Shown: one piece after another, positions 1 to 64,000 of the stretch
How the letters are laid out: each line of letters opens with the position of its first letter
Numbering within the stretch: the stretch's first letter is position 1
Program-made: the position numbers and the translations under genes
The notes under the pieces: generated by a model
The model's database searches: none
Told to the model about the DNA's origin: nothing
Seen by the model: the letters and a program-made list of their open reading frames with translations, nothing else
Source: an uncultured Alphaproteobacteria bacterium
Lineage (GTDB): Bacteria > Pseudomonadota > Alphaproteobacteria > HIMB59 > GCA-002718135
Assembly: GCA_902574475.1 (NCBI GenBank)
Contig: CACGNZ010000003.1
Span: 17,798-81,797 of the forward strand
DNA: 64,000 nt
Reading direction: 5' to 3'

Positions 1-462
1 AATCAAGGAGCTGACATAATTGTTCAGCATACAGATACATATGCTCCTTGCCAAGCTGCTCAAAAAGCAGGTGTTTATGCATTTGGTCAAGCTTCAAACC
101 AAGAAGAATTTTGTCCTGATGCACATTTAACTTCAATTGAAGATATTTGGGGTCCTTACTATGCTGAAAGAGCAAAAGCTGTTGTGGACGGCACTTGGTC
201 TTCTGGTGATACTTGGGATGGTATGGATAAAGGTATGGTTGTAATGTCACCATATAATACTAAACTTATGCCAGCAAGTTTAATTCAAGAAGCAGTAAAT
301 ATGGAAGTTGGAATTAAAGATGGAACTATTCATCCTTTCACGGGTCCAATTTACAATCAAGCTGGTGAGCTTGTAGTTCCTGAAGGTGAAGTGGCGCCTG
401 ATGGAATGTTACTTGGAATGAACTTTTATGTTCAAGGTATTGACGGCGAAGTACCACAATAA
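1..462 (+). CDS. BMP-family (nucleoside-binding type) ABC transporter substrate-binding protein, C-terminal fragment; 5' end lies outside the window
   Basis: Frame 1 is open from nt 1 (NQGADIIVQHTDTYAPCQAAQKAGVYAFGQAS...) and runs into tracked ORF 184..462. The sequence resembles the C-terminal lobe of BMP/PnrA-type binding proteins. Stop TAA at 460-462. Confidence 0.65.
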   Translation, partial: NQGADIIVQHTDTYAPCQAAQKAGVYAFGQASNQEEFCPDAHLTSIEDIWGPYYAERAKAVVDGTWSSGDTWDGMDKGMVVMSPYNTKLMPASLIQEAVNMEVGIKDGTIHPFTGPIYNQAGELVVPEGEVAPDGMLLGMNFYVQGIDGEVPQ

Positions 463-478
463 TTAAAATTCTTATAAC

Positions 479-504
479 CCTCTCTCTTTTAAAGGGAGAG
501 GTTT
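479..504 (+). terminator. Candidate rho-independent terminator after the BMP gene
   Basis: Hairpin CCTCTCTC (479-486) / GGGAGAGG (494-501): 8 bp including one G-U, with 7-nt loop TTTTAAA, followed by TTT. It is the only G+C-rich hairpin I noticed in an intergenic spacer. Confidence 0.4.
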
Positions 505-529
505 AATTCTTAATTTCAAAGGAAGATTT

Positions 530-1033
530 ATGTCTGATTTACACATTAGTTGGGACGAATATAGAAGTAAAACAGAAGATTTAGCAAAACAAATTCATAA
601 GGATGGATGGAATTTTAATCAGGTTGTATGCATCGCAAAAGGAGGTATGAGAGTAGGGGATGTAATGGCAAGAATATTCGATGTTCCTTTAGCAATTCTT
701 TCTGTTGAATCATATAAAGGTGAGGGAGTAAAAAATAAAAGAGGAGCAATCACATTTTCAAGAGATTTAGCAAAAACAAGTCCTAACATTGGATCAAAAG
801 TTTTAATAGTAGATGATTTGGCAGACTCAGGAATTACTCTAAAAAAAAGTATTGATTGGTTAAATCATACTTATGGTTTTTATATAGATGAACCAATAAG
901 AACTGGAGTTTTGTTTTATAAGTCAGTATCAACATTTAAACCAAATTATTATGTTGATTACTTAGAAGACTCTCCTTGGATACATATGCCCTATGAAGTT
1001 TATGAAACTATGAAACCAGAAGAGCTTGGTTAA
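530..1033 (+). CDS. Purine phosphoribosyltransferase, Gpt/xanthine-guanine PRT-like
   Basis: PRPP-binding loop VLIVDDLADSGITL. Size (167 aa) and layout resemble E. coli Gpt. Confidence 0.8.
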   Translation: MSDLHISWDEYRSKTEDLAKQIHKDGWNFNQVVCIAKGGMRVGDVMARIFDVPLAILSVESYKGEGVKNKRGAITFSRDLAKTSPNIGSKVLIVDDLADSGITLKKSIDWLNHTYGFYIDEPIRTGVLFYKSVSTFKPNYYVDYLEDSPWIHMPYEVYETMKPEELG

Positions 1034-1707
1034 AAAATCGAAGTAATTTCTTCAAATTTTTTCTTTTGTTTTGCAAATTTTGGAACTGTTGCTTTTTTAT
1101 CTGGTCGTCCTACAATAAGTAAAACAAATGGTTTTTCATTACTAGGTCTCTTTAAAATTTTATTAAGAAATGTCATCGGACTTGGTGTATGTGTTAACAT
1201 TGCTAAGCCAGAAAAATGTAAGCAACTAATTAATATTCCAGTGGCTATGCCTACAGACTCTTTTACATAATAATTTTTTATTTTTTTATTTTTTGAAACT
1301 GAAAATTTTTTTTCAAATATAGCTATTAGATAAGGTGCATTTTCAATAAATTTTTTATTTTCATCAGTTCCTAAAGGATTTAACGCATCTAACCACTCTT
1401 GAGGAGCTTTGTACTTATAAAATTTTTCTTCTTCTTTTTCTGCCTGTACTCTAATCTTCTTTTTTACAGTTTTATTTTTTATTACTACAAAATGCCAAGG
1501 TTGGAGATTTGCCCCGCTTGGAGCTGATCCTGCAGATAAGATCGCATTTTTTATGATATTTATATCAATTTTATCTTTTGAAAATTCGCGTATGCTTCTT
1601 CTCTCTTTAATATTTTTGTAAAAATTTTTTGAATTAATCTTCATTTCTTTGATAGTTTGATTTGAAAATTTTAAATCTTCAGCTATGTATTTTTTAACTT
1701 TATGCAT
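1030..1707 (-). CDS. Nitroreductase-family flavoprotein, iodotyrosine-deiodinase-like subgroup
   Basis: RRSIREFS, SAPSGANLQPWHFVVI and an EEEKFY segment followed by APYLIAIF, typical of the IYD/BluB branch of the nitroreductase fold. Confidence 0.75.
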   Translation of the reverse strand: MHKVKKYIAEDLKFSNQTIKEMKINSKNFYKNIKERRSIREFSKDKIDINIIKNAILSAGSAPSGANLQPWHFVVIKNKTVKKKIRVQAEKEEEKFYKYKAPQEWLDALNPLGTDENKKFIENAPYLIAIFEKKFSVSKNKKIKNYYVKESVGIATGILISCLHFSGLAMLTHTPSPMTFLNKILKRPSNEKPFVLLIVGRPDKKATVPKFAKQKKKFEEITSIF

Positions 1708-1890
1708 TGGTTTATTATTATTTTTGGGATACTATTAATTTCCCTATCAATTAGTAACCCTTTATATAAACTAATTATAAAAAAGCGAATAAGATTAAAT
1801 CTTTTCATTGAAATACTGCTCAGGATAATATTATTTTTAGTTAGTATAATTATTATTTTTCTAGGTTTGTACTTAGAGAGTATTTTTTAA
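1702..1890 (+). CDS. Hypothetical small membrane protein (2 predicted TM helices)
   Basis: 62-aa hydrophobic ORF filling an otherwise 179-nt gap between two minus-strand genes. There is no recognisable motif and it could be an A+T-rich chance ORF. Confidence 0.3.
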   Translation: MHWFIIIFGILLISLSISNPLYKLIIKKRIRLNLFIEILLRIILFLVSIIIIFLGLYLESIF

Positions 1891-2219
1891 TATCTTCTTA
1901 TATTTCTATCAATTAATGCGGCCCATGCATCAATTCCACCAAGTACATTAACACAATGATTATAACCTTGTGCTTTAAGCCATTTACATACAGCTTGGCT
2001 TCTTGTACCGGTATGACACATTACAAAAATATTTTTTTCCTTATCTAATTCAGTGTATCTTTTAGCAATTTCTGAAAGTTTCATGTGTATTGTACCTTTA
2101 ATATGAGCATGATCTCTCTCAGTATCTTCTCTTACATCTATAATTTGAATTTTCTTGTCATCTTGTTTAAGTTCATTTAACTGATGAACTGTTATTTCAC
2201 TGCTACTGTAAAAATCCAT
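1887..2219 (-). CDS. Rhodanese-domain sulfurtransferase (single domain)
   Basis: Active-site loop CHTGTRS; IIDVREDTE and GGIDAW flanking motifs. Confidence 0.85.
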   Translation of the reverse strand: MDFYSSSEITVHQLNELKQDDKKIQIIDVREDTERDHAHIKGTIHMKLSEIAKRYTELDKEKNIFVMCHTGTRSQAVCKWLKAQGYNHCVNVLGGIDAWAALIDRNIRRY

Positions 2220-2328
2220 AATATTATCTTATTATAAATACTACTAGATTTCTACTATTTTAAATAAAATTAATTTTAAAAATTAAATTTGTTATTTCTA
2301 AGATTTTCATGTATGACCGCAAATTATT

Positions 2329-2628
2329 ATGTCAAAAAAAATAACCTTTTCAGCTTTTGGTAGAGATTCATATTATCACAGAGATTGGTTCAAAAAAAAT
2401 GGTTTTAAATTTGATAGAAGTTCTAGAAAATGGACCGTAGAAAATTTACCAATAGATAATGCTGAAGAATTTGCTAGTTATTGTAGAAAATACGGCTTAA
2501 CATTTGAGCGATCTGATAGAATGATTACAGAGTTTGATTATGCGGACTATCTTTGGGATGGAAGAAGAGATGAATTCATGAACCCTTCTGAAAACATTGA
2601 AATTCCTCAGCCAAAAAACAAAATTTAA
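2329..2628 (+). CDS. Hypothetical protein
   Basis: 99-aa ORF with ordinary (non-hydrophobic) composition, preceded by a 109-nt spacer. Contains KKNGFKFDRSSRKWTV, reminiscent of the DUF5710 K-x-x-G-x-[RK]-[WF]-D...K-W motif (from memory). Confidence 0.5.
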   Translation: MSKKITFSAFGRDSYYHRDWFKKNGFKFDRSSRKWTVENLPIDNAEEFASYCRKYGLTFERSDRMITEFDYADYLWDGRRDEFMNPSENIEIPQPKNKI

Positions 2629-2631
2629 TTT

Positions 2632-3549
2632 TTGTTTAATAAATTACTATCAAATAATTTATTACTTTTAGTTATTTTAGCAGCTATTTGGGGATCATCT
2701 TTTTTTGTTATTAAAATTTGTTTATCTAGTTTTACTCCTACAAGTATTGCTTCTTTAAGATTAATTATTGCATCTATATTTTTAATTATTTTATATTATT
2801 CATACAATAATCAGCCTAAATTAAATCTTGATTTAGTTATAATTCTTTCTTTTATTGGAATTACAGGAAACTTTTTACCATTCTATCTTATTAGTTGGGC
2901 TGAACAATATATTCCTTCTTCAACTGCTGGTTTACTAATGTCAGTTGGTCCTCTAATTACATTACTTATGTCTCATGTGTTAACATCAGATGATAAGTTT
3001 ACTCTGATTAAATTTATATCAATTATTATAGGTTTTGTGGGTATTATTTTTATTTTAGACATAAGTAAATTTAATTTTCAAGATGAAAACTACATTAGTA
3101 CCGTAGCAAAAATATTTGTGATCATAGCTGCATTTGGTTACATGATTTCAAATATTGCTGCTTATAATAAATTAAAGAAATTAAGCCCTATTTCAATTAC
3201 AACTTTTGCTACATTATTTGGAGCAATAATATCATTACCTTTCTTAATTTATGATTTTATAAATTATGAAACTAATATTAATAAAATTTCTATAATTTCT
3301 ATTATTTACTTAGGTGTTTTTCCAACAGCAATTGCATTTCATATGAGATATCATATAGTTAAACAATCTGGTCCAGTCTTCCTATCTTACGTTGCTTATT
3401 TAATTCCTGTTTTTGCTTTAGTATGGGGATTCATATTCCTTTCTGAAAAAATAGTATTTAGTTCAGTAATTGGAATTATTTTAGTTTTTATTGGCCTTTT
3501 TGTAGGTCAAAAAAAATCAATGAGTAAAATACCCGTAAAAAACGTATAA
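2632..3549 (+). CDS. DMT-superfamily (EamA-type) transporter
   Basis: About 10 TM segments with two EamA-like halves. TTG start 3 nt after the upstream stop. Confidence 0.8.
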   Translation: MFNKLLSNNLLLLVILAAIWGSSFFVIKICLSSFTPTSIASLRLIIASIFLIILYYSYNNQPKLNLDLVIILSFIGITGNFLPFYLISWAEQYIPSSTAGLLMSVGPLITLLMSHVLTSDDKFTLIKFISIIIGFVGIIFILDISKFNFQDENYISTVAKIFVIIAAFGYMISNIAAYNKLKKLSPISITTFATLFGAIISLPFLIYDFINYETNINKISIISIIYLGVFPTAIAFHMRYHIVKQSGPVFLSYVAYLIPVFALVWGFIFLSEKIVFSSVIGIILVFIGLFVGQKKSMSKIPVKNV

Positions 3550-3647
3550 TACTAATAATACAGCAATAAAAATAGACACATTTTTGAAGTTAAAGTATTT
3601 CATTTATAGTTGAAATTTAATATTTTATAGTCCAATATACTTTTATT

Positions 3648-5012
3648 ATGAGTGACTCAATTAAATACTTACTAGAAGAAAATAAAGCTCCAAAGTTTTG
3701 GTATAATATTAATGCTGACTTACCAAGTCCACCACCACCACCTTTACACCCTGGAACTAAACAACCAGCTGGTCCTGATGACTTTGCGCCTTTATTTCCA
3801 ATGAGTTTAATTATGCAAGAAGTTTCTACTGAAAGAGAGATAGAAATTCCTGAACCTGTAAGAGAAGTATACAAGCAATGGAGACCTTCTCCATTATTTA
3901 GAGCAAGAAGATTAGAAAAATTTTTAGATACACCAGCTAAAATTTATTACAAATATGAAGGTGTTAGTCCTACCGGAAGTCACAAACCAAATACTGCAGT
4001 CCCACAAGCATTTTTTAATAAAGAAGAAGGAATTAGTAAAATATTTACTGAAACGGGCGCTGGTCAATGGGGAAGTTCATTAGCTTTTGCAGGTCAAATC
4101 TTTGGTATAGATATTGAAGTTTTTATGGTTAAGGTTAGTTTTGATCATAAACCTTACAGGAAATTAATGATGCAATCGTTCGGTGCTAACTGTCACGCTA
4201 GCCCATCTAAATTAACTGATTTTGGTAACAAGTTATTATCAGAAAATCCTGATAACCCTGGCAGTTTAGGTATAGCTATATCAGAAGCAATAGAAGCAAC
4301 TGTTAAAAGCGGAGGTAAGGCGAAATACTCACTTGGAAGTGTTTTAGGTCACGTTCTAATGCATCAAACTATAAATGGTAATGAAGCTATTATGCAAATG
4401 GAGATGGCTGGAGATTATCCTGATATAATTGTTGGCTGTACAGGTGGTGGTAGTAACCTTTCTGGATTAATGTTTCCATTTTTAGGACAACAGTTAAGAG
4501 GTGGTCAAAAAATTGATATAATTGGTTGCGAGCCTGCATCATGTCCTTCATTTACTAAGGGTAAGTATGCTTATGATCATGGTGATATGGCAAAAATGAC
4601 TCCATTAATTAAAATGCATACTCTTGGATCTGATTTCTTACCGCCGGCTAATCACTCTGGTGGATTAAGATACCATGGCATGTCTTATCATTTAAGTCAC
4701 TTATATGAGTTAGGTCTGATGAGAGCAAAGGCTTACGGTCAAAAAGATTGTTTTGAAGCTGGTTTAACTTTTGCAAAACAAGAAGGAATTATTCCTGCTC
4801 CAGAAGGAAACCATGCAATCAAAGGTGCTATTGATGCAGCTTTAGAATGTAAAGAAAAAGGTGAGTCAAAAACTATTCTCTTTAATTTATGTGGTCATGG
4901 ATATTTTGATATGTCGGCGTATGATGATTATCTAAATGGATCAATGGCAGATGATGTTATTGATGATGATGGAATAGGTAAATCTATTTCTCAAATACCA
5001 GAAGTAGCGTAA
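3648..5012 (+). CDS. trpB2: TrpB2-type (TrpB-like) PLP-dependent enzyme
   Basis: 454 aa. PLP-lysine motif TGSHKPNTA, N-terminal PPPPPLHPGT segment and GCTGGGSN loop, typical of stand-alone TrpB2. Confidence 0.85.
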   Translation: MSDSIKYLLEENKAPKFWYNINADLPSPPPPPLHPGTKQPAGPDDFAPLFPMSLIMQEVSTEREIEIPEPVREVYKQWRPSPLFRARRLEKFLDTPAKIYYKYEGVSPTGSHKPNTAVPQAFFNKEEGISKIFTETGAGQWGSSLAFAGQIFGIDIEVFMVKVSFDHKPYRKLMMQSFGANCHASPSKLTDFGNKLLSENPDNPGSLGIAISEAIEATVKSGGKAKYSLGSVLGHVLMHQTINGNEAIMQMEMAGDYPDIIVGCTGGGSNLSGLMFPFLGQQLRGGQKIDIIGCEPASCPSFTKGKYAYDHGDMAKMTPLIKMHTLGSDFLPPANHSGGLRYHGMSYHLSHLYELGLMRAKAYGQKDCFEAGLTFAKQEGIIPAPEGNHAIKGAIDAALECKEKGESKTILFNLCGHGYFDMSAYDDYLNGSMADDVIDDDGIGKSISQIPEVA

Positions 5013-5058
5013 TTTAAGTTTAAATTTTTTTTTATTTAATTAAAGGTGTTTCTTTATT

Positions 5059-6273
5059 ATGGTTGAAATTAAACCTTTCAAAGGAACACGCCCTTATAAC
5101 GAAGATGCCAAAAATTTAATTGCTCCTTCTACTGATCATTTAAGTATTGAAAATATAGAAATATTTAAAAAAAATAATTATTGGAATTACTTAAAAATTT
5201 TAAATCCTGTTGGACAATTAAAAGAAGCCGATACTCTTTTAGAAGCAAAATCTCATTTTAATGAAATGAAAGAAAATGATGTAATTAAAAAAGATAAAGA
5301 ATTGTTTTATTACATTTATCAAATTGAATTTAAAGGCCACACTCAACTAGGATTTCTATCTCTTTCTAAAATCTCAGATTTTGTAGATGATAAAATTAAA
5401 GCACATGAAAAAATATATGAGACAAGGATGAGAGAAAGAGCAGAGCAAATGTTAAATATAAAAACGCAAATTGGTCCTATTTATGTAGTATATAAAAAAA
5501 ATAATAAGATAAAAGATTTGTTATCCTCAATAATATCAAATACTCCAGATTATGATTTTGAAAGCTTCGATAAATCCATTCATAAACTTTGGTGTGTTTC
5601 TGATAAATCATTTATCGAAAAGTTATCATCTGTTTTTATAAATGAAGTTGACAATTTTTATATTGCAGATGGGCATCATAGAATGGGGGCGATGAAAATT
5701 ATTGGAGAATTAAATTATAATAAAAATATTTTACAGGAAAATTTTATGATAGCGGCTTTTCCAAGTGATGAAGCTAAAATATTTGACTATAATAGAGTTG
5801 TTAAAGATTTAAATGGTTTGAGTGAAGATAAGTTTTTAGAAATTCTTTCTGAAAACTTTGAAATAAAAAATCAAAAAAATCCATTCAAACCTCAATCAAA
5901 TAAGCAATTTGGAATGTATCATGAAAAAAAATGGTATTCATTGTATTTTAAAACTAAATTAAAAACTGATAACTTTGTTGATACATTAGATATTAATATT
6001 TTAAACAATTTCATTTTTAAAAAACATTTAAATATTTCTGATGTTAATAATGATGAAAGAATAAGATTTATTGCCGGATGCCATGGTTTGGAAGCATTAG
6101 AAAAAAAAGTTGATCAAAATAATGATAGTGTGGCATTTTCTATCTTCCCATCTTCAATAAGTGATGTTATTACAGTCGCGAATAAAAATTTGACTATGCC
6201 TCCTAAATCAACATGGTTTGATCCAAAACCTTTAGATGGCTTAGTAGTTTATGAGTTTGAAAAAAGTATATGA
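5059..6273 (+). CDS. DUF1015-family protein (function unknown)
   Basis: 404 aa with IADGHHR motif and N-terminal KPFKG(T)RP, both characteristic of DUF1015/COG4198. AAAGGTG RBS at 5042-5048. Confidence 0.75.
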   Translation: MVEIKPFKGTRPYNEDAKNLIAPSTDHLSIENIEIFKKNNYWNYLKILNPVGQLKEADTLLEAKSHFNEMKENDVIKKDKELFYYIYQIEFKGHTQLGFLSLSKISDFVDDKIKAHEKIYETRMRERAEQMLNIKTQIGPIYVVYKKNNKIKDLLSSIISNTPDYDFESFDKSIHKLWCVSDKSFIEKLSSVFINEVDNFYIADGHHRMGAMKIIGELNYNKNILQENFMIAAFPSDEAKIFDYNRVVKDLNGLSEDKFLEILSENFEIKNQKNPFKPQSNKQFGMYHEKKWYSLYFKTKLKTDNFVDTLDINILNNFIFKKHLNISDVNNDERIRFIAGCHGLEALEKKVDQNNDSVAFSIFPSSISDVITVANKNLTMPPKSTWFDPKPLDGLVVYEFEKSI

Positions 6274-7433
6274 ATAAACCTAATACTAAACCTAACAACC
6301 CAAATTTTTCAAGTGGCCCAACCTCAAAAAGACCAGGCTGGGACATATCTGCTTTGAGTAATGCTTTAACTGGTAGATCACATAGATCTGTTGAATGTAA
6401 AGCAAGATTAAAAGAAGCGATTGATAAATCAAAAGATATTCTAAAATTACCTGATGATTATTTATTGGGTATAATGCCTGGATCAAATACAGGTGCTTTA
6501 GAAGCAGCTATGTGGTGCTTATTAGGTAAAACAGGAGTTGATATTCTTGCATGGGAAAACTTTGGTAAAGATTGGGTAATAGATGCAATTAGTGAATTAA
6601 AATTAGATAATTTAAATATTCATGAAGAAGACTATGGTAAACTACCTGACCTTTCCAAAGTCAATTTTGACAATGATGTTATTTTTACTTGGAATGGAAC
6701 AACATCTGGTGTCAAAGTTCCTAATGGAGATTGGATTCCTGATGACAGAAAAGGCCTAACCATTTGTGATGCTACTTCAGCAATCTTTGGTATGCCTATA
6801 GATTATAATAAATGTGATGTTATAACCTGGTCTTGGCAAAAAATACTTGGAGGAGAAGCTGCGCATGGAATGATAGCAATTTCTCCACGTGTTGTTGAAA
6901 GATTAGAAAGTTTTACACCTAGTTGGCCAGTTCCAAAATTATTTAGATTAGCTGAAAAACAAAAATTAATAAAAGGTATCTTTGAAGGAAACACAATTAA
7001 TACACCTTCCATGATATGTGTTGAGGATATTATTGATTCATTAAATTGGGTCTCTTCTCAAGGAGGATTAAATTCATTAATTTCTAAATCCCAAAATTCC
7101 TTACAAAAAATTCGAGAATGGATTAATGAGAGAGATTGGGTTACTTTTTTATCTGAAATTGAAGATGAGAATTATATTTCAAATACTGGAATAACTTTTA
7201 AAATTATTGAAGATTGGTTTACTAATAAAGATGAAAGCGGTCAAAGAGCTGTAATGGCTGATATTTGCAAGTTACTTTCTGAAAATAATGTTGGATTTGA
7301 TTGTAATGGATATCCCAAAGCACCACCTTCTTTTAGAATATGGGCTGGAGGAACGGTTCAAACTTCAGATGTAGAATTAGTTTTACCTTGGATTGATTGG
7401 GCTTATTCAGAAATTAAATCAAAACATGCCTAG
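6270..7433 (+). CDS. serC: Phosphoserine aminotransferase (alphaproteobacterial/Methanosarcina type)
   Basis: N-terminal NFSSGPTSKRPGW plus the 387-aa length typical of the serC_2 type. ATGA overlap with the upstream gene. Confidence 0.85.
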   Translation: MNKPNTKPNNPNFSSGPTSKRPGWDISALSNALTGRSHRSVECKARLKEAIDKSKDILKLPDDYLLGIMPGSNTGALEAAMWCLLGKTGVDILAWENFGKDWVIDAISELKLDNLNIHEEDYGKLPDLSKVNFDNDVIFTWNGTTSGVKVPNGDWIPDDRKGLTICDATSAIFGMPIDYNKCDVITWSWQKILGGEAAHGMIAISPRVVERLESFTPSWPVPKLFRLAEKQKLIKGIFEGNTINTPSMICVEDIIDSLNWVSSQGGLNSLISKSQNSLQKIREWINERDWVTFLSEIEDENYISNTGITFKIIEDWFTNKDESGQRAVMADICKLLSENNVGFDCNGYPKAPPSFRIWAGGTVQTSDVELVLPWIDWAYSEIKSKHA

Positions 7434-8364
7434 AGTACTAATATCAGATCCACTAGATAGTATCGCATCTGAAATTTTAACAAAGAATAATATTTCAGTT
7501 GATACAAAAACAAACTTATCTCCCGAAGAATTAAAAAAAATAATTGATAATTATGATGGTTTAATCATTCGTTCAGCAACTAAAGTGCGAAAAGACATAA
7601 TTGATTCTCTTTCAAATTTAAAAATTATAGGTAGGGCAGGAGCAGGAGTAGATAATGTTGATGTTGAAGCTGCTAAAAATAAAAATATTATTGTAATGAA
7701 TACTCCAGGAGGCAATACAAATGCTACAGCAGAACATACAATTGGTTTAATTTTTGCATTACTAAGAAAAATTACTGCTGCAAATGAAACAACTCATAAG
7801 GGTCTTTGGGAAAAAAAGAAATTAAAGGGAAATGAAATTAAAGGTAAAAAAATTGGTATCGTAGGTTTTGGTAATGTAGGCAAAAGAGTTGCAGAAATAT
7901 CTAATGTATTGGGAATGAAAGTTTCAATATTTTCTTCATATTTTGAAACAATTAAGGATAGCTTTCCTGAATATAATTCTTGTTCTATCGATGAGATTAT
8001 TAAATATTCAGATATAATTTCATTTCACTGTAAACCCAATAAGGATGGTAACCCCATTATGAATAAAAATCATTTATCAATGATGAAAAAAAATTGCATA
8101 ATTATCAATACTGCTAGAGGTAACTTAGTTGATGAAGATGATCTTAAAAATGCTCTAGAAAAAAAAGAAATTCAAGGCGCTGCATTAGATGTTTTTAAAA
8201 ATGAGCCTTTGGAAGAAAGTGGGTTTTATAATTTAGATAATATAATTTTAACTCCACATATTGCTGCTTCTACTGATGAAGCACAAATAGTTGTAGCAGA
8301 AATGGTCGCTAATCAACTTGTTGAATTTTTTAATAATAAAAAAATAATAAATTCAGTTACTTAA
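7426..8364 (+). CDS. serA: D-3-phosphoglycerate dehydrogenase, catalytic domains only (no ACT/ASB regulatory domain)
   Basis: MPRVLISD start, GRAGAGVDNVD, GIVGFGNVGKRV Rossmann motif. The tracked ORF starts at TTG 7393, but ATG 7426 gives the canonical SerA N-terminus. Confidence 0.8.
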   Translation: MPRVLISDPLDSIASEILTKNNISVDTKTNLSPEELKKIIDNYDGLIIRSATKVRKDIIDSLSNLKIIGRAGAGVDNVDVEAAKNKNIIVMNTPGGNTNATAEHTIGLIFALLRKITAANETTHKGLWEKKKLKGNEIKGKKIGIVGFGNVGKRVAEISNVLGMKVSIFSSYFETIKDSFPEYNSCSIDEIIKYSDIISFHCKPNKDGNPIMNKNHLSMMKKNCIIINTARGNLVDEDDLKNALEKKEIQGAALDVFKNEPLEESGFYNLDNIILTPHIAASTDEAQIVVAEMVANQLVEFFNNKKIINSVT

Positions 8365-10216
8365 TAAAAATTTCTGTTAAATTTTCTAAGTAAGCAGATG
8401 GATTTGAGAGAATGTTACCATCTAATATATTAGCTTGATCTAAAATTAAATTTGAAGCTTTTTTATGGTCAATTTTTGTTAAATTTTGAGATAAATTTAC
8501 AATCATCGGATGGTTTGGATTAATTTCAAGTATCTTTTTCGAAACTGGAGTTTTTTGATTATGCATTTTCATTAGTTTTTCCATATTTATATCCATACCA
8601 GCTTCTTCAGCAACAAGCAGAATTGGGCTTTTAGTTAATCTCTTAGATACAATAACATCAGATATAGTCTCTTTAAGCTCTGTTTTAAGTATGTTGATTA
8701 AATCATTGATTTTACTATCTACTTCTTTTTTATCTTCGTCTTTCTTACTTGATTTTTCACCAACTTTTGAAACATCAACCTTACCTTTGGTTATTGATTT
8801 AAATTCTAAATCTTTAAATTTATTTACATTTTGTATCCAAAACTCATCTACTGCATCAACCATAAACAAAACTGGTATCTTTTTATCAGTGAAAACTTCT
8901 AATTGAGGGGAGTTTTTAATATGATCCTTATCAGTATTAGCAAAATAATAAATTTCTTTTTGGTCTTTGGCCATTAATTTAGTGTACTCTTCAAGAGATA
9001 TTTTTTTATCATTTAAAGAATTTTCAAACCTTAATAGCGGTAGGATTTTTTCATGATGATCATTATGTTCGTATAACCCTTCTTTTAGAACAGGACCAAA
9101 ATTATTCCAAAATGTCTCAAATTTAACCTTTTCTTTCTTAGCTAAGGTATCAATTTCACTTAAAATTTTATTTGTAATACCTTTTTTTATTTTTGTAATA
9201 ATAGGATTATTTTGAAGCATTTCTCTACTTATATTGAGAGAAATATCTTGTGAGTCGACTACTCCTGGAATGAAACGTAACCAATTAGGAATTATGTCTT
9301 CACAATCATCAGTGATAAAAACTTTTTGAACATATAATTTTATTTTATTTTTCCTATCAGCATTGAATAAATCCATAGGTTGATTTGTAGGAAAATAAAG
9401 TAAAGCCTTATAACTAATAACACCTTCAGCATTATAGTGAATAGTTTTTAAGGGATCATCAAAATTAAATGAAATATTATTATAAAATTGCTTATAATCT
9501 TCTTCTTTTATATCTTTTTTATCTTTTAGCCATAATGGACTACCTTCATTTATTTTTTCTTCTTTTTCTTTATCATCAAGGTCCTTAAGATAAATTGGAA
9601 AAGGAATATAATTTGAGTATTTTGTTATAATTGATCTTAAACGAAATGAATCTAAAAATTCATCAGCATCTTTCTTTATATTTAGAGTTATACAAGTGCC
9701 TCTTTTATCTTTTTTAGCATCTTCTATGGTATAATTTTCTTTTCCATTGGAAGACCAAAGATTTGTTTCTTCATTTTCAGCATCTTTAGAAAGCACTTCA
9801 ACATTATCCGCAACCATATATGAGGAATAAAAACCAACACCAAACTGTCCAATTGCGGAAATATCATTACTCTTTTTATTTTTCATTGCTTCAATAAATT
9901 TACTAGTTCCTGATCTCGCTATAGTTCCTAAATTGTCAATCAGTTCATTTTTAGACATTCCAATTCCATTATCTTCAATTTCAATAATTTTTTTCTTTTT
10001 TGAAACTCTGATATTTATTTTTAAATCCTTTTCATCTTTTAGAAGATTTTTTTTGGAGAGTGATTGATATCTTAATTTTTCACAGGCATCTGCAGAATTA
10101 GATATTAATTCTCTTAAAAATATTTCTCTTTCGCTATAAAGAGAATTAGCAACAAGATCTAAAAGCTTACTGACTTCAGCTTGAAATGTTAAATTTTCTT
10201 TAGTTTTTTCTACCAT
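8357..10216 (-). CDS. htpG: Molecular chaperone HtpG (Hsp90)
   Basis: GHKL ATPase motifs ELISNSADA, DNGIGM, GQFGVGFYS; 619 aa. Confidence 0.95.
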   Translation of the reverse strand: MVEKTKENLTFQAEVSKLLDLVANSLYSEREIFLRELISNSADACEKLRYQSLSKKNLLKDEKDLKINIRVSKKKKIIEIEDNGIGMSKNELIDNLGTIARSGTSKFIEAMKNKKSNDISAIGQFGVGFYSSYMVADNVEVLSKDAENEETNLWSSNGKENYTIEDAKKDKRGTCITLNIKKDADEFLDSFRLRSIITKYSNYIPFPIYLKDLDDKEKEEKINEGSPLWLKDKKDIKEEDYKQFYNNISFNFDDPLKTIHYNAEGVISYKALLYFPTNQPMDLFNADRKNKIKLYVQKVFITDDCEDIIPNWLRFIPGVVDSQDISLNISREMLQNNPIITKIKKGITNKILSEIDTLAKKEKVKFETFWNNFGPVLKEGLYEHNDHHEKILPLLRFENSLNDKKISLEEYTKLMAKDQKEIYYFANTDKDHIKNSPQLEVFTDKKIPVLFMVDAVDEFWIQNVNKFKDLEFKSITKGKVDVSKVGEKSSKKDEDKKEVDSKINDLINILKTELKETISDVIVSKRLTKSPILLVAEEAGMDINMEKLMKMHNQKTPVSKKILEINPNHPMIVNLSQNLTKIDHKKASNLILDQANILDGNILSNPSAYLENLTEIFIK

Positions 10217-10317
10217 TTTTGAAATTTAAGCATTCATATCTATAATTCAATAGTAAGCAATAATTTTTTGCCACATTTAAGACTATATAAGTAAAAGTTA
10301 TGGTATTTAGATTTATA

Positions 10318-10932
10318 ATGAAATTTGATAATTTTTTTAAATTATTGTGTATTGCGTTGTTATTTTTATATGCATGTACTTCAAATCAGTTAACAAATAC
10401 TGCTGATAGTTGCATAATTTTTGATGAAAAGAAAAGCTGGTACAAAGCAACTAAAAATTCTTATGATAAATGGAATACCCCAATTGCATTCCAATTAGCA
10501 GTTATAAAACAAGAATCATCTTTTACTCAATTTGCAAAACCGAAAAGAAAAAAATTTTTAGGTTTTATACCAACATCTAGACCGTCAACTGCTTTTGGTT
10601 ATGCTCAAATAACAAATCCTACATGGGATTGGTATAAGAATAAAACTGGAAATCAAAATGCATCAAGGGCAAATTTTAAAGATGTAACTGATTTTATTGG
10701 ATGGTACACAACGCAGTCTGAAAATATGATTGGAATTTCAAAAAATGATTACTATAATCAATATTTAGCATACCATGAAGGTCAAAACGGATGGTCGAAA
10801 GAGACATTTAAAAGTAAAGATTGGTTGATTGATGTTGCTAAAAATGTAGAAAGAAATACTAAGATGTATAATAAACAACTAAAACAATGCGAAGAAAAAC
10901 TAAATAAAAAAGGTTTCTTCGGAATACTATAA
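10318..10932 (+). CDS. Lipoprotein with SLT-like lytic transglycosylase motifs
   Basis: Signal peptide plus lipobox LFLYAC. IKQESSF (catalytic Glu-Ser context) and FGYAQI. The tracked ORF begins at 10300; ATG 10318 (MKFDNFF) is preferred. Confidence 0.55.
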   Translation: MKFDNFFKLLCIALLFLYACTSNQLTNTADSCIIFDEKKSWYKATKNSYDKWNTPIAFQLAVIKQESSFTQFAKPKRKKFLGFIPTSRPSTAFGYAQITNPTWDWYKNKTGNQNASRANFKDVTDFIGWYTTQSENMIGISKNDYYNQYLAYHEGQNGWSKETFKSKDWLIDVAKNVERNTKMYNKQLKQCEEKLNKKGFFGIL

Positions 10933-12110
10933 TGCCAATTTTAAATAGCATAAATCAAATGCAAGGTCAGATGACTGAATGGCGCCAGGATTTACATAAA
11001 ATTCCTGAGATAGGCCTTCAAGAATTTGAAACATCAAAATATATCAAAAATAAGTTAAGTGAATTTAATATTAAATTTAAAGATGGTTACGCTAATACAG
11101 GTGTTGTTGCTTGGGTAGATGGTAATAAAGTTACTAATGATAAGACAATTGGTTTAAGAGCAGATTTTGACGCCCTTCCTATGCCAGAACAAAATGAATT
11201 TAATCATAAATCTCAAAATAAAGGTATGATGCATGGTTGTGGCCATGATGGTCATACCACAATGCTTCTTGGGGCAGCGAAATATCTAAGTGAAAACAAT
11301 AATTTTAATGGAAGAGTATATTTCATTTTTCAACCAGGAGAAGAAGGTTTTGCTGGAGGAGAAAAAATGATTCAAGATGGTATGTTTGATGATTTTAAAA
11401 TTGATGAAGTTTATGCACTTCATAATTGGCCTGAGTTACCTTTAGGTACGTTTGGAGTAAATAGCGGACCGATGATGGCGGCAGTTGATGAATTCGATAT
11501 TACTGTAAAAGGAAAGGGTGGTCATGCTGCATCACCTCATCTAGCAATTGATCCTGTAGTAATTTCTGCACAAGTTATTTCCGCTGTTCAAACAATTATA
11601 AGTAGATCAACAGATCCTGTTGATAAAGCTCTTATAAGTATTACAAAAATTAATGCTGGTACAGCTTATAATGTAATCGACGATCAAGTTAAAATGGGTG
11701 GGACTATTAGAACTTTTCGAAGGGAAACACGAGCATATATAGAGAAAAGATTAAATGAATTATGTAAGGGCATAGCTGATGCACATGGTGCAGAGATAAA
11801 AATTGAATTTGATTTAGTTAATAAATATCCACCTACTATCAATTCTAAAGAAGAAACAAAATTTGCAGCAAATGTAGCTAAAGATTTAGTCGGTGACGAT
11901 AAAGTTATTACTGATATTGACCCGTCAATGGGAGGAGAAGATTTTTCATATTTGCTAGAAAAAAAACCTGGTTCCTATCTTTATCTTGGCCAAGGAGATG
12001 AAGAACATAGTGCTCATCTACATACAACTAAGTATGATTTTAATGATAATTTATTACCCATTGGTGTAAATTTTTGGGTGGATCTTGTTCAAAAATACTT
12101 TTCTAAATAA
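10932..12110 (+). CDS. M20D-family amidohydrolase (hippurate hydrolase / N-acyl-amino acid amidohydrolase type)
   Basis: HGCGHDGH metal-binding motif, FQPGEEG, GGEDFS. Confidence 0.85.
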   Translation: MPILNSINQMQGQMTEWRQDLHKIPEIGLQEFETSKYIKNKLSEFNIKFKDGYANTGVVAWVDGNKVTNDKTIGLRADFDALPMPEQNEFNHKSQNKGMMHGCGHDGHTTMLLGAAKYLSENNNFNGRVYFIFQPGEEGFAGGEKMIQDGMFDDFKIDEVYALHNWPELPLGTFGVNSGPMMAAVDEFDITVKGKGGHAASPHLAIDPVVISAQVISAVQTIISRSTDPVDKALISITKINAGTAYNVIDDQVKMGGTIRTFRRETRAYIEKRLNELCKGIADAHGAEIKIEFDLVNKYPPTINSKEETKFAANVAKDLVGDDKVITDIDPSMGGEDFSYLLEKKPGSYLYLGQGDEEHSAHLHTTKYDFNDNLLPIGVNFWVDLVQKYFSK

Positions 12111-12119
12111 TCTTAATTG

Positions 12120-12881
12120 ATGTTAAATTTTAGTGCGATTTATTCAATAATCGCATTTAGAATAAAAGAATTTCTACAAGAGTATCATTATTCTTTATTA
12201 GCCCCACTAACTACAAATCTTTTGTTTATATTAGTTTTTATAACAGTAGAAAATTATTACTCACTTTCTATAGATTCTGGTTCTTTCGTTGAATTTATTG
12301 CTCCTGGATTAATCATTATGATCGTTGCTCAGGAAAGTTACGATAATTCGTCTGCTACTTTAATTCATATGAAACAAATTGGTTCTTTAGATGACTGGTT
12401 AATGGCACCTATCTATAGAATTGAAATATTAATATCATTAATATTCACATCTCTCATTATTGGAATTATTTTAGCATTGTTTAATTTTTTAATATTTACT
12501 TTTTTAATTGATATTAAAATTTATAATTTTTTTTATTTTTTTTACTACCTATTTCTAGTTATAATATTTTTCTCATGTTTAGGATGTTTCGTAGGAATAA
12601 TTTTTAATTCTTGGGACTCACAAAGTACATTCTCGAGCTTTTTTGTTGCGCCAATTAATTTTTTATCAGGAACCTTTTTTTCAATAAATTATCTTCCTGA
12701 TAATTTTAAGGCTATACTTTTATATAATCCTTACTATTATGTTGTAAGCTTTTTTAGGAATTCATTCAATAATGAATTTTCATTTAATTTAGTTGAAAAT
12801 ATCTTTATAATATTATTTATTTTATTAATTTTGATTATTACATCATTTATTTTTTTCAAAGGTTTTAAGATTATCAAATGA
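12120..12881 (+). CDS. ABC-2-type transporter permease (YadH-like)
   Basis: 6-TM profile with FIAPGLIIM and NPYYY segments resembling E. coli YadH. ATG 12120 is preferred over TTG 12117. Confidence 0.65.
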   Translation: MLNFSAIYSIIAFRIKEFLQEYHYSLLAPLTTNLLFILVFITVENYYSLSIDSGSFVEFIAPGLIIMIVAQESYDNSSATLIHMKQIGSLDDWLMAPIYRIEILISLIFTSLIIGIILALFNFLIFTFLIDIKIYNFFYFFYYLFLVIIFFSCLGCFVGIIFNSWDSQSTFSSFFVAPINFLSGTFFSINYLPDNFKAILLYNPYYYVVSFFRNSFNNEFSFNLVENIFIILFILLILIITSFIFFKGFKIIK

Positions 12882-13471
12882 TTGATGTTATTTTTAATTT
12901 TTTAATTCAATTTGATTTATTAATTAAAAATAATTTAGAATTATCTTTAATTTTATATTTTTTATTTTCATTTTTGTTTTTTACATTTTCTCTACCTGGT
13001 AGTTTAATAATTATACTAGCATCAAGTTTCTTTTTTGGATTTATTACAGGTTTTATAATTAATATAACAACTATTGTTTTAGGTAGTTTATGTTTTTTTC
13101 TTTTTTTTAAAAATATATTTAAAAAATATTTTAATAAACAAATTGAAAAATTTAGTGATAAACTAAATAAAATTATTAAAAAATCATCTTTTGAATACTT
13201 AGTTTTATTACGACTTATCTTTGGAGTGCCATTATTTGTTCAAAATTTATTTTTATCAACATTAAATATTTCTAAAACTAAATTTATAATTTCATCTTTT
13301 ATTGGTTTCACCCCTTATTTTATTCTATTTTCATTTATTGGCAATCAATTTTCTGATCTTATTGAAATTAAAGAATTTCAACTTAGTAATATTTTATCAT
13401 TTGAATTAATTCTAATTTTTTTACTATTAATTATTTTTTTATTACTTAGAATTTTTTTTAAATTTAAATAA
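12878..13471 (+). CDS. TVP38/TMEM64 (DedA-related) family membrane protein
   Basis: Multi-TM protein with LPGSLIIILASSFFFG and LRLIFGVPLFVQN segments. ATGA overlap with the upstream gene. Confidence 0.6.
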   Translation: MIDVIFNFLIQFDLLIKNNLELSLILYFLFSFLFFTFSLPGSLIIILASSFFFGFITGFIINITTIVLGSLCFFLFFKNIFKKYFNKQIEKFSDKLNKIIKKSSFEYLVLLRLIFGVPLFVQNLFLSTLNISKTKFIISSFIGFTPYFILFSFIGNQFSDLIEIKEFQLSNILSFELILIFLLLIIFLLLRIFFKFK

Positions 13472-13847
13472 ATAGTTTTTTAAATCTCATTGAAATGAAT
13501 AATAAATAAATAGTAACAATTATTGCTGCATAAATAGTTATATCAATAATTATTAAATTATTTGCAGAAAATTCATTTGTTATTCTTGAATATATCAAAG
13601 CTGATGTCTGTATTACAGATGTAATAATAATAACATTAAGTAATCTGATTGAGCCCTTTGTATTTAAGTAGATCATTAAAAGACCAATAAATAAAAGGCC
13701 TGTTATAGCGCCTCCAAGATTTCTAAGCCATGCTATATTAGTACTTTCAGCAACAGTTAAATTTACAAAACTATATGGAAAAATTAAAAAATAAATTCCA
13801 TAAATTAAAGAAAAAATTGATAAAAATAATATGCTTAATCTGATCAT
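13464..13847 (-). CDS. Hypothetical membrane protein (4 TM)
   Basis: 127-aa hydrophobic ORF filling the gap. No recognisable motif. Confidence 0.5.
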   Translation of the reverse strand: MIRLSILFLSIFSLIYGIYFLIFPYSFVNLTVAESTNIAWLRNLGGAITGLLFIGLLMIYLNTKGSIRLLNVIIITSVIQTSALIYSRITNEFSANNLIIIDITIYAAIIVTIYLLFISMRFKKLFI

Positions 13848-13915
13848 CTACTAAAAACTATTTATTAAGATATAATTAGTATTGCAAATTAATTTTTACT
13901 AAATATAGAAAATAT

Positions 13916-14149
13916 ATGATCCGATTGTTAATAGTTTTAATTGTTATAGTAATTATACTATTTATTTTGAGATCAAGAGCCAAATCACAATATAATAATT
14001 ATGGGAACTTTTATAGAAATTTAATTCTGATAGTCATAATTGGAGGTATAATCTTCTTCCTTGCTACAACTGGAAAATTCTTGATACCACAGTTATTAAA
14101 TCTTATTAAAGTTGGTTTACCATTCTTGACAAAATTAATAGGAATATAA
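13916..14149 (+). CDS. Hypothetical small membrane protein
   Basis: 77 aa, 2 TM. Its stop overlaps the downstream start (TAATG), suggesting translational coupling to the PhyH gene. Confidence 0.4.
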   Translation: MIRLLIVLIVIVIILFILRSRAKSQYNNYGNFYRNLILIVIIGGIIFFLATTGKFLIPQLLNLIKVGLPFLTKLIGI

Positions 14150-15012
14150 TGAAATATTTTTCAACAAACGATCTACCCTTAAACGATGAAATGATTAAAT
14201 TTTGGAATGATAATGGATATTTGGTTATAGAAAATTTTAACACAGATAAAGAATGTGATGAATTAATGGAACGGTCATCATATCTTATCGAACATAATAA
14301 TTTTAATAATCAAAAATCTATTTTTGATACAGTCAATCAAGCTCATAATGATGATAATTATTTTTTAGAATCAGGAGATAAAATTCGTTTCTTCTTTGAA
14401 GAAAAAGCTAATTTAAATGATGATAACATAGAAGAAAATAAACATTTTATTGTAAATAAAATCGGTCATGCGTTGCACGACTTAGATAAAGTTTTTTATA
14501 AATTTTCTCATAAACAAAAACTTCAAGATATTGCTTTATCACTTGGTTTCTCAAAACCAAAATTACTTCAGTCTATGTATATTTTTAAACAACCTAAAAT
14601 AGGTGGTGAAGTAGTTTGCCATCAAGATTCTACTTTTTTATATACTGAGCCAGAAAGTACCATCGGTTTCTGGTTTGCATTAGAAGATGCAAATAAAACA
14701 AACGGATGTTTACAAGTTGCAAGCGGAGGTCATAAAGGCCCATTAAGAAAACTTTTTAAAAAAGTAGACGGTAAAATGCAAATGATAGATCTAAATGATG
14801 AGCCATTTCCTGAAACTGATACTTTTGTAGAAGTAAAAAAAGGATCACTTGTTTTATTACATGGTAGACTTCCTCATTATTCATGTGAGAACACAAGTTT
14901 AAAATCAAGACATGCTTACACAATTCATGTAATTGATAATAACAACGAATATCCTGAATGGAATTGGTTACAAAGATCTTCAATACCTCTTAAAAGTTTT
15001 ATTAATGACTAA
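14149..15012 (+). CDS. Phytanoyl-CoA dioxygenase (PhyH) family Fe(II)/2-oxoglutarate dioxygenase
   Basis: CHQDSTF (HxD facial triad), distal HAYTIH, N-terminal FWNDNGYLVIENF. Confidence 0.8.
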   Translation: MKYFSTNDLPLNDEMIKFWNDNGYLVIENFNTDKECDELMERSSYLIEHNNFNNQKSIFDTVNQAHNDDNYFLESGDKIRFFFEEKANLNDDNIEENKHFIVNKIGHALHDLDKVFYKFSHKQKLQDIALSLGFSKPKLLQSMYIFKQPKIGGEVVCHQDSTFLYTEPESTIGFWFALEDANKTNGCLQVASGGHKGPLRKLFKKVDGKMQMIDLNDEPFPETDTFVEVKKGSLVLLHGRLPHYSCENTSLKSRHAYTIHVIDNNNEYPEWNWLQRSSIPLKSFIND

Positions 15013-15949
15013 AAAAATAATTTTAGATTGTGATCCAGGTCATGATGATGCTGTAGCAATAATGTTAGCTGCTTCTTCTAAAGAGATTGACATACTGGGT
15101 ATCACTTGTGTCGGTGGAAATAGTGGTTTAAATAATACAGTAAATAATGCTCTTAAAGTTTGTACGTTAATTGAAAGAACGGACATCAAAGTTTACTCTG
15201 GTGCAAATAAACCTATTTATTATGAATTATTTACAGCTGAATATGTTCACGGAAAAACCGGATTAGATAAAAAAGGTGACCCTATAATAATAGATACAAA
15301 TTATAAACCTCAAGAAAAACATGCAGTTGATTTTATAGTAGAAACTTGTAAATCTTCAACGGAGAAAATTTATTTATGTCCAACAGGACCTCTTACAAAT
15401 ATTGCCTTAAGTTTAAAAAAAGATCCGTCTATTAAAGAAAATATAAAAGAAATAGTTTTTATGGGTGGAGCTGCTATGTGCTTAGGGAATACTACACCTT
15501 CAGCTGAATTTAATATTTATGTGGATCCACATGCGGCTAATATTGTTCTAGAAGCAGGCATTCCTCTAACAATGATGGGTTTAGATGTTACTCATCAGGT
15601 AAATGTAAATTCAAAAATTATCAAATCAATGAATGAAAATAAAAATAAAAGTTCTAAGTTTTTTGGAGAACTAATGGAATTTTATACAATATTTCATAAA
15701 GAATTATACGAAACTGAGGAAACTCCTTTGCATGACCCATGTGTTATTGCATATTTGTTAGATCCATCTATTTTTAGTGGAAAAGAAGTTAATGTCACAG
15801 TTGAAGAAAATTCTGAATTAACAAGAGGGGAGACTGTTGTTGATTGGCTAGGTGTTACTAAAAGACCAGTAAATTGTTTAGTGATGAATGAAGCTAATGA
15901 TGAAAAATTTTTTCAATTACTTAAAGCTAAATTATCGCTATTACCTTAA
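15005..15949 (+). CDS. Nucleoside hydrolase (IunH/RihA family)
   Basis: DCDPGHDDAVAI aspartate-cluster motif. ATG 15005 (MTKKIILDCDPG) is preferred over the track start 14933. Confidence 0.9.
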   Translation: MTKKIILDCDPGHDDAVAIMLAASSKEIDILGITCVGGNSGLNNTVNNALKVCTLIERTDIKVYSGANKPIYYELFTAEYVHGKTGLDKKGDPIIIDTNYKPQEKHAVDFIVETCKSSTEKIYLCPTGPLTNIALSLKKDPSIKENIKEIVFMGGAAMCLGNTTPSAEFNIYVDPHAANIVLEAGIPLTMMGLDVTHQVNVNSKIIKSMNENKNKSSKFFGELMEFYTIFHKELYETEETPLHDPCVIAYLLDPSIFSGKEVNVTVEENSELTRGETVVDWLGVTKRPVNCLVMNEANDEKFFQLLKAKLSLLP

Positions 15950-16866
15950 CTATAAAAACTCTTTGCAATCTTTCCAGCTAAATTCGCATTATTAATTATT
16001 AAAGATACATTAGCATTTAGAGTTTCATTTTTTGATTGTTCGTTAATTTCTTTTATGAGAAACGGGGTTAATTCTTTTCCACTAATATTATTTCTATCAG
16101 CTTTTATTGTTGCATTATTTATCCATTTTTCTACGTCATTTTTATTAAGTGCTTTTTCTAATGGAACTTTATTAAATATGAGAATTGATTTTTTATTTCC
16201 CATATTTTCATTGAGTTTTAAAAAAGAAGAAATTTCATGAATTTCATCAAATTTATTATCGACTTTATTTTCTGTTTCTTCATACCAAAAACCAGGCATA
16301 TAATTTGTTTGATAACCAATTCTTGTAATTCCTAAAGTTTCAAGAAGTTCATTTGTTTTACTTATATCTAATATAGATTTAGCACCACTACAGATTACAA
16401 AATTTGAATTCTCAGAAAGTGCATATAGATCTGCAGATACATCATTGGTATTTTCAGCATTTAGATGCACACCACCAATTCCTCCTGTTGCAAAAAATCT
16501 TATTTGAAATTTAGAAGCTATAGAAATTGTACTTGCTACTGTTGTAGCAGCATTTTCTTTATTAAATATTGATAAATTTATATTGTGGTTTGAAACTTTT
16601 TGTACATTTTTCTCTTTTGCTAATATTTGAATATCTTCTTCCGATAATCCTATTTTAACCTTACCTCTAATTATTCCTATTGTTGCAGCAATTGCACCAT
16701 TATCTTCAACAGCCTTTATAGACTCATTTGCGACTTTAATATTTTCTGGATAGGGCAATCCATGACTAATCAATGTACTTTCTAAAGCTACTATTGGTTT
16801 TTTTCTATTTATTGCTTCTTGAACTTTTTTACTTATATCAAATATTTCATGCATACTATTGTACAA
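15946..16866 (-). CDS. psuG: Pseudouridine-5'-phosphate glycosidase
   Basis: VALESTLISHGLPYP and TGGIGGVH motifs; 306 aa. Confidence 0.9.
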   Translation of the reverse strand: MYNSMHEIFDISKKVQEAINRKKPIVALESTLISHGLPYPENIKVANESIKAVEDNGAIAATIGIIRGKVKIGLSEEDIQILAKEKNVQKVSNHNINLSIFNKENAATTVASTISIASKFQIRFFATGGIGGVHLNAENTNDVSADLYALSENSNFVICSGAKSILDISKTNELLETLGITRIGYQTNYMPGFWYEETENKVDNKFDEIHEISSFLKLNENMGNKKSILIFNKVPLEKALNKNDVEKWINNATIKADRNNISGKELTPFLIKEINEQSKNETLNANVSLIINNANLAGKIAKSFYS

Positions 16867-17743
16867 TCACTCTCTTAGAAAGATTTTTAATTTTTAAAAA
16901 ATCACTCTTAGTTTTTAGACTTTTACCACTAGCATAATAAGACCCGCATGCTACAGAAGTTTTCAAAATATAATTCATTTTTTCATTTATACTGAACAAA
17001 TACAGCATCATAGCTGCTAATGCGTCTCCAGCTCCATTTTCGTTTACTACTTTGATTGATGGTGGTTTTATTTTTTTTATAAATTCATTACTTCCAAAGA
17101 TTACATTATTTTTTGAATTAGTAGTAATTATTTTTATTTTTTTATTTTGTTTTAATATTTTTTTTACACCTAATATTATATTTGAAGAATTTGTAAGTTT
17201 AAGTAACTCTGCTTTATTTAAGAATATAAAATCAACTTTATTTATAATCCTTTTAATTTTAATAACTTTATGCACTGATGTTGCGCACACTATAATTTTA
17301 TTTTTTTTTGATAGTTTATTTATTGATTTTTCTAAATAGGTTTTAGAAAAATTTAGATCAAATATTATATTTTTATTCTTGATGTTTGGTATTTTTAAAG
17401 ATTTATTATTTTCATATTCATCTGTGTTAGCTAATCCTAATAAAAATTTATTATTTTTATCTGATAAAGCTAAATAGTATCTATCTGCATAATCTTTATT
17501 CACTTGATGAACATAGATTTTTTTTGAGATTTTTTTTCTAATCTCTTCATTGATAGCTAAACTATAAAAGTTTACATCAACAAAATTCGAAAGCAATTCT
17601 GCAATATTGTACGCCACTCCACCAATTCTGCTTTTTTGTGTAATTTGATTAGATCTAAAATTAATAATATTTTTTTTAAGATTTAATAAATAATCGTGAT
17701 GAATTGCCCCAATACAAACAAAAATGTTTTTAGATTTCAGCAT
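16856..17743 (-). CDS. psuK: PfkB-family carbohydrate kinase, probable pseudouridine kinase
   Basis: PfkB signature NENGAGDALAA. 11-nt overlap with downstream psuG. Confidence 0.75.
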   Translation of the reverse strand: MLKSKNIFVCIGAIHHDYLLNLKKNIINFRSNQITQKSRIGGVAYNIAELLSNFVDVNFYSLAINEEIRKKISKKIYVHQVNKDYADRYYLALSDKNNKFLLGLANTDEYENNKSLKIPNIKNKNIIFDLNFSKTYLEKSINKLSKKNKIIVCATSVHKVIKIKRIINKVDFIFLNKAELLKLTNSSNIILGVKKILKQNKKIKIITTNSKNNVIFGSNEFIKKIKPPSIKVVNENGAGDALAAMMLYLFSINEKMNYILKTSVACGSYYASGKSLKTKSDFLKIKNLSKRVIVQ

Positions 17744-17744
17744 T

Positions 17745-20700
17745 ATGAATTATACACCTTTTATGTCAGTTTTTGATGTTGATCCACCTATTATTGATAA
17801 TAAACATTTAATTAAATGGTTAAAGATTAATTTTTCTTTCCTAAGAAATAAATTACTCAAAATTAAACAACTTGATAGTGAAAGGGATATAAATTTTATT
17901 ATATTCATAAATAATAAAAAAAAATATGTATTAAAAATTTCAAACCCATCAGAAAAAATAAATATATTAAAATACCAAGATAGATTAATTAATTATTTAC
18001 GAAGTGATCTTAGTCTTAAATCTTTTATTCCAAAAATACACCATACAAAGATTGTAAAATATTTAGATAAAAAAAATAGAGAATGCTTTGTTAGGATCTT
18101 ATCTTATATTGAAGGGCGCATGTATGGAGATACAAAAAGTAACAATAAAATTGAAAATTCTTTAGGTAAGTTACTTGGAAAAGTATCAACTAAGTTGAAA
18201 ACATTTAACGATATAGATGCCCATAGAAATTTTATTTGGGATCCATCAAATATAAAATGGATTAAAAAAGACATTAATATTTTTACTGGTTCAAAAAAAT
18301 TAATTTTATTAAAATGTTTTTCAGAATATGAAAAATTTGTAAAAAATAATTTAAATAAATTAAGATATTCAATAACTCATTCAGATCCAAATAATTATAA
18401 TATTGTTATTAAAGAAAACAATGTTTGTGGTTTACTAGATTATGGAGATTCTATTTATTCTCCAACAATAAATGATTTAGCTATATGCCTTTCATATGCA
18501 TTAATGAACAATGATAATATTTATCTTACACTTAAAAATATAATAACAGAATACAATAAACAGTTTTCTATTAATGAGGATGAAATTAATTCATTAATAT
18601 CATTATGTAAGTCAAGACTTATGATTACTGTTGTAATGGCAAAAAAACAAAGAATTAAATATCCATCAAATCAATATTTAAGCATTAGTGAGAAAGATGC
18701 ATGGTCTTTATTAGAAAAATTAGACAAAATTCCTATCAATTTTTTAATATATATTGTTCGCGAAATATGCGGCTTTGATATTATTAACCATCATAATGAA
18801 ATTATAAATTATATAAATAAATTCAACTTTGGTAATATTTTTAAATTTAATTTACTTGATAAAAATAAATCTATCTTAAAATTAAGTTCTGATTCACCTT
18901 TATTAAAAGGTAATCCAGATAATAATTCGCTTAAGAAAAGAGTTAATAAAATATTTAAAGAAGATAATTCTCGTATAGGTATAGGTTTATACAATGAAAA
19001 AAGAAAAGTTTATAAGGGACCTAACTTTATTTCTGAATTAAATACGAATGAAAGACGTAATATTCACTTAGGAATTGATATTTTTATTGATCAGGGAACA
19101 GATTTATTTGCTCCAATAGATGGTAAAATTATAATTTTAAAAAATAATAATTTTAAATATGACTATGGCCCCACTCTAGTTTTAGAACATAGTTTTAAAA
19201 AATATAAATTTTATACTCTATACGGTCATTTATCTAAAATAATGTTTCAAAAACTAAAAATTGGAAAAAAAATTAAGAAAGGTGAATGGATTGGTAAAAT
19301 TGGTAATTCTAATGAAAATGGAAAATGGTTACCACATTTACATTTTCAAATTATTTTAGATTTATTACGACATGATAAGAATTTTCCAGGAGTAGGTGAA
19401 GAATTTTTATTCAATATTTGGAATAAAATTTCACCTGATCCAAATTTAATTCTACGAATTCCAAAATCTTTTTATTCCAATAATAATAAAAATTTTAAAG
19501 ATACTTTAAAGAAAAGAAGAAAAAATATTTCTGATAATTTATCAATTTCTTACAAGAAACCTCTTCATATGCTTGAAGCTAAAGATCAGTATTTTTTTGA
19601 TAGATATGGCAGGAGATACTTAGATTGTGTAAATAATATTTCCCATGTTGGACATTCAAATTCCTATGTCCATGAAGCTATGACTCAGCAAAATTTAAAA
19701 CTTAATACTAATACTAGATATCTATACGATACAATTAACGATTATAGTGAATTACTTTTAAGTAAGTTTCCAAAGAAATTAAATAAGATATTTTTCGTAT
19801 GTACAGGATCTGAAGCTAATGATTTAGCTTATAGAATAGCCCAAACTTATACTAGTGCAAAAGATGTCTTTGTGATGGACAATGCTTATCATGGGCATAC
19901 CAATGCTTTAATTGATCTAAGTCCATATAAATTTAATAGTAAGGGTGGTTCGGGTAAAAAAGATTATGTTCATGTATTAGACATGCCTGATCCCCTAAGA
20001 GGTAAGTGGAGATATCAAAATTCAAATTGGATTCAAAAATATATAGATGAAGCTAAAACGGTAATTAGAAATAAAATTAAAGAAACCAATATTGCATGTT
20101 TTTTTACTGAATGTATACTTGGTTGTGGCGGTCAAGTAATTCTTCCAAAAAATTATTTAAAAGAAATATTTTCAGAAATTAGAAGAAACAATGCATTATG
20201 TATTGTTGACGAGGTACAAACTGGTTTTGGACGCGTTGGAAGACAATTTTGGTCATTTGAAGAGCATGATGTCGTTCCTGATATAGTAACCTTGGGCAAA
20301 CCTATGGGCAATGGTCACCCTATAGCTGCTGTTATAACTACAGAAAAAATTGCTTCAACTTTTAATAACGGGATGGAATATTTTAACTCATTCGGTGGTA
20401 ATCCTGTTTCCTGTGCTATCGGTAAAGCAGTATTAGAGACTATTGATAATAATAAATTACAAAAAAATGCTTTGTTAGTTGGTAATTATTTTTTAAAAGA
20501 ATTAAAAAAAATACAACTTAAATATAAAAAATATATTAGTGAAGTTAGAGGTAGGGGGCTTTTTTTAGGAATAGATATTATTCAGAATAGTAATGTGTCT
20601 AAACCAAATAAAAAATTAGCTAAACTGCTTATAAATTATATGAAAAATCAAGGTATTTTATTGAGCACTGATGGACCTTATGACAATGTTATTAAAATAA

Positions 20701-20777
20701 AACCACCTCTTGTATTTACAAAATTAAATGTTGATCAGGTATGTAAAAACTTAGAAACTTTCTTTAAAAAATTATAA
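17745..20777 (+). CDS. Tri-domain fusion: APH/hydroxylysine-kinase-like kinase + M23 (LytM) domain + class III PLP enzyme of the AGXT2L (phospho-lyase) type
   Basis: Kinase: HSDPNNYN (HxDxxxxN) and LLDYGDS. M23: HLGID (HxxxD) and HLHFQ (HxH). PLP domain: GSEANDLA, DEVQTGFGRVG, FWSFEEHDVVPDIVTLGKPMGNGHP. The start is ambiguous (ATG 17724, 17745 or 17763). Confidence 0.85.
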   Translation: MNYTPFMSVFDVDPPIIDNKHLIKWLKINFSFLRNKLLKIKQLDSERDINFIIFINNKKKYVLKISNPSEKINILKYQDRLINYLRSDLSLKSFIPKIHHTKIVKYLDKKNRECFVRILSYIEGRMYGDTKSNNKIENSLGKLLGKVSTKLKTFNDIDAHRNFIWDPSNIKWIKKDINIFTGSKKLILLKCFSEYEKFVKNNLNKLRYSITHSDPNNYNIVIKENNVCGLLDYGDSIYSPTINDLAICLSYALMNNDNIYLTLKNIITEYNKQFSINEDEINSLISLCKSRLMITVVMAKKQRIKYPSNQYLSISEKDAWSLLEKLDKIPINFLIYIVREICGFDIINHHNEIINYINKFNFGNIFKFNLLDKNKSILKLSSDSPLLKGNPDNNSLKKRVNKIFKEDNSRIGIGLYNEKRKVYKGPNFISELNTNERRNIHLGIDIFIDQGTDLFAPIDGKIIILKNNNFKYDYGPTLVLEHSFKKYKFYTLYGHLSKIMFQKLKIGKKIKKGEWIGKIGNSNENGKWLPHLHFQIILDLLRHDKNFPGVGEEFLFNIWNKISPDPNLILRIPKSFYSNNNKNFKDTLKKRRKNISDNLSISYKKPLHMLEAKDQYFFDRYGRRYLDCVNNISHVGHSNSYVHEAMTQQNLKLNTNTRYLYDTINDYSELLLSKFPKKLNKIFFVCTGSEANDLAYRIAQTYTSAKDVFVMDNAYHGHTNALIDLSPYKFNSKGGSGKKDYVHVLDMPDPLRGKWRYQNSNWIQKYIDEAKTVIRNKIKETNIACFFTECILGCGGQVILPKNYLKEIFSEIRRNNALCIVDEVQTGFGRVGRQFWSFEEHDVVPDIVTLGKPMGNGHPIAAVITTEKIASTFNNGMEYFNSFGGNPVSCAIGKAVLETIDNNKLQKNALLVGNYFLKELKKIQLKYKKYISEVRGRGLFLGIDIIQNSNVSKPNKKLAKLLINYMKNQGILLSTDGPYDNVIKIKPPLVFTKLNVDQVCKNLETFFKKL

Positions 20778-21363
20778 AATATATTCCATAACTAATCATT
20801 AGCAGACCAATGTTTAGATCAATCCAAAACCAAGTTTTATTTGAATAAATATATTTTGATAAAAACTTTGACATATATCCCAAAGAAAAGAAAAACAAAA
20901 AACTAGCTGAAATTGCTCCAACGCCAAATGAAAATTGATCATTAAAATTTGTTGATAATGATCCCAGCAAAATAATTGTATCTAGATAAACATGAGGATT
21001 TGCGTATGTAATAAGGAATAAGGTAATTAATACTTTTCCGTATTCGTTAATTATATTTAATTTTTTATTTATATCTTTAATTTGATTTAATTTTATAACT
21101 TTATTTAATCCATAAAATATAAGCCAAATTCCACCTAATACTTTTATTATTCCTATGATACTTGGATTAATTTGAACAATATAATTAGATAGATATATTC
21201 CAATTACAATTAATAAACTGTCAGATAGACTGCAAAATAAAGTTACTGTAAAAACATAAGATTTTTTAAGCCCTTGTTGAATTACAAATAAATTTTGCGG
21301 TCCTATGGCTAAAATTAATGTTCCTCCAATTATTAATCCTTGGATAAAATCATAAATATACAT
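20764..21363 (-). CDS. LysE/ArgO-family basic amino acid exporter
   Basis: 199 aa, 6 TM, N-terminal GPQNLFVIQQGL motif. Confidence 0.85.
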   Translation of the reverse strand: MYIYDFIQGLIIGGTLILAIGPQNLFVIQQGLKKSYVFTVTLFCSLSDSLLIVIGIYLSNYIVQINPSIIGIIKVLGGIWLIFYGLNKVIKLNQIKDINKKLNIINEYGKVLITLFLITYANPHVYLDTIILLGSLSTNFNDQFSFGVGAISASFLFFFSLGYMSKFLSKYIYSNKTWFWIDLNIGLLMISYGIYFIIF

Positions 21364-21398
21364 ATTGCCTTAAATTATAATTACACTATTTTAAAATT

Positions 21399-21857
21399 AT
21401 GCACAAAATTATATTGTTTAGTTTGTTTATTTTATTATCAAAAAGTGTTTATGGAGAAATGATAAAACCAGACCCTTCAATTGGTCCTAAAGAAGTTATT
21501 TTAATTCAATTAAAAGCACTACAAAAAAATAATTCACCATTTGACGATGCCGGTATTGAACAAACTTGGGAATTTGCACATCCAAATAATAGAATGTACA
21601 CAGGTCCTCTAGACAATTTTATTAGGATGATTAAAAATCCATCCTACTCAATGATGATTGATCACTTAGAACACAATATAATTCCAGTTCAGGAACAAGA
21701 AAAAAGTTCATATTACTTTGTAGAGCTTACAGATAGAAATGGAATAAAATTTGGTTTCGAATGGACAGTAGAAAAAGTAGAGCTAAACGGTGAGTTTAAA
21801 GATTGTTGGATGACCGTAGGTGTTTCTAGGCCAATGCCTTTATCGCAAGCATCATAG
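21399..21857 (+). CDS. Secreted hypothetical protein, DUF4864-like
   Basis: Signal peptide (…SKSVYG/E). VILIQLKALQKNN…WEFAHPNNR pattern as in DUF4864. Confidence 0.5.
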   Translation: MHKIILFSLFILLSKSVYGEMIKPDPSIGPKEVILIQLKALQKNNSPFDDAGIEQTWEFAHPNNRMYTGPLDNFIRMIKNPSYSMMIDHLEHNIIPVQEQEKSSYYFVELTDRNGIKFGFEWTVEKVELNGEFKDCWMTVGVSRPMPLSQAS

Positions 21858-22513
21858 TGTGCGGAAGATTTACAAGTACTGAAGATAAAGAAAAAATTAT
21901 AAAACTTTTTCCTAACTCTGAAGTTTTAAATTACTCACATAAGTCTTACAATATATCACCGTCTAATATTGTTAATATTATTTATGAAAACAATCATAAA
22001 TTTTTAATAGATACTTTTATTTGGAGTTATAGTTTTTTTAGTAAACAAAATAATGTTACTCAATTTGTTATTAATGCAAGAATTGAAACGATTAATGATA
22101 AATATTTATTCAAAGAATCATTTACTAAAAGAAAATGTCTTATTATTGCAAATGGATACTATGAATGGAAAAATATAAATAATCAAAAACAACCATATTT
22201 AATATCAATTCCTAGAAATGAATTATTGTTTTTTGGTGGAATTTGGAGGGAAGAAATAAGAGATAATAAAAAAATGAATGTTGTCTGTATCATTACTAAG
22301 GAAGCAAATGAAAACCTTTCCCATATACATAATAGAATGCCTCTTATTATGTCTCATAATGAGGGTCTTGATTTTCTTAATGATAATGAAAATGAATTCC
22401 TACATAAAAACAAAAGTATTATCGAGGATGATTTAGACTTTTATCCAGTATCAAAAATTGTAAATAATCCAAAAAATAATGATGAAAATTGCCTTAAGGA
22501 AATATCTTTATAA
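21857..22513 (+). CDS. SOS-response-associated peptidase (SRAP/YedK) abasic-site processing protein
   Basis: N-terminal (M)CGRF with catalytic Cys2. GTG start sharing 1 nt with the upstream TAG. Confidence 0.85.
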   Translation: MCGRFTSTEDKEKIIKLFPNSEVLNYSHKSYNISPSNIVNIIYENNHKFLIDTFIWSYSFFSKQNNVTQFVINARIETINDKYLFKESFTKRKCLIIANGYYEWKNINNQKQPYLISIPRNELLFFGGIWREEIRDNKKMNVVCIITKEANENLSHIHNRMPLIMSHNEGLDFLNDNENEFLHKNKSIIEDDLDFYPVSKIVNNPKNNDENCLKEISL

Positions 22514-22570
22514 TATTTAAATTTTTTTATCGCTTTTATAATATTAATCAAATATATAATTTTTTTTTAA

Positions 22571-23509
22571 ATGAGCCATTTATTTTATAAACCTGCTAAA
22601 TCTAGATTACACAGAAGTGAATTGGCAGTTCCCGGCTCTAATCCAAAGATGTTTGAAAAAGCATTAAAATCAAATGCCGATTATATTTTCTTAGACCTAG
22701 AAGATGCAGTATCTCCAAATGATAAAATTGATGCAAGAAGAAATGTTATTAATGCAATAAAAGAATATAATTGGAAAGAAGAAGGTAAAACAATCTCTAT
22801 AAGAATTAACGGTTTGGATACACACTATATGTATCGTGATGTGATTGAAATTATAGAAGAGGTAGGTGATAGGGTTGATACATTATTAATTCCAAAAGTA
22901 GGCTCATCATCCGATGTGTATATGGTCGATTGTTTGCTTAATCAAATTGAGCAAAATAAAAAATTTGAAAATAGAATAGGTTTAGAATGTTTAATTGAAA
23001 CAGCACTAGGAATGTCTAATATTCAATCAATTGCAACATCAAGTTCAAGACTAGAAGCATTACACTTTGGAGTTGCAGATTATGCAGCAAGTATGCGCGC
23101 AAGAACTGTTGTTATAGGGGGGTTAAATCCTGATTACCCTGGAGATCAATGGCATCATGGCTTATCAACATTAGTAATGACTTGTAGATCATATGGCTTA
23201 AGAGCAATAGACGGACCTTTTGGTGATTTTAATGACAAAGAAGGATATCTTGATGCAGCAAAAAGAGCTGCAGCAATTGGTTTTGAGGGTAAATGGGCAA
23301 TACATCCATCACAAATAGATCTTGCTAATGAAGTTTTTTCTCCACCTAATGAAGAAATAGATAAAGCAAAAAAAATATTATTAGAATTAGAAAAAGCAGC
23401 TGCTGAAGGAAAGGGTGCTGCTCAGCTTGATGGAAGAATGATCGACGCTGCATCTGCAAGAATGGCTGAAAATATTGTAAATATAAATAAATTAATTGAG
23501 AGCAAGTAA
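22571..23509 (+). CDS. mcl: L-malyl-CoA/beta-methylmalyl-CoA lyase (HpcH/HpaI aldolase family)
   Basis: RLHRSELAVPGSNPKMFEKA, FLDLEDAV, RINGLDTHYMYRDV closely parallel Methylobacterium MclA (from memory). Confidence 0.85.
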   Translation: MSHLFYKPAKSRLHRSELAVPGSNPKMFEKALKSNADYIFLDLEDAVSPNDKIDARRNVINAIKEYNWKEEGKTISIRINGLDTHYMYRDVIEIIEEVGDRVDTLLIPKVGSSSDVYMVDCLLNQIEQNKKFENRIGLECLIETALGMSNIQSIATSSSRLEALHFGVADYAASMRARTVVIGGLNPDYPGDQWHHGLSTLVMTCRSYGLRAIDGPFGDFNDKEGYLDAAKRAAAIGFEGKWAIHPSQIDLANEVFSPPNEEIDKAKKILLELEKAAAEGKGAAQLDGRMIDAASARMAENIVNINKLIESK

Positions 23510-24669
23510 TGGATATACACGAATATCAAGCAAAAAAAATATTGTCTGATTTTGGTGTTAAAATTCCGACTGGTGGTATTGTTTATAGTCCAGAAAATGC
23601 AGAAAACAAAGCAAGAGAAATTGGTGGTTCAAAATGGGTTGTAAAAGCGCAAGTTCACTCAGGTGCTAGAGGTAAAGCGGGAGGAATTATAATATGTAAT
23701 TCTCCGTTAGAAGTTGCTGATGCAACTGATAAATTGTTAGGTAAAAAATTAATTACAAACCAAACTGGTCCAGAGGGTAAGATAATAAATAGAATTTATA
23801 TTGAAGAAGCAACTGATATCAAACACGAATTATATTTAGGTTTAGTGTTTGATAGATCTTCAGAAAGTATAATGGTTGTAGCCTCAACAGAAGGTGGAAT
23901 GAGTGTCGAAGAAATTTCAAAAGAAAAACCTGAAACAATTATACGATCTAAAATAGAAGTAGCAGTTGGTATTCAACAATTTCAAGCAAGAGAAATAGCT
24001 TTTGGTTTAGGAATTGAATCCAAATTGATCTCAAGAGCTGCAAATACAATTATTGGTTGCTATAAAGCTTTTAGTGAGCTTGATGCGACAATGGTTGAAG
24101 TTAACCCATTAGTTGTATCACACCAAGATGAAATATTAGCATTAGATTGTAAAATGAGTTTTGATAATAATGCAATGTTTAGAAGAGACGAAATTGCAGA
24201 ACTTAGAGATAAAACACAAGAAAATTCAAATGAAGTTTATGCTTCTGACAGAGGAATGAATTATGTAAGCTTAGATGGGAATATTGGTAATATTATTAAT
24301 GGTGCAGGCTTAGCAATGGCTTCAATGGATATGATCAAACTTGCTGGTGGCGAACCAGCAAATTTTTTAGATGTTGGTGGAGGCGCAACACCTGAAAAAA
24401 TAGTTAAAGCTTTTAAATTAATCTCTATGGACACAAAAGTTAAGGTTATATTAGTTAATATCTTTGCAGGGATTAACAGATGTGATTGGGTTGCAGAAGG
24501 AATTGTTCAAGCCTTATCAAAAATTGAAATTAAACATCCTTTAGTTATACGTTTAGCTGGAACTAACGTCGAAAAGGGAAATGAAATACTTAAAAAAAGC
24601 AATATAAATTACATTGAAGCATCAACATTAGAAGATGCAGCAAATAAAGCAGTGAAGGCTCTTGGATAA
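23509..24669 (+). CDS. mtkA: Malate--CoA ligase (malate thiokinase) beta/large subunit; SucC paralogue
   Basis: ATP-grasp N-terminus MDIHEYQAK. VGIQQFQAREIAF and NIFAGINRCDWVAEG resemble MtkA rather than SucC. 1-nt overlap with mcl. Confidence 0.75.
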   Translation: MDIHEYQAKKILSDFGVKIPTGGIVYSPENAENKAREIGGSKWVVKAQVHSGARGKAGGIIICNSPLEVADATDKLLGKKLITNQTGPEGKIINRIYIEEATDIKHELYLGLVFDRSSESIMVVASTEGGMSVEEISKEKPETIIRSKIEVAVGIQQFQAREIAFGLGIESKLISRAANTIIGCYKAFSELDATMVEVNPLVVSHQDEILALDCKMSFDNNAMFRRDEIAELRDKTQENSNEVYASDRGMNYVSLDGNIGNIINGAGLAMASMDMIKLAGGEPANFLDVGGGATPEKIVKAFKLISMDTKVKVILVNIFAGINRCDWVAEGIVQALSKIEIKHPLVIRLAGTNVEKGNEILKKSNINYIEASTLEDAANKAVKALG

Positions 24670-24671
24670 TC

Positions 24672-25568
24672 ATGTCTATAATCATTCACAAAAATACAAA
24701 GATTTTAGTCCAAGGATTCACAGGAAAAATTGGAAGTTTTCATGCTGAAGAAATGATTAAGTATGGTTCTAACGTTGTTGGCGGGGTAACACCTGGTAAG
24801 GGTGGTATGACTCATTTAAATCTTCCTGTTTTTAATACTGTTAAAGAAGCTGTAGATCAAACTGGAGCATCAACATCAATTTTATTTGTCCCACCAGCCT
24901 TTGCAGCAGATTCAGCAATGGAAGCTGCTGATGCAGGTATTAAAACGTGTGTGGCTATTACTGACGGTATTCCTTCTCATGATATGGTTAAAATAAAAAG
25001 ATACATGAAAAGATATCCAAAAGATAAAAAAATGGGATTAGTAGGTCCGAATTGTGCAGGAATAATTAGCCCTGGTAAATCTATGTTAGGTATTATGCCT
25101 GGCCACATTTACAAAGAAGGTAAAATAGGAATAGTTAGTAGATCTGGCACTTTGGGATATGAAGCTGCACAACAACTTAAAGATTTGGAAATTGGTGTTT
25201 CAACAAGTGTAGGTATAGGAGGCGATCCGATAAATGGAAGTTCTTTTAGAGATATAATTGAAAAGTTTGAAAATGATGATGAAACTATTGCAGTTTTAAT
25301 GATAGGTGAAATAGGTGGCCCACAAGAAGTTGAAGCTGGACAATTTGCTAAAGAAAATATGAGTAAACCTGTAATTGCGTATATAGCAGGACTAACTGCA
25401 CCTAAAGGTCGTGTGATGGGGCATGCTGGCGCAATTGTTTCTGCTTATGGTGAAAGCGCAATAGAAAAAGTAGAACTTCTTAAAGAGTGTGGAGTTACAA
25501 TTTCCAAAAACCCTTCTGTGATGGGTGAAACTGTAAAAAAAGTATTAGTAGAAAATAATTTGAATTAA
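24672..25568 (+). CDS. mtkB: Malate--CoA ligase alpha/small subunit; SucD paralogue
   Basis: CoA-binding VQGFTGKIGSFH, phosphohistidine loop MGHAGAI. Confidence 0.75.
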   Translation: MSIIIHKNTKILVQGFTGKIGSFHAEEMIKYGSNVVGGVTPGKGGMTHLNLPVFNTVKEAVDQTGASTSILFVPPAFAADSAMEAADAGIKTCVAITDGIPSHDMVKIKRYMKRYPKDKKMGLVGPNCAGIISPGKSMLGIMPGHIYKEGKIGIVSRSGTLGYEAAQQLKDLEIGVSTSVGIGGDPINGSSFRDIIEKFENDDETIAVLMIGEIGGPQEVEAGQFAKENMSKPVIAYIAGLTAPKGRVMGHAGAIVSAYGESAIEKVELLKECGVTISKNPSVMGETVKKVLVENNLN

Positions 25569-25583
25569 TATAATTAAAAAATA

Positions 25584-25721
25584 ATGAAATTTTTATATAA
25601 AAATGAATTCTGGATGTTAATTTTTTCTCTAGGTGTTCTTTATTGGTTATTTAATCCATCAGTCTTAACAACCTTAGTTATGATTGTGCCACTGCTATTA
25701 GCCGTTTCTTCTCGTAAATAA
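25584..25721 (+). CDS. Candidate 45-aa small membrane protein (below the track cutoff)
   Basis: ATG 25584 to TAA 25719-25721: MKFLYKNEFWMLIFSLGVLYWLFNPSVLTTLVMIVPLLLAVSSRK. It lies in the largest intergenic gap (208 nt). Confidence 0.25.
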   Translation: MKFLYKNEFWMLIFSLGVLYWLFNPSVLTTLVMIVPLLLAVSSRK

Positions 25722-25776
25722 AGCTAGGTTTTATACTTACTGATGCAATAACGTTTATCGTATTTATAGTTAAAAA

Positions 25777-26340
25777 ATGAAATTATATCTTATTAGACAT
25801 GCAGAGTCAGAAGCTAATGCAGCATCAGATTTAGATAATCCAACTTATTATTATGATGCAAGAATTACTCAAAGAGGAATTGAGCAAGCAAAAAAATTAA
25901 ATAATAGAATTAAAAATCTCAAATTTGATAATTATTTTTGTTCCCCCTTAACAAGAACATTGGAAACATTCTCTATTGTTTTTCCATCTAATAAACCTGT
26001 AATTGAACCATTAATAAGAGAACATTTGTATCACTCATGTGATGTAGGAAGACAACCAAAAAAATTAAAAAAAGAATTTAATGATTTTGATTTTAATAAT
26101 TTAAATGATTTTTGGTGGAATAATAACAAACCTATAAATGAAAAAAAAATTATACAAGAGTCTCACAATGATATTAAAATGAGATTAAAATCTTTTCTAC
26201 TATCTATCAAAAAACTTAATTTACAAAAAATTGTATTAGTCAGTCATGGTACATTCTTAAGTCAAATAACTGAATATATGCTGGATAACTGTGAGGTATA
26301 TGATTGTGAGTACAACGAGGTATATGAAAAATTTTTTTAA
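25777..26340 (+). CDS. Histidine phosphatase (phosphoglycerate mutase-like) family protein
   Basis: N-terminal LIRHAESEAN (RHG-type catalytic motif) and distal SHG. Confidence 0.8.
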   Translation: MKLYLIRHAESEANAASDLDNPTYYYDARITQRGIEQAKKLNNRIKNLKFDNYFCSPLTRTLETFSIVFPSNKPVIEPLIREHLYHSCDVGRQPKKLKKEFNDFDFNNLNDFWWNNNKPINEKKIIQESHNDIKMRLKSFLLSIKKLNLQKIVLVSHGTFLSQITEYMLDNCEVYDCEYNEVYEKFF

Positions 26341-26363
26341 TTTAATTCTTAATAAATAAAAAT

Positions 26364-27131
26364 CTAAAACATCTCATTTATTATTTTATTTAATTTTTGT
26401 GTTACTCTATCAATTATTTTTTTTCCTATCTGTGCATTGGATTTTTTAGGATCTCCAATAATTCCACTTTTACTTAACTCTTTAGTTACCCAAGCTTTCT
26501 TAATATTTTTCTCATAAGAAATGGTTTTAGATGATAAATAATCGGGAGATAATCTATGTTTAGAAATTTTAGATTGCCTAACTAGGTTTGGAAATAAATA
26601 TAACATAATAGATGTTTCAAATTCTCCACCGTGATAACCAAAGTCTTTTTCTTTACTTGATATAATCCCTTTAAATTGATCAAATAAAAAATATGTGCCT
26701 TTTACTATGTTTATCTTAAATTCTGATTTCAATTCTTTAGCAATAATATCTATATGACTAATTTGTCCACCATGACTATTTAAAAGTAATATATTTTTAA
26801 ATTTCAATTTACATACATTTTCTAAAATTGATAAAGAGTGTGATATAAATTCCAATGAATCAATACTTATAGTACCATCAAAATCTGTATGTTCAGCAGC
26901 TGAACCAAAATATATTTCAGGCATAATTAAATATTTATTTGAATTATATTTTTTATTGAATTCTAATAATATTCCTTCAAGAATTTTTTTATCAGTATTT
27001 AATGGAAGGTGCGGACCATGTTGTTCTATTGATGAAAATGGGAAAATTAAAACCGTTTTTCTATTTAATTTTTTAATTTCATTAGTTGTTAATTCTTCCC
27101 AAAAGTTTGTTAGCATTTTTTTATTATACAT
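26364..27131 (-). CDS. Creatininase-family metal-dependent amidohydrolase (family also contains archaeal ArfB formamide hydrolase)
   Basis: FSSIEQHGPHLPLNTD and NSHGGQ motifs. Confidence 0.85.
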   Translation of the reverse strand: MYNKKMLTNFWEELTTNEIKKLNRKTVLIFPFSSIEQHGPHLPLNTDKKILEGILLEFNKKYNSNKYLIMPEIYFGSAAEHTDFDGTISIDSLEFISHSLSILENVCKLKFKNILLLNSHGGQISHIDIIAKELKSEFKINIVKGTYFLFDQFKGIISSKEKDFGYHGGEFETSIMLYLFPNLVRQSKISKHRLSPDYLSSKTISYEKNIKKAWVTKELSKSGIIGDPKKSNAQIGKKIIDRVTQKLNKIINEMF

Positions 27132-27144
27132 TTATAAGTAAATT

Positions 27145-28104
27145 ATGAAATCTTATTCTTTATGGATTGATAAAAAAAAACAAGCTAAAATTTATCAAAA
27201 AAAACTTGTTTACAATAAAAATAACAAAACTGTTTTAGTTAAAACTATATACTCAGGTATTAGTAAGGGAACTGAAAAAATAGTTTCATCTAAAAGCGTA
27301 AGTCAGGATCAATTTGAATTAATGAAAGCCCCTTTTCAAGAGGGTTCTTTTAATTTACCTATAAAATATGGTTATATAAATGTTGGAAATATTATCGATG
27401 GTCCAAAAAAATATATAAATAAAAAAATATTTAGTCTTTATCCTCATCAAGATTTATATGAAATTTCTATTAAAAATTTAATTTTTCTACCAAATGAAAA
27501 TTTGCGAAAATATATTCTAACTGCAAATATGGAAACAGCAATTAATATCTTTTGGGACGCCCAATCTAAAAGTAATAACAAAATTCTAATTGTAGGTCTT
27601 GGCACTGTAGGATTATTAACTGCATTTTTTTTTAAAATTAATGGATATAAAAATGTTTATGTTTTTGATAATAATAAAAATAAAAGAAAAATTGCCAATT
27701 ATTTAGGATTAAATTTTATTGATATAAGAAAGATTGAGAAAATAGATGTAGCAATAAACACTACCGCTAATTATAAAGTTTTAAATTCTTTAATGGAAAA
27801 ATTATCTATCGAAGGAAAAATAGTAGAAGCTAGTTGGTATGGTAAAAATAAAGGAGAAGTTGCCTTAGGTGGGTATTTTCATTCTAAAAGATTAAAAATT
27901 ATTAGCTCACAGGTATCTAAAATCCCAAAATACATGAAAAATAAATATGATTTTGAGGGGAGATTAAAATTAGCAATTAAATCTTTAAAAAATTCAAAAT
28001 TAGAAAAATTAATTACTAGTGAAAGTAATTTTTTTGATTTAGAAAAAGATTACTATAAAATCCTTCAAAATAAGGATACTATAATGCATCTAGTTAAATA
28101 TTAA
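27145..28104 (+). CDS. MDR-superfamily dehydrogenase/reductase lacking the catalytic-zinc Cys/His motif
   Basis: GroES-like N-domain with SGISKGTE in place of GICG(S/T)D. Rossmann motif VGLGTVGLL. Confidence 0.7.
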   Translation: MKSYSLWIDKKKQAKIYQKKLVYNKNNKTVLVKTIYSGISKGTEKIVSSKSVSQDQFELMKAPFQEGSFNLPIKYGYINVGNIIDGPKKYINKKIFSLYPHQDLYEISIKNLIFLPNENLRKYILTANMETAINIFWDAQSKSNNKILIVGLGTVGLLTAFFFKINGYKNVYVFDNNKNKRKIANYLGLNFIDIRKIEKIDVAINTTANYKVLNSLMEKLSIEGKIVEASWYGKNKGEVALGGYFHSKRLKIISSQVSKIPKYMKNKYDFEGRLKLAIKSLKNSKLEKLITSESNFFDLEKDYYKILQNKDTIMHLVKY

Positions 28105-28106
28105 TT

Positions 28107-28505
28107 ATGTATTCGATAAAAGTAAGAGAAAATATTCTAATAGCCCATTCTTTACCTGGAGAAGTATTTGGACCAGCCCAAAATATGCATGGAGCTACAT
28201 ATTTAGTAGATGCTGAATTTTTCACTGATAAACTTAATAAATACAATATAATTATGGATTTAGGAATAGTGTCCACGACTTTAAAAGATATTCTTAAAAT
28301 ATATAATTATCAAAATTTAGACGAAATTGATGAATTTAAGGGAAAAATTACCTCAACAGAGTTTTTAGCACAGGATATTTGCAATAAGATCTTGAATAGA
28401 CTAAGAAATGAATTCTCTGAAGATTACAAATCTTTAAAAAAAATTAAAATAACCTTGCAAGAATCAAATGTTGCATGGGCATCATATGAAAAAGAGGTTA
28501 TCTAA
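28107..28505 (+). CDS. T-fold protein of the 6-pyruvoyl-tetrahydropterin synthase/QueD family, atypical active site
   Basis: ILIAHSL, MHGATY (HGA instead of HGH) and ITSTEFLAQ (TxE-type C-terminal motif). No Cys in the usual catalytic position. Confidence 0.7.
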   Translation: MYSIKVRENILIAHSLPGEVFGPAQNMHGATYLVDAEFFTDKLNKYNIIMDLGIVSTTLKDILKIYNYQNLDEIDEFKGKITSTEFLAQDICNKILNRLRNEFSEDYKSLKKIKITLQESNVAWASYEKEVI

Positions 28506-29532
28506 AAATAAATCTGATATTTATTTTGTTTATCCAGGAAATATTAATGCAAAAACTGGAGGATATATTTATGAAAAAAATATCCTAGAATATGCAAAGA
28601 TAAGATCTATAAATATTAGAACAATTGCTCTAAGTGAAAATTATCCTTTTCCTACAAATAACGATATAAAATATTTTCTAAAAATTTTAGATAAAATTGA
28701 TCCAGACTCTAAAATTATCATAGATGGATTAGCTTTAGAAGGAATGTATTCAATTTTTAAAAAATTACTAACTTATAATGTCATCGCGCTAATACATCAT
28801 CCTTTATATCTTGAATTTAAAAGTCATAGGTCAAAAAAATTCTTACGATTAGAAAAAGAAAATTTCAAAAAAATAAATAAATTTATTGTGACTTCTAAAA
28901 ATACAAAAAATTTATTAATAAATGAATTTAAGGTACTAAATAATAAAATTTCTGTAGTTGAACCTGGTATAGAAAGACTTGCAAAATATAATTTTAAAAA
29001 TAATAGTAAAATTCATCTTTTAACATGTGGAAGTGTAATAAATAGAAAAAATTATCTTTTTTTATTAAAAGTTTTAAAGCCTTTAGATAATTTTATTTTA
29101 GAAATTGTTGGTGATACTACAAGAGATATAAGTTATTACAAAAAAATCAAAAAATTTATTTCTAAAAATTCAATGAACAGAAAAATAATATTCCATGGTA
29201 CTATTTCAGATACAAAATTAGCTAAATTATATTCTAAAACAGATTGTTACATTTCGGTAAGTAAATATGAAGGTTTTGGTATGTCTTTAGCAAATGCATT
29301 AATAATTAAAAAGCCAATTATAACCTTTTTTACTGATACTATTTTAAATACACTAGGAAAAAAGGGTGTTATTTATTTCAAAAAATTTGAAGTAAATGAT
29401 CTAAGAAATATAATTATTAAAAATATATTAAATAAAAAAAATTTTAAAAAACTAAATATTGATATCCATAAAAATAAAAGATATCTTCTTACTCCTCTTG
29501 AGTCAGCTAAGAAATTTGTTAAATTAATTTAA
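28486..29532 (+). CDS. Glycosyltransferase, GT-B fold (GT1/GT4-like)
   Basis: C-terminal SVSKYEGFGMSLANALIIKKPII (E-x7-E-type sugar-donor region). ATG 28486 is preferred over the track start 28468. Confidence 0.75.
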   Translation: MKKRLSKNKSDIYFVYPGNINAKTGGYIYEKNILEYAKIRSINIRTIALSENYPFPTNNDIKYFLKILDKIDPDSKIIIDGLALEGMYSIFKKLLTYNVIALIHHPLYLEFKSHRSKKFLRLEKENFKKINKFIVTSKNTKNLLINEFKVLNNKISVVEPGIERLAKYNFKNNSKIHLLTCGSVINRKNYLFLLKVLKPLDNFILEIVGDTTRDISYYKKIKKFISKNSMNRKIIFHGTISDTKLAKLYSKTDCYISVSKYEGFGMSLANALIIKKPIITFFTDTILNTLGKKGVIYFKKFEVNDLRNIIIKNILNKKNFKKLNIDIHKNKRYLLTPLESAKKFVKLI

Positions 29533-29533
29533 T

Positions 29534-30322
29534 ATGCATGAATTTCAAAATAAATGGTTAAATCTTAGAGAAACTGTCGATAGAAATTCAAGAAACAAAA
29601 GAATACTATATTTAATTAATAAATTTTTTAAAAATAAAAAAAATATTAGAATTGTTGACTTAGGTTCAGGTGCTGGATCTAATTACAGATTTTTAAAGTC
29701 ACGAATATTAAATAATCAATATTGGTATTTTGTAGACATATCACATCAATCAACAAATTATTTTAAAAAAAATATAAAATTATCATCTAAAATAAAAAAA
29801 ACTAATTTTAAAATTGTTGATGTAATTAATAATCTAGAAAAAATAAATTTTAATGATTATAATTTAGTTACAGGATCTGCTTTTTTAGATATTCTTCCAA
29901 AAACATGGTTTAAAAATTTTCATAAATTAAATGTTGATACAGAAATTGTCTACTTTGCCTTAAATTATAACGGTAATTTTAAATTTTCTCCAAAACATAA
30001 GGATGATAAAAAAATTCTTAATATTTTTAATAAAGATCAAAAATCTGACAAAGGAATAGGGGAAGTGGCCGTTGGACCAGATTGTACTGAATTAATAAAT
30101 AAAGTATTTAAAAGAACTCACAAAACATATGTTTTAGATTCTACGTGGGATGTTTGTAAGAATTATGAATTTCAAATTTATTTCTTAAATTTTTGTAGAG
30201 AAATTATTCAAAAAAATAAACTTAACTTTGATGATTGGTTAAAATTTCGTTTAAAATGTATTAAAGAAAAAAATTCTAGATTTATTTTAAATAATACAGA
30301 TTTTTTAGCTATTAAGAAATAA
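29534..30322 (+). CDS. Class I SAM-dependent methyltransferase
   Basis: Motif I IVDLGSGAGSN; 262 aa. Confidence 0.75.
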   Translation: MHEFQNKWLNLRETVDRNSRNKRILYLINKFFKNKKNIRIVDLGSGAGSNYRFLKSRILNNQYWYFVDISHQSTNYFKKNIKLSSKIKKTNFKIVDVINNLEKINFNDYNLVTGSAFLDILPKTWFKNFHKLNVDTEIVYFALNYNGNFKFSPKHKDDKKILNIFNKDQKSDKGIGEVAVGPDCTELINKVFKRTHKTYVLDSTWDVCKNYEFQIYFLNFCREIIQKNKLNFDDWLKFRLKCIKEKNSRFILNNTDFLAIKK

Positions 30323-31138
30323 ATTAACAATAATTTCATTATCTAATTCATTAAAATTATGTTTTGGTCTGATAGCTTTATTGAGATTTGAAATTTCTTT
30401 TAAATTTAATGAATTAATTCCTGAACCTATTAATATTGGGGCAATCATAAATTGAAGAATATCAATATATTTATTATTTATTAATTCTGAAATAGTTTTT
30501 GATCCTCCCTCTACTAAAATATTTTTATATTTAAGTTTTTTTATTTGCTTAATTAAGTTTTTAGTAAAATTTTTTTCTTTTAATCTAATTATTGTTGAAT
30601 TATTCAATCTAATATTTTTATTACTTTTTGTAAAAATTATATTTTCATTACTGTCATTAAATATTTTATATTTGTTATTTAGAGAAAGACTACCATCGAT
30701 AATAATTCTTTTTGGATTTGTGCCCTTTATTTTTCTTGTTGTTAATAGTGGATCGTCTTTTTTAATGGTATTTGAGCCTACAATAATTGCATCACTGATA
30801 CTTCGTAAACAATGTAGATAAATTATACTCTTGGGATTATTTATGAAATGTGAATTACCATTATTTAATGCAATTCTACCATCAATACTTTGTCCTATCT
30901 GAGCTATAACTAATTTTTTGTTTTTTCTTAATATCGGGAGAAGGATATTTAAGATTGATTGATAATATTTACTTATATTAATTTTAAATTCCAGATTATT
31001 ATTTTTTATGTAAAAATTACTTTTTCTTTTTGATGATAAAGAAATACTATTTTTTTTAACCAATAAATATAAATCACTATTCTTTTTAGAATTTTTTATA
31101 AAATCTAGTAATATTCCTATATTTTTTGATGTAATCAT
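30305..31138 (-). CDS. RibD C-terminal-domain (pyrimidine reductase) family protein without a deaminase domain
   Basis: VIAQIGQSIDGRIAL, DAIIVGSNTIKKDDPLLTTR, ILVEGGSKT. The N-terminal ~70 aa lack HAE/PCxxC deaminase motifs. Confidence 0.8.
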   Translation of the reverse strand: MITSKNIGILLDFIKNSKKNSDLYLLVKKNSISLSSKRKSNFYIKNNNLEFKINISKYYQSILNILLPILRKNKKLVIAQIGQSIDGRIALNNGNSHFINNPKSIIYLHCLRSISDAIIVGSNTIKKDDPLLTTRKIKGTNPKRIIIDGSLSLNNKYKIFNDSNENIIFTKSNKNIRLNNSTIIRLKEKNFTKNLIKQIKKLKYKNILVEGGSKTISELINNKYIDILQFMIAPILIGSGINSLNLKEISNLNKAIRPKHNFNELDNEIIVNLFLNS

Positions 31139-31174
31139 TTGTTTTTATTACAATTATATCTATATAAAGTTTTC

Positions 31175-32296
31175 ATGAGTTTCAAATCTAATACAGGAAC
31201 TATAATAGACAGGGCAATTAACGAACTCAGGACCGGAAGACCCTTAATAATTAAGAATAACAAGGAATATTGGATGTTCTTTAATATAGAGCATTCCCAA
31301 AGTAAAATTTTTAATCAATTCAATAAGCACTTAGTTGATGAAAAATACTTACTTATTACTAAACAAAAAGCTCAATCAATTTTTAATAAGAATATTAAAA
31401 GTAATATTTATTTTGAAATAAATCCCAAAACAGATGTAAATCAAATAATAAATTTATTTGTCAATCCTCTTAGCAACAATAAAGTAATTAAATTTACCAA
31501 TATTAAAAAATTCAAAGCTAAAAATTTTCATAATGTTTGTATTGATCTTTCCAAAAATGCTAAAATGATACCATCTCTAGTTTTTAAAAAAATTAATAAA
31601 AAAAATTACAAAAATATAAATGAATTTGGATTTAAAAATGGAATTTTAATATTTGATTACAAAGATTTATTGAAGCAAAATGAATTAATTTGTGAAAGTA
31701 TCAAATTAGTTTCTAGTGCAAAAGTTCCACTACCAAAAAATGAAAATTCTAATTTTAAAATATTCAAATCATATATTGGATCTGATAAACATGTAGCGAT
31801 AATTGTTAATCCAAAAAAAATAAATAAAAAATCTGTTAATTTAAGAATACATTCAGCTTGTTTTACAGGTGATATTTTTCATTCTTTAAAATGTGATTGC
31901 GGTGAACAGTTAAATCAATCAATCAATTACATGGTTAGAAATAATGGTGGAATTATATTATATTTAGAACAAGAAGGTAGAGGAATAGGATTAGCTAATA
32001 AAATGAGAGCCTATTCTCTTCAAGCAAGGGGTATGGATACAATAGACGCCGATCATAATATTGGTTTTTTAGATGATGAAAGAGATTTTAATATTGCAGC
32101 TAGAATACTTAAATTATTAAAAATAAATAAAGTTAATCTTATTACAAATAATAAAAATAAAATAAATTCTATTAAGAAAGCAGGAATTAAAGTTGAAAAT
32201 CAAATAAATACAAAGCCAACCTTAAATAAATTTAATAAAAATTATTTTAAAACAAGAGTAAAAAAAGCCGGGTATGGTCTTAAACTAGTAGTATAA
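31175..32296 (+). CDS. GTP cyclohydrolase II with a ~185-aa N-terminal extension (degenerate RibB-like)
   Basis: RIHSACFTGD…SLKCDCG (Zn Cys triad), EQEGRGIGLANKMRAYSLQ, DERDF. The N-terminus RAINELRTGRPLII resembles DHBP synthase but lacks the acidic DDEDRENEGD loop. ATG 31175 is preferred over TTG 31139. Confidence 0.85.
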   Translation: MSFKSNTGTIIDRAINELRTGRPLIIKNNKEYWMFFNIEHSQSKIFNQFNKHLVDEKYLLITKQKAQSIFNKNIKSNIYFEINPKTDVNQIINLFVNPLSNNKVIKFTNIKKFKAKNFHNVCIDLSKNAKMIPSLVFKKINKKNYKNINEFGFKNGILIFDYKDLLKQNELICESIKLVSSAKVPLPKNENSNFKIFKSYIGSDKHVAIIVNPKKINKKSVNLRIHSACFTGDIFHSLKCDCGEQLNQSINYMVRNNGGIILYLEQEGRGIGLANKMRAYSLQARGMDTIDADHNIGFLDDERDFNIAARILKLLKINKVNLITNNKNKINSIKKAGIKVENQINTKPTLNKFNKNYFKTRVKKAGYGLKLVV

Positions 32297-32298
32297 TT

Positions 32299-32742
32299 AT
32301 GAAAAAAATTCCTAAAATAAAACTACAATTAACAAACGACAATGAGTTTGATTCATCTAAATTGAAGAATAAAACAGTTTTATTCTTTTACCCTAAGGCG
32401 TTAACTGGTGGATGCTCAGTAGAAGTTGCAGATTTTCAGAAATATTTAACAAAATTTAATAAAATTGGCTTTCATGTAATAGGAGCTTCTAAAGATCCTG
32501 TTGATCGGAATAAAAAATTTTCAGATAAGTATAAATTGAAATACCCACTTGGTTCGGATGAAGGAAAAAATTGTGATAAACTTGGTATTTGGATAGAAAA
32601 ATCTATGTATGGTAGGAAATATTTTGGGATAGATAGATCTACATTTGTAATCGATAAAAATGGAAAAATTCTAAATTCTTGGAATAAAGTTAAAGTTAAA
32701 GGTCATGTTGAAGAAGTTTATAATTTTTGTAAGGATCAGTAA
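32299..32742 (+). CDS. bcp: Peroxiredoxin, Bcp/AhpC-TSA family
   Basis: FYPKALTGGCSVE (PxxxTxxC peroxidatic motif). Lies 2 nt after the GCH II gene. Confidence 0.8.
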   Translation: MKKIPKIKLQLTNDNEFDSSKLKNKTVLFFYPKALTGGCSVEVADFQKYLTKFNKIGFHVIGASKDPVDRNKKFSDKYKLKYPLGSDEGKNCDKLGIWIEKSMYGRKYFGIDRSTFVIDKNGKILNSWNKVKVKGHVEEVYNFCKDQ

Positions 32743-32746
32743 ATTC

Positions 32747-33640
32747 TTATTTAATTTTACCTATTTCTTTTTCTCTTTTGATTACAAATAAACCACTTAA
32801 TGTAATAATTATTGCACCAATAATCATATTATAAGTTGGAGTTTCACCTAGTATTAAATACCCAAAAATCATACCAAATATAATTACACTGTATCTTGCA
32901 GAGGCGGTTAATGAGAGTGGTGCATAAAAAACTGTTAATACTGAAAATAAATATCCAAATAAAACAAATATACTAGAAGCAAGAATATAATTTACATCTT
33001 CACTGCTTACTTGATAACCAAAAATAATTGAACCCAACCCTGCAAACCCAGTAATTAATAATGCTGTCACAAATGTAATTTCAACACTATTTGATTTAGT
33101 TGCTAAACTTTTTGTAGCAATGTCTCTAATAGTTAAAAAAATAGCAGCTAAAATTGGTAACACTAAAAGATAATTAAATTGAAAATTTTGTGGATTTACA
33201 ACTACTAATACACCTAAAAACCCAATGATAACTGCACACCATCTTCTTATACCAACTTTCTCTCCCAAAAAAAGAAAAGCAAATATTGTGACAAAGAAAG
33301 GATTAGTCATTAAAAGTGTATAAACCTCAGATATTGGCAATAATATTAATCCAACCAAAAAAAATAATGCCGTTAAAACTTCATACAAACCTCTTATATG
33401 AAAACTTTTGATTGATAGTATTTTAATTAAATTCTTTTTTTCGAAAAAGATTAAATATAAACCTAATAGACTTGATGTAACTAAACCTCTTAAAAAAATT
33501 ACAGAATATAATGAATTGTCATCACCTATATTTTTTACAACAAGTTTGACATAACTATCATTTATAGAGAATGATAATTGGCCAGCCATCATAAAAAGTA
33601 CACCTATCGTCCCAACTGAAAATAAGATCTTGCTTTTCAT
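32747..33640 (-). CDS. DMT-superfamily (EamA-type) transporter
   Basis: 297 aa, ~10 TM, two EamA-like halves. Confidence 0.8.
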   Translation of the reverse strand: MKSKILFSVGTIGVLFMMAGQLSFSINDSYVKLVVKNIGDDNSLYSVIFLRGLVTSSLLGLYLIFFEKKNLIKILSIKSFHIRGLYEVLTALFFLVGLILLPISEVYTLLMTNPFFVTIFAFLFLGEKVGIRRWCAVIIGFLGVLVVVNPQNFQFNYLLVLPILAAIFLTIRDIATKSLATKSNSVEITFVTALLITGFAGLGSIIFGYQVSSEDVNYILASSIFVLFGYLFSVLTVFYAPLSLTASARYSVIIFGMIFGYLILGETPTYNMIIGAIIITLSGLFVIKREKEIGKIK

Positions 33641-33664
33641 AATAAAAAAAAATATTTAACTGGT

Positions 33665-34999
33665 ATGTTACAAAGAAATATTTCCAGCCATTTATATGGA
33701 TTTACTGACTTGAAGTCATTAAATGAAAGAGGCCCTTTAGTTATTTCTTATGGAAAAGGAATATATGTTTACGATACTAAAGGTAATAAATATCTAGATG
33801 GGAATTCTGGTCTATGGAATCAGTGTGCTGGTTTTGACCATCCTGGATTAATTGAAGTTGCAAAAAAACAGTATGAAAAATTTGCTGGTTATCATTCTTT
33901 ATTTGGAAGATTGTCTGAAGAAACGTTGCAGCTATCTGAAAAAATAATTGAAGTATCACCTTTTGATCAAGGTCGTGTATTCTTTTGTAATTCAGGATCA
34001 GAAGCAAATGACACAATGGTTAAAATGCTATGGATGTTAAATGCAAGAATTGGAAAGCCAAATAGACGAAAAATTATAACAAGAATTAATGGCTATCACG
34101 GTGTTACTTTAGGAGCCTCTTCAATGACAGCGAAACCATATAATAAAGAATTTGGATTACCTTCAAAAGAATTCATTCATATTGAATGTCCTCATTATTG
34201 GAAATATGGATTAGAGAATGAAACTGAAGAAGAATTTTCTCTTAGGTTGGCGAAAAATTTAGAAGAAAAAATCATCAAAGAGGATCCAGAAACTATTGCA
34301 GGTTTTGTTGCGGAACCTGTTCAAGGTGCAGGAGGTTGTATACCTCCATCAAAATCATATTTTGATTTAGTTCAACCTATATTAAAAAAATATAATATTC
34401 CTTTTATTGCAGATGAAGTAATTTGTGGATTTGGTAGAACTGGAAATTTATGGGGCTGTGATACATACAATATCAAACCCGATATAATTATTTCATCTAA
34501 ATGTTTAACAGCTGGGTACTTTCCTATGGGAGCAGTCATTGTTAACAAAGAGTTTTCAGATAGATTTGTTGAAGTATCAGAAGAAGCAGAAGAATTTCCA
34601 CATGGTTTTACTGCAGGAGGTCATCCAGTTGGATGTGCAATAGCTCTAAAAGCTATAGATGTAATTATGAATGAAGGTTTATTAGAAAATGTAAAATTGA
34701 TGGAGCCATATTTTTTTGAAAGATTAAATGAATTTAATGAATATGATCATATAGGAGAAACAAGAGGTATTGGTCTCATGGCTGCACTAGAGATGGTAAA
34801 AAATAAAAATACAAAAGAACCATTTGAAGGTCATCTTAATATGGGAGATAAAGTTGCTAATTTATCAATTGATAATGGATTAATTTGTAGACCTTTAGGT
34901 CCTGCTATTGTTTTGTGCCCTCAATTTATAATAAATAAAAATCAAATTGATGAAATATTTGACTCTCTTCACAAAACTATAAAGCAAGTTTTTAATTAA
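33665..34999 (+). CDS. Class III aminotransferase (omega-amino acid:pyruvate type)
   Basis: NSGSEANDT, ADEVICGFGRTG, SSKCLTAGYFPMG (PLP Lys). Confidence 0.85.
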   Translation: MLQRNISSHLYGFTDLKSLNERGPLVISYGKGIYVYDTKGNKYLDGNSGLWNQCAGFDHPGLIEVAKKQYEKFAGYHSLFGRLSEETLQLSEKIIEVSPFDQGRVFFCNSGSEANDTMVKMLWMLNARIGKPNRRKIITRINGYHGVTLGASSMTAKPYNKEFGLPSKEFIHIECPHYWKYGLENETEEEFSLRLAKNLEEKIIKEDPETIAGFVAEPVQGAGGCIPPSKSYFDLVQPILKKYNIPFIADEVICGFGRTGNLWGCDTYNIKPDIIISSKCLTAGYFPMGAVIVNKEFSDRFVEVSEEAEEFPHGFTAGGHPVGCAIALKAIDVIMNEGLLENVKLMEPYFFERLNEFNEYDHIGETRGIGLMAALEMVKNKNTKEPFEGHLNMGDKVANLSIDNGLICRPLGPAIVLCPQFIINKNQIDEIFDSLHKTIKQVFN

Positions 35000-35295
35000 T
35001 TTTCGTACTTAACTATAAATCCTGAATACTTAACATTACTTATAATACTATTAGGTATAACGCCCTCGACCAAAGCTAGTGAAGGGCCATCTTTTGATTT
35101 TTCAGTTATAGATAAAATACTTTGCATATCACCTTGAATTATAGCCTCTACTTCATCTTTACTTTCTTTATTTTGGATATAACCGTTTAATCCTAAAGAG
35201 ATTGCTAAATCACTAAACCAATGTCTAAACCCAACTCCTTGAACTTTTCCTTTAATTATTAATCGATAGGTTTTAATTTCATTTGTATTCATCAA
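34996..35295 (-). CDS. acyP: Acylphosphatase
   Basis: GKVQGVGFRHW signature; 99 aa. Confidence 0.85.
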   Translation of the reverse strand: MMNTNEIKTYRLIIKGKVQGVGFRHWFSDLAISLGLNGYIQNKESKDEVEAIIQGDMQSILSITEKSKDGPSLALVEGVIPNSIISNVKYSGFIVKYEN

Positions 35296-35348
35296 ATTAA
35301 CAATATAAGTAATTTTTTATACATACAATCCTAATTTTAATTTAAAAT

Positions 35349-36224
35349 ATGTTTAATAAGCAAATAATATACTGCTCATCAGGAATAATTTTTGGCGGTT
35401 TATTTTTTGTAATTCATGATGCAATTATTAATCATTTATCTTATCTAAATTTTAAATTTTATCATCATATTGTTTTTGGAAGTCCATGGATGTTTTTATT
35501 ATTTATATATTTACTTTTATCAGGAAATTTTAAAAAACATCTTTCTTCATCAAATTACACAATCTTAATTATCAGAGGTGCTATTTTCTTACCTATACCG
35601 TTTATATTATTTGTTAGCTTACAAAATATTTCTTTAGCGGAATGGACAACTTTACATATGATCTCACCTATTTTGGGAATGATATTGGCTATAATTTTTT
35701 TAAAAGAAAAAATTAATTTATTTACAGTAATTTCAATAATTTTAGGCTTTACAGGGGTTTTATTTATACTTCAGCCAGGATTTAATAATTTTAATATTTA
35801 TTATTTAGGTCCATTATTTGGAGCTTTTACTTTAGCGTTACAAAGTTTTCTAGCAAATAAATTTAATAACATATGTTCTACTTTAGGTTTTTTTATATAT
35901 GGATTATTACCTGTTAACGTGTTGTCTTTCATTTTATTTTACAATGATCCATTAATTGATTTTGAATTAGTCAAATTATCATTATTTGCAAATTTTATTG
36001 TTTTAATTGGAATGTATCTTTTTACTTACGCTCTTCAAAATTCACAAAAACATTTTTCATCAGTTTTTGGCTTATTATATTTACAAATATTTTGGTCTTT
36101 TATTATTAGTGCATCTTTTTTTAATGAAAATATAAATATAATTGTAATTTCAGGAGCAATTTTTATTATAATTAGCGGCTTACTCTCTCTTCATGCACAA
36201 AAGAAACAATTAAATGATTATTAA
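35349..36224 (+). CDS. DMT-superfamily transporter, tandem paralogue 1
   Basis: 10-TM profile. Aligns end to end with the next ORF (e.g. LFILQPGFNNFNIYYL vs LFVIQPGFESFNIYYL). Confidence 0.7.
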   Translation: MFNKQIIYCSSGIIFGGLFFVIHDAIINHLSYLNFKFYHHIVFGSPWMFLLFIYLLLSGNFKKHLSSSNYTILIIRGAIFLPIPFILFVSLQNISLAEWTTLHMISPILGMILAIIFLKEKINLFTVISIILGFTGVLFILQPGFNNFNIYYLGPLFGAFTLALQSFLANKFNNICSTLGFFIYGLLPVNVLSFILFYNDPLIDFELVKLSLFANFIVLIGMYLFTYALQNSQKHFSSVFGLLYLQIFWSFIISASFFNENINIIVISGAIFIIISGLLSLHAQKKQLNDY

Positions 36225-36254
36225 TTTTAAAATTATAATTAAATTATTAAATTA

Positions 36255-37133
36255 ATGAAAAAAAGCATTATTTACTCATCTATACTTTTATTTTTTGCAG
36301 GAATATTTTTTGTAACCAATGATGCAATTATAAATTATCTATCTCAAACAGATGTAAAATTCTACCATTTCATTTTCTATGGAATACCTATTTATTTATG
36401 TTTTCCTTTTTATTTATTTATAAATGGATCTTTAAAAAAAAATATAAAATGCACTAATTATTTTCCACCTATTTTCAGAGGTTTTTTAAACATCCCTTTG
36501 CCATTTATTGCTTTTATAACTCTTGAACAAATTAAACTTCCAGAATTCACAACATTAAATATGACTGCACCATTGATGGGAACAATATTTGCTATTTTTT
36601 TACTAAATGAAAAATTAAATCTTTTAACATATATATCCTTGTTCATTGGTTTTTTAGGTGTGCTATTTGTTATACAGCCGGGATTTGAAAGTTTTAATAT
36701 TTATTACCTAATTGTACTGATAGGTGTATTCTTAATTACAGTTACAACATTTATTGTAAATAAATATAACCATGTAACTACAAATATTGGATATTTTCTT
36801 TATGGTGGTTTCTTTGTTCACTTTTTTTCAATACCTTTATTTTTAATAAATCCATTAAAAGTAAACTTTGTTGAATTTTTTTTAATATCAACTGCTGCAT
36901 TATTTATTAATTCAGCAATGTTCTTTGCAACAACTGCATTTAAGATTGCACAAAAACATTATGCGTCAGTATTTAGTTTAGTCTACCTCCAGGTGTTATG
37001 GTCATCATTAGTTGGAATATTTATATTTAATGAATATATGAATTTATATGCTTATATTGGAGCTATATTTATTGTTTTAAGTGGAATTGTTTCATTACCT
37101 TCACAAATAAAACAATTAAAGGAAGCAAATTAA
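36255..37133 (+). CDS. DMT-superfamily transporter, tandem paralogue 2
   Basis: See the previous feature. Same length class (292 vs 291 aa) and colinear conserved blocks. Confidence 0.7.
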   Translation: MKKSIIYSSILLFFAGIFFVTNDAIINYLSQTDVKFYHFIFYGIPIYLCFPFYLFINGSLKKNIKCTNYFPPIFRGFLNIPLPFIAFITLEQIKLPEFTTLNMTAPLMGTIFAIFLLNEKLNLLTYISLFIGFLGVLFVIQPGFESFNIYYLIVLIGVFLITVTTFIVNKYNHVTTNIGYFLYGGFFVHFFSIPLFLINPLKVNFVEFFLISTAALFINSAMFFATTAFKIAQKHYASVFSLVYLQVLWSSLVGIFIFNEYMNLYAYIGAIFIVLSGIVSLPSQIKQLKEAN

Positions 37134-37855
37134 TGTATAAAATTTTATTATTTTTATTTCTTTTCTTTTTTAGCTATAAATCTTTTTCTAACGAAGTTAA
37201 AATCTTAAATGAAACCATTGGCAATGGCTTAGAAGTAAAAAATCATTCAAAATTATCTGTCCATTACATTGGCAGACTAGAAGATAATACTATTTTTGAT
37301 AGTTCTTATGATAGAGGGCAATTATTTGATTTTCAAATAGGAGTAAGGAAAGTAATCCTAGGTTGGGAAACTGGGTTACTAGGAATGAAAGAGGGTGGAA
37401 AGAGAACAATATTTATTCCTTATCAATTAGCTTATGGTGAAAGTGGTGCAGGAAATTTAATTCCTCCAAAATCAAATCTTATTTTTGATATAGAAGTGAT
37501 AAAAGTAACTCCACCAGGGTATAAGGAGATAGATGGTTACCAATTAAAACTAGCGATGACCGATGATTTTAAAATTATAGATATTAGAAGTGAAGACCAA
37601 AGAACTAATAAAAATAAAATTCCAGGAGCCATTCAGATAACAGCATTTGATAATAATGGGAATTTTTTTCCTGATTTTTTTGAAAAGTATAAAGAAAATA
37701 TTCAAATAGGAGAGAAGGTTATTTTCATAAGTCAAAATGGAGACATATCATCAATATTAGCTAATGGATTTGTTGAACAACTAAATCAAACAAATATTTA
37801 TCATTTAAAGGACGGTGTATCAGGTTTAGAAAAAATAAATTTTGATTTTGAATAA
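37133..37855 (+). CDS. Secreted FKBP-type peptidyl-prolyl isomerase fused to a Cys-less rhodanese-like domain
   Basis: Signal peptide. FKBP block VHYIGRLEDNTIFDSSYDRG…GWETGLLGMKEGGKR…LIFDIEVIKV. Rhodanese-like IIDIRSEDQ…IPGAIQI…VIFISQNGDISS…LKDGVSG. Confidence 0.8.
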   Translation: MYKILLFLFLFFFSYKSFSNEVKILNETIGNGLEVKNHSKLSVHYIGRLEDNTIFDSSYDRGQLFDFQIGVRKVILGWETGLLGMKEGGKRTIFIPYQLAYGESGAGNLIPPKSNLIFDIEVIKVTPPGYKEIDGYQLKLAMTDDFKIIDIRSEDQRTNKNKIPGAIQITAFDNNGNFFPDFFEKYKENIQIGEKVIFISQNGDISSILANGFVEQLNQTNIYHLKDGVSGLEKINFDFE

Positions 37856-37857
37856 AA

Positions 37858-38661
37858 TTAAAAATCTATTTTTTTATTATTTTCAGCTGCATAATTAATA
37901 ATAAATTGCCATGCTGATCTCCCAGTTCTATTACCTCTTTGTAAACTCCATTTAATTGCTTCTTTTTCAGTCTTTTCATTAAAAGGTAATTTAAACTTTT
38001 CACAATACTTAAAAATTATTTCAACAAAATCATTTTGAGAAATATTATGAAAACCAATCCATAAACCGAAACGATCACTTAAACTTATTTTTTCTTCAAC
38101 ACTTTCATCTGTATGAATAGCAGAAGATCTTTCATTTTCTATCATATCTCTTGGCATTAAATGCCTTCTATTTGATGTAACATATAGAACTATATTTTTG
38201 GGTTGATTTTGTATACTCCCATCTAATGTTGATTTAATTATTTTGTAATCACTATCTATTTTTTCGAATGATAAATCATCAATAAAAATTATAAATTTAT
38301 AATTTTTTAAATTAGCATATTTTTCGTAAATAAATTCGATATCAAAAATATTATTTTTATTTAATTGAATTAATTTTAAATTTTTATTTTTTTTATTTAT
38401 TTCATAAAAAACTGATTTAATCAGAGAACTTTTACCATTCCCCCTGGATCCCCATAACAAAGCATTATTGGTAAAATTTCCTTCAGCAAAATTAATTGTA
38501 TTATTATAAATAGTTTTTTTTTGTCTTTCTATTCCAATTAATAGATCTAAATCTAAGCATCTAAAATATGAGATTATTTTAAGGTTTTTTATTTCACTAT
38601 CCCAAATAAATGCATTTGCTCTTGAGAGTGTAATATTAGATAAAAAATTGCTTAAAAACAT
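37858..38661 (-). CDS. DUF815-family P-loop ATPase
   Basis: Walker A LLWGSRGNGKSSLIKS, Walker B IIFIDDLSF. The position upstream of yajC-secDF is typical in Alphaproteobacteria. Confidence 0.75.
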   Translation of the reverse strand: MFLSNFLSNITLSRANAFIWDSEIKNLKIISYFRCLDLDLLIGIERQKKTIYNNTINFAEGNFTNNALLWGSRGNGKSSLIKSVFYEINKKNKNLKLIQLNKNNIFDIEFIYEKYANLKNYKFIIFIDDLSFEKIDSDYKIIKSTLDGSIQNQPKNIVLYVTSNRRHLMPRDMIENERSSAIHTDESVEEKISLSDRFGLWIGFHNISQNDFVEIIFKYCEKFKLPFNEKTEKEAIKWSLQRGNRTGRSAWQFIINYAAENNKKIDF

Positions 38662-38675
38662 AATAAATACTTTAT

Positions 38676-38702
38676 TTGATTTTTCTTATTACACAGTATA
38701 AT
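38676..38702 (+). promoter_or_regulatory. Candidate sigma70-type promoter for yajC-secD-secF
   Basis: TTGATT (38676-38681), 15-nt spacer, perfect TATAAT (38697-38702), 34 nt upstream of the yajC ATG. The spacer is shorter than optimal. Confidence 0.3.
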
Positions 38703-38736
38703 AAATCACTCAAATTAAATCATCATAGGTACTATT

Positions 38737-39078
38737 ATGGAAGCATTTGGAACATTTTTACCACTTATTTTAATATTTGTAGTTTTTTATTTTTTATTAA
38801 TTAGACCACAACAAAGAAAAGTTAAACAGCATAAAGAAATGCTATCTAATCTTAAAAGAGGTGATAAAATTGTCACTTCAGGTGGAATTATAGGCACTAT
38901 AAACAAGGTTGCTGATAATAGGGAATTAACTCTAGAAGTTGCAGATAATGTTGAAATAAAAATTGCATCAGGAATGGTTGCAGATTTATATGCAATGCCA
39001 GAAGTTCAAAAAAAAGAACCGACAAAAGAAGAGAATAAGAGTAAATCTGGCTTCTCTTTATTTTCTAGAAAAAAATAA
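38737..39078 (+). CDS. yajC: Preprotein translocase subunit YajC
   Basis: Single TM plus IRPQQRKVKQHKEMLSNLKRGDKIVTSGGIIG motif. Confidence 0.9.
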   Translation: MEAFGTFLPLILIFVVFYFLLIRPQQRKVKQHKEMLSNLKRGDKIVTSGGIIGTINKVADNRELTLEVADNVEIKIASGMVADLYAMPEVQKKEPTKEENKSKSGFSLFSRKK

Positions 39079-39089
39079 TTTTTTTATTA

Positions 39090-40640
39090 ATGAAAAATTA
39101 TCCTATCTGGAAATCATTTACTGTAATATCGTTAGTTCTATTAGGGATAATTTTTTCAATTCCTTCAATTATTTATGATGAAAATTCAGAAAATTGGTTT
39201 TTAAAAAATAAAATTAATCTAGGTTTAGACTTACAAGGTGGATCATATTTATTATTAGAAGTTCAACTAGATGTTTTATATAAAGAAGAATTAGATAATT
39301 TTGTTGATAGCGTTCGTTTGATTTCAAGAGATCAAGCTGTAAAAATTGAAAAAATTGATATTCAAGAAAATGAGGTTCTTGTATTTTTTGCTAACAAAGA
39401 GAAGATAAAAGATATTAGAGATAGTTTTTTCCAAATGTATAGAGGAGTTTCCTTACAAATTAGTAATAATAGACTTAGTATAAAGTTAAATGATGAATAT
39501 AGAAAAATTATTCAAGATTCAGCAATTAAGCAATCACTTGAAATTGTTAGAAAAAGAATTGATGAATCAGGTACTAAAGAACCTCTAATCCAAAGATCTG
39601 GTAAAAAGAGAATACTTTTACAATTACCAGGAGTAAAAGACCCAGAAAGAATTAAAGATTTATTAGGTAAAACTGCAAAACTTACTTTTCATATTGTTGA
39701 TGATGAAAATACATCAGCTTTACAAAATAATTTAGCCCCATTTGGTAAAATTATTGTTTTAGACATCTATGATGAAAATATTAAATATTTATTAGATAAA
39801 AGATCAGTTGTAGGTGGAGAGAATTTAGTGGATGCCAAAGGTTCATTTGATCAAACAGAAGGTCATGCTGTATCATTTCGTTTTGATACAGAAGGTGCTC
39901 AAAAATTTGGTAAAGTAACAACAAATAATATTGGTAAAAGAATGGCTGTTCTTTTAGATGGTGTTGTTATTACAGCCCCTAGAATTAATAGCGCAATAAC
40001 AGGCGGGTCTGGAATCATTACAGGTAATTTTAATGCCCAAGAAGCAGCAGATCTCGCTGTACTATTAAGAGCTGGTGCCTTACCTGCACCTTTAGAAATA
40101 GTTGAAGAAAGATCAGTAGGCGCTGGTTTAGGAGCAGACTCTATAGCTGCAGGTCAAATAGCTGCTATCATTGGTATGGTCTTAGTGTGTGTATTTATGA
40201 TACTCATCTATGGAACATTTGGCGCTCTTGCTAACGTTTCGTTAATAGTAAATTTATTTATAATTATTTCATTATTAGGAACAATTGGAGCAACATTGAC
40301 GTTACCTGGTATAGCCGGAATAGTATTAACAATTGGAATGGCAGTAGACGCAAATGTTCTAATTTTTGAAAGAATTAAAGAAGAAAGTCTAAAACAAACA
40401 AAAGTTTTTCAGATTGTAAAAAATGGCTTCGACAGAGCCATGTCAACTATACTTGATGCCAATATTACAACTCTTATTGCTGCCGTGTTACTATTTGCTT
40501 TTGGCTCTGGTCCAATAAGAGGTTTTTCAATTACACTATCTTTAGGTGTGATAGCATCAATGTTCACAGCTTTAATGCTTACAAATTTTTTAGTATATAT
40601 GTACTTATCATTTGCAAATAAAAAGGAATTAAAACTATAA
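39090..40640 (+). CDS. secD: Protein translocase subunit SecD
   Basis: 516 aa. GLDLQGG periplasmic-domain start and C-terminal 6-TM RND-like block. Confidence 0.95.
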   Translation: MKNYPIWKSFTVISLVLLGIIFSIPSIIYDENSENWFLKNKINLGLDLQGGSYLLLEVQLDVLYKEELDNFVDSVRLISRDQAVKIEKIDIQENEVLVFFANKEKIKDIRDSFFQMYRGVSLQISNNRLSIKLNDEYRKIIQDSAIKQSLEIVRKRIDESGTKEPLIQRSGKKRILLQLPGVKDPERIKDLLGKTAKLTFHIVDDENTSALQNNLAPFGKIIVLDIYDENIKYLLDKRSVVGGENLVDAKGSFDQTEGHAVSFRFDTEGAQKFGKVTTNNIGKRMAVLLDGVVITAPRINSAITGGSGIITGNFNAQEAADLAVLLRAGALPAPLEIVEERSVGAGLGADSIAAGQIAAIIGMVLVCVFMILIYGTFGALANVSLIVNLFIIISLLGTIGATLTLPGIAGIVLTIGMAVDANVLIFERIKEESLKQTKVFQIVKNGFDRAMSTILDANITTLIAAVLLFAFGSGPIRGFSITLSLGVIASMFTALMLTNFLVYMYLSFANKKELKL

Positions 40641-41539
40641 TGTTTGGTTTAAATAAAATTATTCCTGTTGAACCTAATATTAATTTTTTAGGTTTAAGAA
40701 GAAATTTTTTAATTTTTTCTATTTTAGCAATGCTAATTTCAATTGTTTTATTAAGTATAAAAGGTTTAAATCTAGGTATTGATTTTAAAGGAGGTACTTT
40801 AATAGAGGTTAGTACAAAAAATACTTCAATTGGAGAATTAAGAGAAATTTTATCTTCTTCTTATAGTGATGTATCTTTACAAGAATTTGGTAATGAAAAT
40901 ATTATTTTGATTAGGCTTCAAAATAAAAGTAATCAAGAAAGTATTGAAACTGTTAATTCTGTTAAAAATTTAATTCAAGATAAAGTTGTTGAATTTAGGA
41001 GATCTGAATTCGTAGGGCCCACAATTAGTTCTGAGCTATTGTTTCGAGGATTTCAAGCAGTCTCTTTTGCATTAATTGCTATTTTAATTTACATCTGGCT
41101 GCGTTTTGAATGGCAATTTGGTTTTGGGGCAGTTGTAGCATTAACTCATGATGTATTATTTACTCTTGGATTACTCTCTATTTTAAATGTAGAATTTTCT
41201 CTAGCAACAATAGCTGCAATTCTAACAATTGCTGGTTATTCCATTAATGATACAGTTGTAATATTTGATAGAGTACGTGAAAATTTGAGAAAATATAAAA
41301 AGTTAGAGTTAGTAGATCTATTTAATTTATCAGTTAACAATACTTTATCCAGAACTATAATGACAAGTTTAACTACACTTCTTGCTTTAATATCTTTATT
41401 TATTTTTGGAGGAGAGGTTATTAGGCCCTTCGCTTTAACAATGATTATAGGTGTAATAATTGGAACATATTCATCTGTTTTTATTGCGGTCCCAACTTTA
41501 TTAATCTTTAAGTTTAGACCGCAAGATGAAGATGATTAA
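40640..41539 (+). CDS. secF: Protein translocase subunit SecF
   Basis: GIDFKGGT, YSINDTVVIFDRVREN. 1-nt overlap with secD. Confidence 0.95.
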   Translation: MFGLNKIIPVEPNINFLGLRRNFLIFSILAMLISIVLLSIKGLNLGIDFKGGTLIEVSTKNTSIGELREILSSSYSDVSLQEFGNENIILIRLQNKSNQESIETVNSVKNLIQDKVVEFRRSEFVGPTISSELLFRGFQAVSFALIAILIYIWLRFEWQFGFGAVVALTHDVLFTLGLLSILNVEFSLATIAAILTIAGYSINDTVVIFDRVRENLRKYKKLELVDLFNLSVNNTLSRTIMTSLTTLLALISLFIFGGEVIRPFALTMIIGVIIGTYSSVFIAVPTLLIFKFRPQDEDD

Positions 41540-42132
41540 GCGTTATTTAAGTTTTCTGTAACTTTTTCCCAATTAACTAAATTATCAATAAAAGCTTTTA
41601 AATAATCAGGTCTTCTGTTTCTATAATCAACATAATATGAGTGTTCCCATACATCACATCCAAGTAGAGGAGTGTGACCATGTACGATTGGGTTTTCTCC
41701 ATTTGGTGTTTTAGTAATTTCTAATTTTCCATTATTTAGAACTAACCAACACCAACCTGATCCAAATTGACCAATACCTGCATTTATAAAATCTTCTTTC
41801 ATCTTTTCAACTGAACCAATGTCTGAATTTATTTTATTTTCGAGCTCAGAGGGAATTTTACCATTTGGATTATTTTTCATTACTTCCCAAAAATGAACAT
41901 GATTTATATGTTGTGCCACATTGTTGAATACTGGAGCATTTTTTTGATAAGAGTTGATTACAATATCATTAACATTGTCATCTTCTATATTTTGTTCTTT
42001 AATAAACTTATTTCCATTAGTAATGTAAGCCATGTGATGCTTATCATGATGAAACTCTAAAGTTTCAGCCGACATATACGGCATTAGAGCATCTTTACTG
42101 TAGGGTAGATCTGGTAACTCTAGATTTATCAT
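41536..42132 (-). CDS. sodB: Fe/Mn superoxide dismutase (Fe-type features)
   Basis: LPDLPY, FHHDKHH, DVWEHSYY metal-ligand motifs. Confidence 0.95.
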   Translation of the reverse strand: MINLELPDLPYSKDALMPYMSAETLEFHHDKHHMAYITNGNKFIKEQNIEDDNVNDIVINSYQKNAPVFNNVAQHINHVHFWEVMKNNPNGKIPSELENKINSDIGSVEKMKEDFINAGIGQFGSGWCWLVLNNGKLEITKTPNGENPIVHGHTPLLGCDVWEHSYYVDYRNRRPDYLKAFIDNLVNWEKVTENLNNA

Positions 42133-42147
42133 TTTATTTCCTTTGAT

Positions 42148-44952
42148 TTATAAAATTTTCTTTAAAAATTCACCTGTATAGCTTTTTTTATTATTTGCAA
42201 TATCTTCAGGTGTTCCTGTTCCAACAATTTGACCGCCATTAACACCTCCCAGTGGACCAAGATCAATTATATGATCAGCTGTTTTAATAACATCAAGATT
42301 GTGCTCAATAACGATTACAGTGTTTCCTTCATCAACAAGCGTATGAAGAATTTTAAGTAATTTTTTAACATCATCAAAATGAAGACCAGTTGTTGGCTCA
42401 TCAAGAATATATAATGTTTTTCCTGTAGATCTTTTTGATAATTCTTTTGATAATTTTATTCTTTGAGCCTCGCCACCAGATAAAGTAGTAGCTGATTGAC
42501 CTATTTTTATATAATCTAATCCAACATCCATTAGGGTTTGTAATTTTTGCTTTATTGCGGGAATTTTATCGAAAAATTTATAACCCTCCTCAACAGTCAT
42601 TTCTAAAACATCTGAAATGGATTTATCTTTATATTTTACTTCTAAAGTTTCTCTATTATACCTTTTTCCTTTGCAAATATCACATTCGACATAAACATCA
42701 GCTAAAAAATGCATTTCTATTTTTTTTACTCCATCTCCTTCACATGATTCACATCTTCCGCCCTTAACGTTAAATGAAAAACGACCTGGTTTATAACCTC
42801 TAGCACTAGATTCATTTAAGTTTGCAAACCAATCTCTAATAGGAGTAAAACATCCTGTATATGTTGCTGGGTTTGATCTTGGTGTTCTTCCAATTGGAGA
42901 TTGATCAATATCAATTACTTTATCGATATGATTGATACCTTTAAAGTTAAAACGACTTTCATCTTTATTTAAAGATTTATTGAAATAGTCATCTAACCTT
43001 TGATACAATGTATCAATAATTAATGAAGATTTACCACTTCCAGATACACCCGTCACAGTAATAAAATTCCCTAAAGGTAAAGCGATATTAAGATTATCTA
43101 AGTTGTTTGTTTTTATTTTATTAAGTTTAAAAACTTTATTTTTATTAAATTTTCTTCTATTTTTTGGAACTTCTATTTCTAAGGATTTATTCAAATATTT
43201 TGCTGTTAAACTTTTATTGTTTTTTAGTATTTTTTTAAGTCCTCCCTCAGCAATTATGTGACCTCCATTAACGCCAGCCTTAACACCTATATCAATTATA
43301 TGATCAGATTGTCTAATTGCATCTTCATCATGCTCAACAACAATTACTGTATTACCTAAATCTCTTAATCTAAATAAAGTTTCAATTAGTTGTTGATTAT
43401 CTTTTTGATGTAACCCAATAGAGGGTTCGTCTAAAACATACAACACTCCTGTTAATCCAGAACCAATTTGACTTGCTAATCTAATTCTTTGACTTTCACC
43501 TCCAGATAAAGTTTTACTAGCTCTTGCCAATGATAAATAATCTAAACCAACTCTATTTAAAAAAACTAACCTATCTTTTATTTCTTTAATTACTCCTTCA
43601 GCAATTTTTTTATTATTTTTATCAAGTTTACTTTCAAGTGATGAAAACCAGTGTAAACATTCGCTAATTGATTTTTTAGTAATATTACCAATATGATTTT
43701 CATCAATTCTTACAGCTAAAGCTTTCTCGTTAAGACGGTAACCATTGCAGACTTCACAGTCTCTTTCAGATAAATATTTTTCTAATTCATACTGAAGCCA
43801 CCATCTCTCAGTTTCCTCATATTTCCGATCAATAAAGTTAATTATTCCTTCAAAATCATATAAAAAGTTTAGTTCACTATTCTCATCTCCATAAAGAATT
43901 ATATTTTTAACCTTTTTTGGAATTTCACTCCATGGTACATTTTTCTTTACTTTAAATTGTTTTAAAATTTTATCTATTGTTTCAACAAAATATTTTTTTT
44001 GGTAACCAAATACTTTTGTTTCCCAAGGTTTAATAGCTCCATCAGAAATTGATCTAGTTTCATCAGGTATAATTTTGTATTCATCAAAATATTTTTCAAC
44101 TCCTAGTCCATCACATTCAGAGCAAGCACCTTGTGGAGCATTAAAGCTAAATAATCTAGGTTCGATTTCTTCAATACTAAATCCAGATACAGGACATGCA
44201 AATTTTGATGAGAATATTGATATTTTATTTGTATCTAGATTTTCTAAATACAATAAACCATCTGATAGTGTTAACGCGACTTCTATACTTTCACTCAGTC
44301 TTTGTTGGATATTTTTTTTTACAACAAGTCTATCAATCACAACATCAATATTGTGTTTAAAATTTTTTTTAAGTGAAGGCACTTCATCAATATCATAGAC
44401 AACATTATCTACTTTAAGTCGTTGATACCCTCTTTTTTTTAAATCTTCGATTTCTTTTCGATACTCACCTTTTCGATCTCTAACTATTGGAGATAAAATA
44501 TAAATTCTTTTATCAATATTATTTTTAATTATAAGATCAGTCATTTCACTTACTGATTGTGATTTAATTGGTTTACCTGTTGTTGGAGAGTAGGGAACTC
44601 CTACTCTAGCATAAAGAACTCTTAAGTAGTCATAAATTTCAGTAACGGTTCCAACAGTACTACGAGGATTTTTTTGTGTTGTTTTTTGTTCAATAGATAT
44701 TGCTGGTGATAAACCATCAATGCTATCTACATCGGGCTTATTCATCATTTGGAGAAATTGTCTTGCATACGCTGAAAGACTTTCAACATATTTTCTTTGT
44801 CCTTCAGAATAAATTGTATCAAATGCTAACGTCGATTTTCCTGAGCCGCTTACACCAGTTATTACTACAAGTTTATTTTTTGGTATTTCTAAGTTGATAT
44901 TTTTAAGATTGTGTTCTCTTGCACCTTTTATAACAATTTTATCTAAATTCAT
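42148..44952 (-). CDS. uvrA: Excinuclease ABC subunit UvrA
   Basis: 934 aa. Two ABC modules ([24 protein letters not shown]; LSGGE x2) and CxxC zinc modules. Confidence 0.97.
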
Positions 44953-45009
44953 GAATATTAGTGTTATCTAATAACGTTAATATGTTATATGGATATATAT
45001 AGAATTCTT

Positions 45010-45483
45010 ATGGTTGGTAGTGTTAATAAAACAATTTTATTAGGAAACTTGGGTAGAGATCCTGAAATTAGATCTATGCAATCTGGTGCTAAAATGGCTT
45101 CATTTTCTATTGCAACTTCAAAAAGGTGGAAAGATAGAAACACTCAAGAGCAAAAAGAGAAAACATCATGGCATAATATCGTAGTTTTTGGAGACGGCTT
45201 AGTCGATATAGTAGAAAAATATGTAAAAAAAGGCTCTAAAATTTATGTTGAAGGAGAGCTACAAACTAGGAAATGGCAAGATAAAGATGGTAATGACAGA
45301 TATACTACAGAGGTTATTTTACAGGGTTATAATTGTAATTTGACCCTTCTAGATAGTAGAAATAATAATTCTCAGGTATCTGATAATTCTCAAGAAATGG
45401 ATCAATCTAAACCAATTGAAGACAATTCTTTTGGAAATCAATCAGGTGATTCTGAGGATTTAGATGAAGATATCCCTTTTTAA
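45010..45483 (+). CDS. ssb: Single-stranded DNA-binding protein
   Basis: MVGSVNKTILLGNLGRDPE OB-fold start, C-terminal acidic tip DEDIPF. ATG 45010 is preferred over the track start 44989. Confidence 0.95.
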   Translation: MVGSVNKTILLGNLGRDPEIRSMQSGAKMASFSIATSKRWKDRNTQEQKEKTSWHNIVVFGDGLVDIVEKYVKKGSKIYVEGELQTRKWQDKDGNDRYTTEVILQGYNCNLTLLDSRNNNSQVSDNSQEMDQSKPIEDNSFGNQSGDSEDLDEDIPF

Positions 45484-45612
45484 TTTTTTGTGTTAGATAT
45501 TATTATTTAATTACTGAAAAATATAGTTTTTTTAATATAATTTAATCATTTATTTATATTGGTTTAAATTGTGCTTTTTGATATAAAAAATACTTAATTT
45601 TTCTTAGAAAAC

Positions 45613-48300
45613 TTGGATTTTTTAGTGCCTGACGATATAGATACATCAAATAACGACAATCAAGAGCCTGCTAATATACCTACAGTAAGTTTAGAGCAAG
45701 AAATGCAAAAATCCTACCTGGATTATGCAATGTCTGTAATAGTTAGTAGGGCACTCCCAGACTGTAGAGATGGCTTAAAGCCAGTCCATAGAAGAATATT
45801 ATACTCTATGAGTGAGTCAGGGTATAATTTTAATAAACCATATAAAAAATCTGCAAGAATAGTGGGTGATGTAATGGGTAAATATCATCCTCACGGAGAC
45901 TCAGCTATTTACAATTCCATGGTTAGAATGGCACAAGATTTTTCTATGCGATTAGAGTTAGTTGATGGTCAAGGGAATTTTGGATCATTAGATGGAGATC
46001 CACCTGCAGCGATGAGATACACTGAAGCACGTCTTGCTAAAGTATCCGAGAAACTTGTTGAGGATATTGATAAAAACACTGTTACGTTTCAACCTAATTA
46101 TGATGACACAACAAAAGAACCCTCGGTTCTGCCATCCCAATTTCCAAATCTTTTAGTTAATGGTGCATCTGGAATTGCAGTTGGAATGGCGACTAATATT
46201 GCCCCACATAATTTAGGAGAAGTAATAGATGCAACTTTATATCTTATTAAAAATCCGGAATGTAATATTTTAGATCTTCAAAAATATATTTTCGGTCCTG
46301 ATTTTCCAACAGGAGGACAAATAATTGGTAGAAAGGGCATAACAGAGGCTTTTGAAACTGGAAGAGGTGGTTGTGTAGTTAGATCAAAGACTAGTATTGA
46401 AAATTTTAAAAAAGATCGAGAAGCAATTATTCTCCATGAAATACCTTACCAAGTTAATAAATCAAAATTATTAGAAAGGATTGCAGAAATAGTAAAAAAT
46501 GGAATTGTTGAAGGAATTTCAGATTTAAGAGATGAGTCAGATAGAAATGGTGTTAGGGTTGTGATTGAATTAAAAAAAGATGTAGACTCAAATATAATTC
46601 TCAATCAATTATATAAACATACTTTAATTCAAACTACATTTAATTCTAATATGCTTGCTTTAAACAAAGGTAAGCCAGAACAAATGAATTTAAAAGAAAT
46701 TTTATCTTCATTTTTAGATTTTAGAGAAGAAGTAATAATAAAAAGAACATTATTTGATCTTAATAAAGCTAGAGAAAAAGCTCATATTTTAGTTGGATTG
46801 GTTGTTACTAATGAACATATTGATGAAATTATAGAATTAATAAAAAGTTCTAAAGATTCAAAAGAAGCAAAAGAAAAATTAATTAAAAAGAAATGGAAGG
46901 TATCTAAACAAAATCTTGATTTTATTAAATTAGTTGAGGATGATACTATAGAATTAAAAAGCAACACTTTCAATTTTTCTGATGCACAGGCTAAAGCAAT
47001 TTTAGAATTAAGATTACAAAAATTAACTGCTTTAGAAAGAGAAGATATACAAAAAGATTTAGAAAATTTAATTTTGGAGATTAAAAATTACTTATCTATA
47101 CTTAATTCAAGGGATATTCTTCTAAAAGAAATAGAAAATGAATTAACTGAAATAAAAAAAGATTTTGCAACTGAAAGACGCAGTGAGATCATTGATCAAG
47201 AATATGAGCAAGTAGATGATTTAAGATATATTCAACAAGAAGATATTGTTTTAACTATTTCTAATAATGGATACATAAAAAGATCACTATTATCTAATTA
47301 TCGTTCTCAAAATAGAGGAGGCAAAGGTAAAACTGGTATGTCTACGAGAGAAGAAGATTTTGTTAAAGAAATTCATTTTGCAGATACTCATACTAAACTT
47401 TTAGTTTTTTCATCATTAGGAAAAGTTTATTCTCTAAAATCTCATGATATTCCAGAAGCTAGTTTAAAGGCAAGAGGAAAGCCTATAATAAATCTACTTC
47501 CATTTAAATCTTCTGAAAAAATATCTACTTTTCTTCCATTACCTCTCGATGAAAATCAATGGGATAAGTTTTATGTAATTTTTGCAACAAAAAATGGGAT
47601 GGTTAGAAAAAATAAATTAATTGATCTTGCTAAAAGTGGAAAAAGAGAGCTAAGGGACTCAGGAAAAGTATCAATTAAGCTTGATGAAAAAGATGAATTA
47701 ATTGGTGTTAAGCTTTGTACCGCAGATGATGATATTTTGCTTTCTTCATCAAATGGAAAATGTTTACGTTTTCCAGTTGAAAAATTAAGATTATTTTCTG
47801 GTCTAAATTCATCAGGAGTAAGAGGTATAAAACTAGATAAGGGCAATACAATTATTTCTCTAGCAATTTTGAAACATTCAGTGATTGATATGAGCATTCG
47901 TCAAGAATACTTAAGAGCCGCATCTGAAAGTAGAAAAGAAACTTCATCACTTAAAAATGGATTTGAAGAATTAAATAATAACGAGGAATTTCTTTTAGCT
48001 ATAACATCAAAGGGTTTTGGAAAAAGATCATCCGCCTATGAATATAGAATTTCAAATAGAGGAGGGAAAGGCATAACTGGCATAATGACATCTGAAAAAA
48101 ATGGTGAAGTTGTTGATTGTTTTGTAGTTCAGGACAATGATGAAATCATTCTTGTAAGTGATAAAGGTCAAATAATTAGAGTTAATGTAAATCAAATTAG
48201 AATTGCAGGAAGATCCACCAAAGGTGTTAGTATTTTTAAGATACCTGAAAGTGATAGAATTGTTTCTGTTTCTAGAATACAAGAATTTGAAAATGATTAA
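45613..48300 (+). CDS. gyrA: DNA gyrase subunit A
   Basis: [32 protein letters not shown] (active-site Tyr), C-terminal beta-pinwheel repeats. The start is non-ATG (TTG 45613 or GTG 45625). Confidence 0.97.
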
Positions 48301-48787
48301 TAAAATTGGAATATATCCGGGCACTTTTGATCCTATGACTGCAGGTCATATGGACATAATTAAAAGATCACTAAGAATAGTAGATAATTTAGTAATAGCT
48401 GTCGCTAATAATATTAACAAAGATTCATTGTTTAGTGTTCAAGAAAGAATCAATATTATCAAAAGTGATATCAGTTCTGTAAATGAATTAAATTCAAAAA
48501 TTAATGTTACTGAATTATCAGGATTATTAACAACTTTTGCTAAAGATCAAAATGCCACATGTATAATACGTGGTTTAAGAGCAGTTTCTGATTTTGAGTA
48601 TGAATTTCAAATGACAGGCATGAACTATCAACTTAATCCCGATATTGAGACAATATTTCTTATGACTTCTGAAAAAAACTCATTCATTTCATCTAATTTT
48701 GTTAAAGAAGTACACAAACTGGGTGGTGATGTTTCAAATTTTGTTTCTAAAAATACTTTAGAGCAACTTAATAAAAAAAACTCTTAG
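48293..48787 (+). CDS. coaD: Phosphopantetheine adenylyltransferase
   Basis: [19 protein letters not shown] (HxGH-type nucleotidyltransferase motif). ATG 48293 is preferred over the track start 48203. Confidence 0.92.
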
Positions 48788-48795
48788 TTAATCAC

Positions 48796-48824
48796 TTGCG
48801 CTTACAATATTTGAACTATATAGA
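48796..48824 (+). promoter_or_regulatory. Candidate promoter for tRNA-Lys
   Basis: TTGCGC (48796-48801), 17-nt spacer, TATAGA (48819-48824), 13 nt upstream of the tRNA 5' end. Confidence 0.3.
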
Positions 48825-48837
48825 ATACAAATTCGAT

Positions 48838-48913
<76 letters not shown>

Positions 48914-48919
48914 TCCAAA

Positions 48920-49102
48920 ATGAAAAAAACAAAAATTAAAAATATTGCATCCGGTATTGAGAAAAATTGTGATATTTTAAGAAAAAATGATAACATTCTT
49001 GAAGTAGTTCTTGAAGGAACAACAATAAAGATATTGCTTAAGAAAAAGACTAATAAATATATTGGATATTTTAAAGAAATGGAATTTGAGTCTGATGGTT
49101 AA
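48920..49102 (+). CDS. Hypothetical small protein
   Basis: 60-aa charged ORF starting 6 nt after tRNA-Lys. No recognisable motif. Confidence 0.35.
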   Translation: MKKTKIKNIASGIEKNCDILRKNDNILEVVLEGTTIKILLKKKTNKYIGYFKEMEFESDG

Positions 49103-49536
49103 TTTTTATTCCTAATATTTAATTCGTTTTCATAATCAATTTGTACTTGCTTTAAAATTTCTTTCTTTGTTTTTACTTTACCTTTACCTACACCAGGGCA
49201 ATTTTTAGCAATATCGTTATTCCAAGTTTTTGTATTCATATTTTCAGGCCAAAAAGGCCAAGTTCTACATTGTATTGGTCTCGACTTATAAACAGTGCAT
49301 TTGTTATCTTTCAAAAATATGCAATTTCCATTATTTTTTTTTAGTTCCTTTAAGTGAATGAAACCATCAGTTTTTTGACAATAGTTTTTTACAAAGTTTT
49401 GTTCTGTTATTTTAAATCCATCTGACAATTTTTTAATATCTTTCTTACTTAAATAAACAAAACCATAGGTACCTCTTGAAACACAACAATTTCCAGAACC
49501 CTGGCATTCAAACCTAATACCTTTTTCTATATCCAT
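49099..49536 (-). CDS. YkgJ-family (CxxCxxCC, UPF0153) cysteine-cluster protein
   Basis: N-terminal FECQGSGNCC cluster and distal CIFL…NKCTVY…RPIQCRTWPFWP. Confidence 0.75.
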   Translation of the reverse strand: MDIEKGIRFECQGSGNCCVSRGTYGFVYLSKKDIKKLSDGFKITEQNFVKNYCQKTDGFIHLKELKKNNGNCIFLKDNKCTVYKSRPIQCRTWPFWPENMNTKTWNNDIAKNCPGVGKGKVKTKKEILKQVQIDYENELNIRNKN

Positions 49537-49541
49537 AAATA

Positions 49542-51623
49542 TTATCCAGCAGTAAGTGTTAAAATTGCTGCATCTCTCTCTTGAAGATACAATAAGTTTC
49601 GAAGATTTTCTCCTTCAATGTTTTCCAATTTTGGATTTTTGGATAATATATCTTCTACCATAATTTTAGCATCTTCTAATAGATCGTAATCAAAACTAAG
49701 ATCAGCTACATAAAAAGATGGGCTGCCAGATTGTTTTTTTCCTAAAATTTCTCCTGGACCCCTTATTTTTAGGTCCTCTTCAGCGATTTTAAAACCATCA
49801 TTTGTTTGTTTCATTATATCAATTCTTTGTTTTGAAATTTCCCCAATATTATCTTTATGTAAAAGTATACAATATGATTGAATATCATTTCTACCAACAC
49901 GACCCCTCAATTGATGAAGTTGAGCTAAACCGAATCTTTCTGCATGTTCAATTACAATTGTGGTTGCAGAAGGAATATCTACACCAACTTCAATAACAGT
50001 TGTTGAAACTAAAATTTTATAATCCTCATTTTTAAACTTTGTCATTATTTCTTCTTTTTCTATTTCACTTAAACGTCCATGCATTAAAAGAACTTTATTT
50101 TTGAAATATTTTTTTAAAATTTTGTATCTTTCCTCTGCAGCTTTTAGATCTAATTCTTCAGATTCTTCTATTAATGGGCATACCCAGTAAAATTTAGATA
50201 ATGAATTTTTGATTTTTTCTTTTATTCTATCAATAAGTTGATTTTCTTTTTTTAATGACAAAGAGCTAGTTATAATTGGTTTACGACCTAAAGGTTTTTC
50301 AATTAATTTACTCTCTTTCATATCTCCATATGCTGCTAAAGTTAATGTTCTTGGAATGGGAGTCGCACTCATTACTAAAATATTTGGTTTATGATTTTTA
50401 TGATTAAATACCATTCTTTGATAAACTCCAAATCTATGTTGCTCATCAATAACTGCTAAACCTAAATTATTAAATTTTACAGTATCTTGTATTAAAGCAT
50501 GTGTCCCAATTATAATATCTGCTTTTCCCTTTGCAATTTGATCTAATTTTTCTTTCCTTTCCTTACCCTTATCCTTTCCTGTAAGAACAAGGACATTTAT
50601 TTTTGAATTTTTTAATAAATTTATAATATTTTCATAATGCTGAAATGCAAGAATTGTAGTAGGCACCATTAAAGCAGATTGAAAATTACTTTCAAATACT
50701 TTTATCATTGATATTAAAGCAACAATAGTTTTTCCAGACCCAACATCTCCTTGCAACAATCTGATCATTTGATTAGAGCTTCCTAGGTCCTGAAGTATCT
50801 CTTTGAGTACATTATTTTGTGAATTTGTGAGTTGAAAATCTAAATTACTATAAAATTTATTTAATGTTTTATTTTCACTAGTAATTTTAAGACCTTTTTT
50901 CTTTTGATTAAAATTTCTCATAATGCCTATAGCTAATTGATGAGATAATAATTCATCAAATGCTAGTCTTCTTCTGAGCAAATTTTTATTTTTTATATTA
51001 TTATCACTTGGATTATGAAGATTTTTAACTACTTCACTCCATCGTTTAAATTTATATTTATTTAATATTGAATTTTCTATCCATTCATTAAAATTTGGTA
51101 AATTATTTAATATTTGATCGGTTAATTTATTCATTATTTTTTGATTGAGGCCACTAGTTAAACTGTAAACTGCCTCTTTACTTTTGATTATTTTATTATT
51201 GTTTAAAGCACTTACATGAGTAGGGTGCGTTATTTGAAATGTGTTTCTAAAATATTCTAATTTTCCAGATATTAATCTATTTTCATTTGTTGGAAGCATT
51301 TGTCTCAACATAGGATGTCTTGCATTAAAATATACTAAATCAATATTTGTATCTCCACAGATACATTTAATTTTGTAGGGTTGCCTTTTAAACCTTGAAG
51401 GTTCATGTTTAATTATTTTTAAATTTAGTGTTACTAAAGAATTAATTTCAGCATCATGAATATTTTCATAGAATTTTCTTTCAAGAATATTATTTGGTAT
51501 ATTCCAAACAAAATGAATATTCTTATATATACCTAATTTATTAATAATTTGTTCTAACTTTGGACCAACTCCTTTGAGAGAAGATATTGAAGATAATAAG
51601 TAGTTTAATTTTTCTGGTCGCAT
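49542..51623 (-). CDS. recG: ATP-dependent DNA helicase RecG
   Basis: GDVGSGKT (motif I), DEQHRFG (motif II), QLRGRVGR (motif VI); 693 aa. Confidence 0.95.
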   Translation of the reverse strand: MRPEKLNYLLSSISSLKGVGPKLEQIINKLGIYKNIHFVWNIPNNILERKFYENIHDAEINSLVTLNLKIIKHEPSRFKRQPYKIKCICGDTNIDLVYFNARHPMLRQMLPTNENRLISGKLEYFRNTFQITHPTHVSALNNNKIIKSKEAVYSLTSGLNQKIMNKLTDQILNNLPNFNEWIENSILNKYKFKRWSEVVKNLHNPSDNNIKNKNLLRRRLAFDELLSHQLAIGIMRNFNQKKKGLKITSENKTLNKFYSNLDFQLTNSQNNVLKEILQDLGSSNQMIRLLQGDVGSGKTIVALISMIKVFESNFQSALMVPTTILAFQHYENIINLLKNSKINVLVLTGKDKGKERKEKLDQIAKGKADIIIGTHALIQDTVKFNNLGLAVIDEQHRFGVYQRMVFNHKNHKPNILVMSATPIPRTLTLAAYGDMKESKLIEKPLGRKPIITSSLSLKKENQLIDRIKEKIKNSLSKFYWVCPLIEESEELDLKAAEERYKILKKYFKNKVLLMHGRLSEIEKEEIMTKFKNEDYKILVSTTVIEVGVDIPSATTIVIEHAERFGLAQLHQLRGRVGRNDIQSYCILLHKDNIGEISKQRIDIMKQTNDGFKIAEEDLKIRGPGEILGKKQSGSPSFYVADLSFDYDLLEDAKIMVEDILSKNPKLENIEGENLRNLLYLQERDAAILTLTAG

Positions 51624-51666
51624 AGATTTTTATAAAATTATAAACTATATTCTATATTCAATTTTT

Positions 51667-51912
51667 ATGTCATTCAATTCACTTAAAAAAACAATAAAAT
51701 ATAGGGTTTCTTACTCTGGAACAAAAGAGACAGATATTTTATACAAAAGATATTTTATAAATCAGTTAGATGAATTTACTGAAAAAGATCTTGAGGATAT
51801 TAAATCGATATTTAATCAATTCTCCGATAATGAGATTTATGATTTTCTTACTTCTAAGGTAGCTATCCCATTAGAATTTAAGGAAATATTTAATAAAATA
51901 CTTAATGAATAA
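51667..51912 (+). CDS. SdhE/SDHAF2-like (DUF339) flavinylation factor, divergent
   Basis: 81 aa, in the conserved alphaproteobacterial slot between recG and mfd. YSGTKETDILYKRYF occupies the place of the R-G-x-x-E-x-D motif. Confidence 0.5.
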   Translation: MSFNSLKKTIKYRVSYSGTKETDILYKRYFINQLDEFTEKDLEDIKSIFNQFSDNEIYDFLTSKVAIPLEFKEIFNKILNE

Positions 51913-54900
51913 TAAAAATACAATCGGTCCATCAATTCACAATGTTGAGCCCTTTTTCATTTCTCAGTTCTATCAAAATTCTAATAAATCAATTTTATAT
52001 ATTGGAAAAGATGAGAAAGAAATATCATCCATGGAACAAAAAATTAAATGGTTATTACCTGATGTTGAAATTTTATTATTTAAATCTTGGGATCAAATTC
52101 CATACGATAATGTCTCTCCTTCAAAAGAAGTTCAAATAGAAAGATTAAAAACACTTAAAATTTTATCAAATTCTAATGCAAAAAGAATAATACTCACTAC
52201 AATTAATTCAATAACTCAAAAAATAATTCCTAAATCAATTATTAATTCACAACTTTTTAAAATTTCAAAAAATCAAAAATTTAAATTTGAGGATCTTATT
52301 AATAACCTTGTCCTCTTAGGCTTTCAAAGAACTTCTTTAGTGCGTGATAAATCAGAATTTTCGGTAAGAGGATCAATTCTGGATATTTTTCCAAATGATA
52401 GATCTAAGCCAATAAGAATAGATTTTTTTGATGAAGAAATAGAGACAATTTTTGAATTTGATCCAATTACTCAAAAAAGATTAAAAGAAATAAATAGTGA
52501 TTTAGAGTTCAATATTATTAATGAATTAATTCTTAATGAAAATAATCTTAACTTATTTAGAAAAAATTTTAGGGAAATATTTCCAGAGTATAGAAATAGT
52601 CAAGTTTATAATCTTTTTTCTGAAAATGTTATTCCATCCGGTGGTGAACAGTTTTTGCCTTTATTCTATGATAATCTCGAAACATTGTTTGATTATGTTA
52701 AAGACTATAAAATACTATTAAATGACGAATTTAAAAATATATTTGAAAATAGATTAGAAAATATAAATGATTTTTATTTAGCCAGAAAAAATAATAAAGA
52801 AAATTTTTTTTTATCACCTGAATTTTTTTACTTAAATAAAGAAATTTTCCAAAAATATTTAGATAACTATGAGCATTTTTACTTTAATACATTTGATAAA
52901 AATAATCATATCAATATTGATGTAAATATTATTCATAATTTATCATCAATTAAAAAAGAAATTGATTTTAGTTTTATAAACCAATTTTTTACAACTAATT
53001 CAAAAGAAAATTTTATATATATATGTTGCCGTAGTAAAGGAAGTTTAGAAAGAGTATCTAAAATATTACAGAATAATTTAAGTTTAAATTTTAATAATGT
53101 AACAAACTTTAATCATTCACTTTCAGATAATATTCTTTTAACTATTCTGGATATTGAAGAGTCATTTAAATTTAATAAATATATTTTTATTAATGAAAAA
53201 TCCTTGTTTGGTTATTTTTTTAATACGCAAATATCTAAATCACGTAAACAAACTATTTTTTTTGAAGAATTAAATAAATTATCTATTGATTCTATTCTGG
53301 TTCATTCTGAGTATGGTCTTTGTAAGTTTAATAATATTAGAAAAATTGAATTAAATGACTCAATTCATGAGTGTTTAGAATTAGAATTTTTTGAAAATCA
53401 AAAACTTTTTTTACCAGTTGAAAATTTAAGTTATGTATCAAAATACAGTGATGATGCTGATGGTAATATAATTTTAGATAAACTTGGTGCTTCTCATTGG
53501 CAAAAAAGAAAAGCAGATGCAAAAAAGAAAATTAGAGATGCTGCAAAAAAACTTATTTCAATAGCTTCTAAGAGACTTCAATCTCAATCTTATGAAATCA
53601 ATACAAATATTGCTGAATACGATAAATTTGTTAGCACTTTCCCATATGTTGAAACCGACGATCAATTGAATGCAATTCAAGATGTAATTAATGATTTTTC
53701 TAAGATGATACCATCTGATAGATTAATTGTAGGTGATGTTGCATTTGGAAAAACAGAAGTAATTTTAAGAGCTATTTTTCTAGCTGCAAAATCAAATTTA
53801 CAATCTGTAGTTTTAGTGCCAACTACAATTTTATCTAGGCAGCATTTTATTAATTTTAAAAAAAGGTTATCTATTTTTGGAATTAATATTGCAGAAATAT
53901 CTAGATTAGTATCATTAAAAGATAAAAAAGAAATTTTTGAAAAATGTAATACTGGCAAAATAGATGTTTTAGTTGGAACTCATGCTTTATTAAACGATAA
54001 ATTAAAATTTAACAGGCTAGGTCTAATAGTTTACGATGAAGAGCAAAAACTAGGAACAATTCAAAAAGAAAAATTTAAAGAAATTGCACCAAAAGCTCAT
54101 TGTATCTCACTTAGTGCAACGCCTATTCCAAGAACTTTAAGTATGTCTCTTTCAGGAATAAGAGATCTAAGTCTGATTCTTACAGCTCCATTTGAAAGAA
54201 TGGCAGTTAGAACTTATGTTTCACCTTTTGACTCTTTAACTATCACAGAAGCTATAAAGAGAGAGATATATGGGAGAAAGAATGGGGTTTACTTTGTAGT
54301 GCCAAGAAAAAAAGACTTACCTTTTATAGAACAATTTTTAAATGATAATTTACCAGAAATAAAATATGTAATCACTCACGGTCAGCTTAGTCCTAAATTA
54401 TTAGAAAGTAGAATTTCAAAATTTTATAATCAAGAAGTTCCTTTAATGCTTAGTACAAATATTATTGAAAATGGTTTAGATTTACCTCACGTAAATACAA
54501 TTATAGTTTACCGATCCAATATTTTTTCTTTAGCTGCGCTATATCAATTGAAAGGAAGGGTGGGGAGATCTTCTAAACGTGGATACGCATACATTACATA
54601 TAAGGAAAATGAGTTAAAAGATAATGGGAGAAAAAGATTATCGATAATAAACTCTTCTGATCATCTTGGTGCAGGTTTTAACATTGCGTCTCAAGATTTA
54701 GACCTTCGAGGTGGTGGTTCTATTATTGGTGAAGAACAGAGTGGTTTTATTAAGGAAATTGGAACTGAGCTTTATCATCAAATGCTTGAAGAAGAGATAA
54801 ATTTACAAAAAAGTAAAATTAATTCAGATTTTATAAAAAAAGATAGTTTTCAACCAATTATTAAAATCCCTGTTGAAATTTATATACCTGAAGATTTTAT

Positions 54901-55282
54901 TAACGATGTTGATCTAAGACTTTCTATTTATAAAAGAATTTCAAATATAAATAATAAAAAAGAAATTGAAGAGATTAGAATAGAATTAATAGATAGGTTT
55001 GGTAAATTGCCTAAACAATTAATTAATTTACTAAAATTAGTAGAAATAAAAATTATTTGTTTAAAAAATAATATTGAAAAGTTTGAATTTAGTAGAAAGG
55101 GTATATTAATTAGTTTTTTTCAAAATAAACCAAAAAATCCAGAAAAATTATTAGAACTTTCATTATCAAAAAATAGTTCTTTAATATTAAGACCTGATCA
55201 AAAAATTTTTTATGATTTTGATGGTAATTTAATTGATGACAGATTTGAATTATCTAAAAATGTGATTAATTTGATTAAATAA
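51905..55282 (+). CDS. mfd: Transcription-repair coupling factor Mfd
   Basis: 1125 aa. GDVAFGKTEV, YDEEQK, QLKGRVGRS helicase motifs and a C-terminal TRCF region. Confidence 0.95.
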   Translation: MNNKNTIGPSIHNVEPFFISQFYQNSNKSILYIGKDEKEISSMEQKIKWLLPDVEILLFKSWDQIPYDNVSPSKEVQIERLKTLKILSNSNAKRIILTTINSITQKIIPKSIINSQLFKISKNQKFKFEDLINNLVLLGFQRTSLVRDKSEFSVRGSILDIFPNDRSKPIRIDFFDEEIETIFEFDPITQKRLKEINSDLEFNIINELILNENNLNLFRKNFREIFPEYRNSQVYNLFSENVIPSGGEQFLPLFYDNLETLFDYVKDYKILLNDEFKNIFENRLENINDFYLARKNNKENFFLSPEFFYLNKEIFQKYLDNYEHFYFNTFDKNNHINIDVNIIHNLSSIKKEIDFSFINQFFTTNSKENFIYICCRSKGSLERVSKILQNNLSLNFNNVTNFNHSLSDNILLTILDIEESFKFNKYIFINEKSLFGYFFNTQISKSRKQTIFFEELNKLSIDSILVHSEYGLCKFNNIRKIELNDSIHECLELEFFENQKLFLPVENLSYVSKYSDDADGNIILDKLGASHWQKRKADAKKKIRDAAKKLISIASKRLQSQSYEINTNIAEYDKFVSTFPYVETDDQLNAIQDVINDFSKMIPSDRLIVGDVAFGKTEVILRAIFLAAKSNLQSVVLVPTTILSRQHFINFKKRLSIFGINIAEISRLVSLKDKKEIFEKCNTGKIDVLVGTHALLNDKLKFNRLGLIVYDEEQKLGTIQKEKFKEIAPKAHCISLSATPIPRTLSMSLSGIRDLSLILTAPFERMAVRTYVSPFDSLTITEAIKREIYGRKNGVYFVVPRKKDLPFIEQFLNDNLPEIKYVITHGQLSPKLLESRISKFYNQEVPLMLSTNIIENGLDLPHVNTIIVYRSNIFSLAALYQLKGRVGRSSKRGYAYITYKENELKDNGRKRLSIINSSDHLGAGFNIASQDLDLRGGGSIIGEEQSGFIKEIGTELYHQMLEEEINLQKSKINSDFIKKDSFQPIIKIPVEIYIPEDFINDVDLRLSIYKRISNINNKKEIEEIRIELIDRFGKLPKQLINLLKLVEIKIICLKNNIEKFEFSRKGILISFFQNKPKNPEKLLELSLSKNSSLILRPDQKIFYDFDGNLIDDRFELSKNVINLIK

Positions 55283-56376
55283 TGGTTAAATTTATTATCA
55301 TATTTAATTTTTTAATTTTTTTATTATTTAGTAAAAACGTTTTGTCTTTAGACAACAAATATAAGCTTGAAATTTTAAAATCAAACTTATCTTCTCCTTG
55401 GAGTTTCACATTTATAAATAATAATCAGATTTTAATAAGTGAAAAAACAGGAAAAATTAAGTTATTTGATATTCAAAATAATAAGATTACTGCAATAGAT
55501 CACAACTTAAATTTTATTAGAGATAAAAATTCGCAAGGAGGCCTTTTAGATGTTTATTTTTATGATGATCAGATTTTTATATCCTACTCGGAAAAGATTG
55601 GTGATAAATTATTTAGTCCTTCAACCACGTCTATTGCAAAAGCTGATTTAGATTTAAATTTCTTAGATTTTGAAAACATTTTTAGAGCTAATCCACCTAT
55701 AAGATCTCCTTATCACTTTGGTTCTAGAATAGCTATTCATGATGATTATTTATATGCATCTGTGGGCGAAAGAGGGAAAGGAATGATAGCTCAGGATGCA
55801 AAACAACATCCTGGAAGTATCATTCGAATTAAATTAGACGGAACTTCACCTAAAGATAACCCTCATTACATATCACAAGAAACATGGTTACCAGAAATAT
55901 ATCAAATCGGTGTAAGAAATCCTCAAGGAATGTCCATCTCACCTTTTGATAATAAAATTTATATTAGTAATCATGGAGCAAAAGGCGGTGATTGGTTTGG
56001 TGAAGTAAAAAAAGGTGAAAATTATGGTTGGAAAATTTTAGGTTGGGGTGGAAATAATTATGATAATTCTAAAATTGGTCCTAAATGGTTACCTGGTTAT
56101 ACAAAAGCAATTCATTATTGGGTGCCATCAATTGCTGTTAGTGCGATTACAATATATGATGGAAATGAATTTCCAGAATTTAAAGGATTAGCACTTATAA
56201 CATCTTTAAAAGATCAGTCTTTACGTTCATTAGATTTTTCAAATTTAGATAATGTAAAAGAAGAGATTATTTTTAAAAAAGAAATAGGAAGAATAAGAGA
56301 TATTAAAATTCATCCAATGGATGGTAAAATATTTTTATTAGCTCAAGACAAATTGTGGTTATTTGAAAAAAAATAA
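55282..56376 (+). CDS. Secreted PQQ-dependent soluble aldose sugar dehydrogenase (YliI/Asd type, beta-propeller)
   Basis: Signal peptide; GVRNPQGMS, HGAKGGD, ENYGW motifs. Confidence 0.85.
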   Translation: MVKFIIIFNFLIFLLFSKNVLSLDNKYKLEILKSNLSSPWSFTFINNNQILISEKTGKIKLFDIQNNKITAIDHNLNFIRDKNSQGGLLDVYFYDDQIFISYSEKIGDKLFSPSTTSIAKADLDLNFLDFENIFRANPPIRSPYHFGSRIAIHDDYLYASVGERGKGMIAQDAKQHPGSIIRIKLDGTSPKDNPHYISQETWLPEIYQIGVRNPQGMSISPFDNKIYISNHGAKGGDWFGEVKKGENYGWKILGWGGNNYDNSKIGPKWLPGYTKAIHYWVPSIAVSAITIYDGNEFPEFKGLALITSLKDQSLRSLDFSNLDNVKEEIIFKKEIGRIRDIKIHPMDGKIFLLAQDKLWLFEKK

Positions 56377-56408
56377 TTTCTTAAAGGGTATTGAGAAATA
56401 TTCTTTTT
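56376..56408 (+). terminator. Weak candidate terminator
   Basis: ATTTCT (56376-56381) / AGAAAT (56394-56399), 12-nt loop, then ATTCTTTTT. The stem is A+T-rich, so this is low confidence. Confidence 0.2.
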
Positions 56409-56424
56409 AATTTATAAATATATC

Positions 56425-56541
56425 ATGTTTGAATTTTTAGCATTTTTAGTTGGTGTTATGATTATGGGACCAATAGTCTATATTTATTTTTTAGTTCAAG
56501 ATTTAAAAAAAAGAATTGATAAGCTTGAAAATAAAAATTAA
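56425..56541 (+). CDS. Candidate 38-aa small membrane protein (below the track cutoff)
   Basis: ATG 56425 to TAA 56539-56541: MFEFLAFLVGVMIMGPIVYIYFLVQDLKKRIDKLENKN, one TM plus a charged tail. Confidence 0.25.
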   Translation: MFEFLAFLVGVMIMGPIVYIYFLVQDLKKRIDKLENKN

Positions 56542-56547
56542 TTCTTA

Positions 56548-57375
56548 ATGCATAAAAATATTTTTTTGGCTTCTTATCCTAAATCTGGAAATACTTGGTT
56601 GAGGTCTATCATTGGAAATTTTTATAATTTTGATAAAGAGTTTAGCCTTAATGATTTAAAATCAATACCTTTATTATCAATTAAAAAACATTTTACTACA
56701 TTTGATAATAAAGTTTATATAAACAATAATGAATTACATTTTGATTGGATTTCACAAAATATTATTAAATGTCAAAATTTATTAAATAATAAACCAAATC
56801 ATCTTAATATATTTAAAACTCATAGTGCTCGACATAAGAATTTTACAAATGAAACGGTAAATGCAGGATTTATATATATTGTAAGGGATCCAAGAGATAT
56901 TGTAGTTTCTTTTAAAAACTTTACTGGGAATAGTTTTGATAAAATTATTGATGAATTACTTTTTCAAAAAAAATTAATGATAAATACTAATGGAGCTAAA
57001 GAATTACTTTCAACCTGGGAACTTAATGTTCAATCTTGGTTAAATTACAACAGTGTTCCTAGATTAATTATTAGGTATGAAGATTTAAAATTAAATCCAA
57101 AAGAAATTATATTAAATATTAAGGAATTCCTAAATAAAATTCATAGATTAAATATAAACTTACATGAACAAGACATTGATAAAATAATAGAAAATACAAA
57201 CTTTAATAATCTAAAAAAATTAGAAGATAAAAATGGTTTTGATGAAGCCACAAAACATTCCAAATTTTTCAGATCAGGAAAATCTAATCAATGGAAAGAT
57301 ATATTATCTAATTCACAGGTCAAGCTTGTTGAAAAAAATCTAAAATCATTAATGAAGTATTTTAATTATATTTAG
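56548..57375 (+). CDS. PAPS-dependent sulfotransferase (Sulfotransfer_1, cytosolic-SULT-like)
   Basis: 5'-PSB loop YPKSGNTWL, catalytic KTH, 3'-PB YIVRDPRDIVVS, C-terminal FRSGKSNQWKD. Confidence 0.8.
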   Translation: MHKNIFLASYPKSGNTWLRSIIGNFYNFDKEFSLNDLKSIPLLSIKKHFTTFDNKVYINNNELHFDWISQNIIKCQNLLNNKPNHLNIFKTHSARHKNFTNETVNAGFIYIVRDPRDIVVSFKNFTGNSFDKIIDELLFQKKLMINTNGAKELLSTWELNVQSWLNYNSVPRLIIRYEDLKLNPKEIILNIKEFLNKIHRLNINLHEQDIDKIIENTNFNNLKKLEDKNGFDEATKHSKFFRSGKSNQWKDILSNSQVKLVEKNLKSLMKYFNYI

Positions 57376-57382
57376 ATGATAA

Positions 57383-57472
57383 TGGCGGAGAGAGTGAGAT
57401 TCGAACTCACGAACGAGTTGCCCCGTTGCCGGTTTTCAAGACCGGTGCTTTCAACCGCTCAGCCATCTCTCC
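57383..57472 (-). tRNA. tRNA-Ser (anticodon UGA), long variable arm, CCA encoded
   Basis: The reverse complement GGAGAGATGGCTGAGCGG…CCGGT-CTTGAAA-ACCGG…GTGAG-TTCGAAT-CTCAC-TCTCTCC-G-CCA folds as a class II tRNA. 90 nt. Confidence 0.9.
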
Positions 57473-57484
57473 TTTTAGATGCTT

Positions 57485-57511
57485 ACTATAGTTTCATCTT
57501 AAAAATGTCAA
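57485..57511 (-). promoter_or_regulatory. Candidate promoter for tRNA-Ser
   Basis: On the minus strand: TTGACA (57511-57506), 15-nt spacer, TATAGT (57490-57485), 12 nt upstream of the tRNA 5' end. Confidence 0.35.
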
Positions 57512-57564
57512 AATATTAAGTATAATCATTTCCTAATTGACGATAGTTTTGGTAATTTTAGTTC

Positions 57565-58602
57565 ATGATTATTAGACTTATAATATTCTTAGTTTTTATT
57601 TCTTTCAAATCCTATTCAGCTGATTGTGAAAAACCAAAAATGCCAACTGATGAAGAATGGAACACCTGGCTGACAAAAATAAAACAAGAAGCACTCGAAA
57701 GAGGTATAAGCCAAAATACTATTTCAAATAATTTAAATAATGTTAAGCCACAAAGTAAAATTATTATGCGTGATAGATGCCAGCCGGCATCAACAATGAC
57801 TCTAGATGAGTATTTATTTTATACTATTACAAAAGATAAAATATTTGTGGGAAAAAATTTTTTAAAAATACATGAAGATTTATTAAAGGAAATTGGAAAG
57901 TATTTTAAAATACAACCAAGATTTATAGTGGCTGTATTAGGTATGGAAAGTTATTATGGAAGAAATCAAGGAAAAATAAATTCCATAATCGCGATAACAA
58001 CTCTTGCATTTGATAGAAGAAGAAGTGACTTTTATAAAAAACAATTATTTGCTGCTCTTGAAATATTAGATAAAAATCTTGTTCCTAATGGAGAACTAAA
58101 AGGTAGTTGGGGTGGGGCGGTTGGTATGACACAAATGATCCCTACAACTTTTTTAGAAACTGCATATGATTGGGATGGCGATGGTATTGATATATGGAAT
58201 AGTTATGCAGATGCTTTTGCTAGTACTGCAAACTATTTAACTTCATTAGATAAAAATCCATGGTCTAATGATAGTACTTGGGGTAGAGAAGTGCTTCCAC
58301 CAAAAATTATTTCGTCGTCTTTTTTTGATTCTATCAAACAAATTAACCCTAAAGGTTGTGGTGCGGTAAAAAGTAGATCAATTCCAAAAACTTTATCTGA
58401 ATGGTCAAAATTAGGATTTACAAAAATTAATGGAGATCCTTTACCAACAAGGGATGATTTAGAGGCTAGATTAATTTTGCCAGATGGAATAGACGGAAGA
58501 ATGTTTATTGTTTATCCAAACTATAAAAATATTCTTTATTATAATTGTTCATCATATTATGCTGTATCAGTAGGTCTTCTAAGTGATAAAATATCTAATT
58601 AG
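57565..58602 (+). CDS. Lytic murein transglycosylase (MltB/Slt35 family)
   Basis: Signal peptide. GMESYYGRNQG (catalytic Glu context) and GAVGMTQMIPTTF. Confidence 0.85.
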   Translation: MIIRLIIFLVFISFKSYSADCEKPKMPTDEEWNTWLTKIKQEALERGISQNTISNNLNNVKPQSKIIMRDRCQPASTMTLDEYLFYTITKDKIFVGKNFLKIHEDLLKEIGKYFKIQPRFIVAVLGMESYYGRNQGKINSIIAITTLAFDRRRSDFYKKQLFAALEILDKNLVPNGELKGSWGGAVGMTQMIPTTFLETAYDWDGDGIDIWNSYADAFASTANYLTSLDKNPWSNDSTWGREVLPPKIISSSFFDSIKQINPKGCGAVKSRSIPKTLSEWSKLGFTKINGDPLPTRDDLEARLILPDGIDGRMFIVYPNYKNILYYNCSSYYAVSVGLLSDKISN

Positions 58603-59518
58603 TTTAATTTTTATTTTTTTATTAGTTTCTTGTAATGAATTAAATATTGATAATGTTACAGATGTTGTAGAAAATAGTACAAATAAAATAGAAGAAATAA
58701 TCGAAAATAAAAGAGAAGATAAAAAAAAAATAAATCAATCAAATAATAAACAGGTAAAAGATAATATATTTTATTATGTTGGTGAGCCTTATTTTATTGA
58801 AGGAGTTAGTTATACTCCAGAGGAAAATTATAATTATTCAGAAATCGGGCTTTCTTCATTCTACGGTAAAGAATTACATAATGTTAAAACTGTAAATAAT
58901 GATACAAATAAAGTTACAGAATTACTTGGAAGGCATAAAACACTTCCAATTCCTAGTATGGTCAAAGTCACTAACTTAGATAATGGCCTTTCTATTAATG
59001 TAAAAATTATAGATAGACTTGATGATAATGGAGTTATTATTCAGGTTTCGAGAAAGGTAGCTCAACTTCTAGGGTTTTATAAATCGAAAATAGCAACTGT
59101 AAAAATAGAAATACTTTCTGATGCAAGTAAACAATGGAAGAGTGTTGCAAATTCATTGAATGAGGAAAATTTTGATGAAACTATATCATCTGCACCCACA
59201 GATATAGTTTCTATTGAAGAAATTGATGAAACTCAGGAAACTAATGATAACAGCGTTAAAATTATAGAGGAACCAATTGAACTTAAATCAGAAAAAATAA
59301 CTGATTTTAAATTATATTTAAAAGTTATAGGTTTTGACAATTATGAGAATATTCAATCAGTATTAGATAATTATGATAATAATTTAAAATATACTTCTGA
59401 AAAAAATAATTCAAAATATGACGTAATTATTGGCCCTCTTGAAAATACTGAAGCAAATAATTTGGTTTCATACTTTATCTCAAAAGGTTATAAGGAAACT
59501 GAAATTCTTATTAAATAA
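58583..59518 (+). CDS. rlpA: RlpA-family septal lytic transglycosylase lipoprotein (DPBB domain + C-terminal SPOR-like domain)
   Basis: Lipobox LLVSC. GLSSFYGKELHNVKT…HKTLPIPSMVKVTNLDNGLSINVKIIDR. C-terminal YDVIIGPLENTEANNL. GTG start at 58583. Confidence 0.8.
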   Translation: MIKYLISLIFIFLLVSCNELNIDNVTDVVENSTNKIEEIIENKREDKKKINQSNNKQVKDNIFYYVGEPYFIEGVSYTPEENYNYSEIGLSSFYGKELHNVKTVNNDTNKVTELLGRHKTLPIPSMVKVTNLDNGLSINVKIIDRLDDNGVIIQVSRKVAQLLGFYKSKIATVKIEILSDASKQWKSVANSLNEENFDETISSAPTDIVSIEEIDETQETNDNSVKIIEEPIELKSEKITDFKLYLKVIGFDNYENIQSVLDNYDNNLKYTSEKNNSKYDVIIGPLENTEANNLVSYFISKGYKETEILIK

Positions 59519-59553
59519 CAAATAAAGGTCATAATTAAGAATTATTAATATTT

Positions 59554-60687
59554 ATGGTAAAAATTTTTAGCTTTCTTTTATTTTTTATAATTTCTTTTAA
59601 ACTTTACGCTATTGATACGAAGGCAGAGCAAGCGGTTGTTATTGATTTTGATACAAACGAAGTTCTTTTTGAAAAAAATTCTAATACAAAAGTTATACCT
59701 GCCTCAATGACCAAGATCATGACTATTTATGTTGCATTTGATAGAATAAAAAATACTAATTTTGCAATTTCTAATGAATGTAAAGTTTCTCCTAAAGCAT
59801 ATAAAATGGGAGGTTCTAGAACATTTTTAGAGATAGACGATAATGTAACAGTTGATGATTTATTAAAAGGTATTATTGTTCAATCTGGTAATGATGCTTC
59901 TATAGCCTTGGCAGAATGTTTAGGTGGTACGGAAGATGACTTTGCTAAACTTATGAATGTTTATGCAGAGCGCTTAGGAATGAAAAATACAAACTTTATT
60001 AATTCATCTGGGTGGCCAGATGATAATCACTATTCCACTGTTTATGATCTTGGAATTCTTTCAAACGCTCTAATTAAAGATTTCCCTCAGCTGTATTCAT
60101 ATTTCAAAATGGAAGAATTTACTTATAATGATATTAGTCAACCGAATAGAAATAAACTTTTATATCAAGTTCAAGGAGCTGATGGATTAAAAACAGGTTT
60201 TACTAAAGAATCTGGCTGGGGAATTGCTGCTACAGCATTTAGAAATGGCAGAAGAATTACAGTTGTTATAAATGGTACTAATAGCTCTAGATCAAGATTA
60301 AATGAATCTTCTAATTTAATAAATTGGGCTTTTAATCAAACTTCTCAACAAACTTTAGTTGAAAAATATCAATTTATTAAAGAAGTAGATGTATGGCAAG
60401 GTAGTGAGAGTAGTGTAAATTTAATCAGTGCACAAAAATTAGTATCAACATTATCATTTGATCAAATTCAATTAATGAATTCTTCGATTACATATACAAA
60501 ACCAATATCTGCTCCAATTAAAAAAGGTGATGAATTAGGAAAATTAATTATAAATATAGATGGAAAGCCAAAAATAGAAGTACCGCTTATAGCTGAAAAA
60601 GATGTACCTGAAATTAATCCTTTATTTAAAATTTTTGCTGCAGCAAAATACTTAATTTTTGGAAGAAGTTTAGATGAAATTAAATAA
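59554..60687 (+). CDS. dacC: D-alanyl-D-alanine carboxypeptidase (S11, PBP5/6 type)
   Basis: SMTK (SxxK), SGND (SxN), KTG triad; signal peptide. Confidence 0.9.
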   Translation: MVKIFSFLLFFIISFKLYAIDTKAEQAVVIDFDTNEVLFEKNSNTKVIPASMTKIMTIYVAFDRIKNTNFAISNECKVSPKAYKMGGSRTFLEIDDNVTVDDLLKGIIVQSGNDASIALAECLGGTEDDFAKLMNVYAERLGMKNTNFINSSGWPDDNHYSTVYDLGILSNALIKDFPQLYSYFKMEEFTYNDISQPNRNKLLYQVQGADGLKTGFTKESGWGIAATAFRNGRRITVVINGTNSSRSRLNESSNLINWAFNQTSQQTLVEKYQFIKEVDVWQGSESSVNLISAQKLVSTLSFDQIQLMNSSITYTKPISAPIKKGDELGKLIINIDGKPKIEVPLIAEKDVPEINPLFKIFAAAKYLIFGRSLDEIK

Positions 60688-61285
60688 AGGTTTATTCATT
60701 AGTTTTGAAGGACCGGAAGCAAGTGGAAAATCATCTCAAATTTTACTTTTATCAAAATATTTAAAAAAAAATAAAATTCCTTTTATTGTATCCAGAGAAC
60801 CAGGAGGAACTGATTTTGCAGAAAAATTAAGAAAATTAATTTTAGATAATAAATCCACAATTAATAATTTAGAAGAATTACTTCTTCTTATGGCAGCTAG
60901 GTCTAACCATATCAATGAAGTAATTATTCCTAATCTTAAAAAAGGTAAAATTGTCATTTCTGATCGATATGCAGATTCGTCATTTGTTTACCAAGGATAT
61001 GTAAATAAGTTTGGTATTAAAAGAGCTCAAAAACTTCATAAAGAACTTCTAAATAATTTCTTTCCTGACTATACTTTCATTTTTAAAATCAATCCAAAAG
61101 AAATAATCAAAAGATTAAAACAAAGAAAAGTTAAAAACAAATATGATAAATCTAACTTATTATTTCATCAAAAAGTAATTCAAGGATATAAAAACATAGC
61201 AAATCCAAAAAGATATATAACGATAGATGCTTCTTTATCTAAAGATATAATTCATAAAAATATTATTGAAAAATTAAAGTTGTAA
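60674..61285 (+). CDS. tmk: Thymidylate kinase
   Basis: P-loop FEGPEASGKSS and DRY motif (SDRYADSS). Confidence 0.9.
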   Translation: MKLNKGLFISFEGPEASGKSSQILLLSKYLKKNKIPFIVSREPGGTDFAEKLRKLILDNKSTINNLEELLLLMAARSNHINEVIIPNLKKGKIVISDRYADSSFVYQGYVNKFGIKRAQKLHKELLNNFFPDYTFIFKINPKEIIKRLKQRKVKNKYDKSNLLFHQKVIQGYKNIANPKRYITIDASLSKDIIHKNIIEKLKL

Positions 61286-61288
61286 TTA

Positions 61289-62272
61289 ATGATTGAATTA
61301 ATAGGTTTTGAAAAAGAGTATGGTGATCTTTTAAATAGATATAAATCAAATAATCTTCCAAATTCAATTTTAATTCATGGATTGAGTGGTATAGGTAAAA
61401 GAACTTTTATTAACAAATTAGTTAAAAATATTATAAATATAGAATTTAAATATAAAAATGTTGCTCATCATTTAAATTTATTTAAAAATAATACACATCC
61501 AAATATAAAAATAATTGAAAAAGAAATTGATAGCAAAACTGGAAAAATTAAAACTAATATAACTATTGATCAAATTAGAACATTAAAAACATTTTTAAAT
61601 TCAACATCAATAATTCAAAATTCATCCAAAATAGTTATCGTTGATTCTGCTGATTATTTAAACATTAGTTCTGCAAATAGTATGCTTAAGATCTTAGAAG
61701 AACCAAAAGAAAGTACATATATTTTTTTAATATCAAATCAGATTTCATTACTTTTACCAACAATCAGATCAAGATGTTTAAAAATTAAATTTAATACTCA
61801 TAGTTTAACTGATTTTACTCAAATTATCCAAGCTAATATCGATGAAATATCTAAAGAAGAAATAAATTTTTACTATAAATTAACGTATGGTTCACCAGGA
61901 GACACTATTCTTTATTACAATAATGATTTCTTGGATATTTTTCAATTATCTATTAAATGTCTTACATCAAATGATCTAGATGATGATAAAATAAATTTAT
62001 CAAATATACTATCAAAACTTACTAATGATGAATTTAATAATTATTTATCAATGCTTAAATTTATCCTAATATTTGTTAATAGGCTAAAAGTAAACAGAGA
62101 TGATAAAAGCTTGATTAATATGCCAAATTATCTAGAGTTAGAGTCTTTATCTGCAAATCTTACCCAAAAAAATCTTGTTGATAGATTTGATTATTTAACT
62201 AATAACCAAAAAGAATTATTTAGTTTAAATCTTGATAAGAAAATATTTATATTAAATTTTTTAACTCAATAA
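61289..62272 (+). CDS. holB: DNA polymerase III delta' subunit
   Basis: HGLSGIGKRT P-loop-like motif, SANSMLKILEEP, SRC sensor. Conserved tmk-holB-metG order. Confidence 0.8.
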   Translation: MIELIGFEKEYGDLLNRYKSNNLPNSILIHGLSGIGKRTFINKLVKNIINIEFKYKNVAHHLNLFKNNTHPNIKIIEKEIDSKTGKIKTNITIDQIRTLKTFLNSTSIIQNSSKIVIVDSADYLNISSANSMLKILEEPKESTYIFLISNQISLLLPTIRSRCLKIKFNTHSLTDFTQIIQANIDEISKEEINFYYKLTYGSPGDTILYYNNDFLDIFQLSIKCLTSNDLDDDKINLSNILSKLTNDEFNNYLSMLKFILIFVNRLKVNRDDKSLINMPNYLELESLSANLTQKNLVDRFDYLTNNQKELFSLNLDKKIFILNFLTQ

Positions 62273-62273
62273 A

Positions 62274-63791
62274 ATGAATTTTTATATAACTACACCAATT
62301 TACTACACTAATGATATTCCTCATATAGGTCATGCTTATACAAGTATAGCTTGTGATATTATTGCACGATATAATAAATTATTAGGAAACAATGTATTCT
62401 TTTTAACAGGTACAGACGAGCATGGGCAAAAAGTAGAAAAAGCAGCTATTAATTCAAACTTAAAACCTAAAGAATTTGTCGATAAACTGTCAGTTAATTT
62501 TATTAATTTAATACCTTTTTTAGGATGTGATATAGATGATTTTATAAGAACTACTGAAGAAAGACATATTAAAGCTTCACAAGAACTTTGGAAGCAATTA
62601 GAAAAAAATAATCAAATATATCTTTCAAATTATGAAGGTTGGTACTCAGTTAGAGATGAAGCATTTTATCTAGAAAATGAATTAAAAAAAAATGATGGTA
62701 AATTTGTTACCGATAATGGATCACCTGTAGAGTGGGTTAAGGAGGAGAGTTATTTTTTTAAACTTTCAGAATGGCAAGATAAGTTAATCAACTATTATGA
62801 AAAAAATCCAGAATCAATCTTACCAAAAACGAGATATAATGAAGTATTAAGTTTTATTAAAGGTGGATTAAAAGATCTATCTATTTCAAGAACAACTTTT
62901 AATTGGGGAGTGCCAGTTCCAAATAATTCTAAGCATGTTATGTATGTTTGGATTGATGCATTATGTAACTACTTAACTGCAATTGGTTATCCGGATAAAA
63001 ATAACAATAATTACAAGAAATTTTGGCCAGCAACACACATTGTAGGAAAAGATATATTAAGATTTCATGCAGTGTATTGGCCAGCTTTTTTAATGGCTGC
63101 GGGTATTGAGCCTCCGAAAAGAATATTTGCGCATGGTTGGTGGACTAATGAAGGTCAAAAAATTTCTAAATCACTTGGTAATGTAATCGATCCTTACGAT
63201 ATTATTAATGAATATGGGTTGGATCAAATTAGGTTTTTTTTATTTAGAGAGGTACCCTTTGGAAATGATGGGGATTTTTCAAAAAAAGCAATCGCAAATA
63301 GAATTAATGCTGATTTATCAAATAATTTTGGTAATTTAGTTCAAAGGATTTCATCATTTGCTGTAAAAAATAATGATTCTTTACTAAAACCAGCAGAAAA
63401 TTTAATTAATGAAGATCAGGATTTAATTAATATTCTTCAGAATAAATTTGATGAATATTGTAAATTTATGAACAATCAACAAATTGATAGAGCAATTAAG
63501 TCTGTCTTGGAATTAATATCTGCTGGTAACGCGTATGTTGACACTCAAGCACCATGGACACTGAAAAAAACAAATAAAATTAGAATGGAAGAAGTTTTAT
63601 ATATTGTTACAAATATAATTATTAAATCAGCTATTATGCTCTATCCAATAATACCAACTAGTTCTAAAAAAATTCTTAATATTTTTAACTATAATATGGA
63701 TAATAAATTTGAGAATTTCACTCAACTAATCAATCAAAATATAAAAATAAATAATCCAGAACCAATATTTCCAAGAATATTGAATGATTGA
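62274..63791 (+). CDS. metG: Methionine--tRNA ligase (short form, no C-terminal dimerisation domain)
   Basis: HIGH (PHIGHAYT) and KMSKS (KISKS) motifs; 505 aa. Confidence 0.95.
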   Translation: MNFYITTPIYYTNDIPHIGHAYTSIACDIIARYNKLLGNNVFFLTGTDEHGQKVEKAAINSNLKPKEFVDKLSVNFINLIPFLGCDIDDFIRTTEERHIKASQELWKQLEKNNQIYLSNYEGWYSVRDEAFYLENELKKNDGKFVTDNGSPVEWVKEESYFFKLSEWQDKLINYYEKNPESILPKTRYNEVLSFIKGGLKDLSISRTTFNWGVPVPNNSKHVMYVWIDALCNYLTAIGYPDKNNNNYKKFWPATHIVGKDILRFHAVYWPAFLMAAGIEPPKRIFAHGWWTNEGQKISKSLGNVIDPYDIINEYGLDQIRFFLFREVPFGNDGDFSKKAIANRINADLSNNFGNLVQRISSFAVKNNDSLLKPAENLINEDQDLINILQNKFDEYCKFMNNQQIDRAIKSVLELISAGNAYVDTQAPWTLKKTNKIRMEEVLYIVTNIIIKSAIMLYPIIPTSSKKILNIFNYNMDNKFENFTQLINQNIKINNPEPIFPRILND

Positions 63792-64000
63792 CTCACATTG
63801 TCATTTAAATTTTAAAAAATTATCAGAAAATTTTGAGAATATAATTAATAATTCCAAAAAAAATAATATTAACTCAATATTATCAATTAATACCAAACCT
63901 GAAGATTTTCAGGATCATTTAAATTTAATAAAAAATTATAATTCTATTTATCTCTCATATGGACTTCATCCAAGTGATGTTCGTTCAATGAACCAAATTG
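63784..64000 (+). CDS. tatD: TatD-family metal-dependent hydrolase, N-terminal fragment (continues beyond the window)
   Basis: MIDSHCHLNF start motif, open to the window end, in the conserved position after metG. Confidence 0.8.
   Translation, partial: MIDSHCHLNFKKLSENFENIINNSKKNNINSILSINTKPEDFQDHLNLIKNYNSIYLSYGLHPSDVRSMNQI

Follow-up and report, generated by a model that had tools for sequence, protein, structure and literature searches.

The seven enzyme genes at 26364-32296 of the 64-kb stretch of DNA analysed here (the window), from a low-GC marine bacterium, raise the question of whether they form a dedicated pathway and what such a pathway would make. The original prediction saw in them a candidate cluster for a GTP-derived glycoside of 2-aminopyrimidine or pteridine type, and with their two flanking genes they read as follows.

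25777-26340, plus strand: CobC-like histidine phosphatase (His_Phos_1, 7e-23)
26364-27131, minus strand: creatininase-family hydrolase (Pfam Creatininase, 2e-55)
27145-28104, plus strand: MDR dehydrogenase (weak ADH_zinc_N / BchC matches)
28107-28505, plus strand: PTPS-IV T-fold protein (Pfam PTPS, 1e-20)
28468 or 28486 (likely start 28486) to 29532, plus strand: GT4 glycosyltransferase (Glycos_transf_1, 9e-18)
29534-30322, plus strand: class I SAM-dependent methyltransferase (weak Methyltransf_31/25 matches)
30305-31138, minus strand: RibD_C reductase (RibD_C, 3e-31)
31139 (TTG) or 31175 (ATG; likely start 31175) to 32296, plus strand: long-form GTP cyclohydrolase II, GCH II (GTP_cyclohydro2, 2e-48)
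32299-32742, plus strand: Bcp/PrxQ peroxiredoxin (AhpC-TSA, 2e-26)

Open reading frames and Pfam searches confirm this overall observation and the domains first assigned: Creatininase, PTPS, Glycos_transf_1, RibD_C and GTP_cyclohydro2 were all matched, the MDR and methyltransferase matches being weak and below the gathering cut-offs. The predicted spacers of 13, 2, -20, 1, -18, 36 and 2 nt are recovered when the glycosyltransferase starts at Met7 and GCH II at Met13. In a close relative, the SAR11-like contig L087, the GCH II call of 373 aa agrees with the 31175 start, and the glycosyltransferase call (357 aa, 10362-11435) uses an upstream start, so that it overlaps the PTPS gene by 38 nt and not by 20. 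All cluster proteins of the window are predicted to be soluble. The window is densely packed throughout (61 ORFs of at least 100 aa), and short spacers alone are therefore no evidence of a cluster.

The case for a dedicated cluster rests instead on co-conservation in unrelated genomes, far above the chance level that we estimate for single- or few-copy genes (under ~1% per family per 20-kb window). A genome scan gave at least 596 confirmed PTPS-IV loci, 87 of which were inspected. The order MDR, PTPS-IV, GT4, methyltransferase is nearly invariant among these, with MDR directly upstream of PTPS-IV in 79 loci (-0.8 kb), GT4 in 83 (+0.7 kb) and methyltransferase homologues in 64 (+1.7 kb), all on the same strand, while RibD_C (47), GCH II (38) and the creatininase-family hydrolase (34) recur within 10 kb; these counts are not phylogenetically independent, since the 80 genome loci were those scoring highest against a single query, with many from Streptomyces and Variovorax. 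Glycosylation and methylation genes are core members, as had been proposed. All seven families of the window occur together at 16 other loci, in Gemmatimonadota, Gammaproteobacteria, Acidobacteriota and Actinomycetota. The same order is found on plasmids of Agrobacterium, Methylosinus, Streptomyces, Thiodictyon and Microbacterium, and a tblastn search with the MDR protein matched 30 plasmid records. The co-location in other Alphaproteobacteria that had been suggested is hence verified by the neighbourhood comparison and extends well beyond that class; the PTPS-IV cluster, already noticed in print, spans Proteobacteria to Actinomycetota and is altered in haloarchaea.

Dedicated conservation and a likely GTP origin stand; a part in the cluster for the genes at its edges does not. 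Bcp, 2 nt downstream of GCH II and first listed with the cluster enzymes, and the histidine phosphatase on the other side adjoin the cluster solely in the window and in L087, neither being present at the 86 loci outside the SAR11-like lineage, and both were ruled out as cluster members for this reason.

Regarding the T-fold protein, it carries FGPAQ, the published PTPS-IV signature, and its sole PDB match is 3D7J / SCO6650 (E 7e-34). It can thus be assigned, from sequence, to the PTPS-IV subfamily of COG0720 as an orthologue of Streptomyces coelicolor SCO6650, an uncharacterised protein of solved structure. What had been called an atypical PTPS is indeed a T-fold protein, but one with an existing name, a solved orthologue and a gene neighbourhood in print, since a network published in 2017 already places PTPS-IV with PF00925 (GCH II) and PF01872 (RibD_C). 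Compared with E. coli QueD, His16, His31, Glu86 and Glu110 are kept, and Cys27 and His33 are lost. The T-fold Glu binds 2-amino-4-oxopyrimidine in QueD/PTPS, and its retention, together with the lack of a deaminase, favours the suggestion that the 2-amino group is kept.

The MDR protein is a zinc-less NAD-type dehydrogenase, BchC- or polyol-dehydrogenase-like: GxGxxG at 151-156 and Asp175 are conserved, and 'GVS(R/K)GTE' and 'YGY' stand in place of the Cys and His-Glu zinc-ligand motifs. Its family assignment holds, the loss of the zinc ligands having been overlooked. A PDB search with the family profile places it closest to enzymes that oxidise polyols and polyol phosphates, namely iditol, galactitol-1-phosphate, xylitol and sorbitol dehydrogenases. 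For GT4, a retaining GT-B family, the top-scoring PDB entries are Tll1590 (4e-41), a sucrose-phosphate synthase, and the inositol-phosphate glycosyltransferase MshA (2e-31), followed by PimB'/PimA; these matches show no specific likeness to any pteridine glycosyltransferase.

The RibD_C protein was rightly described as lacking a deaminase: Pfam places the RibD_C domain at residues 77-243, preceded by 76 additional N-terminal residues, and detects no deaminase. It is a paralogue of the pyrimidine (ribosylamino to ribitylamino) reductases that does not reach the thresholds of the models for RibD and the archaeal reductases; in the PDB it comes closest to the reductase domains of RibD and to DARoPP reductases (1e-17 to 1e-13), with DHFR at 4e-4, and it is missing near most Streptomyces copies of the cluster. 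GCH II has a complete GTP_cyclohydro2 domain (residues 193-356 of 385) that keeps Cys54/65/67 (Zn), Tyr105 and Arg128 (E. coli numbering). The extra N-domain originally noted is borne out; it has no Pfam match and resembles E. coli RibB residues 11-83 (hhalign, 85% probability, E 6e-6) but lacks the acidic catalytic loop, so that the protein reads as a long form in which a degenerate RibB-like domain precedes the cyclohydrolase.

In actinobacterial cluster copies the catalytic Tyr105 of GCH II is replaced by Met or His, and such variants adjoin a creatininase gene in 19 of 20 cases, the exception lying on a short contig. SCO6655, a Met variant, reportedly makes FAPy; this, with the gene numbers SCO6648-6655, is what Spoonamore et al. 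are said to have described in 2006 and 2008. A new, flavin-unrelated function is ascribed to the third S. coelicolor RibA copy in a 2026 review. The creatininase-family protein, a metallo-amidohydrolase, is probably a formamidase whose substrate is the formylated product of GTP ring-opening (FAPy/AFRPP) or a later formyl or amide intermediate. Its metal ligands E36, H38, D47, H120 and E172 are kept across the 34 cluster-linked homologues, and in 30 of the 38 loci with a GCH II gene the two are no more than 10 kb apart. Its family was correctly named from the start, but the proven FAPy formamidase among its members was missed: ArfB and BrbF are established AFRPP formamidases within the creatininase family, BrbF being the bacterial one. 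Since the GCH II of the window keeps Tyr105, it should however deformylate its own product, which leaves the creatininase there without an obvious substrate.

Taken together, these assignments make it fairly likely that the genes at 26364-32296 supply the soluble half, which builds the head group, of an orphan PTPS-IV pathway of wide distribution; from GTP this pathway appears to make a methylated compound carrying a sugar, of pterin-like or aminopyrimidine type. The RibBA-derived GCH II would open the GTP imidazole, a known function of its family, to give the 2,5-diamino-6-ribosylaminopyrimidinone 5'-phosphate series, and the creatininase-family enzyme would serve as formamidase on a formylated intermediate, as ArfB/BrbF do. 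GTP was indeed the precursor first proposed, and two of the three inspected haloarchaeal loci have ArfA, a non-homologous enzyme, in place of GCH II, which supports ring-opening as the entry step. The deaminase-less RibD_C would convert ribosylamino to ribitylamino, retaining the 2-amino group. Beyond this point the route is drawn from chemistry, both for ring closure to a pteridine and for what MDR and PTPS-IV do: MDR might oxidise a secondary hydroxyl of the ribityl-phosphate chain, oxidation at C2' giving a keto-amine as from GTP cyclohydrolase I and hence conceivably a dihydroneopterin-phosphate-like pterin, while PTPS-IV might hold the 2-amino-4-oxopyrimidine by its conserved Glu and promote ring closure or tautomerisation. 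The MshA / sucrose-phosphate-synthase-like GT4 would add a sugar to the polyol-phosphate side chain, and methylation of the product would fall to the SAM methyltransferase. No assigned product had been known originally, and none was found in the literature either.

The cluster is the same as that of the Streptomyces locus with SCO6650 and SCO6655. Both share a T-fold protein with FGPAQ (~50% identity to SCO6650), and Streptomyces loci run CDP-alcohol phosphotransferase, then MDR-PTPS-IV-GT4-methyltransferase-flippase, then creatininase, then GCH II. Unlike them, the window has RibD_C and no CDP-alcohol phosphotransferase or flippase genes, and its GCH II is the long form with Tyr105 and not the short Met form. 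Cyanobacterial and Chlorobium pterin glycoside pathways (GCH I, PTPS, sepiapterin reductase, pteridine glycosyltransferase) likewise combine a T-fold protein, a side-chain oxidoreductase and a GT-B enzyme on a 2-amino-4-oxo heterocycle, but the cluster is entered through GCH II or ArfA instead of GCH I, its PTPS homologue lacks the Zn site and catalytic Cys, and most of its copies have a lipid module. Toxoflavin (toxABCDE) and related clusters for GTP-derived azapteridines also combine GCH II with a RibD-like protein and a SAM methyltransferase. A T-fold protein, MDR, GT4 or creatininase is not known from toxoflavin clusters, and the nine window proteins show no Pfam domain beyond those listed and no evident ToxC/ToxD-type protein.

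Most other genomes add a CDP-alcohol phosphotransferase (65 of the 87 loci), an MprF-type flippase-like protein and an LtaS/EptA-like membrane protein. This module, missed in the original prediction, argues against a simple soluble pterin glycoside as end product in general; in most other genomes the product is probably phospholipid-linked and moved to the outer face of the membrane. It can even be envisaged, though we think it doubtful, that GTP is still the origin but the pyrazine ring stays open throughout, and that a ribitylaminopyrimidine 5'-phosphate or re-closed ribityl-purine serves as a polyol phosphate, like inositol phosphate in phosphatidylinositol, PIMs and mycothiol, the end product being an envelope glycophospholipid or decoration and not a pterin glycoside. 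Glycosylation by GT4 and methylation would then be followed by joining to lipid by the CDP-alcohol phosphotransferase, flipping and possibly LtaS-like transfer to an envelope polymer. Of 66 full-length loci, 58 have the phosphotransferase no more than 10 kb away, with its motif DxxDGxxAR...G...D...D intact, an LPG_synthase_TM flippase-like protein is found in 30 loci and the LtaS-like protein, with ~5 TM segments and a weak sulfatase domain, in 32, the best structural relatives of GT4 act on polyol or sugar phosphates or phosphatidylinositol, genes for cytochrome b561 and YceI occur nearby in several phyla, and mdoH adjoins the cluster in Methylosinus. As in the phosphatidylinositol/PIM and mycothiol steps (PIP synthase or PgsA, PimA/PimB', MshA), the full cluster pairs a GT4 on a polyol phosphate with CDP-diacylglycerol joining by a CDP-alcohol phosphotransferase, by analogy and not orthology, except that a ribityl chain derived from GTP would take the place of inositol. 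An unaltered head group would, however, leave the T-fold protein and dehydrogenase hard to explain, and we know of no lipid of this kind. None of the three membrane genes lies in the 64-kb window, so that in the SAR11 type the product could remain soluble, or the module may be elsewhere in the genome.

Less probable still is that GCH II, a BrbF-type creatininase and RibD_C are the early riboflavin genes of a streamlined organism beside an unrelated MDR-PTPS-GT-methyltransferase operon. S. meliloti and Brucella, both alphaproteobacteria, cannot make riboflavin without BrbF, the window GCH II has every canonical catalytic residue and exceeds the NCBIfam RibA subfamily cut-off (218 vs 148 bits), RibD_C is nearest to riboflavin reductases, and tight packing prevails everywhere in the window. 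Also in common with the early riboflavin pathway (RibA/RibBA, RibD; archaeal ArfA-ArfB-ArfC; BrbF) are the opening of the GTP ring, an optional step in which a creatininase-family enzyme deformylates FAPy, and reduction from ribosyl to ribityl on a RibD_C fold. Against this, the same three families adjoin PTPS-IV in dozens of unrelated large, free-living genomes, tied to MDR, GT4 and methyltransferase; RibD_C and the long GCH II fall below equivalog cut-offs; Streptomyces cluster copies carry Tyr105Met; and the window holds no deaminase, ribH (lumazine synthase), ribE (riboflavin synthase), active ribB or FMN riboswitch. Within the genome as seen in the 64-kb window, the three enzymes may nevertheless serve riboflavin synthesis as well as the PTPS-IV pathway.

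A role in coenzyme F420 (or F0) biosynthesis is very improbable. F420 derives from GTP by way of a ribitylaminopyrimidine and is made by actinomycetes and haloarchaea; its synthesis is not known from SAR11-like bacteria, Variovorax, Halomonas or Agrobacterium, lineages that also carry the cluster. PTPS-IV has been said to be involved in F420 synthesis on the basis of unpublished work (Zallot et al., 2016), but the families common to at least six of the 87 loci include no cofC/D/E/G/H-like candidate, there is no deaminase for a uracil-type precursor, and the haloarchaeal PTPS homologues lack FGPAQ. Chance juxtaposition in a compact genome, which the uniformly high coding density of the window might suggest, can practically be dismissed, being already contradicted by an order and composition kept across bacterial phyla, archaea and plasmids and by the fusion proteins found (PTPS-IV+methyltransferase+MDR, MDR-PTPS and PTPS-GT4).

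The seven genes at 26364-32296 form a reduced version of a cluster type that has been recognised but not solved. Their T-fold protein, which reads EVFGPAQNMHGAT, has FGPAQ ahead of its HG motif. This is the signature by which the PTPS-IV subfamily of COG0720 was defined in print (PMC5445326), and F21, G22, P23, A24 and Q25 are invariant across the 13 sequences of alignment A2. PTPS-IV was shown to be surrounded by PF00925 and PF01872 in a neighbourhood-network paper of 2017, and the window offers the same setting, with GTP_cyclohydro2 (PF00925) and RibD_C (PF01872) both within 3.5 kb. The sole function offered in print for PTPS-IV is an unpublished remark on F420. No product assignment for the cluster was found in the literature searched. 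Two cluster proteins were the subject of biochemical and structural work in S. coelicolor years ago, no pathway resulting. The original prediction, a seven-enzyme route to a GTP-derived pteridine or aminopyrimidine glycoside, followed by a Bcp peroxiredoxin and abutted by a histidine phosphatase, was incomplete, as it missed both the PTPS-IV literature and a lipid module.

Regarding the T-fold protein itself, none of the canonical PTPS-I/II/III motifs (CxxxHGH, CxxxxxHGH or ExxHGH) can be found in it; the window motif, FGPAQNMHGAT, is devoid of the third His and of the Cys/Glu of the canonical PTPS zinc site, and the protein scores under the NCBIfam QueD and 6PTHBS cut-offs. When compared with E. 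coli QueD, PTPS-IV keeps His16, His31, Glu86 (QueD numbering; the pterin-binding Glu) and Glu110, while Cys27 and His33 are lost or replaced. In the PDB, the window protein matches 3D7J alone ("Uncharacterized protein SCO6650"; E 7e-34). The residue pattern agrees with SCO6650, which reportedly has no zinc (no metal in the crystal structure) and no PTPS activity but keeps a pterin-type pocket.

The window is AT-rich (GC about 21-33%) and densely coding, with 61 ORFs of at least 100 aa. Close spacing thus means little here, and conservation elsewhere is the real test. The genes previously described at 25777-32742 are reproduced exactly in the ORF list, and their predicted spacers are recovered given a glycosyltransferase start at Met7 (28486) and a GCH II start at Met13 (31175). 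In L087, a 79%-identical contig of a close marine relative, the GCH II call (373 aa) agrees with the window start and the glycosyltransferase call (357 aa) has an upstream start with a 38-nt overlap. Pfam bears out the domains proposed, matching His_Phos_1, Creatininase (2e-55), PTPS (1e-20), Glycos_transf_1 (9e-18), RibD_C (3e-31), GTP_cyclohydro2 (2e-48) and AhpC-TSA, with a weak ADH_zinc_N match in the MDR protein and weak class I methyltransferase matches in the MTase. No cluster protein lies above an NCBIfam equivalog cut-off, GCH II alone passing the cut-off of any model (a general RibA subfamily model); the histidine phosphatase is under every cut-off and Bcp reaches 107.4 bits, the cut-off of NF006960 being 140. 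All seven cluster proteins are predicted to be soluble. The Rfam matches in the window are two tRNAs and nothing else, with no FMN riboswitch upstream of the cluster; seven other cluster loci are likewise without a riboswitch.

A first homologue search returned near-identical marine sequences only, without functional information, and megablast of the cluster region against plasmids gave no match. A tblastn search of plasmids with the MDR-like protein returned 30 full-length matches at 22-40% identity, and related clusters can be found in the following arrangements.

Cluster arrangements in other genomes
Agrobacterium tumefaciens pAt: long-form ribA (divergent); ADH, "6-carboxytetrahydropterin synthase", GT4, MTase; RibD family (convergent), cytochrome b
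Methylosinus OB3b pOB3b1 and a Rhodobacteraceae plasmid: core genes plus RibD_C
Streptomyces fungicidicus: CDP-alcohol phosphotransferase; ADH, PTPS, GT4, MTase, then further on creatininase; ribA
Thiodictyon: all cluster genes on one strand
Microbacterium pSGAir0570_2 (locus L092; 59 kb, mobilizable): CDP-alcohol phosphotransferase, ADH, PTPS, GT4, MTase, LPG_synthase_TM; RibD

On pAt, a CDP-alcohol phosphatidyltransferase, a flippase-like protein and a "sulfatase" are located upstream. The presence of the cluster on plasmids, among them many megaplasmids, of Alphaproteobacteria, Gammaproteobacteria, Actinomycetota and haloarchaea points to horizontal spread.

Scanning one genome per species with alignment A2 gave at least 600 matching stretches, at least 596 of them confirmed as PTPS-IV loci; the best 80 of these come from Gamma-, Beta- and Alphaproteobacteria, Acidobacteriota, Gemmatimonadota and Actinomycetota. 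The recurrence called for by the original prediction is thus found well beyond Alphaproteobacteria among the 87 loci compared, in which families were counted by de novo clustering of all ORFs.

Families in the 87 loci, with typical position relative to PTPS
GT4: 83/87, +0.7 kb, same strand
PTPS: 80/87, position reference
MDR: 79/87, -0.8 kb, same strand
CDP-alcohol phosphotransferase: 65/87, -1.7 kb, divergent
MTase: 64/87, +1.7 kb
RibD_C: 47/87
GCH II: 38/87
Creatininase: 34/87
"Sulfatase" of about 580 aa: 32/87
LPG_synthase_TM protein: 30/87

No further family is common to many of the 87 loci. All seven window families occur together at 16 further loci, which represent four phyla; chance adjacency of the cluster genes is excluded. 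Fusions can also be found, some possibly gene-calling artefacts, combining PTPS-IV with MTase and MDR (1032 aa), MDR with PTPS, or PTPS with GT4; these give independent support for functional coupling. Bcp and the histidine phosphatase stand beside the cluster only in the window and in L087 and are therefore not cluster members, so that the original membership was partly wrong. PTPS-IV-like domains also occur as three tandem repeats per chain, in proteins of 373-855 aa; the repeat and fusion proteins are P0123, P0124, P0144, P0148, P0149, P0159, P0265, P0170 and P0248.

Turning to the entry from GTP, the window GCH II passes NF001591 (218 bits, cut-off 148), with the GTP_cyclohydro2 domain at residues 193-356 of 385. 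Compared with the E. coli reference sequence, which was verified, the Zn ligands Cys54/65/67, Tyr105 and Arg128 (E. coli numbering) are all present. Tyr105 is shared by nearly all long proteobacterial, Gemmatimonadota and Acidobacteriota cluster forms (one Halomonas copy has Ile), while the position is Met in Streptomyces cluster copies and His in most other actinomycetes, and a creatininase gene adjoins GCH II in 19 of the 20 Met/His actinomycete loci. The Met form of Streptomyces is SCO6655, which reportedly stops at the formylated product FAPy; with Tyr present, the window GCH II does not carry this FAPy-forming signature (non-Tyr at 105). According to a 2026 review, what the third RibA copy of S. 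coelicolor does has no connection with flavin synthesis. In the N-domain of the window protein, Pfam finds no match and DHBP_synthase is missing even at E 10; hhalign aligns it remotely with RibB residues 11-83, the DDEDRENEGD loop being deleted. The protein accordingly resembles a RibBA descendant that keeps only the cyclohydrolase, and the DHBP-synthase domain with acidic Mg-binding loop of an active bifunctional RibBA is absent from it.

The same slot can be filled by an unrelated enzyme. GTP cyclohydrolase IIa (ArfA) lies directly upstream of MDR in two of the three haloarchaeal loci inspected, the third being without ArfA, and one ArfA-bearing locus also carries CDP-alcohol phosphotransferase, PTPS, MTase and GT4.

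Features of the haloarchaeal loci L005, L090 and L091
L005 8154-8936: ArfA
L090 6177-6938: ArfA
L005 9977-10351: PTPS homologue
L091 5367-5774: PTPS homologue

Two non-homologous GTP ring-opening enzymes in one slot argue for a pathway start from ring-opened GTP, for which the comparative evidence is strong. The haloarchaeal PTPS homologues are without FGPAQ and keep the HxH pair, and they may still bind zinc.

The creatininase is present in 30 of the 38 loci bearing GCH II, and its binuclear metal site (E36, H38, D47, H120, E172) is conserved across 34 homologues. Against the ArfB formamidase model it scores 29.9 bits (cut-off 180), and its plasmid homologues are all about 30-33% identical, which is non-discriminating as to BrbF orthology. 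A creatininase-family enzyme, BrbF, was proven in 2022 to be a formamidase of FAPy (AFRPP) in S. meliloti and Brucella. The RibD_C protein comprises a RibD_C domain at residues 77-243 only, without a deaminase domain, and Pfam finds nothing in its N-terminal extension. With 115.8 bits for TIGR00326 (cut-off 156) and 119.6 for TIGR00227 (cut-off 150), it falls short of bacterial RibD; closest to it are the RibD reductase domain and the diaminopyrimidine reductases of archaea and fungi, rather than DHFR. The original prediction was right in outline as to a dedicated and conserved pathway from GTP in which the 2-amino group is kept and a sugar and a methyl are added, given the co-conserved GCH II or ArfA, the missing deaminase, GT4 and MTase; that the product is a pteridine is unproven.

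The main alternative, for the window organism, is a riboflavin role: by analogy with BrbF, GCH II, creatininase and RibD_C may serve as the riboflavin front end, either in addition to the cluster pathway or as their only task. The comparative data across genomes argue against a purely riboflavin role, while dual use is possible. Membership in F420 synthesis, the subject of the remark in print, is not supported by the neighbourhoods, since no further conserved family appears among those common to at least six of the 87 loci. Identification of creatininase, MDR, PTPS and GT with "orf19-22" of methanopterin gene islands was dropped: Methylosinus counts an orf19-orf22 island with afpA among its H4MPT gene islands, afpA does not accompany its PTPS-IV cluster, which pOB3b1 carries, and no H4MPT genes were seen in the annotated cluster neighbourhoods inspected.

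For the later steps of the GTP-derived pathway, single-sequence PDB searches with MDR, GT4 and MTase gave little or nothing, and family profiles were required for MDR and GT4. The MDR protein, whose Pfam scores are under the cut-offs, departs from zinc-dependent MDR enzymes in having Ser for Cys (GIS(K)GTE) and YGY for GHE; its family keeps the Rossmann GxGxxG and Asp175, an Asp typical of NAD preference, and the enzymes that its profile matches most closely are the dehydrogenases of iditol, galactitol-1-phosphate, xylitol and sorbitol. The best PDB matches of the GT4 profile are Tll1590 (a sucrose-phosphate synthase), the inositol-phosphate glycosyltransferase MshA and phosphatidylinositol mannosyltransferases, so that the substrates of the closest characterised relatives are sugar or polyol phosphates, or a polyol lipid. 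Speculatively, if the ribityl chain were oxidised at its C2' hydroxyl, the result would be the keto-amine that also arises as an intermediate of GTP cyclohydrolase I, and this could then close to a dihydroneopterin-phosphate-like pterin. To our knowledge, this is the kind of substrate used by every other PTPS subfamily.

In most other genomes, the cluster also includes three membrane proteins. The CDP-alcohol phosphotransferase has an intact signature motif and 5-8 hydrophobic segments; the second is a MprF-type flippase-like protein (LPG_synthase_TM). The third, annotated by PGAP as a "sulfatase" (at 4181-5767 (-) in cluster locus L001, with homologues in 32 loci), starts with about five hydrophobic segments and matches the Sulfatase domain only weakly (E 0.007). 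Its architecture is like that of LtaS, EptA or OpgB, which suggests by analogy that it moves a head group from a lipid onto an acceptor in the envelope. This gene content suggests that the cluster product is as a rule attached to a lipid and flipped, perhaps with a final transfer to such an acceptor. None of the three (CDP-alcohol phosphotransferase, LPG_synthase_TM flippase-like or LtaS-like) has a homologue in the 64-kb window, even at E 10, which, together with the seven soluble proteins, marks the window cluster as a reduced variant.

Recurrent neighbours of the cluster in Burkholderiales, Agrobacterium, Thiodictyon and Gemmatimonadota are genes for YceI-like proteins and for cytochrome b561, which hints at a redox partner. 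Some of the YceI-like proteins are apparently fused to a membrane domain.

YceI-like and cytochrome b561 genes in three cluster loci
L010 852-1688
L011 7538-8839
L001 12987-13520

A tentative reading, which has the odds against it when all its parts are taken jointly, is that the product would be an undescribed glycosylated, methylated 2-amino-pteridine or ribitylaminopyrimidine, linked to a phospholipid by the dedicated CDP-alcohol phosphotransferase and flipped in most lineages, perhaps with passage to an envelope polymer via the LtaS-like enzyme, and soluble in SAR11-type cells. If true, the product would open a new class, that of pterin-like glycophospholipids or envelope decorations with redox activity, and the reading would also explain the retention by Streptomyces of the FAPy-forming RibA paralogue SCO6655 and of the metal-free PTPS homologue SCO6650.

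The cluster is worth experimental follow-up. It specifies an orphan pathway with at least 596 loci among species-representative genomes of Proteobacteria, Actinomycetota, Acidobacteriota and Gemmatimonadota; haloarchaeal plasmids carry a divergent version, and the window host is apparently a SAR11-type marine bacterium, in which each kept gene is thought to matter. The parts list now assembled, including the haloarchaeal cyclohydrolase swap, the formamidase link and the membrane module, provides a concrete testable route and a few tractable hosts in which to follow it. Solving the pathway would place a new branch of GTP-derived cofactor chemistry next to those of folate, riboflavin, queuosine, molybdopterin and methanopterin, and might reveal a new lipid head group.

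The genes flanking the cluster in the window are as follows.

Flanking genes in the window
17724-20777 (+): 1017-aa ORF
22571-25568 (+): HpcH/HpaI lyase (malyl-CoA-lyase-like), then two succinyl-CoA-synthetase-like subunits (malate thiokinase-like)
32747-33640 (-): EamA/DMT-family membrane transporter
35349-36224 (+): EamA/DMT-family membrane transporter
36255-37133 (+): EamA/DMT-family membrane transporter

The three transporters on the right flank, called from Pfam on two L087 homologues and, for the third, from its own sequence, belong to a family that includes the RibN riboflavin importers; other genomes do not conserve them beside the cluster. Between histidine phosphatase and creatininase, L087 has an additional 156-aa ORF with no Pfam match (L087 7788-8258), which is absent from the window. 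The lyase and thiokinase-like genes are directly upstream of the cluster, an arrangement conserved in L087, where the homologue of the 1017-aa ORF combines APH (kinase), Peptidase_M23 and class-III aminotransferase domains in one chain, an unusual fusion.
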